37,078 bases of DNA. It comes from a virus (lineage: Duplodnaviria; Caudoviricetes). The position numbers were made by a program, and so were the translations under genes. Under the pieces are notes generated by a model. That model was not told where the DNA came from. It worked only from the letters and a program-made list of their open reading frames with translations, and did not search any database. The stretch spans positions 1-37,078 of the IMG/VR virus record IMGVR_UViG_3300009103_000082; one strand, 5' to 3'. Of this stretch, positions 1-37,078 are shown piece by piece. Position 1 is the stretch's first letter; each line of letters opens with the position of its first letter.

Positions 1-119
1 ACACCTTCATGGCGCTTGAGTTGTTCTATGAGTTTTTCCATACCGTTAATTTCCATTGTGGCTAGACCCGAAGTAGAAACTGGCGATACCGCTAACCAAG
101 CCCCCAAGATAACCGAGAA
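1..119. repeat. Terminal direct repeat (119 bp), copy 1; circular-assembly overlap
   Basis: 1-119 is identical to 36960-37078 and falls across the holin/lysozyme gene junction, so the genome closes into a ~36,959-bp circle. Confidence 0.97.
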
Positions 120-513
120 CAAGGTTGACAATGGCGTCATCATTGCTTTCAGGCGCTTGCAGCGTAACCATAAATATATACGCCAAAAACCCAAGCATTG
201 CCATAACTGCAATGACTTTAGGCGTAGGGTCTTTCGCAAATTTATCTCTTGCGTCCTGCCTATCCTCTGTCTCAAGCCTGAACCCCTCAATATTCGCAGT
301 GAGCTTTTTTATCTCTAATTCTGCGTCTTGCAAGATTTCTGCTTTTTCTGGCTCTCGTTCTACAACTTCTTCTATTTGTTCTATGCTAGAGGTTTCATCC
401 ATTCCTAGCTTTTTAGCTGCTAATTTAACTGCCACTCCAGCGATAGGATTACTGCTGGCTACTGTTTTCACCAGCGTAGGAGCTAATGCTCCCAGAATCC
501 CTTTAAGTTTCAT
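46..513 (-). CDS. Probable holin (3-TM, GTA-holin-like)
   Basis: 155 aa; C-terminal hydrophobic helices (VIAVMAMLGFLAYIFMVTL; IVNLVLGYLGGLVSGIASFYFGSS); the 'EDRQDAR' and 'FYFGSS' motifs are typical of this family; directly upstream of the lysozyme across the junction. Confidence 0.7.
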   Translation of the reverse strand: MKLKGILGALAPTLVKTVASSNPIAGVAVKLAAKKLGMDETSSIEQIEEVVEREPEKAEILQDAELEIKKLTANIEGFRLETEDRQDARDKFAKDPTPKVIAVMAMLGFLAYIFMVTLQAPESNDDAIVNLVLGYLGGLVSGIASFYFGSSHNGN

Positions 514-542
514 ACAAAATCAACCATAACTTTATTAACGCC

Positions 543-782
543 TCAAGATTCCGAATCACTTTTGTCGGTTGCATCAGCGTTTTCCTCCGCAACAATCTCG
601 TCAATAGTGTCGCAAGCATCCGGTATCGCTATACCTGTGGTAACTTCAGTAGCAACTCTGCCCACTGCACGGATTCCTTTGTAAAGTTCAGAGCAGTATA
701 ATTGCTTGTTAGCGATCATCTCTTCACTTACAGAACACCCCGATAATAAAAAAACAAATAATACTAAATATATTTTACGCAC
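543..782 (-). CDS. Small lipoprotein, possibly o-spanin-like
   Basis: 79 aa; MRK, hydrophobic stretch and lipobox LSGC; two further Cys; located in the lysis region. Confidence 0.6.
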   Translation of the reverse strand: MRKIYLVLFVFLLSGCSVSEEMIANKQLYCSELYKGIRAVGRVATEVTTGIAIPDACDTIDEIVAEENADATDKSDSES

Positions 783-1509
783 CTTTTAATCCTTCTTTTT
801 TCTTTGATTTTTCCCAATCAGTAAGAAAAACATCTAATGACTTCCTGTAACCCTTCATAAAATGGTCACTCAGCATTTCGTCTTTTTCAGACAAAAAGTC
901 ACTTTTCTTAAAATCTTTATCGGGGTTTATCCTGCAAGCACCATTATTTGCAAAATAAAGCTGATCTTGGCTGCATGACGCGCCATATAAGAGCCTTGGA
1001 ATGCGAGCCACTATATCACTACCATGCACTACAGAAACTTGGTTATCGAGCTGTAAGGGACGCTTAAAGCCTTTAAAAAAGGTATTTGGCTTCCCAAAGG
1101 TAACTAGGTTGAGATTTGAGTGCTTTTTATGGACTTTCGCTGCCGCCAGCTCTGCTAAAGCTCCTCCTAGGCTATGACCACAAAATAGAGTTCTCTTCTT
1201 ATAATCGAGTTTTTCTTCAATTTCTTTCCATATTGACTTTATAGCTATTCGGAATCCTCCATGACAGAGCCTTCCAGCCCAAGGAAGAGGAACAACAAAT
1301 GCGTCAGTTAAGGCATCTTGCCCTTCTGCTGTTCCTCTGAACGCTATAATATCTATGGTTTTCCTTCTGACAAAGAAGGCAGTTGTACTTGTTAGTTTAG
1401 ATTCTATCTTTTCGGCATCTTTGTTCTGGTCTTTATAGGCTTTAATTGCCCATCCGCAGGCAACATTTAATAAAACGGGATCGACATTCATGTTATTACT
1501 CGCTGTCAT
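775..1509 (-). CDS. Lipase class 3 (alpha/beta hydrolase)
   Basis: Motifs IAFRGT, CHGGF, nucleophile elbow GHSLGG, TFGKP, DIVARIP (catalytic Asp) and DHFM (catalytic His). Confidence 0.9.
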   Translation of the reverse strand: MTASNNMNVDPVLLNVACGWAIKAYKDQNKDAEKIESKLTSTTAFFVRRKTIDIIAFRGTAEGQDALTDAFVVPLPWAGRLCHGGFRIAIKSIWKEIEEKLDYKKRTLFCGHSLGGALAELAAAKVHKKHSNLNLVTFGKPNTFFKGFKRPLQLDNQVSVVHGSDIVARIPRLLYGASCSQDQLYFANNGACRINPDKDFKKSDFLSEKDEMLSDHFMKGYRKSLDVFLTDWEKSKKKEGLKGA

Positions 1510-2044
1510 TAAGAGGATTATCTAGCATTTGTTGTATTCTATTCTCTAGTTCTTCTCTAATCTCACGCAGCTCAACATCAACTTCTCTGAGAGTGTCATT
1601 TACCCTCTCTTCCAGAGCATATACATCATCGCGCAATTCTCTAGTGGTATTAGCCACAGCATCTTCTGCAATTCTAGCAATACTTTCGGTTTGACGCACA
1701 TCGGCTTCAATCGTGTCTATTTGGTCATTAACATTACTCAGCACCCTTTCAAGCTGATTCTCAACACCTTCGGTTTCTGCCCGTAATGACTCTTCAACGG
1801 TATCGAGTATTCGGTCTTGGTCGGTAAGCCGTGACTGCAACACTGCCAAGGCTTCATCATAACCGGAAAAATCAGGACTGACGTACTCCGTAATAGCTGT
1901 TTCCGCGTCTATAAGTCGTTGATATACCTCAAAACCTCCCCACATTGCACCACCCAAAGTCCCTAAAAGGGGGACAATTAGCAGTAATTTACTGCCTGAG
2001 AAGGTTGCTCCAGCAAATTCAATTTCAGTCTTATCATCGGTCAT
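1496..2044 (-). CDS. Single-TM coiled-coil membrane protein, possibly i-spanin-like
   Basis: 182 aa; N-terminal TM (LLLIVPLLGTLGGAMWGGF) followed by a long heptad-rich helical region; overlaps its neighbours as in an operon. Confidence 0.6.
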   Translation of the reverse strand: MTDDKTEIEFAGATFSGSKLLLIVPLLGTLGGAMWGGFEVYQRLIDAETAITEYVSPDFSGYDEALAVLQSRLTDQDRILDTVEESLRAETEGVENQLERVLSNVNDQIDTIEADVRQTESIARIAEDAVANTTRELRDDVYALEERVNDTLREVDVELREIREELENRIQQMLDNPLNDSE

Positions 2045-4463
2045 ATTGCTGTCCTACTAAATCCTGGTATGTCTGTGCGCCTTGCCCTTGTAACGCCCTG
2101 ACATTGCCGTCTACTGGCACATTTCCACCGTATATTTCTCTGTCCTGATACCATTGTTGCTGGTCAACTAAATTGATGTTATAGGCTTCCATTCCCTGAA
2201 CTCTGCCCATTAAAAGAATTGTTAGGCTTTGATCCTCAAATCCACCGGAGTCCTGTATGCCCTCCAGTTGAGCTTCTTGAGCCTCTTCTATCTCTGCATC
2301 GCTCATGCTCTCAATGGCATTTTCAGCCCTGCGAACCGTTTGTTGCTCTTCTACACTCGGCGGTGCAACGTCAAACTGCCCGAAATCCGGTAGCTGGTTA
2401 GAAAGAAACTGCCCTATAGTCTGCCCTGTTGCTATGGCATCGTTAAAGTCCTGCTCAAACTGCATCTCTGTTACTGATGCACTTAGCTCCTGCATGACTT
2501 CAACCTCTTCAGAAGGTGTCTCTTCGGCGCTTTGAGTACCTATCTGATTAAAATTCTGTACTGGGCCTGTGGAAACAATGCCCTGAATCACCTCTATTTC
2601 AGGCTCAAAGCCTCCTGTATCACCAAATACATCAGTGAAGCCTCCGGTATCCATGCTCTGCTGTATGTCGGTCTGACCGAGTTGAGCAAGCTGCATAGAG
2701 CCTGAATCAAACACAATTCCTACTTCTGCCAGTGCCGCTGTCTGAGTTTCGTCAATAGCTTCACTTGCAAAACTAATGTCCGAAAAAGCAGTTTCAGTGG
2801 TAGGAGTGAGAGAAAACGTACCTTGCGAAAAAGCCTGAGTTGAAATAGTAGGCATAACAGAGGTTTCAGCTACGATACCTAATGCCAATTTCGTAATGTC
2901 CACTCCTCGCCTTTCTGGTTCTGCTACCTCCAGGATTGCCCTCTCTTCGGCAATCACCGCTTCAGGCTCTGCCACTTCTTCCTCCACCTCTAGTATAGAC
3001 TCTTCGGCTATCTGAACCTGCGATTCTTCTACAAGCCGCTGCTCTTCAACTCTTTCTTCTTCTATCCGCTGCTCTTCCTGAGCTTCAGATTCTTCTACAA
3101 TTATCTCTTCAAAAACCTCTTCCGGTTCTTCAAAAACTTCCTCGACTACAGCTACTTCTTCAAAGGCTTCTACAATTGTTTCCTCAAAAACCTCCTCAAA
3201 AACCTCTTCCTCAAAAGGTTCCCCCTCAATTACTGGGAGATCAGAAAATTCATCCATTCCATCATCATCAGAAAAGCCAGAATCATCCCCAGAAAGTAGA
3301 TTGTCATTAACCATAACAACAGCAGCACCCATCCAAGTATCTTCTTGATCCGATCCATCTAAGCTATACCCATTAGAGCCATCATCATAGGTGTCATCGC
3401 CGGAGTCGTACTCCACTACATCAATTTCTACAACGTAGTAATCAGTGAGGTCATCATCGTCCACAAAATAATAGTCAGAGACATCATCGCCATCCACAAC
3501 GTCCGTGTAGTCATCAGCCACCGTTGCTACAAAGGTTGCCTCCCAGTACCCATCACAAGAAGGGTCATAGGTGGCATCTAATCCACATTGTTGCGCCAGA
3601 TAGGCTGCCGCATAACCAGTACACTCTGAGTTGTACAACGCACTGATTCCACACTGTTGGGCTAGATAAGCAGCCGCATAACCACTACAGGCAGAGTCGT
3701 ATAACGCGCTAATGCCGCATTGTTGGGCAAGGTAGGCTGCTGCATAACCGGAGCATGACGTACTGTATAGCGGATTAGCATTACACAGCTCCGTTAGAGA
3801 AGCGGAATATAGCGACCCACCCCCTTCCAGCACATTTCCGCTGAAACTTGCATCAAACGAATCCCAGTTATTATGTCCTCCAGTGCCATCATCAAAATAC
3901 CGGAAAGTCTTATGCACAGAGCTGGTGTGCTGTTCTCCGATTAAGACATCATGTTTAATAATATCCAGCGCACCATAGCGGTACTCGTAAGTGTCATTCG
4001 CCCATAAAATAGCCTCAAAGTTATTGCTGCCTCGGTGATTTGGATAGGAATACTCTTTCATCCCATACCAACCGAACACAACGTAATCATCAAAAGACTT
4101 AAACAGCATCTTACTGCTGTTGTTTCGTATTAAATCAGTCCAAAAGGGATACAGTGTTTCATCCCTGTACGGCAACGGCTGCGGAGTGTAATCACTACAG
4201 TTAAGCCCTGAAAAGTTGACACAGCCATTAGTGGACATTTTTGCCTTTCTATAAGTATTACCCCAGAGGTCAAAGTCAAATCCAAAATCTGGACTCCAGC
4301 CTGAGATGCAATCATCACAAGCGTTCATGTTGGTAGTCCCAGACATTCCCGACAGGTTTATAAGCGCCTGAGAGCCTTCATAGATATACGCAGTTGGATC
4401 GCTCGTGCTTGCGCCATAGGCAGTAGAGCAAAACAGTAAGGCTACTAACCACCTCATCAGCAA
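2034..4463 (-). CDS. Large exported acidic protein with a nidogen/NIDO-like N-terminal domain and Cys-containing repeats
   Basis: 809 aa; signal peptide MRWLVALLFCSTAYG; FGFDFDLWG..STNGCVNF..LYPFWTDL pattern; four 22-aa Cys repeats (CSGYAAAYLAQQCG); long D/E-rich region. Confidence 0.65.
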   Translation of the reverse strand: MLMRWLVALLFCSTAYGASTSDPTAYIYEGSQALINLSGMSGTTNMNACDDCISGWSPDFGFDFDLWGNTYRKAKMSTNGCVNFSGLNCSDYTPQPLPYRDETLYPFWTDLIRNNSSKMLFKSFDDYVVFGWYGMKEYSYPNHRGSNNFEAILWANDTYEYRYGALDIIKHDVLIGEQHTSSVHKTFRYFDDGTGGHNNWDSFDASFSGNVLEGGGSLYSASLTELCNANPLYSTSCSGYAAAYLAQQCGISALYDSACSGYAAAYLAQQCGISALYNSECTGYAAAYLAQQCGLDATYDPSCDGYWEATFVATVADDYTDVVDGDDVSDYYFVDDDDLTDYYVVEIDVVEYDSGDDTYDDGSNGYSLDGSDQEDTWMGAAVVMVNDNLLSGDDSGFSDDDGMDEFSDLPVIEGEPFEEEVFEEVFEETIVEAFEEVAVVEEVFEEPEEVFEEIIVEESEAQEEQRIEEERVEEQRLVEESQVQIAEESILEVEEEVAEPEAVIAEERAILEVAEPERRGVDITKLALGIVAETSVMPTISTQAFSQGTFSLTPTTETAFSDISFASEAIDETQTAALAEVGIVFDSGSMQLAQLGQTDIQQSMDTGGFTDVFGDTGGFEPEIEVIQGIVSTGPVQNFNQIGTQSAEETPSEEVEVMQELSASVTEMQFEQDFNDAIATGQTIGQFLSNQLPDFGQFDVAPPSVEEQQTVRRAENAIESMSDAEIEEAQEAQLEGIQDSGGFEDQSLTILLMGRVQGMEAYNINLVDQQQWYQDREIYGGNVPVDGNVRALQGQGAQTYQDLVGQQYDR

Positions 4464-5632
4464 CGTCTCCTGTGGGGCTGACAGTTGCGCCTGTTGCTTG
4501 ACCTGCTTTCATTTTCCTTTACCTCTTCTTCTGCTTCTGCTTCGTCCCATGCAATTTGAGCCTCTGCGCCAATCAATCCCTCGTAAGGACAGGGAGTGCC
4601 TGCCATACGCATAGCGTCAAAAACACGCTGGTCTTGGCACATCAGGCTCACAGCAGCCACACGCATCCCCATATCGTAAAGCGTCTTGCCTAGTTTAATC
4701 CTTTCACAGTTTTCATCGGTAATAGACCTGCCACCAGAGAAGCCAAATATCTGGCTTTGCACTGCTCCTGAGATGCCAGTAGTACACAAATCCTGCGAGT
4801 AGCTAGACCCGATAGACGGAGCTATCGCGCTGGGTGGTGGTGACTCAATCCTCTGCGTCACCCTTTGCGTTGAGGTGCTTTGGCTGGTGTTGTTGTTTGT
4901 ATTCTGATTGATGTTGTTTGCAGAACTGCTTATCTCACTGGTGCTTTGGGAAACATCCTGCGAACTGGTGAAATTCGTATTCGTGTTATTGCTCGTTGAA
5001 TTTTGCGTTACGTCACTGGTGTTCTGATTAACATTCGTTGAATTACTGGTGTTGTTTATCGTGGATACATTAGTGCTGGTGGAGTTATTTGTATTGTTTG
5101 ATGTTGATACGCTGCTGGATGTTGAGTTATTCGTATTTGTGTTGTTTGACGTATTCAGATTGGTGTTCTGATTCGTATTTACTGATGTATTGCTCGTAGT
5201 CGTATTATTAATATTTGAGTTATTAGCAGTGACCGTAGTTGCGTTTTGGTTAATGTTCAGGCTGGTATTATTGTTGGTATTGGTATTGACGTTATTTGAA
5301 CTGCTGCTCGTCGTAACATTAGACGTGCTGTTATTGGTATTCAGATTCGTGTTCTGATTTACCGATGAACCAGTGTAATTAGTGGTGTTCTGGTTGGTAT
5401 TTTGATTGACGTTTGTTGAAGTCGAGGTATTCGTATTTGTCGATACGTTAGTATTCTGATTTACATTCTGGGATGAGCTGGTTGTCGTGTTGACGTTGGT
5501 ATTGGTCGTCGTCGCCGTCGTCGTAGACGTAATATCCGTATCGTTATCCGTATTCACATTGGTCGTAGTTGTCTCCTGCGCGAACACGGGAGAAGCCACC
5601 AGCAACAAGGCGCTGAAAAGTAATTTTTTCAT
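4457..5632 (-). CDS. Exported Asn/Thr/Ser-rich protein with a Cys-rich C-terminal domain
   Basis: 391 aa; signal peptide MKKLLFSALLLVASPVFA; ~240 aa of N/T/S low complexity; globular tail PPPSAIAP..DLC..NCERIKL..LMCQD..GTPCP. Confidence 0.7.
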   Translation of the reverse strand: MKKLLFSALLLVASPVFAQETTTTNVNTDNDTDITSTTTATTTNTNVNTTTSSSQNVNQNTNVSTNTNTSTSTNVNQNTNQNTTNYTGSSVNQNTNLNTNNSTSNVTTSSSSNNVNTNTNNNTSLNINQNATTVTANNSNINNTTTSNTSVNTNQNTNLNTSNNTNTNNSTSSSVSTSNNTNNSTSTNVSTINNTSNSTNVNQNTSDVTQNSTSNNTNTNFTSSQDVSQSTSEISSSANNINQNTNNNTSQSTSTQRVTQRIESPPPSAIAPSIGSSYSQDLCTTGISGAVQSQIFGFSGGRSITDENCERIKLGKTLYDMGMRVAAVSLMCQDQRVFDAMRMAGTPCPYEGLIGAEAQIAWDEAEAEEEVKENESRSSNRRNCQPHRRRC

Positions 5633-5658
5633 CGCTCACTATGACCTCCCCCTTACGA

Positions 5659-6051
5659 TTAGAGTGCGTCTAAATCAGCGTGGGTAGAACAGCCGTTAAT
5701 AGCCGCTATCTTTGAGTTCTTGGTAGTTTTAGCCGTTTCAACCGCTGCGGCATCACCCGATGCGCTATCCACTTCAAGCTGAGTCTGCTCGTTAGCTACT
5801 TGCTGATACTCAGCGTTAGCCTTACTAATCAGATTCGCTTTACGCTGGGCTACAGTCAAATCCTCCACACCGTAAACAATCTGCACCGGATCGGCACTCA
5901 GATCAAACGTATGGGCAGTATAGATTTGCTTGCCGTCAGTAATGTCAGGACGCACTTCAACGGCTGATTTCCAGCCAGCTTCCCCCTCAGGAGGCTGCGT
6001 ATCCCAAACCTGTGTTACTTCGTTATCTACAACTTTTACATATAGAGCCAT
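5659..6051 (-). CDS. Hypothetical protein, possibly a tail-fibre assembly chaperone
   Basis: 130 aa; GGAGG RBS; directly follows the RCC1 genes; helical C-terminus (KIAAINGCSTHADLDAL) resembles tail-fibre chaperones. Confidence 0.5.
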   Translation of the reverse strand: MALYVKVVDNEVTQVWDTQPPEGEAGWKSAVEVRPDITDGKQIYTAHTFDLSADPVQIVYGVEDLTVAQRKANLISKANAEYQQVANEQTQLEVDSASGDAAAVETAKTTKNSKIAAINGCSTHADLDAL

Positions 6052-6067
6052 AATAGCCTCCTGTTAA

Positions 6068-7288
6068 TTAAGGTGTTTTAATAAAATGGACTGTGGTAGA
6101 AGTATTCTGGTTGCCCAAAACACTCCAAGTAGTTAAAGCTCCGATTTGAACAGGAGAAGAGTAATCGGTGGTATTACCTTGCCCTAGTTGACCGCTGGCG
6201 TTCCTGCCCCAAGTCCATAGTGTCCCGTCAGTTTTAATGGCTTGCCCTGTTCTACTACCCCCTGCTACTTTGCTCCATGTTGTTAAAGCCCCTATTTGTA
6301 CAGGAGAGGAATAATAAGTGGTATTGTTTGTTCCAAGCTCGCCATAGGGATTGCCTCCCCAAGCCCACAGTGTGCCATCAGTTTTAAGAGCAAAGACCGA
6401 CCCTCCAACACTGTTAGCTATCGCTGACCAATTAGTTAGCCCCCCAACCTGAACAGGAGATGAAGTATTGGTGGTATTTCCTTGGCCCAACTGTCCTTGA
6501 GCATTATATCCCCACGCCCAAAGAGTGCCATCTGTTTTAAGGGACAGAGATGCGCTGCCTATAGCGGTTACTTTAGACCATGTAGCCAATGCGCCGACTT
6601 GTTTTGGTGAAGAATAGTTAGTCGTATTCCCTAAGCCTAATTGACCTGCGCTGTTAGCACCCCAAGACCATAAAGTCCCATCGGTTTTAACGGCCATCGC
6701 CATATTTTGCTCACCCCCACATACCTCTGCCCATGTGGTTAAAGCTCCGATTTGAACAGGAGAACTGCGATTGGTAGTATCCCCCTGCCCAAGTTGTCCA
6801 AAGTTATTCTGCCCCCAAGCCCATAAAGTCCCATCGGTTTTAACGGCAAAAGAGGAGCCGTACATACACGCTATCGTGAGCCAATTAGTCAGCGCTCCGA
6901 TTTGAACAGGAGAAGAAACGTCAGTAGTGTTCCCCTGACCTAGTTGACCAAAGTTATTTCTACCTGTAGCCCAAAGAGTCCCATCCGACTTCTTAAATAT
7001 AGAATGATAAGCTCCTCCGGCACTTGCGATCCAATCAGTAAGCGCACCTATTTGAACCGGAGAGGAACGGGCTGTCTCCGAACCATCCCCTATTGGCCCT
7101 TTCCAATTCGCACCTACACCCCAAAGCTCTCTGGGAATTAGAGGCTTAGGCCACAGACCTTGCTTCTCGTAATCTGCTGCCTGATCCAGCGTCCAGATAC
7201 CCGATGCACTGCCACCCTCACCGTCCGTAGGGCCAGTAACAGTAGGAGCAGTTTTGCTTATTACCCCTCCAGGCCACTTTCCGCTCAT
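6068..7288 (-). CDS. RCC1/BLIP-II repeat beta-propeller protein (putative tail-associated adhesin)
   Basis: Seven ~50-aa repeats KTDGTLWAWGxNxxGQLGQGNTTxxSSPVQIGALTTW. Confidence 0.9.
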   Translation of the reverse strand: MSGKWPGGVISKTAPTVTGPTDGEGGSASGIWTLDQAADYEKQGLWPKPLIPRELWGVGANWKGPIGDGSETARSSPVQIGALTDWIASAGGAYHSIFKKSDGTLWATGRNNFGQLGQGNTTDVSSPVQIGALTNWLTIACMYGSSFAVKTDGTLWAWGQNNFGQLGQGDTTNRSSPVQIGALTTWAEVCGGEQNMAMAVKTDGTLWSWGANSAGQLGLGNTTNYSSPKQVGALATWSKVTAIGSASLSLKTDGTLWAWGYNAQGQLGQGNTTNTSSPVQVGGLTNWSAIANSVGGSVFALKTDGTLWAWGGNPYGELGTNNTTYYSSPVQIGALTTWSKVAGGSRTGQAIKTDGTLWTWGRNASGQLGQGNTTDYSSPVQIGALTTWSVLGNQNTSTTVHFIKTP

Positions 7289-9057
7289 TTAACTCTCCGT
7301 AATGGTTGCTTCGTGTCGTTAAGGATTCTCTTGATTCTGGCAAAAGGAGCCTTCCAAGACCCGAATGTCTCTTGGCGCATTAATTTCATTGTATCGTAAT
7401 AAGGGCAGGTATAGCCCTCTTGTGCATATAAAAAGTAAGGCATGACAGGGGTAACAACCCAAGTCTCCACCCCCATCGCAGCCGCCAAATGACTGACCGA
7501 GGTACAGGAGGAGATCACCAGATCACATGAGGCAGTTGCCTGTCTAGTGTCTTCCCAAGTATCTAGGGGAACTTGTTCTACCCATTCTGGACAAGCCTCT
7601 GTTCCTTCATCACGCTGCAAAGAGATAAACTCCGCATCTACGTCTTTTACCGCATCAAACATCAATTCATAAGGGAACTTCTTGTGGTGTTCGTGTTCAA
7701 ACGCACTTTGCCCCTGCCAACGCAGACCAATCCGCTTACGGTAGCCTTTAATAGTTTTTGGTTTGGTAATGTAGGCTTCACCCGTCAGGTCTTCTAGCTC
7801 AAACCCAAGAGGTACAACCGCCGACATACCCTGTACATAAAAGTCATGGTAAGTCCCAAAACACGCTTCATGCTGAACAACAGAGCTTACGCCCTCCACA
7901 TCAACGAACAAGGATGCAAGTTGACCAGAACAACCTACGACTACTTTACATCCACGCTCGGCAATAGGCTTGGCATACCGCACCTGATGGATTTGATCGC
8001 CCAGACCACCCTCCAGATACAACAGCACAGTGCCTTTAGTCTTGCCATCCCACGGCCCAGTAGGTGCATCAGGAATAGTATTCCCAAATACTCCCTCTAT
8101 TCGACCACGATCCATTAACTGATAACCTTTCTGTATCTCTCCCTGACGCAACAAGTACCACCCTCGGTTGTAAGCCGCCCGATGATTGTTAGGCTCATCC
8201 TGCTCCAGCTTCTTACTCAAACGCCAGCCTTCGGTAAAGTTACCCATCTTCGATGCAGTTAACTGAAGGTCGAGATCATGCAATTCAGGAGTTGTGCGGG
8301 GTTTATCCAGCCAAAACTCAGGCTGACAAAAGGTAGTGTAATGATGCTTTAGTACGTCTTTGGGGTCTTCGCTATGCTGTTTCGCAAGCACACGCTGAAT
8401 ATCGTGCATTCCTTCGTAACCGTGCAGCTCCTCGTCATCTTCCTGAACGCTAGTGCCATCAATGGCTGTAAAGTCATACTCGAAATCAGGTAGGTCTAAA
8501 AATTCGTGTATACGATCAAGCTGTGCTTTTGGATCAGCCACAAGGTCTTCATATTCCACTATGCAAAAGCACTCAGGCGCAAACTCATAGCCCGTTTGCA
8601 GGGAAATGTATGCCGCCTTGAGATGGGTACTAAGTATTCCAGAATAGATAAACTCGTCCAGATCGTCCGGTTTAGCCACACGCACAAAAGAAGCCATGCA
8701 GTCAGGTATAGAACGCACTGTAGCGATAATCTTGGGCTTTTCCCCAAGTACCTGTGTCATTGCACTGAGAATTTGAGGGATAGGCCAGCCTCGGCCCTTG
8801 TCTATAATGACAGGCTCCTCAACATCTTCGTAGAACGTGTCAACCACCGCACCCATAGTCTGAGCCAGTTTGGTTCGCTCCTTGTCGTTATCGCCAAGAA
8901 GTTTTTGTGAATGCCAGACATTAGCCAGCGCATCCAAAGCAAATACCACACCTGACGTTGTAGAAACATGGGTCTGTTTGTTCTGATTGAGTATAGCCGC
9001 CAGTACCGTAGAACCGGAGCGAGGTACACCTGACATAAAATGTATTTGTTTTTTCAT
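7285..9057 (-). CDS. Sulfotransferase - TPR - glycosyltransferase (GT9-like) fusion
   Basis: N-terminal PAPS loop SGVPRSGST, RSIPDCMAS and YEDLVADP; central TPR-like EPNNHRAAYNRGWYLL; C-terminal EGGLGDQI..IGLRWQG..FISLQ..CDLVISSCTSVSHLAAAMG. Confidence 0.85.
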   Translation of the reverse strand: MKKQIHFMSGVPRSGSTVLAAILNQNKQTHVSTTSGVVFALDALANVWHSQKLLGDNDKERTKLAQTMGAVVDTFYEDVEEPVIIDKGRGWPIPQILSAMTQVLGEKPKIIATVRSIPDCMASFVRVAKPDDLDEFIYSGILSTHLKAAYISLQTGYEFAPECFCIVEYEDLVADPKAQLDRIHEFLDLPDFEYDFTAIDGTSVQEDDEELHGYEGMHDIQRVLAKQHSEDPKDVLKHHYTTFCQPEFWLDKPRTTPELHDLDLQLTASKMGNFTEGWRLSKKLEQDEPNNHRAAYNRGWYLLRQGEIQKGYQLMDRGRIEGVFGNTIPDAPTGPWDGKTKGTVLLYLEGGLGDQIHQVRYAKPIAERGCKVVVGCSGQLASLFVDVEGVSSVVQHEACFGTYHDFYVQGMSAVVPLGFELEDLTGEAYITKPKTIKGYRKRIGLRWQGQSAFEHEHHKKFPYELMFDAVKDVDAEFISLQRDEGTEACPEWVEQVPLDTWEDTRQATASCDLVISSCTSVSHLAAAMGVETWVVTPVMPYFLYAQEGYTCPYYDTMKLMRQETFGSWKAPFARIKRILNDTKQPLRRVK

Positions 9058-10205
9058 TTTAATTTAATTGCCATACCTGCATACTGAGAAGTACTGGTAC
9101 TTGGCAAAACACTCCAAGTAGTGAGAGCGCCAATTTGTACAGGAGAAGAGTAATCAGTGGTATTACCTTGAGCTAACTGACCATAGCTATTTCTACCCCA
9201 AGCCCATAAAGCGCCGTCAGTTGTAATGGCGTGCATAAATTGGTTTCCAGCCATTATCTTAGACCATGTAGTCAGAGTGCCTACCTGAACAGGCGAGGAA
9301 TAATTAGTGGTATTGCCGTGACCTAATATTCCATAATCTCCAGCACCCCATGTCCAAAGCTTACCGTCAGTCCTTATAGCCGCACCAACTCCATCATCGG
9401 TTTGCCCACCAGCATAAATAGCATCCCATGTAGTAAGTGCGCCCACTTGTATCGGGGAGCTTTTATCGACAGTGGTTCCGTCACCTAATTGGCCTTTCAT
9501 ATTTCTACCCCAAGACCAAAGTGTTCCGTCTGTTTTCTTAGCCAATACAAAATATTTTCCAGCCGAGACTGCTTCCCATGTAGTGAGAGCGCCAACTTGA
9601 ACCGGAGAAGAATAACTAGTTGTATTACCTTGGCCTAGTTGTCCATACTGGTTTTTACCCCAAGCCCACAGAGTTCCGTCTGTTTTAAGGGCAATACCAA
9701 ATCTATATCCAGAGGATAGGTATAACCAATCAGTCAATGCGCCGACCTGTGTAGGAGAGGAACGACCCGTGGTATCACCTACACCTAACTGCCCGTCCCC
9801 ATTACCACCCCAGCTCCATAGCGTATTGTCTGTTCTAATTGCACCACCGTGGTACTCACCCGATCCAAGTTGTAACCAAGTGGTAAGTGCGCCAACTTGT
9901 TTTGGAGAAGAATAAAGACTTGTATTACCTAGTCCTAAACATCCATTAGCGCCGCTACCCCACGCCCATAGCGTACCATCTGTTTTAATTGCCGTTGAAT
10001 ATATATACCCCGCTGACAGAATAAGCCAATCAGTCAATGCCCCGACTTGTACTGGAGAAGAGTAGTTAGTGGTGTTTCCTTGACCTAGTTGACCTTTATT
10101 GTTATGCCCCCACATCCATAGCTCTCTAGCTGGGACAAACCACGTACCAGCACCCTCAGCTTGCATAACAGTGGGTAATCTCCACTTACCAGAATAATTA
10201 GGCAT
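9054..10205 (-). CDS. RCC1/BLIP-II repeat beta-propeller protein
   Basis: Same seven-repeat pattern as 6068-7288. Confidence 0.9.
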   Translation of the reverse strand: MPNYSGKWRLPTVMQAEGAGTWFVPARELWMWGHNNKGQLGQGNTTNYSSPVQVGALTDWLILSAGYIYSTAIKTDGTLWAWGSGANGCLGLGNTSLYSSPKQVGALTTWLQLGSGEYHGGAIRTDNTLWSWGGNGDGQLGVGDTTGRSSPTQVGALTDWLYLSSGYRFGIALKTDGTLWAWGKNQYGQLGQGNTTSYSSPVQVGALTTWEAVSAGKYFVLAKKTDGTLWSWGRNMKGQLGDGTTVDKSSPIQVGALTTWDAIYAGGQTDDGVGAAIRTDGKLWTWGAGDYGILGHGNTTNYSSPVQVGTLTTWSKIMAGNQFMHAITTDGALWAWGRNSYGQLAQGNTTDYSSPVQIGALTTWSVLPSTSTSQYAGMAIKLK

Positions 10206-10214
10206 TGCTTACCC

Positions 10215-10254
10215 CTGTGTATAACTCTGTGTATAACTCTGTGTATAACTCTGT
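10215..10254 (-). repeat. 3.3 x 12-bp tandem repeat CTGTGTATAACT, each full unit containing a DnaA box (TTATACACA on the minus strand)
   Basis: TGTGTATAA at 10216-10224, 10228-10236 and 10240-10248; matches the TTATNCACA consensus; intergenic. Confidence 0.7.
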
Positions 10255-10261
10255 TTTCATA

Positions 10262-11680
10262 TTAGGATGTAACAAGAACGCCCACCGAAACCGTCTTATT
10301 GTTCGCTGGTAATTTACTCCAAGTGGTTAAGGCTCCGATCTGAACTGGGGAGCTTATCTGGGTAGTAGTACCATTCCCTAGAGCCTCACCATTTCCCCAT
10401 GCCCACAGTGTTCCGTCTGTTTTAATAGCATAACTCGTCTTCCTTCCCCCAGAAACACTAGACCAAGTAGTCAATGCACCTATCTGTACCGGAGAACTAC
10501 GATCAGTAGTGCTTCCATCGCCCAGTTGCCCCTTAGTATTTTCACCCCAAGTCCACAGAGTGCCATCAGTTTTAACAGCCATTGACCACTCTGAATTAGC
10601 TTGATCTGTTTCACTTCCAGGCCCGATAGTGGCCCATGTGGTAAGTGCGCCTACCTGAACTGGTGAAGAGTAATCGGTAGTATTGCCTTGGCCTAACGCA
10701 CCAGAGCCACCTTCGCCCCAGCACCAAATAGTACCGTCTGTTTTAAGAGCCATTGTGAAAAAAGCGCGAGAACTCGTTTTAGACCACGTAGTAAGAGTGC
10801 CTACTTGTACCGGAGATGAACGATTGGTAGTGCTTCCATCACCTAATTGGCCGACATTGTTTTTCCCCCAAGCCCAGAGAGTTCCATCAGTCTTAACGGC
10901 TGTCATAAAGTGCATACCGCCAGATACTTGCGACCAATCAGTAAGCGCACCTACTTGGACAGGGGAAGAACGGTTAGTTGTAGTTCCGTCACCTAATGCT
11001 CCCTCATAATTCCATCCCCATGTCCATAATGTGCCGTCTTGTCTAACTGACCCAACATTATAAAAACCTGGCCCTATCGAAGCCCAAGTAGTTAATGCAC
11101 CAACTTGCACAGGGGAAGAAATGTCAGTAGTAGAACCGTTACCTAGCCTACCGTAACCACCATCCCCCCAACTCCATAGTGTCCCGTCAGTTTTAACAGC
11201 CACCCCCGTAACATCACAAAAACCAACCTCCTGCCAATCGGTAAGTGCGCCTACTTGTACAGGCGAAGAATAAGCAGTGGTATTTCCTAAGCCTAAATCG
11301 CCATCAACATTATTTCCCCACACCCATAGCTCATAGGCGTAGGCCGCTTGGTAACTATTACTTGCGGCACTTATACCGCTCGGCCCGTAGTCATTAATAG
11401 CGGTAACAGTGGTAGTGTAAGATTGACCGTCAGTTAAACCTGTAATCGTAACAGGAGAAGATGTCCCGCTTCCGGCAAAACTTGCGCCAGTAACGGTATC
11501 GGTAGCTACTGCCTCATAACTGGTTATCGCACCACCACCCACATCTGAAGGCGCAGTAAAAGCTATAGAGATTGCTAAACTGCCCCCTGATGAAGCTGTC
11601 CCAATAGTGGGTGCATCCGGCGCTAATAACGGATTAAAACCAGGGCGTATAAACCCACCAATACGGTCACCTATAGGCAT
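10262..11680 (-). CDS. Fibronectin type III + RCC1 repeat protein
   Basis: N-terminal FN3 (APDAPTIGTA..FTAPSDVGGGAITSY..ITGLTDGQSYTTTVTAINDYGPS) followed by seven RCC1 repeats. Confidence 0.9.
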   Translation of the reverse strand: MPIGDRIGGFIRPGFNPLLAPDAPTIGTASSGGSLAISIAFTAPSDVGGGAITSYEAVATDTVTGASFAGSGTSSPVTITGLTDGQSYTTTVTAINDYGPSGISAASNSYQAAYAYELWVWGNNVDGDLGLGNTTAYSSPVQVGALTDWQEVGFCDVTGVAVKTDGTLWSWGDGGYGRLGNGSTTDISSPVQVGALTTWASIGPGFYNVGSVRQDGTLWTWGWNYEGALGDGTTTNRSSPVQVGALTDWSQVSGGMHFMTAVKTDGTLWAWGKNNVGQLGDGSTTNRSSPVQVGTLTTWSKTSSRAFFTMALKTDGTIWCWGEGGSGALGQGNTTDYSSPVQVGALTTWATIGPGSETDQANSEWSMAVKTDGTLWTWGENTKGQLGDGSTTDRSSPVQIGALTTWSSVSGGRKTSYAIKTDGTLWAWGNGEALGNGTTTQISSPVQIGALTTWSKLPANNKTVSVGVLVTS

Positions 11681-11690
11681 CGCCTACTCC

Positions 11691-12086
11691 TTAACTAATT
11701 ACTTCATAGCTTACAGTGTAGGTAATCTTGCTTGCAGTCCCGCTCGTCACAGCAATCGAACTGTCTTCCATTAAGTAGATCGCAGTAGTCTTGTCTACAA
11801 CAATCAAGGAAGCATCTGCCGGAACTGAAACAGTAGACACAATAGGATAAGCTGTACCACCTGAAGGGGCAGAACCCTGAGCCACATCCCCGTCACTGTA
11901 GAGGTCAACGCTCACGTTTACAGCACTGCTTCCGTCTACATTGGCAGCTACTATCTGATTAATTTTGTAAACCTTTCCGCTGCTTGCAGCATTAGGAAGC
12001 AAAATAACCGAGGTAGTTGCCGAGGGAGTCAGGTAAGTAGTCTCACCTAAGATGCTTGTTACATTTACTATATTGGGGTTTGCCAT
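11691..12086 (-). CDS. Conserved phage tail-region beta-rich protein (MANPNIVNV type)
   Basis: 131 aa; GGAGG RBS; beta-strand-rich; sits between the fibre and RCC1 genes. Confidence 0.6.
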   Translation of the reverse strand: MANPNIVNVTSILGETTYLTPSATTSVILLPNAASSGKVYKINQIVAANVDGSSAVNVSVDLYSDGDVAQGSAPSGGTAYPIVSTVSVPADASLIVVDKTTAIYLMEDSSIAVTSGTASKITYTVSYEVIS

Positions 12087-12095
12087 TATTTCCTC

Positions 12096-12629
12096 CTAGA
12101 AACCCATTACCATCGCTAATGCGATAGAAAGCCCTGCTGATACACCAGTTGAGGCTGTTGACTGCCATGTAGTCCCGTTTGATGTGAGTAAGTTACCCGA
12201 AGTACCAGGAGCAACTTCTTGAACTGCTGATGTGCCATTACCAAGAACGACACTGTGCTGGGTTATGGAAGCTGCTCCAGTTCCCCCGTTAGCAACAGGA
12301 AGAGTTCCCGTCACTCCTGTAGTTAAGGGAAGCCCCGTCAGATTAGTAGCTACGCCACCCGAAGGAGTGCCAAGCGCACCCCCACTAACAAGAACATCTG
12401 CCCCGCCTTCCTGTAAATTTCCGGTAAAGTTTGCTGTGGTGTCGGCATAGGCCGCATAACCAGCAGTTCCAAGGGTGTAATACGCAAGTGAAGTCCATGC
12501 TGTAGAACCATCACCAGACTTGAGCTTCTTTGTGTCTGTCTCAAGACCCAATTCGCCATTTGAAAGTGTTGGATTAGCAGAAGTCCAGTTTGCGGCTGTG
12601 TCTCTGCGAATTTGAATTTTACTAGCCAT
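12096..12629 (-). CDS. Short tail-fibre protein with an Mtd/hyaluronidase-type N-terminal domain
   Basis: IQIRRDTAANWTSANPTLSNGELGLETDTKKLKSGDGSTAWTSLAY; GTLPVANGGTG fibre motif; C-terminal SIALAMVMG. Confidence 0.75.
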   Translation of the reverse strand: MASKIQIRRDTAANWTSANPTLSNGELGLETDTKKLKSGDGSTAWTSLAYYTLGTAGYAAYADTTANFTGNLQEGGADVLVSGGALGTPSGGVATNLTGLPLTTGVTGTLPVANGGTGAASITQHSVVLGNGTSAVQEVAPGTSGNLLTSNGTTWQSTASTGVSAGLSIALAMVMGF

Positions 12630-13282
12630 TATGCTGACCCTCCATCTATTAACGGAATACCTGTGTAATTTGAAGTTGCTGTACCGCCGTCTACACTTGC
12701 CGATCCAGCAAGTGCGTCAATGGCTTGTTTGACACGCAGGGGTGAGAAAATCTTACCAGTTGTTTCTGTTCCTGCTTCTGCCTCTGCCTGTGTTGCAAGG
12801 TCATAAGCACCGGAAACCGAAATAAAAGAGAGCGTACCTGACCCGTTGGTGGAAAGGACGGTAGACGCATCGCCATCTGCTGTAGGATAAGCTAACCCGC
12901 CAGCGGTTAAGTTCGTTGTTGCTAGAGTTGTAAGGCTGGATGTACCTGTACCCGTAATATTTCCGGTTACATCACCAGTTACATCACCAGTGACATCACC
13001 AGTGACATTTCCGGTTACATTTCCTGTAATTGCGCCCGCAAAATTAGTGGTCGCAGTAATTACCGTACCGCTAATAGTTCCAGAAGAAGTAATCCCAGTA
13101 GATGATAAAGCACCAGTGGTAACGCTAGAAGGATTTGTCCCTAACTCAATGACTGTTGCAGAGTTATTTTCAGTGAACAGGCGTTTATCAGCGGTATTGA
13201 CCGCTAACTCGCCTTCTACCAAATCCGAACTGCTTGGAACTGCGCTTGCGCTGCTAGAGTTCTTTGTAACAATAGTTGCCAT
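12629..13282 (-). CDS. Tail-fibre / structural protein
   Basis: VPSSSDLVEGELAVNTADKRLF motif; (G-N/D-V-T)n repeats; ATQAEAEAGT..SPLRVKQAI fibre motif. Confidence 0.75.
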   Translation of the reverse strand: MATIVTKNSSSASAVPSSSDLVEGELAVNTADKRLFTENNSATVIELGTNPSSVTTGALSSTGITSSGTISGTVITATTNFAGAITGNVTGNVTGDVTGDVTGDVTGNITGTGTSSLTTLATTNLTAGGLAYPTADGDASTVLSTNGSGTLSFISVSGAYDLATQAEAEAGTETTGKIFSPLRVKQAIDALAGSASVDGGTATSNYTGIPLIDGGSA

Positions 13283-13299
13283 GCTTTGCTCCGTTAATT

Positions 13300-13328
13300 A
13301 AAAAATCGGGGGGAAATTAATCCCCCCC
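13300..13328 (-). terminator. Rho-independent terminator after the major capsid gene
   Basis: Minus-strand stem GGGGGGA / TCCCCCC with a short AT loop, followed by a T tract. Confidence 0.75.
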
Positions 13329-13344
13329 AAAGGATCAAAGGAGA

Positions 13345-14295
13345 TTAAGCATTTACAACCATGTTAAATGCTGCATCAGGACGATAGGTTTTAACGCCAT
13401 AAATAGTATCAGCGGTAAACAACGTACCTAACCACTCCTGCTTGTACTGGGTCTGAGAGCGAATATTTTGCTGTTCAGCAAGAATAAAGGCTTCCTTGTG
13501 GAACAAGGTTGCTGCTTTAAGCTCACCGCCAGCACTATTTTCTGACGCAGTCTCAGTAACAGAACAGTTGGTAGAAACATAAATGTCTATGCCATAAATG
13601 TTTCCGATCTTGCCGTTTTGTACGCCTCGTCCGTCAACAAAGTCAGAAGAAACATAACGGTCAATACCCATCATAGTCGAACGCAAAGAAGGTGGAACAA
13701 CAAAGTATCTTTCATCGAAAGGTACGTCATTGTCATCCATCAACTTAATAAGACCCCTAAATGACGCATCGGTGACGAGGTCTGAAGTTGTTACGGTGTC
13801 GACTGCATAGGCAGTTAAACCAGAAGAGGCATCAGTGTAGTAAGAACCAGAACCAACCCAGTTATCACTGGCATCACCAATGTTCTTACCTTCGTTGTGG
13901 AGGTCTACGTCCGTCTGGGTAGCAAGCGCATAGCCAGCATCCTCGGTATAGAATCCTCTCATAGAAGCTAATGCTTGAATTTCAGCAACATCTTCCATCA
14001 GCTTTGAATACTCGTAGTGCTTGTTAATTGCAACCTGCACTTCGCTTTCTGTATTCGCCTGAACAGTGACCGCCGTTTTTGCTGCTTTGGCAGTCGCCGA
14101 ACCCCTGGTGGGAGCTGGTATATGGATGGTGTCGCCCTTCTTACCTACCATGGGTAGCCGTTTTACAAGGCCAGCCATTACTAGGCGTTTTTCGTATGCA
14201 GCGCGTATTTCATCACTCCATAGCTCGGGTATAAAATTTGCCTGAGTAGTAGTATCACTAAAACCACCCGTGGCTGGATATACTGAAGTAGCCAT
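13345..14295 (-). CDS. Major capsid protein
   Basis: 316 aa; FIPELWSDEI..GKKGDTIHIP..VPFDERYFVVPP..GKIGNIYGIDIYVS..DTIYGVK pattern; follows the scaffold and precedes a terminator. Confidence 0.9.
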   Translation of the reverse strand: MATSVYPATGGFSDTTTQANFIPELWSDEIRAAYEKRLVMAGLVKRLPMVGKKGDTIHIPAPTRGSATAKAAKTAVTVQANTESEVQVAINKHYEYSKLMEDVAEIQALASMRGFYTEDAGYALATQTDVDLHNEGKNIGDASDNWVGSGSYYTDASSGLTAYAVDTVTTSDLVTDASFRGLIKLMDDNDVPFDERYFVVPPSLRSTMMGIDRYVSSDFVDGRGVQNGKIGNIYGIDIYVSTNCSVTETASENSAGGELKAATLFHKEAFILAEQQNIRSQTQYKQEWLGTLFTADTIYGVKTYRPDAAFNMVVNA

Positions 14296-14312
14296 CGTTT
14301 AATTCCTCAAAA

Positions 14313-15098
14313 TTAATTACGAATTACACGACCCTCAAGGTATGCCCGTTCAATTTCTGAACTTCGATCTGCATAGGCTTGCGGGTCTTCATTTTTGAGT
14401 CTTCTTAAATCGGATGCCCTGTACTTCTTCTTGCTTACGGGTTCTGAGCTACCTGTTGCGCTGCCTGTTGAAGCAGCCCTTACAGACGCAGAACGGGTGG
14501 ATTTTTCAACTGGCTTTTCACTTATGGCATTTGCGCGTTTCCATTCGTTAAAAATGTAATTAGCACTTTCAATGTTCATGTCGTGATTAGCTTCGTTAAA
14601 TAACCTCATCCTCGTATTATCTTGAGAAATCCAGTCTATAAACTTCTGATCCTGTACGATTTGCACCATATCAGGATGCCTTGCCATGATTTGCTGTGCA
14701 GCATTCTGCTGTTTAAGCTGCAACAACTCCTCTTGCGTCTGTTTAAGAGCTGGGTGTTCCTCTATAGATTGCTTGATAGCACGTTCAGGATCACCAAAAT
14801 AATCTAACTCTTCTTTAGGCTCGGCTGACTTTTGTTCTTGGAGCTGGCCCTGGATAAAAGTATCTGCTTGTTTGTACGCATCAATTTGCTGTCTAGCATC
14901 TCTAACTTCTTGAGACTGCCTTCCAATCATAACTTCTTGATCTGAAAGCATTTTTTCCAAATCTTCGCGTGACTTTGAAGCAAATTTAGATTCAGGCTCA
15001 GGAGGGCTTTCAGGGGCTTCCCCCTCAGTGCTTATCTCCTCTACGGATGCCGCCTCTACATTATCTTCGGACTCTTCGTTTAAAAGTTTTGCTGCCAT
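14313..15098 (-). CDS. Capsid scaffolding protein
   Basis: Acidic N-terminus, coiled coil, C-terminal 'LKNEDPQAY..EIERAYLEGRV'; directly upstream of the capsid gene. Confidence 0.75.
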   Translation of the reverse strand: MAAKLLNEESEDNVEAASVEEISTEGEAPESPPEPESKFASKSREDLEKMLSDQEVMIGRQSQEVRDARQQIDAYKQADTFIQGQLQEQKSAEPKEELDYFGDPERAIKQSIEEHPALKQTQEELLQLKQQNAAQQIMARHPDMVQIVQDQKFIDWISQDNTRMRLFNEANHDMNIESANYIFNEWKRANAISEKPVEKSTRSASVRAASTGSATGSSEPVSKKKYRASDLRRLKNEDPQAYADRSSEIERAYLEGRVIRN

Positions 15099-15147
15099 AA
15101 TTAACCTCGGAAATTACAAGACCTATCGGCTACCTTGTTGCGAAAGA

Positions 15148-15381
15148 CTACGAGTTAGCTACCTTCCGCTCTGCTTTGATTCTTTCTTGCCGCATTTTAG
15201 CCCACTTCATCGTAGCAGTAGGATAATCCCCACTAATCGGATCAATAGCTAAACTGGGACAAGAAACTACTCTGGTTGACTCTTGATTGCAGATGTCACA
15301 AGTATCTTGATAAACAGATTCATCTACAAGCCTTTCTACATAATGCCCATCAGGACATTTAAAGTCATAGATTCTTTTCAT
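15148..15381 (-). CDS. FmdB-like zinc-ribbon protein
   Basis: IYDFKCPDGH..TCDICNQESTRVVS. Confidence 0.75.
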   Translation of the reverse strand: MKRIYDFKCPDGHYVERLVDESVYQDTCDICNQESTRVVSCPSLAIDPISGDYPTATMKWAKMRQERIKAERKVANS

Positions 15382-15601
15382 CTTCGTTTACCAATAACTC
15401 AACCTGAGTTTCTAAAGAAGCTATAAAGGCGATAATATTTAATTGTCCCTTACGGAACTGCAAATCATCGTTGTCTTTAGTCGCTTCTACTGAATTACAT
15501 TCTTCCTTACTTTTGGATAAATCCTCTAGTAATATTTTCCAGCCTTTAGTACGAAACATATCGTACATGGCTTCAACATATTTTTCAGTCTCCTTATCCA
15601 T
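15365..15601 (-). CDS. Small conserved head-region protein
   Basis: 78 aa; 'MFRTKGWK..LQFRKGQL' pattern commonly found downstream of podovirus portals. Confidence 0.65.
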   Translation of the reverse strand: MDKETEKYVEAMYDMFRTKGWKILLEDLSKSKEECNSVEATKDNDDLQFRKGQLNIIAFIASLETQVELLVNEDEKNL

Positions 15602-15605
15602 ATTA

Positions 15606-15633
15606 AATTAACATAAGTCCCTATTAACGAACA
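15606..15633 (-). other. dif/Xer-like recombination site (putative)
   Basis: Minus strand TGTTCGTTAAT-AGGGAC-TTATGTTAATT; XerD arm 10/11 to TTATGTTAAAT; degenerate XerC arm; fills most of a 33-bp intergenic gap. Confidence 0.45.
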
Positions 15634-15634
15634 A

Positions 15635-17695
15635 TTAGTTATTTAATTGCATCTTTCTGTTTTCAATATTAACTCGTTCCTGTTCAACGCCTAAACGCTC
15701 CTGCTCAATCCCTAGCTTTTGTTCGTCTACAAGCGTATCGGCTATCTTAGCCCTTCTCATAAATTCATCTTTATCCATCTCGCCTTCGGCTTTCATTGTT
15801 GTTGCCAAAGCCTTGAGTCTGTCATTTTCCAGATCAATCGGAATAGCCTTGGTTTCTGTGGCAATCTTACCAGCTCTGGCCTGAGATTCCGCAGCCTGAC
15901 CATTAAGCGCATTCGTCTGAGATTGCTGAAATTGTAACTGTGATTGCTGTGCCACCTGTGCCATTTCCTGTGCTTGAGGATCGGGCTGTGAAGCCTGTTC
16001 AATCGCTTGCATTAACTGTTCCCTGTTTTGAAGCTGCATATTATCAACAATAGATTGAACCAGAATCGGATACATTGGAGATTCCTGCCCCATAGTCTGA
16101 AGTAGCTGAACCAACTGCGTTACTTCGTATTCACGGGCAATAATTCCTAGTGTGGAAGTGACTTCAAAAATGTAGTCATTAACTGGGTAGTTTTCAGGGT
16201 CAAACTGCATATAACGACAAGCAGCACTTTTAACAAAAGGAATTAAAAAACTGTCTTGGAAGTTAATAAGAGTTCGCTTATGACGCTTAATGATTGCGCC
16301 TAAGTTCATGCTTATGCCAGCAGCAGTAGCTTCACCATTGATAGAACCTGGAACACCAGCCGAATCGATTGCACCAGTGGCAGTCTGCACCATTCTCTGC
16401 AAAGACTCAGCTTGAGCAAAGGTAATCTGTGAAACCTGCCCGAAATTAAAGGGCTGTAAGACTTCTCTTGGATCACCCGTGGTTAATAATATCTTTCCTG
16501 CCCTGACTTCAGGCCTTGCCCCTCTTGGCATTCTGGTTGCATCCATAGCCACCATAGGCGCATTGGTTAAAGCTAACGCATCAATTCTGGCCCTTAATTC
16601 AGCATCGAGAGCCTTTTGAGAGTTATAGCCCTTTTCGCAAACGCCTCTTCCCCAGAACCTTCCTGGTACTACATCCCAAGGGAAAGCGATAACAGGTCTG
16701 TCACCCATCATGTAAGGATTTAACTGTGCTTTTAAAATAGTTGTTTTATTAGCGATGACAACACAGGCTTCAACGTAATAGCTTTCTTTTACTTCAACCT
16801 CTACTTCTACCTCTACATCATCTTCAACAATTTCTTCAACACCGTCTTCAATAGTTTCTTCAAGGCTTTCTTCTGTTTCTTCAAAATCTATATCTTCGGT
16901 ATGCTCTTTAATCAAGTAGCGTGGAACAAGCCCATAATATTTTGTTAAACGGACTTTGTTTTCAGGCTCCTGAGATAAGTTTGGATCAGCTTCTAAAGCA
17001 TCATCTCCGTAAGTCTGAGCATAGAACTCAACATCTTCATAAACACCCTGCTCCTGCAACAGCTTAATGGTATGCGGAGAAACGTATTCATCAATCGCTA
17101 CACCAATGGAGTCTTCTACGCTCGTTGCAATCGGGTCTATTAGGAAATTCTGAGGAAGAACGGGCTTTAGCTTAACTACCATCCTTTCGGTTTCATTAAC
17201 CCCAAAGGCTTGCATAGTCCCATCTGGCATGGGCTGGGTAGCAGGGGCAAGCTCTGTATCCATGTCCATGACAATCTCTGCAATGCCTGTGCCAAAAACA
17301 GCAGCATTAATCAGGCATTCGCCTACCTGCTTACGAATCTTGTGCTTTCTGAAGTCTTCGTTAAGTTTTGCCCTTAGATAAGCTATGTCCTGACTTTCAG
17401 GGTCACGCATATCATCACGAATCGTAAAGAAAGCTCCACGACCAAAGGTTGCTTCTTCTATTTCGGCTACGCTGGACTCGACCGCTTGTTGTAAGGCAGG
17501 ACTTACTATCTCGGAGCGTTCACTCGGGCGCGTTTTATTGTCAGGATTAAAATGTCCACGCCAGAGATCATAGTATTCTTCAAACTTCTCTTCATAGTTG
17601 GAATTATAATGTTCGCGCCACTTTTCACATTTAGCGATTACCCAGCTTTCAAGGGATTCGCTTTCATAAATGCTGTCATCGAATAGTTCGTCCAT
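15635..17695 (-). CDS. Portal protein
   Basis: 686 aa; follows TerL; FGTGIAEI, PGRFWGRGV, ETAAGISM-like motifs; long Q-rich helical C-terminal barrel as in P22-type portals. Confidence 0.9.
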   Translation of the reverse strand: MDELFDDSIYESESLESWVIAKCEKWREHYNSNYEEKFEEYYDLWRGHFNPDNKTRPSERSEIVSPALQQAVESSVAEIEEATFGRGAFFTIRDDMRDPESQDIAYLRAKLNEDFRKHKIRKQVGECLINAAVFGTGIAEIVMDMDTELAPATQPMPDGTMQAFGVNETERMVVKLKPVLPQNFLIDPIATSVEDSIGVAIDEYVSPHTIKLLQEQGVYEDVEFYAQTYGDDALEADPNLSQEPENKVRLTKYYGLVPRYLIKEHTEDIDFEETEESLEETIEDGVEEIVEDDVEVEVEVEVKESYYVEACVVIANKTTILKAQLNPYMMGDRPVIAFPWDVVPGRFWGRGVCEKGYNSQKALDAELRARIDALALTNAPMVAMDATRMPRGARPEVRAGKILLTTGDPREVLQPFNFGQVSQITFAQAESLQRMVQTATGAIDSAGVPGSINGEATAAGISMNLGAIIKRHKRTLINFQDSFLIPFVKSAACRYMQFDPENYPVNDYIFEVTSTLGIIAREYEVTQLVQLLQTMGQESPMYPILVQSIVDNMQLQNREQLMQAIEQASQPDPQAQEMAQVAQQSQLQFQQSQTNALNGQAAESQARAGKIATETKAIPIDLENDRLKALATTMKAEGEMDKDEFMRRAKIADTLVDEQKLGIEQERLGVEQERVNIENRKMQLNN

Positions 17696-17696
17696 A

Positions 17697-18941
17697 TCAA
17701 TACCCTGCTACGGAGTCTAAAAGTTCGTGATCATCGAACTCATATTCTGGTTGGTAAGTTATCTTTTGAAGTTGGTCAATATACGCTAATGCGTCAACGC
17801 AGTCATCATGCGTCAATATATCGGGGAACTGATAAAGCTCGTCCAAAAAAACATCGTTCCATTCTCCCCGATTTAATTTAATCTTCCCGTTTTCAAAACG
17901 TCCCTGTAAAGCCCACATAACACGATCAGTCTTGCTTTTATTTCCATGCGTTAGTTCTTCGATTTTAAAATACCTGTTGTATTGGCGCATAAGGTCTGTC
18001 AAAGGGCTAATTACTGCCTGTTTCGCAATGCCCCTTTCAATCCCTACCGAAATAGGCTCATAGTCCCTAACTACCTGGAATATCTTAATAGCGGTCTGGT
18101 TTAAGTCCCACCGCCCATAAATAATGTCTTTAACCCACCAACCGTGTTCATTTACCTTAACAACCGCTATAGCCGTATTATCAAGTCTGGTGTTTTTGGT
18201 TTTGGGCTTGTTCATTTCAGCAAACCCCGCAAGGTCAGCCGCTACATAATATTCACCACCCATAGGTTCTTTTTCGTCAAAGATTACCCATTCTTCCTTA
18301 AAGACCTCACTGCCTCTGGCTTCAAAAGAAGCCATGAATTCCTGCCGAAAAGCGTAAGAGGACATAGACTTCTTAGCCCCGTCAATCTCCGCTTTATCCA
18401 GAAGGCTGTTGTCATAGCTCGTATAATGCCAAGACCTGTAACCCTCTGTTTCTTCAGCTTGTTTGTAAAGCTCGTAAAAATGGTTACGCCCTATAGGTGT
18501 TCCAATAAACAAACAACCACCCCTTAAGTCAGTCAGCGCAGGTCTTAATATGGATTCCCACACTTCAGGCTTCATGTCTGCGTATTCGTCCATAACCAGA
18601 TAAAACAGGCTTATACCCCGCATAGTCTCTGGCCTGTCAGCCCCTTTGAGCGAGATAATAATATTGTTGGTCAGGGTGATCTGCATATTGTTGACATGAG
18701 AAGCCTTAATCACTTCACTTCCCAGTTCAAGCAGCATATTCCACATAATGTCCCTAGCCTGACCTTGGGTTGGAGCCACATAGAAAATATGGCCTTTGTC
18801 AGTGCTAAGGGCTTTAACAAGCAGCAAATAAGCCGCTAGGCGGGACTTTCCAGTACGTCTTCCGGCAGCAACAACCTTGAAACGGCTGTCATCACCCCAG
18901 ACTTCTTCTTGCCAGGGCAATAAATTTATATCGAGTTTCAA
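17697..18941 (-). CDS. terL: Terminase large subunit
   Basis: Walker A AAGRRTGKS, Walker B LVMDEYAD, FIGTPIG, nuclease motifs ADLAG and HDDCVDALAY; the TTG start overlaps the TGA of the upstream 40-aa ORF. Confidence 0.95.
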   Translation of the reverse strand: MKLDINLLPWQEEVWGDDSRFKVVAAGRRTGKSRLAAYLLLVKALSTDKGHIFYVAPTQGQARDIMWNMLLELGSEVIKASHVNNMQITLTNNIIISLKGADRPETMRGISLFYLVMDEYADMKPEVWESILRPALTDLRGGCLFIGTPIGRNHFYELYKQAEETEGYRSWHYTSYDNSLLDKAEIDGAKKSMSSYAFRQEFMASFEARGSEVFKEEWVIFDEKEPMGGEYYVAADLAGFAEMNKPKTKNTRLDNTAIAVVKVNEHGWWVKDIIYGRWDLNQTAIKIFQVVRDYEPISVGIERGIAKQAVISPLTDLMRQYNRYFKIEELTHGNKSKTDRVMWALQGRFENGKIKLNRGEWNDVFLDELYQFPDILTHDDCVDALAYIDQLQKITYQPEYEFDDHELLDSVAGY

Positions 18942-19060
18942 CGGCTTCTACGGGATTTTCTTACGTTGGTCATTTTCTGCCCTGTCCGTTGAGCCTGCCT
19001 TCTAGCAGCCGCCTTTCCTTTGGCTGTATACGGATAATGCTTTTTACCGACTCTAGGCAT
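18938..19060 (-). CDS. 40-aa highly basic protein (not in ORF track)
   Basis: MPRVGKKHYPYTAKGKAAARRQAQRTGQKMTNVRKSRRSR; GAGGTG RBS; stop overlaps the TerL start (TTGA). Confidence 0.75.
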   Translation of the reverse strand: MPRVGKKHYPYTAKGKAAARRQAQRTGQKMTNVRKSRRSR

Positions 19061-19068
19061 ATCTCACC

Positions 19069-19248
19069 TCAATTTAATCTAAGATCACTAATAGACCACT
19101 CGCCCGTTTTGATAAAGGTTTCCCCTACATCAACCTGACGGAATTCTCTGGTCGATATGAATTTTCCTTCGTTATCCCTGTATTGGTACAAAGTAATAGA
19201 ACCGTCTTCATTATGGGTTTCACGGTAGGTGGTAACATCATCCTTCAT
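19069..19248 (-). CDS. 59-aa hypothetical protein (not in ORF track)
   Basis: MKDDVTTYRETHNEDGSITLYQYRDNEGKFISTREFRQVDVGETFIKTGEWSISDLRLN; overlaps the thermonuclease stop and fills the gap. Confidence 0.55.
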   Translation of the reverse strand: MKDDVTTYRETHNEDGSITLYQYRDNEGKFISTREFRQVDVGETFIKTGEWSISDLRLN

Positions 19249-19636
19249 GCTTTAACGCCTTTCGGTTAGCCAGATGTGCTTTTTGAATTTCCTTCTTGTT
19301 CTGTCCGGTATAGGGAACCGCTAACTTTTCCCTGATAAGGATTTTCGTAATAAATCCCTTTCCCGTTTTAAACTCACCCAAGTACCTTCCAAATTTTCCT
19401 TTCTTCGTTGTTCTAAGCGGGTAGGACTTGCCGAGCTGTAAATGTTCCTGAACGCATTTCTTTGCAAGTAATCCATGCGCTTTTTCCTGTTTATCTCTTG
19501 TGCGAGATTCGGGAGTATCAATACCAGCAAGACGTATACGCTGCTTATGAAGCCAGCAATCAAAACCAAGATTAATGTCGACATCTATCGTATCCCCATC
19601 AATAACCCTGACTATCGTAGCTTCGTACTCATACAT
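19238..19636 (-). CDS. Thermonuclease (SNase-like) family nuclease
   Basis: VRVIDGDTID..RIRLAGIDTPE..GKFGRYLG motifs. Confidence 0.9.
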   Translation of the reverse strand: MYEYEATIVRVIDGDTIDVDINLGFDCWLHKQRIRLAGIDTPESRTRDKQEKAHGLLAKKCVQEHLQLGKSYPLRTTKKGKFGRYLGEFKTGKGFITKILIREKLAVPYTGQNKKEIQKAHLANRKALKHEG

Positions 19637-19645
19637 AACAAATAC

Positions 19646-20071
19646 CTACACATCATCTTCCTCAATAGCCTGGACTTCTACTACCTCCTTCTCCTGAACC
19701 AACGAATTTACGTTAATTTGAATCTGGGGCTTCTCGGCCGTTCTAAGCTTGTTTTCGCTCCACCCTGCCTGAGTCTTGAGGAAAAAGATTGCGGCCGTTG
19801 TATCGCCTCCTATGGCTTTGTTGACCAGATTAGACGCTACTTCCGCGACCTTATCACTCTTGTGTTTTTTATACAGTGCAGCAACCTCTTCATCACGTTC
19901 CAGTATTTTAAAGAAAGTCCTGCGGGGAATCTTCAGGGAATCAGCAATCATATCAGTCGTTAAATAAGGAGCCATCCAAGTCAGCTTCTCCTTTTGCTCT
20001 TCAGTAAGCACAATCATCGGCCTACCGCCTAAATTCTTTTCAGGGGCTTTGTCAGGTACTAGGTCAGTCAT
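19646..20071 (-). CDS. terS: Terminase small subunit
   Basis: GGRP, HTH (IADSLKIPRRTFFK), AIGGDTTAAIFFLKTQAGWSE; first gene of the late arm. Confidence 0.8.
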   Translation of the reverse strand: MTDLVPDKAPEKNLGGRPMIVLTEEQKEKLTWMAPYLTTDMIADSLKIPRRTFFKILERDEEVAALYKKHKSDKVAEVASNLVNKAIGGDTTAAIFFLKTQAGWSENKLRTAEKPQIQINVNSLVQEKEVVEVQAIEEDDV

Positions 20072-20085
20072 GACATAACATCCTA

Positions 20086-20101
20086 TGTTCCACGTGAAAC
20101 A
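20086..20101. promoter_or_regulatory. parS: parS centromere-like site (ParB binding)
   Basis: TGTTCCACGTGAAACA (reverse complement TGTTTCACGTGGAACA), 16/16 match to the widespread bacterial parS consensus TGTTNCACGTGAAACA; intergenic. Confidence 0.85.
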
Positions 20102-20397
20102 ATATAATCCGAACTTTTAGAACTTTTCGACATATCTTGCGTTTTCCGAATAATACAAACCAGAAACCCGAACTACAAGCAGTTCACAGTTCCGGTTTTG
20201 TATGTGGGTGGGAACTATATAAATTAAGTAGGCCCGCGCCCCCTCCCCGTCCTCTTTTTCCGACCCCCTCAACATTAATGAACCTAAACTGTTGGTTCTA
20301 GTTTGTTGGGGAGTGCTTGAACTGACTGCAGAGAAAAGAAAGAGAGAGAGAAGTACCCAAAACAAACAAATGATTTATTAGAAAACGTAAATAATTA

Positions 20398-20426
20398 TTG
20401 ACCTGATGAAATGTTTAAACTAGAAT
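20398..20426 (+). promoter_or_regulatory. Sigma70-type early promoter
   Basis: TTGACC-N17-TAGAAT with an AT-rich upstream element; GTTTAAAC palindrome in the spacer. Confidence 0.8.
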
Positions 20427-20462
20427 CACTCTATCACTAAATAAAAGAGGATACTTATACAG

Positions 20463-20660
20463 ATGAAGCAATATCAAAGACACTTAGAAATGGCCGACAA
20501 ACTGGCAGCAGTTGGAAACTACGGCTTAGCCATTACCAACATTGAAGCCCTCATCAGATCAGCGAGAAGCGATAAAGCGAAAGCATACTTGCAATCTAAG
20601 CTTTTAGATATAGACCTTAAGCGGCTTATGATTATCGAACTGTTAGACGCCTCCAACTAA
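20463..20660 (+). CDS. Early hypothetical protein
   Basis: 65 aa; GAGGA RBS; first gene after the early promoter. Confidence 0.65.
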   Translation: MKQYQRHLEMADKLAAVGNYGLAITNIEALIRSARSDKAKAYLQSKLLDIDLKRLMIIELLDASN

Positions 20661-20695
20661 TCTATCCAAATCAATTAACTAAGGAGAAGAAAGCA

Positions 20696-20956
20696 ATGAG
20701 CAGGCAATACCCAATCTACAACAAAGTCACCGCTTGTATCTATAAGTCAGATAAAAGCTACGGAGTGCGGGAAACTGGCGAGGTGGAAGTGTTAGTCGGT
20801 ACATCCAGCAAGAACTCGCACCACTTCGTTAAGCACTCAACAACCCACAGAATCCATGACAACGGCGACCGTGAGTATAGATTTTATGTTGACGGCCAAG
20901 TGATCAAGACAGCAATCCTAAAGAAAGGCGAGTCTAAATTATCGATAACTAATTAG
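20696..20956 (+). CDS. Early hypothetical protein
   Basis: 86 aa; TAAGGAG RBS. Confidence 0.75.
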   Translation: MSRQYPIYNKVTACIYKSDKSYGVRETGEVEVLVGTSSKNSHHFVKHSTTHRIHDNGDREYRFYVDGQVIKTAILKKGESKLSITN

Positions 20957-21033
20957 CTAAATTTTTAAAGAACGAGAGGGCGTTTAAACGTCCTCTTATG
21001 CCGTAAGTATATAAAAACTAAGGAGAAAAAACA

Positions 21034-21453
21034 ATGAGCGCACAAGCAATCGAGACATACAGAAGCAAAAAACATTTAGGGCTCAGGGAGCAGGTTCAGA
21101 CTTTAGTAGAGAAAGACCACAACCTTATTAGTTTAAATCCCGAAGTAATTGGGGTATTAAATTTAACTTACACAATGCTGAACAAATCTATTATCGACGC
21201 AAATGAAAGTATCCGTCGACTGGCTATGCTTTTCCATGTTGATTACGACGAATTAAAAGCAGGTGAAAGACGTAAGATACCTGCTCTGTTTGCAACTGGA
21301 ACAAAAAGCACGGTCACTTTTTATAAAACCAAACGAGGTGATAGGCGTATTTCTATCCAAAAAATCAACAAGGAAGCTGAGGTTGGAGACACTCTGAACC
21401 TCACCTATGCCCACTCCGCAGATGGAAGTCTAATTCTGGTTGTGAGGGTGTAA
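21034..21453 (+). CDS. Stand-alone domain resembling the N-terminal region of long MvaI/BcnI-family restriction proteins
   Basis: LTYTMLNKSIIDANESIR..DY..TVTFYKTKRGDRRISIQKINKEAEVGDTL; no PD-(D/E)xK nuclease domain; TAAGGAG RBS; family call is from recall. Confidence 0.5.
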   Translation: MSAQAIETYRSKKHLGLREQVQTLVEKDHNLISLNPEVIGVLNLTYTMLNKSIIDANESIRRLAMLFHVDYDELKAGERRKIPALFATGTKSTVTFYKTKRGDRRISIQKINKEAEVGDTLNLTYAHSADGSLILVVRV

Positions 21454-21455
21454 CC

Positions 21456-21608
21456 ATGAAAAAACTTCACAGAGCGGCCAAAAATTCTTGGATAGGGTAT
21501 CGTGAGTTTGGCAAGGGAGTCCTGATTGGCGCGGCGTTTACATTTGGCGCGGCGTTTACGGCGTTTTATTTTTATGCCCTTATCACTTTTATTTTTCTTG
21601 TCGGGTAG
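21456..21608 (+). CDS. 50-aa small membrane protein (not in ORF track)
   Basis: MKKLHRAAKNSWIGYREFGKGVLIGAAFTFGAAFTAFYFYALITFIFLVG; fits exactly between its neighbours. Confidence 0.6.
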   Translation: MKKLHRAAKNSWIGYREFGKGVLIGAAFTFGAAFTAFYFYALITFIFLVG

Positions 21609-21611
21609 CCC

Positions 21612-21857
21612 ATGAGCGTCATCAGACCATATCACGACCAAAAAGACACTGTGACTATTAAACTTAACGGAGCAGAGATTGAGTACGAGGTTAATTACGA
21701 CGTAGTTTTAGCCGAACCGGACATTGGAGTATTCGGAAACGGCAACGTAGCGATTGTACTTAATTGGGCAAGAAACCTGGAGACTGATGAACACCTAAAC
21801 GACAACACGATAATCGAGAGTTTGATTACAGACGAGCTGTTTAAACAGCTTCCCTAA
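21612..21857 (+). CDS. Hypothetical protein
   Basis: 81-aa acidic ORF in the operon. Confidence 0.6.
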   Translation: MSVIRPYHDQKDTVTIKLNGAEIEYEVNYDVVLAEPDIGVFGNGNVAIVLNWARNLETDEHLNDNTIIESLITDELFKQLP

Positions 21858-21864
21858 TTAAAAA

Positions 21865-21889
21865 CGCCACCCTGCATAACAAGGTGGCG
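21865..21889 (+). terminator. Hairpin, possible terminator of the first early operon
   Basis: CGCCACC-N11-GGTGGCG just after the stop codon; weak T tract. Confidence 0.4.
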
Positions 21890-21897
21890 CTGTTGAT

Positions 21898-21926
21898 TTG
21901 ATATTCCGAGCGAAAGAGAATATCTT
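21898..21926 (+). promoter_or_regulatory. Sigma70-type promoter overlapped by an inverted repeat
   Basis: TTGATA-N17-TATCTT; GATATTC...GAATATC inverted repeat (21900-21924) spans it; predicted start near 21933. Confidence 0.6.
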
Positions 21927-21932
21927 TTAAAT

Positions 21933-22290
21933 TGTCGGCGGGTTAGCAGCCCTTAATGCCGAGCGGGAAAGAGAGAAAGCACTGAGCACTACCGACAGTC
22001 GCAATTCTCCTATCCCCTCAAGCAATAAGTCAAGCATTCCCGCCACAAGATATTGTGGTGTTGCCTATGTCCGACCACTAAAAACTCAAGACATACTCCA
22101 AGTGAGGTTAAGCGAAGACAAAATCTAGGCGCTGTCTAACCCTTGACAACCTAGCCCATGAAGTCTGATGTATTCAGGAGCGATTCACTCTGGAGAGTGG
22201 CCGAAAGGCGGGGGAACATTGAGTACCTGATACACATTTTTTGTGTATTACTGTTGATTCAGGCATGAGTTAAAGGATTAGCTTCATGGG
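21933..22290 (+). ncRNA. Putative long structured non-coding RNA or leader
   Basis: No ORF of 60 aa or more; a dense series of hairpins and nested long-range stems including a GAAA tetraloop; begins at the predicted transcription start. Confidence 0.55.
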
Positions 22291-22335
22291 GGAAAAAGGG
22301 GAAGTTATAACTTATTGAAACTACAGGAGAAAATT

Positions 22336-22707
22336 ATGTCTGATGATGATGATTTTGATACAACAGACCCGTTCAAACTATATCGAAGCGATGACCCAGA
22401 AACCTCAGCTATTGGGGCGCACATTGTCAATAGCGCACACTTGAAACAGATAGTGTATGCGATGGTTAAGGACTCTGGCATGAGAGGACTAACCCCGAAG
22501 GAAGCTGAAGTAGCCTACGAAAAGCTCTTAGGAAGAAGAGTTACTGGCGGGACAATTTCCGGCAGACCCAAAAATTTAGAAGAGGATGGTTTGATCTTTT
22601 ATTTGGGGGATAAGCGCGACAACAGCAGGGTTATGCGAGTCAAGGACTGGGATGGAAAGTTATTTTTAAACGCAGCCGGAGAAGCGGCTTTAATTGAGGA
22701 GAAATAG
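22336..22707 (+). CDS. Winged-helix DNA-binding protein
   Basis: Start moved to ATG 22336 (AGGAG RBS); RSDDPETS..GLTPKE..TISGRPKNLEEDGLI pattern of phage wHTH proteins. Confidence 0.65.
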   Translation: MSDDDDFDTTDPFKLYRSDDPETSAIGAHIVNSAHLKQIVYAMVKDSGMRGLTPKEAEVAYEKLLGRRVTGGTISGRPKNLEEDGLIFYLGDKRDNSRVMRVKDWDGKLFLNAAGEAALIEEK

Positions 22708-22905
22708 ATGAGCATAAGAGAAACCAACTTAATTGTTTTTTCGGCAGAAGAAGCGCAGTTGCTGAGGGATGTAATCACTCAGCCTCAATTAACTCAGGAA
22801 GCAGAACATTTGCGGGTTCTTGAACAGTTTATTTCGTCAACTCAGGATTTGATCGTTGATGAAATTAAAGTCTTTACAACTAAAGTTATAGAGGCTGACG
22901 CATGA
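22708..22905 (+). CDS. Hypothetical protein
   Basis: 65 aa; GAGGAG RBS; coupled to both neighbours. Confidence 0.65.
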   Translation: MSIRETNLIVFSAEEAQLLRDVITQPQLTQEAEHLRVLEQFISSTQDLIVDEIKVFTTKVIEADA

Positions 22906-23261
22906 GGAGAAGGGTGGCGTATTGCCAGCAGTTTGAAAGGTTTTGGGCGCGGGCAGACCCCTCACTTGGAGCAAAAGGAAGCAAGAAGGAGGCTTACGCA
23001 GCATGGGCATCTATGGTGGAGTCACAAGAGGACGCAGCTTTTATCATTCAAGCCTATGATGCTCAGGCACAAGCTAAGCGAGAGCTTAAAGGGAAGGGGC
23101 TTTTCTTTGCCCCATTCCCAAACCTATGCAGATACATAAAGCACGAGAGGTTCGATGATGGAATTGATCAACAGCAAAGCACCGGAACAAAAGATGATAG
23201 AAGAAAAGAAGAGTATCGCGCCTACCTGGAACACGCGAGAGCCAACTGGGGAGATACCTAG
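22902..23261 (+). CDS. Replication initiator (O-like / replisome organiser) C-terminal domain only
   Basis: FERFW..KGSKKEAYAAW..PFPNLCRYIKHERFDD matches the FxxFW..K..A..AW..P...WL...RWED motif of phage initiators. Confidence 0.65.
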   Translation: MRRRVAYCQQFERFWARADPSLGAKGSKKEAYAAWASMVESQEDAAFIIQAYDAQAQAKRELKGKGLFFAPFPNLCRYIKHERFDDGIDQQQSTGTKDDRRKEEYRAYLEHARANWGDT

Positions 23262-23568
23262 AGAGCTTTGGGCGCGGGTATGGGCTTCTTTGGAGCTAAG
23301 CGGCTTAGTTACTGATGGAGTAGCCAGTGCAACGTCAGAATTTTGGCGGTCAAACTGCAAGAAGTTTAGTAATCAAGCATTAATAGAGGGAGCTAAGCGG
23401 TCTACGAATTTTGATGGCGGAAAATTGACGCTTCCTAAATTCAAAAAACTCTGCTTTGAAAACACAGCGTTTAAACGCTACGCAAAAGAAGAGTTAGAGA
23501 GCAAGCCACTCCCAAAAGAAGAGATAAAAAAAAGAATAGCCGAGCTAAAAGCCGCCTTGAAGATATAG
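23155..23568 (+). CDS. Lambda P-like helicase loader (start uncertain)
   Basis: FWRSNCKKFSNQALIEG..LTLPKFKKLC..IAELKAAL; directly follows the O-like gene. Confidence 0.55.
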   Translation: MMELINSKAPEQKMIEEKKSIAPTWNTREPTGEIPRELWARVWASLELSGLVTDGVASATSEFWRSNCKKFSNQALIEGAKRSTNFDGGKLTLPKFKKLCFENTAFKRYAKEELESKPLPKEEIKKRIAELKAALKI

Positions 23569-23608
23569 ACCGGACAAAAGTTCAGAGTATTGTCCGAAAT
23601 TGTGAGGC

Positions 23609-23638
23609 GAATACGTTTGAGTACGTTTGAATACGGTT
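23609..23638. repeat. 3 x 10-bp imperfect tandem repeat followed by an AT-rich tract
   Basis: GAATACGTTT GAGTACGTTT GAATACGGTT; 23641-23700 contains only 7 G/C in 60 nt. Confidence 0.7.
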
Positions 23639-23655
23639 TCTAATAAACTTAATTA

Positions 23656-23684
23656 TTGTTATTAATCCGTAAAAATTATATTAT
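23656..23684 (+). promoter_or_regulatory. Possible sigma70 promoter for the recombination operon
   Basis: TTGTTA-N17-TATTAT upstream of a TAAGGAG RBS. Confidence 0.5.
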
Positions 23685-23714
23685 TTGGTTTATAAATAAA
23701 CTAAGGAGAACAGT

Positions 23715-23861
23715 ATGGGAAGAGTAAAAGAGGAGCTGTTAAGCGAAGCAGCTTGTTATGTTTGCGACAAAATATTGACGCATGAAGAGGAGAGCAAAGA
23801 GCTATGCTCTAAATGCGAAAACCAATCAGAGGAAGGAGAGCCAAATGCCAGTACAAATTAA
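23715..23861 (+). CDS. 48-aa zinc-finger protein (not in ORF track)
   Basis: MGRVKEELLSEAACYVCDKILTHEEESKELCSKCENQSEEGEPNASTN; CxxC-x13-CxxC; strong TAAGGAG RBS. Confidence 0.7.
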   Translation: MGRVKEELLSEAACYVCDKILTHEEESKELCSKCENQSEEGEPNASTN

Positions 23862-24444
23862 GGGCAAGCCATATGTAATGGTAAATGAGCGCTTAGAGCA
23901 TATTCGCTCACAAGGGGAAGAGTATTACATTGATACGAGCATACAGTACATCAGCGAAGATCAGTCATTAGTGATTATGAAAGCCACACTGTCCGACAAG
24001 GAGGGCAATGTTCTTTCTTCAGGTCACGCTCAAGAGAGCCAGTCAGACGCATCCTCAAAGGTCAATTCCACTAGCCACATAGAGAACTGTGAAACATCTG
24101 CTATTGGTAGATGCTTGGGCATCTATGGCATAGGCATAGATGGCTCTATAGCAAGCGCAGAGGAGGTCACTGACGCGATTATTAACCAGAAGGCTAATGA
24201 AGGTATAGCTAACGTGCTGGCTTGCTCTGAGGCTGCTAGGAGGCTGTTTGATGATGTTGTTGCTATCAAGGCGGGACTAAATGAGGCTGATGATACGCAC
24301 AGTATCGGTGATGCGGCGAGAGCTTGGTTTAATTTAGAGGAGTCAGACCAGAGGGCTTTATGGTTAGCCCCAAGCAAGGGTGGAATACTCACCACAGAAG
24401 AAAAGAGGAAATTGCAGTCATCACAAGTTAGAGAATCTATCTGA
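23845..24444 (+). CDS. Single-strand annealing recombinase (Rad52/Sak-like)
   Basis: Start moved to ATG 23845 (AAGGAG RBS); IKGKPYVMVNERL..SGHAQE..IENCETSAIGRCL..SIASAEEV; directly upstream of ssb. Confidence 0.7.
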   Translation: MPVQIKGKPYVMVNERLEHIRSQGEEYYIDTSIQYISEDQSLVIMKATLSDKEGNVLSSGHAQESQSDASSKVNSTSHIENCETSAIGRCLGIYGIGIDGSIASAEEVTDAIINQKANEGIANVLACSEAARRLFDDVVAIKAGLNEADDTHSIGDAARAWFNLEESDQRALWLAPSKGGILTTEEKRKLQSSQVRESI

Positions 24445-24457
24445 GTAAGGAGAAACA

Positions 24458-24916
24458 ATGAAAGGCTTAAATAAAGTATTGCTTATAGGAAATCTGGGGG
24501 CTGATCCAGATATTAGATACACCCAAGACAACGCGCCAGTGGCAAACTTCACTGTAGCAACCAATGAATATAGCAGCAAGAAGGAGCAGATAACCGAATG
24601 GCATAAGTGCGTAGCGTTTGGTAGAGCTGGAGACAAGAACAATTTGGTCGAGAGATATATCAAACCTTATCTAAAGAAAGGCAACTCGGTTTACATTGAG
24701 GGCAGTCTCCAAACCACAAGTTACACAGACAGAGATGGAGTTAAGAAATATTCCACTCAAATAGTCGTGCGGGAGCTGCAAGGCTTATCCTCCTCAGCTC
24801 AGGGTGACTCTCAAGAAGCGCCGCCGAAACCCGCCGAAACCCGCCAAGAGCCGCCACAAGAAGCGGCCCAACAATTTAATCCAAGTGAGGACTTTGATGA
24901 TGACATACCCTTCTGA
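24458..24916 (+). CDS. ssb: Single-stranded DNA-binding protein
   Basis: LNKVLLIGNLGADP..TEWH..VYIEGSLQT; acidic tail DFDDDIPF. Confidence 0.97.
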   Translation: MKGLNKVLLIGNLGADPDIRYTQDNAPVANFTVATNEYSSKKEQITEWHKCVAFGRAGDKNNLVERYIKPYLKKGNSVYIEGSLQTTSYTDRDGVKKYSTQIVVRELQGLSSSAQGDSQEAPPKPAETRQEPPQEAAQQFNPSEDFDDDIPF

Positions 24917-25133
24917 CATACACCTGGGAAGGTGTATTAATATCGCGCATTCCATTAAGGACATTAAAAAAACTTTCATGGCTAAAGCCATAGGGGTTAC
25001 TGTTCAAAGGTACAGCAACATACTTAAAGACCCGAACCCAAGAATCCAGATTGCGCTTCAAGTATGCAATGTTTTGGGGATTAGTTTGGAGGAGCTGATT
25101 AGCTATGGTAACAAGCACGATAGTAACAAATGA
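24897..25133 (+). CDS. XRE/Cro-like HTH regulator
   Basis: Start moved to ATG 24897 (GAGGA RBS); MAKAIGVTVQRYSNI..NPRIQIALQVCNVLGISLEELI. Confidence 0.75.
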   Translation: MMTYPSDIHLGRCINIAHSIKDIKKTFMAKAIGVTVQRYSNILKDPNPRIQIALQVCNVLGISLEELISYGNKHDSNK

Positions 25134-25575
25134 AAAAGACCTAAAGACTTGCAGCGATTCAATCAGGAAAATTGTAAAAAAGTCAGGACATTGTTCGGTA
25201 GCTTTCTCCTCTCAAGGGATGAAGTGCGAAGAGTTTGTTTTGAGAGGGCTTCCCCAAAACGCCTTATTTCATATATGGATAAGGGATGCGGCAGAAGCAG
25301 CGTTTGAGCAAGAGCCTACAGAGGTAGAGCTGGAGGGGATGAAAAGATACGTCAAGCAAAAATGCTATACACAAACCAAGCAAAATTTTTTAGTTCAATC
25401 GCTTGCAAACCCAAAGACAAAAGAAACTAGGCTGGATTTAACCTCAAGCTCTAAGTGGCTAAAGGGAGAAATGACTTTTGTTTTGGATTGGATGCAAGCG
25501 TTCTTTGCGGAGCAGGGTCTAATCCTAGAGGCAAAAGGCGAATATATAGAGCTTGTGGAAGCCCAGAGCAAATGA
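25105..25575 (+). CDS. NinB/Orf-like recombination protein
   Basis: RGLPQNALFHIWI..SSSKWLKGEMTFVLDWMQAFFAEQGLIL. Confidence 0.7.
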   Translation: MVTSTIVTNEKDLKTCSDSIRKIVKKSGHCSVAFSSQGMKCEEFVLRGLPQNALFHIWIRDAAEAAFEQEPTEVELEGMKRYVKQKCYTQTKQNFLVQSLANPKTKETRLDLTSSSKWLKGEMTFVLDWMQAFFAEQGLILEAKGEYIELVEAQSK

Positions 25576-25703
25576 AGATCATTGTTGAGATTGAGGAAGA
25601 TGAAGCAGAAGAACTGAAGGATATGCTTAGAAAACTGGCAGAATTAGAGGAAGTCTTGGAAGAGTTACTAGAAAAGGTTTCAGAGGAAAAAGGAGAAGAA
25701 TGA
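25572..25703 (+). CDS. 43-aa acidic coiled-coil protein
   Basis: MKIIVEIEEDEAEELKDMLRKLAELEEVLEELLEKVSEEKGEE; ATGA overlaps at both ends. Confidence 0.65.
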   Translation: MKIIVEIEEDEAEELKDMLRKLAELEEVLEELLEKVSEEKGEE

Positions 25704-26005
25704 GCAAATACAAATCAACAGAACCTAGAGCTACACATACTTGTACTTGTTACGGGGGCTTGAAAGAGCAAGAGTATTATTATTGGGATCGCAACCGTCC
25801 TTTCGGTTATTTAGTAATGGATTTGGTAGGGGTCACAGGTGGATTGAAGCTAGATGAAGACTTTTATGATTTAGACGAAATGGAACAATACGATGTAATG
25901 CAAGATTGGGTGATTACCTTGGAGTCGGAGTTTGACAAAACAAAATTACGCTACAACAAAAGATTCAAGCGGAAAAAGGAAAAGAGCGCAGAATGCCCAG
26001 ATTAA
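25700..26005 (+). CDS. Hypothetical protein
   Basis: 101 aa; AGGAG RBS; coupled to neighbours. Confidence 0.6.
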   Translation: MSKYKSTEPRATHTCTCYGGLKEQEYYYWDRNRPFGYLVMDLVGVTGGLKLDEDFYDLDEMEQYDVMQDWVITLESEFDKTKLRYNKRFKRKKEKSAECPD

Positions 26006-26418
26006 AAGTAACCCCCGCAGACCTCTGGTTTTCCAAGTGCATTAGAGAAGCAGCAGCATGGAAGTGCCAGTGCTGCGGCAAGCAATACGAAGAGGGAACC
26101 CAAGGGCTACACTGCTCACACTATTTCGGAAGAAGGGCTAACGCCGTTAGGTACTGCCCTGACAACGCTTTCGCCCATTGTTTCGGTTGTCACCAGAGGC
26201 TAGGAGCTAACCCAGATGATTTCCGATCTTGGGTTGCTGAGAGGATAGGGGAAGGAATGATTGATGTTCTTAGGGAAAAGCGGAATGACATAGGGTTAGC
26301 CAAATCAATTAAAAAGAACCTGAAGGATGTAGCCAAGCATTACAAAGCTGAATACGAAAGACTTAAATCAAAAAGGCTTCAAGGAGAAATGGGAGAGCTT
26401 GAGGTTTTTGAGTATTAA
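25993..26418 (+). CDS. NinG/Rap-like HNH junction endonuclease
   Basis: ADLWFSKCIR..CQCCGK..HCSHYFGR..VRYCPDNAFAHCFGCH. Confidence 0.85.
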   Translation: MPRLKVTPADLWFSKCIREAAAWKCQCCGKQYEEGTQGLHCSHYFGRRANAVRYCPDNAFAHCFGCHQRLGANPDDFRSWVAERIGEGMIDVLREKRNDIGLAKSIKKNLKDVAKHYKAEYERLKSKRLQGEMGELEVFEY

Positions 26419-26500
26419 CAGCGAGAGGAGAGCTACCTTTCACGCCTAATGACCCTGCTAACTCTCTGAAATGTAACGTAGAAGCGCGTGTTTACCGGAA

Positions 26501-26686
26501 TTAACGCATCTTTTTAAGAGTCTTTGCTAACCTAGCCCTTTGAGCGGTCTTCTTGCTAACCCCTATTCCTTTAGCGGCTTTGTTTAACTTCTTGGCGGGT
26601 ATCTTCTCACCCTTCTTTACACCTAGAGTCTTTCTTAATGCTCCAGGTTTCTTGATTGCGCCTTTGATCCAGTTCTTTTTTGCCAT
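26501..26686 (-). CDS. 61-aa Lys-rich basic protein
   Basis: MAKKNWIKGAIKKPGALRKTLG..RARLAKTLKKMR; last gene of the late arm. Confidence 0.75.
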   Translation of the reverse strand: MAKKNWIKGAIKKPGALRKTLGVKKGEKIPAKKLNKAAKGIGVSKKTAQRARLAKTLKKMR

Positions 26687-29532
26687 TATTCTTCTCTCTT
26701 TTCTCTTTCTAAAAATTCTTCTGCCCCGCCACCAAAAAGGTTATACCACCACCGCCCAACAAGAGGGATGCTTCTAGCAGCCTTGGGACTTATTTCCTCT
26801 CCGGAAGCCACCGCTTCTGCGGCATTATATGTATCTCTTGTAAGAGTCTGAAGGGCATTAAGAGGCGGGGCAATCGCATCAGTGGCGAGGGAAAACAAAT
26901 CCCCACTTTCCAAACTTCTGTCTACTGCGTACCGAGAAGTCATTAAAGTGGCAAAAATGTAATTAATGAAATTATCGGGAACTCGGTCTATCTGAAACTC
27001 TCTGCCCTGCATCCAGTTCTTAGTTTCTTGAACGGTGGCATTACCAAGACCGACTATCAGCGCATAAGCCAACGCATTTTTACCCGCCTCATTGTAATTA
27101 CCTTTTTGTATTTGCTTTACTATAGTTTTATCAATTAGCTCTAGTTGTTTTAGGGCAAAAGATTTTAAAGAATAAAAGATTCTTCCGTTCGGTACTTGAA
27201 GGTATTTAAGAGGCGTATCTATAGGAGCTATGGGTTGTTGCCCAGAAAGTTCAGAAAACAAAAGAAGTTTAACATTTTCGCTAACTTTTCCTTCTCTTAG
27301 ATCATTAGCCAAACTCTCAAACTCATCTCCATAAAACTTTCCCCACTTCTTTTCTAACTTTTTCATCCCTTTTTTAGTTTTGGCCAAACCAGTATTGTAA
27401 TGCCAAGCTGATTGCATAGATGATGTTTTGCCAAATCTATCTACTGCCCTAAACCCAGACCATGTAAAGACCTTATCCAGCGCCTTTGTCATAGAGTTAA
27501 TATCTGAAAAGTCTTGAGAAATGTGTTTTTCTAAACCAAAATCTTTTAGGTTAGTAACCGTACTTCCTTTTATTGTATCTAAAACCCCCTTAAAAGCATT
27601 TCTGCCACCATACCTATACGCATTAATAAACAGATCGCCTAATTGAGTTGTGGCAGAAATAGGATTGCCAAGTAATATCATGTTAGAAAGAGCTTTTGCC
27701 CGCTGAACCCATTGGCTTGCGCTTTGTTCCCCAGGCCCGAATCTAGCTTCGAGTAGAGTTCTAATTTCTTCCGACCCAGCAGCATTTATTTCACCAGCAT
27801 CTATTTCTCTTGAAACAAGCGCCCCTATGCTTTTGTCGTAATCTATGTCATCTCCCAATGTCACTAAGTCTTTTCCAAAGAGTTTGTGTTTTTCAGTGTA
27901 ATTCACGACTTTGGTTATATATTTGTCTAACGCTTCTGAAGCTGTAGGTGCGTAACGCTTCATAAGATCATCGTCAACCTTAACTAAGCGAGCTTTTTGA
28001 AATCCAGCTTTTCCTTTAGGTATGTATTGAGGGCTATTGCTTAAAAAATGTGATGCAACATTAGCTCTTTCTCCTTCGGTTAATTCTTCAACAGACTTAT
28101 TCATCATATCTGCTTTTTGTTTTAGCTGTAGATCATAAAAAGATTTTTCTTCGACTAATCCTAAATCTTTTCTAACTCCAGCTACATCTTCTACAATGCC
28201 AGGAAAATGCTCTGCTCTATAAGGGGTAACTTTTTTTGTAATTTTATCTGAGTATTTTAAAATTTTGTCTAAAAGATTTTTTGTATTTGCTAAAGTCTCA
28301 TCTACAGTAGAATAGTAATTCTCATTTACTTGAAACCTATCTATTCCTTGATTCTTTGCGAGTTGTGCAGCACCAGGATAATCCTGAGAGAGAAGTCTTT
28401 TGTAAAACTCTGTTCTAATTTCTGGTCGGCCAAGTAGCCGATCTAATACCATAAAATCTTCAGCTTCTTTTAAGAATTTAGCTTTAGTACTGCGAATATC
28501 ATAGTCATATTTTCTAACCCTTTTATAAACAGGAACAGAAACTCTTTCTAATCTACTACCCACTGTTTCTATAAAGTCACTTATAAATCCTGGTTTTACA
28601 TAACCATCATTTGACTTTTTAAGCTCTAATATAGCTTTAGATATTTCTGGCTCTGGTATCTCAAGTTTTTGGGTAGAATTAGCAATTGCTTTTTCTATTT
28701 CTTTAGGTTTTATTTCTAGCCTTGATGCCGCAGCTAATAATAAATTTGTGTCTTCTAATCCTTCTGCTTGAAGCTCCATTATTTTGCTATTTACTCTATC
28801 AATTACACCATTAGCTTTTGCTTGCTCTGCGGGTTTTCTAGCCCCTTTAATCGCTGTTTTTAGTCGATTATATCCTGGCGCAATTGATCTAAAGGCTTTA
28901 TCTAATGTTGGTGCTAAAACTGCTCCCCCTGCTGTATACGCGCCCAGCATTAAAGGGTCTATTTTTCCTTCTTCCGCTAGTTGCCTAGCTCCTTCATAGC
29001 CCCCACCAATTAAACCACCAATCGCAGCCATAGCTCTTGGTGTTTGGCCTACTGGGGCTATAATTATGGGATCGGCTAATGAAGCAAGAAATACACCTAA
29101 CATACCTGATGCTCCGGTGCTTTCTGTTTCTGCAAGTCTGCTTAATACTGGATATTGTTCTCTTTCTTCTGCGGCTCTTGTTGCTTGTATCCGTTCTCTT
29201 CTTTCATTAACAGACAAATCCAGAAAATCATCACCATACAATTCTGTTGGTGAGGCATAGAATCCTTTTCCCGCAGTTCTGAAAAGGTCTATATTCCCCA
29301 TAGGGAGCAAAGACTCTAAAAGAATTCCAGCATTTCCTGCTAAAGTTTCAGTCCTGTCCCATTCATACTTAAACTTTTCTAGAGCTGAAAAATCATCCAT
29401 TTCTCTTTCTTTAGAATTAAAAGGAAGAGATTTGTTTTGAGCAAACGCAATAATTTCTTCGTTAGTTGCCCCGTCTGGATGCCTAACAACAATTATTTCA
29501 CCTGCTGGAGATTTAACTCTAGTTTCTGGCAT
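26686..29532 (-). CDS. Large internal virion / DNA ejection protein
   Basis: 948 aa, largely helical; last of three large ORFs after the nozzle gene, the usual position in podoviruses. Confidence 0.6.
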   Translation of the reverse strand: MPETRVKSPAGEIIVVRHPDGATNEEIIAFAQNKSLPFNSKEREMDDFSALEKFKYEWDRTETLAGNAGILLESLLPMGNIDLFRTAGKGFYASPTELYGDDFLDLSVNERRERIQATRAAEEREQYPVLSRLAETESTGASGMLGVFLASLADPIIIAPVGQTPRAMAAIGGLIGGGYEGARQLAEEGKIDPLMLGAYTAGGAVLAPTLDKAFRSIAPGYNRLKTAIKGARKPAEQAKANGVIDRVNSKIMELQAEGLEDTNLLLAAASRLEIKPKEIEKAIANSTQKLEIPEPEISKAILELKKSNDGYVKPGFISDFIETVGSRLERVSVPVYKRVRKYDYDIRSTKAKFLKEAEDFMVLDRLLGRPEIRTEFYKRLLSQDYPGAAQLAKNQGIDRFQVNENYYSTVDETLANTKNLLDKILKYSDKITKKVTPYRAEHFPGIVEDVAGVRKDLGLVEEKSFYDLQLKQKADMMNKSVEELTEGERANVASHFLSNSPQYIPKGKAGFQKARLVKVDDDLMKRYAPTASEALDKYITKVVNYTEKHKLFGKDLVTLGDDIDYDKSIGALVSREIDAGEINAAGSEEIRTLLEARFGPGEQSASQWVQRAKALSNMILLGNPISATTQLGDLFINAYRYGGRNAFKGVLDTIKGSTVTNLKDFGLEKHISQDFSDINSMTKALDKVFTWSGFRAVDRFGKTSSMQSAWHYNTGLAKTKKGMKKLEKKWGKFYGDEFESLANDLREGKVSENVKLLLFSELSGQQPIAPIDTPLKYLQVPNGRIFYSLKSFALKQLELIDKTIVKQIQKGNYNEAGKNALAYALIVGLGNATVQETKNWMQGREFQIDRVPDNFINYIFATLMTSRYAVDRSLESGDLFSLATDAIAPPLNALQTLTRDTYNAAEAVASGEEISPKAARSIPLVGRWWYNLFGGGAEEFLEREKREE

Positions 29533-29534
29533 AT

Positions 29535-30944
29535 CTAGTTTGCGGCCATAGCTGAGTTATTTAACATAGCGGAATAGTTAGAAATATAAGAATTAATTTG
29601 ATCTATACGATTATCTATTTCTGTTGTATCAGCGTTTGTAGCTTCTCTATTTCTTTTTATTGTTAATGCATTTTCTAATTCAACTTCTTTATTTTGAAGA
29701 TAACGATTTATTGCCTCATTTATAGGCTGATTTGCGCTTGTTAAATTATTTAAAACGATTTCAAAGCTATTATCTTTATTAAAGTTTTCTTGAGGATTAG
29801 GCTCATCTGGATTACTAACTTCAATTGGTGTAGGAACTACATCTGAATTAGCATCTTGGTTGTTTAAGTTTGCTTCTTCTTCGGTTACAATTTCCCACTC
29901 TCCCGAACCACCGTTTGAAGGAACTGAATAATCTCCTAAATTTATTATTCCTTGTGCTAGAGCCTGTTTCCCTTCAGGTGTTTTTACCTGTTCTTTTATA
30001 CGATTAATAATATCTAAAGGTGTAATTCCCTTATCTTTGTTTCTTTCTGCTGCATGATAAATCATATTGACTAAAGACATTTCGCTAGTAATAGGATCAA
30101 TCTCATCGAAAGGAAGCCAAGTGTCTTTTCCTTCAGCAATTAGTGTAAGTTCTTCATCTCCTTCTATCATGGCTCGAATATTTGACATCTGTGGGCCAGA
30201 GGGAAATGGGTCTATATTTTGATTAGCACGTTGAGGAGATGCTGCAAGGTCAAGAAATGGTGCTGTTGGATCATTTATATCAATAGCAACAATTCTATTT
30301 GAACCTGTAGTTGAATCAAATATTTCCTCAATTCTATAAGACTTTTCAGGCTCAGAAAAAATGTTTATAAGCGCAGTGGGCGTTAAATCTAATCCGGCAT
30401 CAAGTAATTCTTTTACAGGATGACCGTCAGCTAACCGATTACTAGCAGCATTTCTAATATTTTTTCGACGTTCTTCTTCTTGGGAACTAGCCTCACTAGC
30501 AGATCGTCTTGCGTCAATTTGGCCTTGTATATTTTCCTCTTGCAAGCGTCGATACTCTCTTTGTGCATCACGATCTATAATTCTTTGTTTTTCTTCTGCA
30601 AATATAGCCGCCGCTGATGCTCCCCTTATAGGGTCAATATTAGAAAGAAGCCTTACCATTTCAGCTTGATCTGCGGGATTCTCCACATTAAGCCCACGCA
30701 TTGCTCCTTGCAGTTGTTCTCCCTGCGTTTCCATAGGAAGCCCTGCTTGAACCCCAAACCTTCTAACAGCTTCTACATTTCTAGGGATATTAGAACTAAT
30801 ACCCATAGCTAATTCCCTGATACCTGTAGGTAATCCGGCAAATTGGGCAGCAGAGGCTTGACCTTCGGCTAAGAGCCTTTGTTGTCTTTGTTGTCTCGGA
30901 GATGGTTCCGTCACGCCTAATGTTTTTGCTATGTCAAAAAGCAT
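29535..30944 (-). CDS. Putative internal virion / ejection protein
   Basis: 469 aa; synteny and composition. Confidence 0.5.
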   Translation of the reverse strand: MLFDIAKTLGVTEPSPRQQRQQRLLAEGQASAAQFAGLPTGIRELAMGISSNIPRNVEAVRRFGVQAGLPMETQGEQLQGAMRGLNVENPADQAEMVRLLSNIDPIRGASAAAIFAEEKQRIIDRDAQREYRRLQEENIQGQIDARRSASEASSQEEERRKNIRNAASNRLADGHPVKELLDAGLDLTPTALINIFSEPEKSYRIEEIFDSTTGSNRIVAIDINDPTAPFLDLAASPQRANQNIDPFPSGPQMSNIRAMIEGDEELTLIAEGKDTWLPFDEIDPITSEMSLVNMIYHAAERNKDKGITPLDIINRIKEQVKTPEGKQALAQGIINLGDYSVPSNGGSGEWEIVTEEEANLNNQDANSDVVPTPIEVSNPDEPNPQENFNKDNSFEIVLNNLTSANQPINEAINRYLQNKEVELENALTIKRNREATNADTTEIDNRIDQINSYISNYSAMLNNSAMAAN

Positions 30945-30966
30945 AATTTATTCTCAAATGTCTGTG

Positions 30967-32232
30967 TTAAGTCCATGTTCTATAGTCATATGGATCATGG
31001 TTAGGATTATTTGGGTCATAACCAAAAGTGCTACCCCCAATCCTGTTAGTCTGATTAGCAGAAGCATCCCTAACAGCATTACCCGCTTCTCTGGCTACCA
31101 GCAAATCAAACAAGCCTTGTAAGGTTTGGTTCCTTAGATTTACAGCAGCACCCCTAGTGCCTAAGTCGTAATCAAGATAGCTCTGGCCTAAGTTCAATGC
31201 CTGACCGCCTAAGTCTCTTCTGGCAGCAGTAGAAATATTGGCTAGGTCTATTGAAGGCTGCATGGCTTGAATTAATGCAGTCTGTGGGGCATAGGATTGA
31301 GTAAGAAAACTACTCGCTATGTCTGCACCTAGCTGTTTTTCTAAGGCTTGCTGACCTAATGCACTTAGTCGTTGCTGGCTTTTCAGCTCTTGGTCAGTTC
31401 TTGCTTCGCCTATCGCCAAAGCCCTTTGGTTGGCAAGCGCTTGTGCATCTTGCCTAGCCATTTGCATAGCCATCATTGCGTCAGCGGCTTTCTGTTCTTC
31501 AATGGCTTTGCTTAAAGCAAACTGTTCAGGAGAACCGCCAAATTGAGCTGTCTGTAACCCCTGTCTTCCTCCGGCAACCAAAGCCGAATTCAACGCTGTT
31601 TGCGCCCTTTCTTCTTCAGGGGCTCTTATTGCCCTCATTCTGTCATACGCAGTCTGTTCAGCATCAGCTAGGCTTGCAGCAGAAAAAGGATCGGCATACT
31701 GCTTAAGATAATCGTCTTGTTTCAAATGCCGATATGTCCGACCTTGAGCATCCTTATCACCAACCTCAAGCAATCTCATTAAATTAGCTTGTTCAGAACG
31801 CATATCATCTGTGTATTGACCAGTAGCAGGATCAAATGTCCCATACTGACCTCTACCCAAAACAGCATCTATTAAACTGGAACCACCCGTTCTTAAAGAT
31901 TTAGCTAGGGCTTCTTGCTCTGGGCTTAATGAAAAAGCCGCCCCACCCTGTGCGTCTGTTTGTACAGACCCCATAGGAAGGCCAGTAACCCCAAAGGGTT
32001 TAAACGTAGTAGTTCCTGCTATTGTGTTATAAAGGTTTTGATCACCTGGAAAGCCTATAAATTCTTTGGCATCGGCTCCCATGCCCTCAAGTTTATTAAC
32101 TGCACTTTCAGTAGCCGCTAATTGACCAGCCGCACCAATTAATGTGCCGTAGTTATCAATAAAACCGCTTAAAGCTGGCGGAAGATTTAAAGTTTTAGCA
32201 GGGTTAAAAATGTTAACTCCATTAGCCATCAA
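30967..32232 (-). CDS. Putative DNA transfer (pilot) protein
   Basis: 421 aa, rich in A/Q/G; TFKPFGVT..LSPEQ..RAPEEERAQ motifs; synteny. Confidence 0.6.
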   Translation of the reverse strand: MMANGVNIFNPAKTLNLPPALSGFIDNYGTLIGAAGQLAATESAVNKLEGMGADAKEFIGFPGDQNLYNTIAGTTTFKPFGVTGLPMGSVQTDAQGGAAFSLSPEQEALAKSLRTGGSSLIDAVLGRGQYGTFDPATGQYTDDMRSEQANLMRLLEVGDKDAQGRTYRHLKQDDYLKQYADPFSAASLADAEQTAYDRMRAIRAPEEERAQTALNSALVAGGRQGLQTAQFGGSPEQFALSKAIEEQKAADAMMAMQMARQDAQALANQRALAIGEARTDQELKSQQRLSALGQQALEKQLGADIASSFLTQSYAPQTALIQAMQPSIDLANISTAARRDLGGQALNLGQSYLDYDLGTRGAAVNLRNQTLQGLFDLLVAREAGNAVRDASANQTNRIGGSTFGYDPNNPNHDPYDYRTWT

Positions 32233-32462
32233 TAAGTCCCTCCATCAATAGTCCCTACTGAAAACGTGCCGCTTACTGTCAAATCGGCAGTCGTTACTGT
32301 TCCAGTAAAAGTAGGAGAAGCCGTATCACCCTTGGAATTAACCGCAGTCTGTACCGCTGTAAATTCTGTAGTGAACTCTGAGCCTTTTATAACCTTATTG
32401 GCCGACCCAGACGGGAGTGAATCCTTAGCTCCGAAATTAGTTACTATCGTGTAATTGGACAC
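32229..32462 (-). CDS. Small tail protein
   Basis: 77 aa; KDSLPSG..KVIKGSEF..EF..ASPTFTGTVT. Confidence 0.6.
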   Translation of the reverse strand: MSNYTIVTNFGAKDSLPSGSANKVIKGSEFTTEFTAVQTAVNSKGDTASPTFTGTVTTADLTVSGTFSVGTIDGGTY

Positions 32463-33989
32463 TTAATTAATCCTCCCTATGAGGGAATGTATATTCAATT
32501 CTTGGAAAGCTATTTCATTTCCATCTACATTAGTTGTTAATCCTACAGAAACAAGGCTTCCACTGCCGCCTGTATTAATTTTTTCTGTATTAATAAGAGA
32601 GATAGATGAAGAATATTCAGCAGTCGTATTGTACTCGCTAATATTATACTGACCAGAGCTAAACCCAGCCAAAGTATAAACCTGAGATTGATAATTTCCC
32701 TCGTAATCATAAGCCCAGTTAAGGGTTACATCAGCATTAGCCCCGTTAAAGGTTGTTACATTAACCTTCTTTAAAAACTTCAACCTAGAAGAATCACCAA
32801 AACTTAAAGGGTGAGAGAAATATTGCAGGGAAAACTCTGTGGTATTGTCTGTATAACTTGTGTATTCCGCTATCCCAGTGGCAACCCCTAGATATAAAGC
32901 GTCTGCGTCAGTTACAACAAAACATAAAGGTTCCATTGAAGTCCAGGTGGTTGTTCTATAACTCCCGTCTTCCAAGGGATACTTGGTATCAAAGCAATAA
33001 ACTACCCCGACAGTCGGGAAATTAATCAAGAAAAACGCATTATTAGGGTCATAAATAGACTTAATATTGCCCGTTTCAGCCTGAACCCTAGACTTAATAT
33101 CATTGTTCACGTTCTTGGAAATATCGCCGATAGGAGCAGATTTTTCCTGAATGGTACGAGACAAAGAACGAACACCAGAGAAGTCTAGAAATAATATATC
33201 CTTACCTGTACTTTGAACCGCATCACGCCCGACACACCCAATATTATTAACTGTATCACTAAGAGACATATTGGCAGGATCGGTAGCCCCTGAATAAACA
33301 AGCATGGAACGCTTGCCCATAATGATTAAAAAGTTGTTGTGAGCAGCCAAGGCTGTAATTTCATCAAACCCATTAGGCCATACAGTAGTAACATCGAGAC
33401 TACCGCTTGACCCTCCAGACCAATCAAGACCATCCAAAGAATCTGTCCAATATAAGGTCTTTTTATTAGAAGCAATGTCAGCAACCCACAACCTTCCAAA
33501 TGCAGCGAGACAAATATGCGCCTGTTGAGGGGTTCCTGCGACACTCCCATGAGCAGCAATAGTGGTTAATGCGCTGCTTGAAGCATCATAAACTAAAGGG
33601 GCATGACCTCTTTGGAAAAAGTAAAACTTGTTTGCCAAACTAGCCATAGACCAATTATTAGCTGTGACTGTCAGGCTTCCGGTTATATCTGTGAGGGTAG
33701 AAGTGCCTGAAAATATCTTATTGTTCCCACAGGAAAATACAATTTTAGTGCCATCTTCCTGCACAAACTCTCCAATGGATTCAATTCCAGCAGAACTACC
33801 TAATACAGTAGCCCCGTTACTGGAAACCATTGTGTAGCCTTTTCGAGAAGCTATACGGCCTTCTTTGTCGATAATGCAATTATCCGCTATGGCCGCATAA
33901 CTAGGGTCTTGTAGCAAAGGAGCGTCCTGCGTATTTATTCCTCTAAACGCAGGAGCAGAAATTGTTATATTTTGTAGAGGCTGTGCCAT
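32463..33989 (-). CDS. Tail nozzle / tubular protein B (P22 gp10-like)
   Basis: 508 aa, beta-rich; FRGINTQD..IADNCIID..AAFGRLWV..IGCVGRDAVQ..GVRSL. Confidence 0.75.
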   Translation of the reverse strand: MAQPLQNITISAPAFRGINTQDAPLLQDPSYAAIADNCIIDKEGRIASRKGYTMVSSNGATVLGSSAGIESIGEFVQEDGTKIVFSCGNNKIFSGTSTLTDITGSLTVTANNWSMASLANKFYFFQRGHAPLVYDASSSALTTIAAHGSVAGTPQQAHICLAAFGRLWVADIASNKKTLYWTDSLDGLDWSGGSSGSLDVTTVWPNGFDEITALAAHNNFLIIMGKRSMLVYSGATDPANMSLSDTVNNIGCVGRDAVQSTGKDILFLDFSGVRSLSRTIQEKSAPIGDISKNVNNDIKSRVQAETGNIKSIYDPNNAFFLINFPTVGVVYCFDTKYPLEDGSYRTTTWTSMEPLCFVVTDADALYLGVATGIAEYTSYTDNTTEFSLQYFSHPLSFGDSSRLKFLKKVNVTTFNGANADVTLNWAYDYEGNYQSQVYTLAGFSSGQYNISEYNTTAEYSSSISLINTEKINTGGSGSLVSVGLTTNVDGNEIAFQELNIHSLIGRIN

Positions 33990-34637
33990 TTATACCGCCA
34001 AAAAAGTCATTTCTACAGGGTACTTGTTAGCATCAATCGCTATTGCATCAGACAAGGCAATACTAGCTAGTCCAAACTGCTCTGCTGCGCTTTGCCCTCC
34101 TGTCTCACCCCTCTCTCTGAGAGCCATAGCAAAGGCAAGTTGCAAAACAGGATTAGAAGGAACGCTTAAACTTGTAGCATCTGCTGATAACGCTGCTTGG
34201 GGAGTAACAACATCAAATCGCATTGCATACACGCCATCTGGCTTAGGGTAAACATCAACCTGAATATCACCATTAGAGTCTGTGCTGTTCATTGTAAAAT
34301 AGTTCGGCGCACCAGAAGCAGGAGTGGCGTTATAAAATTGCGTATTAAAAAAAGATTTGGTGCGCTGCTGCAAAAACAGATTGCTTGTGTCATTCATGCA
34401 ATCTTTTAGCACTGAATTTTGCCCTGCTCCGGTCAAAGCATAGGTATATGTTCCATCTACAGTATTGAAAGTAATAGTGTTTCTTAAAGCTGACCACTCC
34501 CAAGCCTCTTCAACTGTGGTTTTAGCGTCATTTACAAGATCGCCAATTAGTGTGCTGTAAGCGTTTTCTGTATTAGTAGAAACAGTAGTTTCTCTTAATC
34601 GTCTTAGGACACCATTTATCAAATTTAGGTAAGTCAT
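33990..34637 (-). CDS. Head-tail adaptor / tubular protein A
   Basis: MTYLNLINGVLRRLRE..WEWSAL..VYPKPDGVY. Confidence 0.75.
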   Translation of the reverse strand: MTYLNLINGVLRRLRETTVSTNTENAYSTLIGDLVNDAKTTVEEAWEWSALRNTITFNTVDGTYTYALTGAGQNSVLKDCMNDTSNLFLQQRTKSFFNTQFYNATPASGAPNYFTMNSTDSNGDIQVDVYPKPDGVYAMRFDVVTPQAALSADATSLSVPSNPVLQLAFAMALRERGETGGQSAAEQFGLASIALSDAIAIDANKYPVEMTFLAV

Positions 34638-34643
34638 ATCCAG

Positions 34644-36554
34644 TTATCCTATTTGCATCATTTTTGCCAGCTCAATCAAAGAAGAGCCTGGAGTTCTTTG
34701 CCTATATCTTTCTTCTGTTTTGGCTAAAAAGTTAGAGGCTTTAGGAAATAAGGGCTGCCTTCCCTGTCCTAACACGGGCATTTGGGCAAGCTCAAAATCA
34801 GTAACACGAACCCCAGGGACATCCATTTGTATTGCCTGTCCTCTATCCATGTTTACATTAAACCCTACTGCTCCAGCCTGACCTCTTTCACCTTGAGCGC
34901 CTCTTTCACCTTGAGTGCCAGCAGCACCTGTAGCGCCAGTTAAACCTCTTTCTCCAGTAGCACCTGTAGCTCCAGCTACTCCAGCGGCTCCAGCAGCACC
35001 TCTTTCCCCTTTATCACCTTTATCACCTTTATCACCTTTATCACCTTTGCCATTGCCATTACCATTACCGTTACCGTTGCCGTTGCCGTTTAGAACAACT
35101 CCATTTCCATTACTTCCATTTCCATTACTTCCATTTCCATTACTTCCATTTCCGTTACTTCCATTACCGTTGTCACCATTTCCATTACTTCCATTTCCAT
35201 TACTTCCGTTCCCATTACTTCCGTTATTTGTATTATTGCTACCGCCTCCAGTTGTAGTAGTACCTCCGGTGGTGGTGGTAGTACCTCCTCCTGTAGTAGT
35301 GCCTCCCCCAGTGGTAGTAGTGCCTCCAGTGGTAGTAGTGCCTCCGCCGGTGGTAGCGGCAAGGTTTGGGTCGATCCCCCCTGCAACAGCATCTATAATG
35401 CCTGTAGTGTCAGCAGCAGGATTAGCCGTGGCATTAGCAGCAGCATTAGCAGCAGCATTAGCAGCAGCATTAGCAGCAACAGAGGTATCAACAAACCCAC
35501 CTTCAATTTCACCGCTTGCAATTTTGTTTATTTGGCTCCAAAAATTTTCCCAGACAGGAGCCATAATTGCGTTGTAATCTGATTCCTCAGAAGAATCAGC
35601 AGAATGCTCTAACTGCCAACCACCTATGTTAAGTCCCTCACCAGCACGATCAATAGTGGGCCTATAAAGCACAACTGTATCGCCATCGTTAAAAGTGGTT
35701 CCTTCCGTACCTCCTACATCAGAGACACTAACAATTTCTGTTGCATCTCCCATTCTATTTCCGTCATTATCAAATGGCTGATAACCAAAAGTATCTGTGT
35801 CCTTATCATAAATCCAAGAATAACTAGCAGGTGTTGAGACTGCTGTGCTGGCACTTCCGGTTGAACCATCTCCACTACTAGCTGTTGCAGTTGAGTCAGT
35901 CAAAATACCGCCACCAGAGTCTTCTGTTGATGAAGATAAAATGTCCGTAGCAGATGTTTCTGAACTATCAGCCCCTTCTAAAGCGCTCTCAAGCGCACTA
36001 ACAAGGCCACCCCCGCTAACAGAAATATTATTATCTACATTTAAAAACCCCGAATCCCCATAGCGAACACCGTATCTTGGATCAGAACTATTAATTTCAT
36101 TGCTAAAAGCATCGTCTATTCCAAACTGCCCCCATGTCTCTTGCAGGGCGTTTAAACGCTGCTCATCAGTCAAGTTGTAGTCATAAGCAGTTTTACTGAT
36201 TAGCTCTGCTGTGTAGGTAGCTTTTTCTTGATTAGAAAGGCTAGGGTCGTTATTAAGAATATCTACAGCTTCTGCCAACTCGTCCTTAGTCAATATTTTA
36301 TTTCTTAGATCATTAAATCTTTTTCTTTCTGGTGCGTAGGCAAGCTGATCTCCATGAGGCAGCATATCTTTGTACTTCTGCCACCAGTTTTCTCCCATGA
36401 CAAGGCCGCCGTAACCTGGAGCATGAGGTTGTTCTCCAGTCCATTCAGCCCCAAAAATTCCCAATTCTTGAGCAGCATCTGGCGCAATGGATGCAGGCAA
36501 AACAGAACCCAACAGCCCACCACCACTAATTTTATTAAACAAATTTTCTGGCAT
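34644..36554 (-). CDS. Low-complexity protein with collagen-like Gly-X-Y repeats
   Basis: 636 aa; (AAAN)n, (TTTGGG)n, (NGNGS)n and (GDK)n, then about 20 Gly-X-Y triplets. Confidence 0.75.
   Translation of the reverse strand: MPENLFNKISGGGLLGSVLPASIAPDAAQELGIFGAEWTGEQPHAPGYGGLVMGENWWQKYKDMLPHGDQLAYAPERKRFNDLRNKILTKDELAEAVDILNNDPSLSNQEKATYTAELISKTAYDYNLTDEQRLNALQETWGQFGIDDAFSNEINSSDPRYGVRYGDSGFLNVDNNISVSGGGLVSALESALEGADSSETSATDILSSSTEDSGGGILTDSTATASSGDGSTGSASTAVSTPASYSWIYDKDTDTFGYQPFDNDGNRMGDATEIVSVSDVGGTEGTTFNDGDTVVLYRPTIDRAGEGLNIGGWQLEHSADSSEESDYNAIMAPVWENFWSQINKIASGEIEGGFVDTSVAANAAANAAANAAANATANPAADTTGIIDAVAGGIDPNLAATTGGGTTTTGGTTTTGGGTTTGGGTTTTTGGTTTTGGGSNNTNNGSNGNGSNGNGSNGNGDNGNGSNGNGSNGNGSNGNGSNGNGVVLNGNGNGNGNGNGNGKGDKGDKGDKGDKGERGAAGAAGVAGATGATGERGLTGATGAAGTQGERGAQGERGQAGAVGFNVNMDRGQAIQMDVPGVRVTDFELAQMPVLGQGRQPLFPKASNFLAKTEERYRQRTPGSSLIELAKMMQIG
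34870..35480. repeat. Coding tandem-repeat array (9-, 6-, 15-, ~18- and 12-bp units)
   Basis: CCTTTATCA repeats, CCATTA/CCATTG repeats, CCATTTCCATTACTT repeats, GTAGTAGTGCCTCC repeats and GCATTAGCAGCA repeats. Confidence 0.85.
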
Positions 36555-36565
36555 AACTGTTATCT

Positions 36566-37000
36566 CTAAACGTAAGTGTTGGTCTTAATCATATCGGTAA
36601 CTTCTAATGCCCGACCCTTTACTTGCCTAGCCCAAAGGCTGTCCAAAAATTCTGCTGCTGCTGCGTCATAACTGCCTTTTTCCATATGAGCCAACGCCTT
36701 AACAAACTTGGAGAAACGAACTCTACCTAGATTGAAGTGCATATTGATAATCCCGTCACGCCTTGCACCGTCTTCCAGGTCATTAAACCAATCATATTCT
36801 GTGCTTAATTCTTGAATGGTTCTAACAATGTCATTAGAAAGCATGAAGTCAATTTCTTCCATGCTTAACCCAATGCCTTGATGCTGGCCGTCAGGGTGTA
36901 TATTGCGCCCTGCGCCTATATGCCAAGTACCGTAGGCATCTTTGTAGGCACGCGTCTTAACACCTTCATGGCGCTTGAGTTGTTCTATGAGTTTTTCCAT
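36566..37000 (-). CDS. Endolysin, T4-type lysozyme (GH24)
   Basis: LKRHEG..AYKDAYGTWHIGAGRN (E-x8-D catalytic pattern), NMHFNLG, FLDSLWARQVKGRA; real start is ATG 37000 (or 37015); the longer 37066 start runs into the holin gene. Confidence 0.92.
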   Translation of the reverse strand: MEKLIEQLKRHEGVKTRAYKDAYGTWHIGAGRNIHPDGQHQGIGLSMEEIDFMLSNDIVRTIQELSTEYDWFNDLEDGARRDGIINMHFNLGRVRFSKFVKALAHMEKGSYDAAAAEFLDSLWARQVKGRALEVTDMIKTNTYV

Positions 37001-37078
37001 ACCGTTAATTTCCATTGTGGCTAGACCCGAAGTAGAAACTGGCGATACCGCTAACCAAGCCCCCAAGATAACCGAGAA
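36960..37078. repeat. Terminal direct repeat (119 bp), copy 2
   Basis: Identical to 1-119. Confidence 0.97.

Follow-up and report, generated by a model that had tools for sequence, protein, structure and literature searches.

The window analysed here is the whole of the virus record IMGVR_UViG_3300009103_000082 (37,078 nt), which is complete and carries direct terminal repeats. Its late arm on the minus strand and its early arm on the plus strand are separated by a 391-bp divergent gap in which a parS word is located (Table 1). The first-pass annotation had reported neither an integrase, ParA/B, Xer nor a helicase, and this was borne out: profile searches of the window gave no match to an integrase, ParB_N, ParA or a resolvase, and neither a helicase nor Xer was found among the 48 ORFs. 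The same searches, which had been put forward as a way to uncover a phage-encoded integrase or partition system, turned up none, and the window has none of the partition or resolution genes of its own that characterize a plasmid prophage. An Rfam search of the window returned zero matches. There is no close cultured relative, with TerL and the capsid protein below 60% identity. Matches of the SSB lean to Gammaproteobacteria at 35-48% identity only, which is only suggestive of a gammaproteobacterial host; together with the marine origin of the runs, they argue against a spore-forming host. Assignment of a host through MAGs was rejected, as the six MAG contigs fall in five unrelated groups and look like binning strays. 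Two RNA-run assemblies have pieces over the late genes, which is no proof of transcription.

Table 1. Features of the 37,078-nt window discussed in the text.
Feature	Position	Strand	Remarks
12-bp tandem repeat, 3.3 copies, three DnaA-box matches	10215..10254	-	between two RCC1-repeat genes
Zn-ribbon gene	15148..15381	-	without parS in the window; sister-group homolog contains one
dif-like stretch, XerD arm only	15606..15633	-	between portal stop and next start
Terminase small subunit (terS)	19646..20071	-	phrog_309, E 9e-11; this type marks the main parS-bearing lineage
Gene-free divergent gap between late (-) and early (+) arms	20072..20462		contains parS, promoter-like sites and the family G-rich motif
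Single host-type parS palindrome	20086..20101		exact 16/16 match; kept in L277-L280
G-rich motif, conserved upstream of terS across the family	20239..20248	-	found at 46/80 TerL loci
Winged-helix-like protein	22315..22707	+	winged-helix folds among its Atlas look-alikes (TM 0.55-0.66); low-confidence model
O-like initiator C-terminal domain and overlapping downstream ORF in helicase-loader position	22902..23568	+	phrog_9474, E 7e-5
Lambda-type recombination block	23782..26418	+	annealing-protein-like ORF, SSB, Cro/CI-type HTH, NinB, NinG

The parS lies 14 bases upstream of the terS start codon and, like chromosomal sites, is a 16-bp palindrome that matches what we take to be the chromosomal parS consensus. 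It had been described as a 16/16 site within the late arm; the word is exact and in place, but the gap that holds it is the divergent one between the arms. Comparison with shuffled intergenic sequence, suggested at the same time, came out in favor of the site, with 0 of 300 gap-only shuffles reaching parS within 2 mismatches.

Two further expectations, that the motif would be conserved in syntenic gaps or reappear elsewhere, both held for parS. In close relatives (L277-L280), whose fourfold sites are just 52-84% identical, it stays ahead of terS amid indels; L277 keeps all 16 positions although only 4 of the 14 spacer positions to terS are identical, and L280 has a reverse-complement variant adjoining a long deletion. 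Exactly one copy is present in each of the four near-complete genomes with this type of terS (G000, G041, G099, and G100), and the remaining seven near-complete family genomes have none. In the sister phages (TerS 58-66% identical), parS is absent from the terS promoter and is found approximately 5 kb downstream inside the Zn-ribbon gene, where it is written in three codings (VSRET, VSHGT, and VPRET), each codon run having a probability of 0.004-0.006 under the codon usage of the window. The corresponding figure of 20/80 Zn-ribbon genes is biased because the search was seeded with a parS-bearing protein. No parS was seen in G042 and short terS fragments, but their coverage does not extend to the Zn-ribbon gene. 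G101 has an additional parS in the adaptor gene, in another reading frame; its contig, which carries an integrase at the far end, appears to be chimeric, joining two phage modules, and G101 is at most a possible integrated relative. With a relaxed parS core, 37 of 216 family stretches (a redundant set) were matched, never with two copies, and the reversed control gave 0. A weak ParB_N-like ORF lies next to a methyltransferase in G099, with no Pfam match at 1e-4, and is absent in four of the five genomes tested, including the window. As with chromosomal-type parS, the word is conserved as DNA whatever its position or reading frame, and both its position and its orientation are free. Judged from these comparisons, the parS at 20086-20101 is real and under selection, and because relatives keep it even where it has moved or been written into genes, it likely docks host ParB.

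Of 151 bacterial genomes, 19 contained the exact word, compared with 0 for the control, and five of the six loci inspected lie beside parB, parA, mnmE/G or rsmG; the word marks bacterial origin regions. The VSHGT-type word is rare in bacteria (1/151, beside recF/gyrB). Extrapolation from 1/64 parts gave approximately 7,900 viral stretches holding the parS word versus 20 for the reversed word, an excess of about 400-fold, and ParB_N is encoded by 2 of 49 parS-bearing viral records. Contamination with host DNA was rejected as the origin of these viral words, since virion or packaging matches were found at 25 of 46 loci sampled from 134 (1-2 long ORFs each), the others being undecided. A literature search confined to main texts and covering few subscription journals turned up nothing on marine phages that carry a host-type parS.

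A reading of parS as a pac site or terS operator is disfavored because parS relocates while the G-rich motif remains. The latter is a candidate packaging or genome-end signal. Contig starts cluster somewhat around it (13 of 32 within approximately 600 bases), which is too weak to fix the genome end. The DnaA-box arrays of relatives are placed directly outside this motif.

The other two motifs of the first-pass annotation fared less well, in line with its ranking of parS as strong, the DnaA boxes as moderate and the dif-like site as weak, which proved right. The three tandem DnaA boxes reported at 10216-10248 are present on the minus strand (TTATACACA at 10216, 10228, and 10240), but they are copies of a single perfect 12-bp unit repeated 3.3 times and hence not three independent matches; the cluster of consensus boxes expected of a DnaA origin is there, though by one triplicated 11-bp box in a 56-bp gap within a variable tail cassette. 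The repeat is also covered, without a gap, by X5, a contig from another study. Of 300 gap shuffles, 14 contained one strict 9-mer and 2 the 11-mer with flanks; genome-wide, the figures were 48% and 2.5%, respectively, of 200 Markov shuffles. The repeat is absent from L277 and L278, which show no match to its flanking genes in their tail region, and no array was found in G041, G099 or G100. A scan of viral contigs for repeats with a 13-bp period gave 8 matches, which are no test of conservation because the period in the window is 12 bp. Other family members have 2-10 DnaA boxes beside terS, and the two array-bearing relatives that were annotated both encode their own polymerase and primase-helicase. 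The repeat at 10215..10254 is a possible DnaA site.

Of the 28-bp Xer-like site claimed at 15606-15633, the stretch and a XerD arm matching at 10 of 11 positions stand, but the XerC core does not: instead of an inner CGYATAA across a 6-bp spacer, the window has CGTTAAT, with 4 mismatches over the 18-position core. As many XerD-arm matches arose in 39 of 100 whole-window shuffles, and a full site as good in 46 of 60 (19 of 300 when only the gap was shuffled), while dif-core matches within 2 mismatches were found in 88 of 121 bacterial genomes. Conservation of the gap (32/33 and 29/33) equals that of its neighbor (47/49 and 44/49), and the stretch is neither above chance nor selectively conserved. 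A dif function was rejected on the chance-level score, the missing XerC core and the ordinary conservation, and the stretch is probably no more than the usual spacing between the portal stop and the start that follows it.

The O-like initiator had been noted to lack an N-terminal DNA-binding domain. Its similarity to replication initiators is indeed confined to their C-terminal part. Immediately upstream, however, is a distinct winged-helix-like gene whose product, judged from a low-confidence structural model, may bind DNA as a partner of the initiator. The next ORF downstream of the O-like gene has no informative match in Pfam, PHROG or PDB, and its likeness to lambda P was not established (hhalign probability 0.8% and 2.9%). 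Folding of the gap at 22080-22320 is weak (z -1.7).

ParB-CTP loads at parS, slides, and connects DNA to ParA and SMC. Host ParB very probably binds the parS of the window. Our preferred explanation, to which we assign a probability of roughly one half, is that the single host-type parS, on a phage with no detectable partition genes, loads host ParB, which would position or segregate the phage genome, not integrated, while infection is slow or paused. A ParB clamp loaded at this one site would place the phage genome on the nucleoid, and a stalled genome would pass into a daughter cell ahead of lysis. Replication would start from the phage O-like module with host enzymes, and the three DnaA boxes would not serve as its origin; their repeat would be an accessory docking site at most and the dif-like stretch would have no role. 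A single parS is reported to be enough for segregation in P. aeruginosa (PMC10419367). The interpretation originally put forward is retained in part: the use of a host protein through parS is well supported, whereas the joint mini-chromosome reading of three motifs is unsupported because the motifs do not travel together, the two annotated array-bearing relatives encode their own replication genes and the dif-like core fails.

Sequence alone cannot tell positioning from titration or protection. Replicating phage copies that outnumber host parS sites might instead drain ParB and stall segregation, division or initiation control in favor of the burst, as a position-free site and the upset of replication control and division on parB loss (PMC8494293, PMC10419367) would allow; a sink would benefit from arrays, whereas none of the 37 parS-bearing family stretches has more than one copy. 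We regard such titration as a secondary possibility, and it may arise as a by-product of positioning. A stable plasmid-like prophage that relies on DnaA for initiation, on ParB for segregation and on XerCD for resolution, the full three-part mimic, is unlikely. The absence of an integrase, the HTH gene, the rarity of the 11-mer DnaA box in gaps (2/300), the XerD arm kept in L277, L278, and L280 (with a changed spacer in L280), and the use of dif motifs by integrase-less gokushoviruses (PMC7062461) speak for it. Against it, parS-bearing relatives have neither a DnaA array nor dif and array-bearing relatives have no parS, the dif-like stretch is no better conserved than the next gap and has no XerC core, and the DnaA repeat occupies a short gap within a variable cassette.

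It is about equally doubtful that a ParB coat, or SMC loading directed by ParB, disguises the phage circle as a chromosome against nucleases or SMC-type plasmid defenses, a link to defense that comes from general background. One site anywhere would suffice for this, and parS is reported to instruct SMC loading (PMC8494293). Repression of the late operon by ParB or a phage protein at parS is less probable still: parS adjoins a weak promoter-like match (20130 to 20101, 9/12), but the sister phages lack parS at the terS promoter and carry it approximately 5 kb away, and the word is a bacterial parS and not a phage-specific one. Silencing of neighboring genes by ParB-type proteins, a known effect, would suit such an operator. 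A chance or neutral origin is the least probable of all; the motifs were chosen after the sequence had been seen, which probably accounts for dif and perhaps for the DnaA repeat, but for parS the gap shuffles, the excess over the reversed word and the three codings already refute it.

Plasmid prophages such as P1 encode their own ParA/ParB, a cognate centromere and a resolvase. The window phage would share with P1 an unintegrated persistence, as proposed here, but none of the P1-type maintenance genes was found in it. A closer parallel is provided by phi29 and Nf, whose parS sites are reported to be read by host Spo0J/ParB (PMC2731898). As in those phages, a host-type parS lies in cis and no cognate parA or parB is on the phage; reading by host ParB is what we propose for the window. 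As described there, phi29 has five parS sites that serve prespore entry in a sporulating host, whereas the window phage is marine, has one, is unrelated in its packaging and replication, and has a likely proteobacterial host that would not sporulate. The proposed loading of host ParB is best read as a non-sporulation variant of the phi29 parS trick. The chromosomal ParABS-SMC centromere (PMC8494293, PMC10419367) uses the same 16-bp origin-proximal word, intergenic or within genes; in contrast, the window is a 37-kb phage without parA/parB in cis. Clusters of perfect DnaA boxes are also known on phages, from in silico arrays in T5 (bioRxiv 10.1101/866236) to the 5 and 4 boxes at the record ends of the T7-like phiEap-1 and vB_ShiP-A7, but in the window the boxes form nothing other than a tandem repeat, located in a gap between tail genes approximately 10 kb off the family position. 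The gokushoviruses resemble the window phage in being integrase-less with a 28-bp stretch in a short non-coding gap; in the account of PMC7062461 they need both arms, whereas the window lacks the XerC inner arm and the lineage does not retain the site throughout.

For uncultured phages, lifestyle is called from genes such as integrase or parAB, and a 16-bp host site depends on no gene and can lie concealed within a coding region. With its three codings, one parS offers a clean basis for silent mutants. If confirmed, use of ParB outside spore-formers would provide a testable mechanism and a marker for pseudolysogeny in slow-growing marine bacteria. More tentatively, this abundant marine family may treat host maintenance sites as swappable hooks, with the parS lineage recoding even its own genes to accommodate the one site and riding host ParAB-SMC through cell division as an unintegrated carrier, and sister lineages using DnaA arrays at the packaging end. 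If true, ocean phages that have no integrase and seem lytic would possess a concealed route of vertical inheritance that needs no maintenance gene of their own.

The parS in the window is real: it matches the consensus exactly, and none of 300 shuffles of its gap gave a match within 2 mismatches. Among 151 bacterial genomes from the same phylum as an alphaproteobacterial MAG, the same word was found in 19 and the reversed word in none, and five of the six bacterial loci inspected adjoin parB, parA, mnmE/G or rsmG. Viral contigs contain approximately 7,900 stretches with the consensus, as estimated from 1 of 64 parts of the collection, versus 20 with the reversed word, and a ParB search found ParB_N in 2 of 49 viral parS-bearing records drawn from 134 loci. 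In ten of 46 sampled viral loci (L090, L110, L121, L124, L134, L137, L149, L153, L154 and L160), the terminase large subunit lies within ~4 kb of parS.

Because no parS within one mismatch was present in the fetched loci of the best 80 TerL relatives (66–75% identity), the site is not a family trait. Its distribution tracks the terS type of the window: all four near-complete genomes of this type carry exactly one parS, and none of the seven other near-complete family genomes carries any. The close relatives L277–L279 (TerS 93%) retain parS before terS with indels on either side, while L280 (TerS 83%) has a reverse-complement variant adjoining a long deletion, with fourfold-degenerate sites down to 52–63% identity. 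The sister group (TerS 58–66%) lacks parS before terS and carries it instead at one codon position in a Zn-ribbon gene, where it is read as VSRET in G041, VSHGT in G043 and G100, and VPRET in G099; given the peptide, the probability of the codon run is 0.004–0.006 for each. A FastTree phylogeny of TerL with 110 distinct sequences puts the two placements into different clades. A parS variant in G101, sister to the window's clade, lies inside the adaptor gene in a different reading frame; this contig looks chimeric. Judging from these comparisons, parS is under selection as DNA. Being single and not tied to any one position, orientation or reading frame, it behaves as a loading site would, rather than as an operator or a pac site. 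At the same Zn-ribbon codon position, L301 and L302 of a neighbouring clade have a 13/16 match, which may be a decaying or half parS.

Positions of features in the window and in other phages
Feature	Position	Strand	Content
parS	20086–20101		
DnaA trio	10216–10248, in repeat 10215–10254		
dif-like site	15606–15633		
G-rich motif	20239–20248	-	upstream of terS
Late arm		-	terS, terL, P22/SU10-type portal, capsid, tail genes
Early arm	20463–26418	+	O-like initiator fragment, annealing-protein-like ORF, SSB, HTH, NinB, NinG
RCC1 and sulfotransferase genes, variable tail region	6068–11680		sulfotransferase-domain gene among three RCC1-repeat genes
Small basic ORF	18938–19060	-	40 aa, directly before terL; conserved in L277 and L280
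Gene-free stretch	21858–22314		457 bp before winged-helix gene; 248 bases 84% identical in G041; candidate origin or regulatory RNA
ParB_N-like ORF	G099:C1:12872–13600		adjoins DNA methyltransferase
parS, distant family member (TerL 54%)	G046:C1:237–252 (L121, L265)		perfect; ~220 bases outside G-rich motif
DnaA arrays, family	1.3–1.8 kb upstream of terL		L031, L032, L035–L038, L043, L045, L047, L052, L070 and others
DnaA boxes, phiEap-1 (T7-like)	L376:70–170		5 perfect, unannotated; record end
DnaA boxes, vB_ShiP-A7 (T7-like)	L377:20–140		4 perfect, unannotated; record end

The first-pass annotation had joined parS with DnaA boxes and a dif-like site, an observation that was confirmed in part. 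The DnaA trio consists of 3.3 identical copies of a single 12-bp unit that take up a 56-bp gap ending in the ribosome site for the RCC1 gene that follows, and the repeat is present in a separate assembly too. Gap shuffles yielded the unit with its flanks in 2 of 300 cases and the bare 9-mer in 14 of 300, and the unit with flanks is similar to arrays of the phage family. The closest relatives show no match to the window's tail cassette and no DnaA boxes in their loci, and no array was found in G041, G099 or G100. The boxes are ambiguous; DnaA would bind the repeat at about even odds, and its service as an origin seems improbable. Arrays of two or more perfect boxes lie just outside the G-rich motif in 12 of the 37 loci covering that region (at least four boxes in nine), against a background of 14 boxes in 769 kb; these arrays may be the stronger finding when set beside the trio. 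G024 and G035, the two annotated genomes with 2–3 boxes, encode DNA polymerase A and a primase-helicase and therefore have little need of an origin run by the host. In T5, 8 boxes were located in silico at the injection-stop region (excerpt of bioRxiv 10.1101/866236), and since these genomes and T7-like phages have them, phage DnaA boxes do not imply plasmid-like carriage. Several microviruses were among the matches to the array query, and related phages of another group (L368–L372, L375) show paired matches 13 bp apart at a gene start near the packaging region.

The dif-like site was rejected as an Xer site. Its inner arm reads CGTTAAT, with 4 mismatches over the core; of 121 bacterial genomes, 88 have dif matches, and most of these matches carry CGYATAA as the inner XerC arm. 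Shuffling the whole window produced an equal or better site in 46 of 60 cases, and shuffling the gap did so in 19 of 300. The site is kept in L277, L278 and L280, no better than the neighbouring gap, and is absent from the sister group. In L280 the spacer is altered and the XerD arm unchanged, which counts in favour of dif function; gokushoviruses need both arms (PMC7062461, in the part consulted).

The record is complete (37,078 bp) with direct terminal repeats, and marine runs contain the phage, for which no close cultured relative was found. As first annotated, no tyrosine integrase, ParA or resolvase emerged when the window and four relatives were searched; ParB_N gave a single weak match, in G099, probably part of a DNA-modification module. 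SSB matches lean towards Gammaproteobacteria, and AGGAG ribosome sites are clear at the early genes. The O-like ORF does resemble only the C-terminal half of HTH-bearing initiators, but an upstream winged-helix-like gene could supply DNA binding. An ORF overlapping its end occupies the helicase-loader position, a pairing retained in G041 and G042; comparison did not establish likeness to lambda P. We infer a lambda-type start using the host helicase, which would leave no need for DnaA initiation.

ParB dimers load with CTP at parS, slide, and link DNA to ParA and SMC (excerpt of PMC8494293), and a single parS suffices in P. aeruginosa (excerpt of PMC10419367). We propose, with a probability of about 0.5, that host ParB would load on the injected genome at parS and place it on the nucleoid, so that a genome which stalls or replicates slowly would be retained and handed on until lysis. 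That parS is instead a sink for ParB is rather unlikely. The original interpretation is supported in part: borrowing of a host protein through parS survives, but the full mini-chromosome is improbable, and camouflage is equally improbable. An operator is more doubtful still, given a single parS with free position, orientation and frame, and chance is very hard to credit for parS against the gap shuffles, the reversed-word contrast and the three codings.

Phage phi29, with five parS sites, relies on the host's Spo0J for entry into the prespore (PMC2731898, in the part consulted). The window phage likewise borrows a host-type parS but belongs to a different family, and spore entrapment is unlikely. 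Our literature search returned no report of a borrowed host parS in marine phages. To this precedent the window's lineage contributes a single parS relocated and recoded three ways, and parS and DnaA arrays are kept apart in different lineages.
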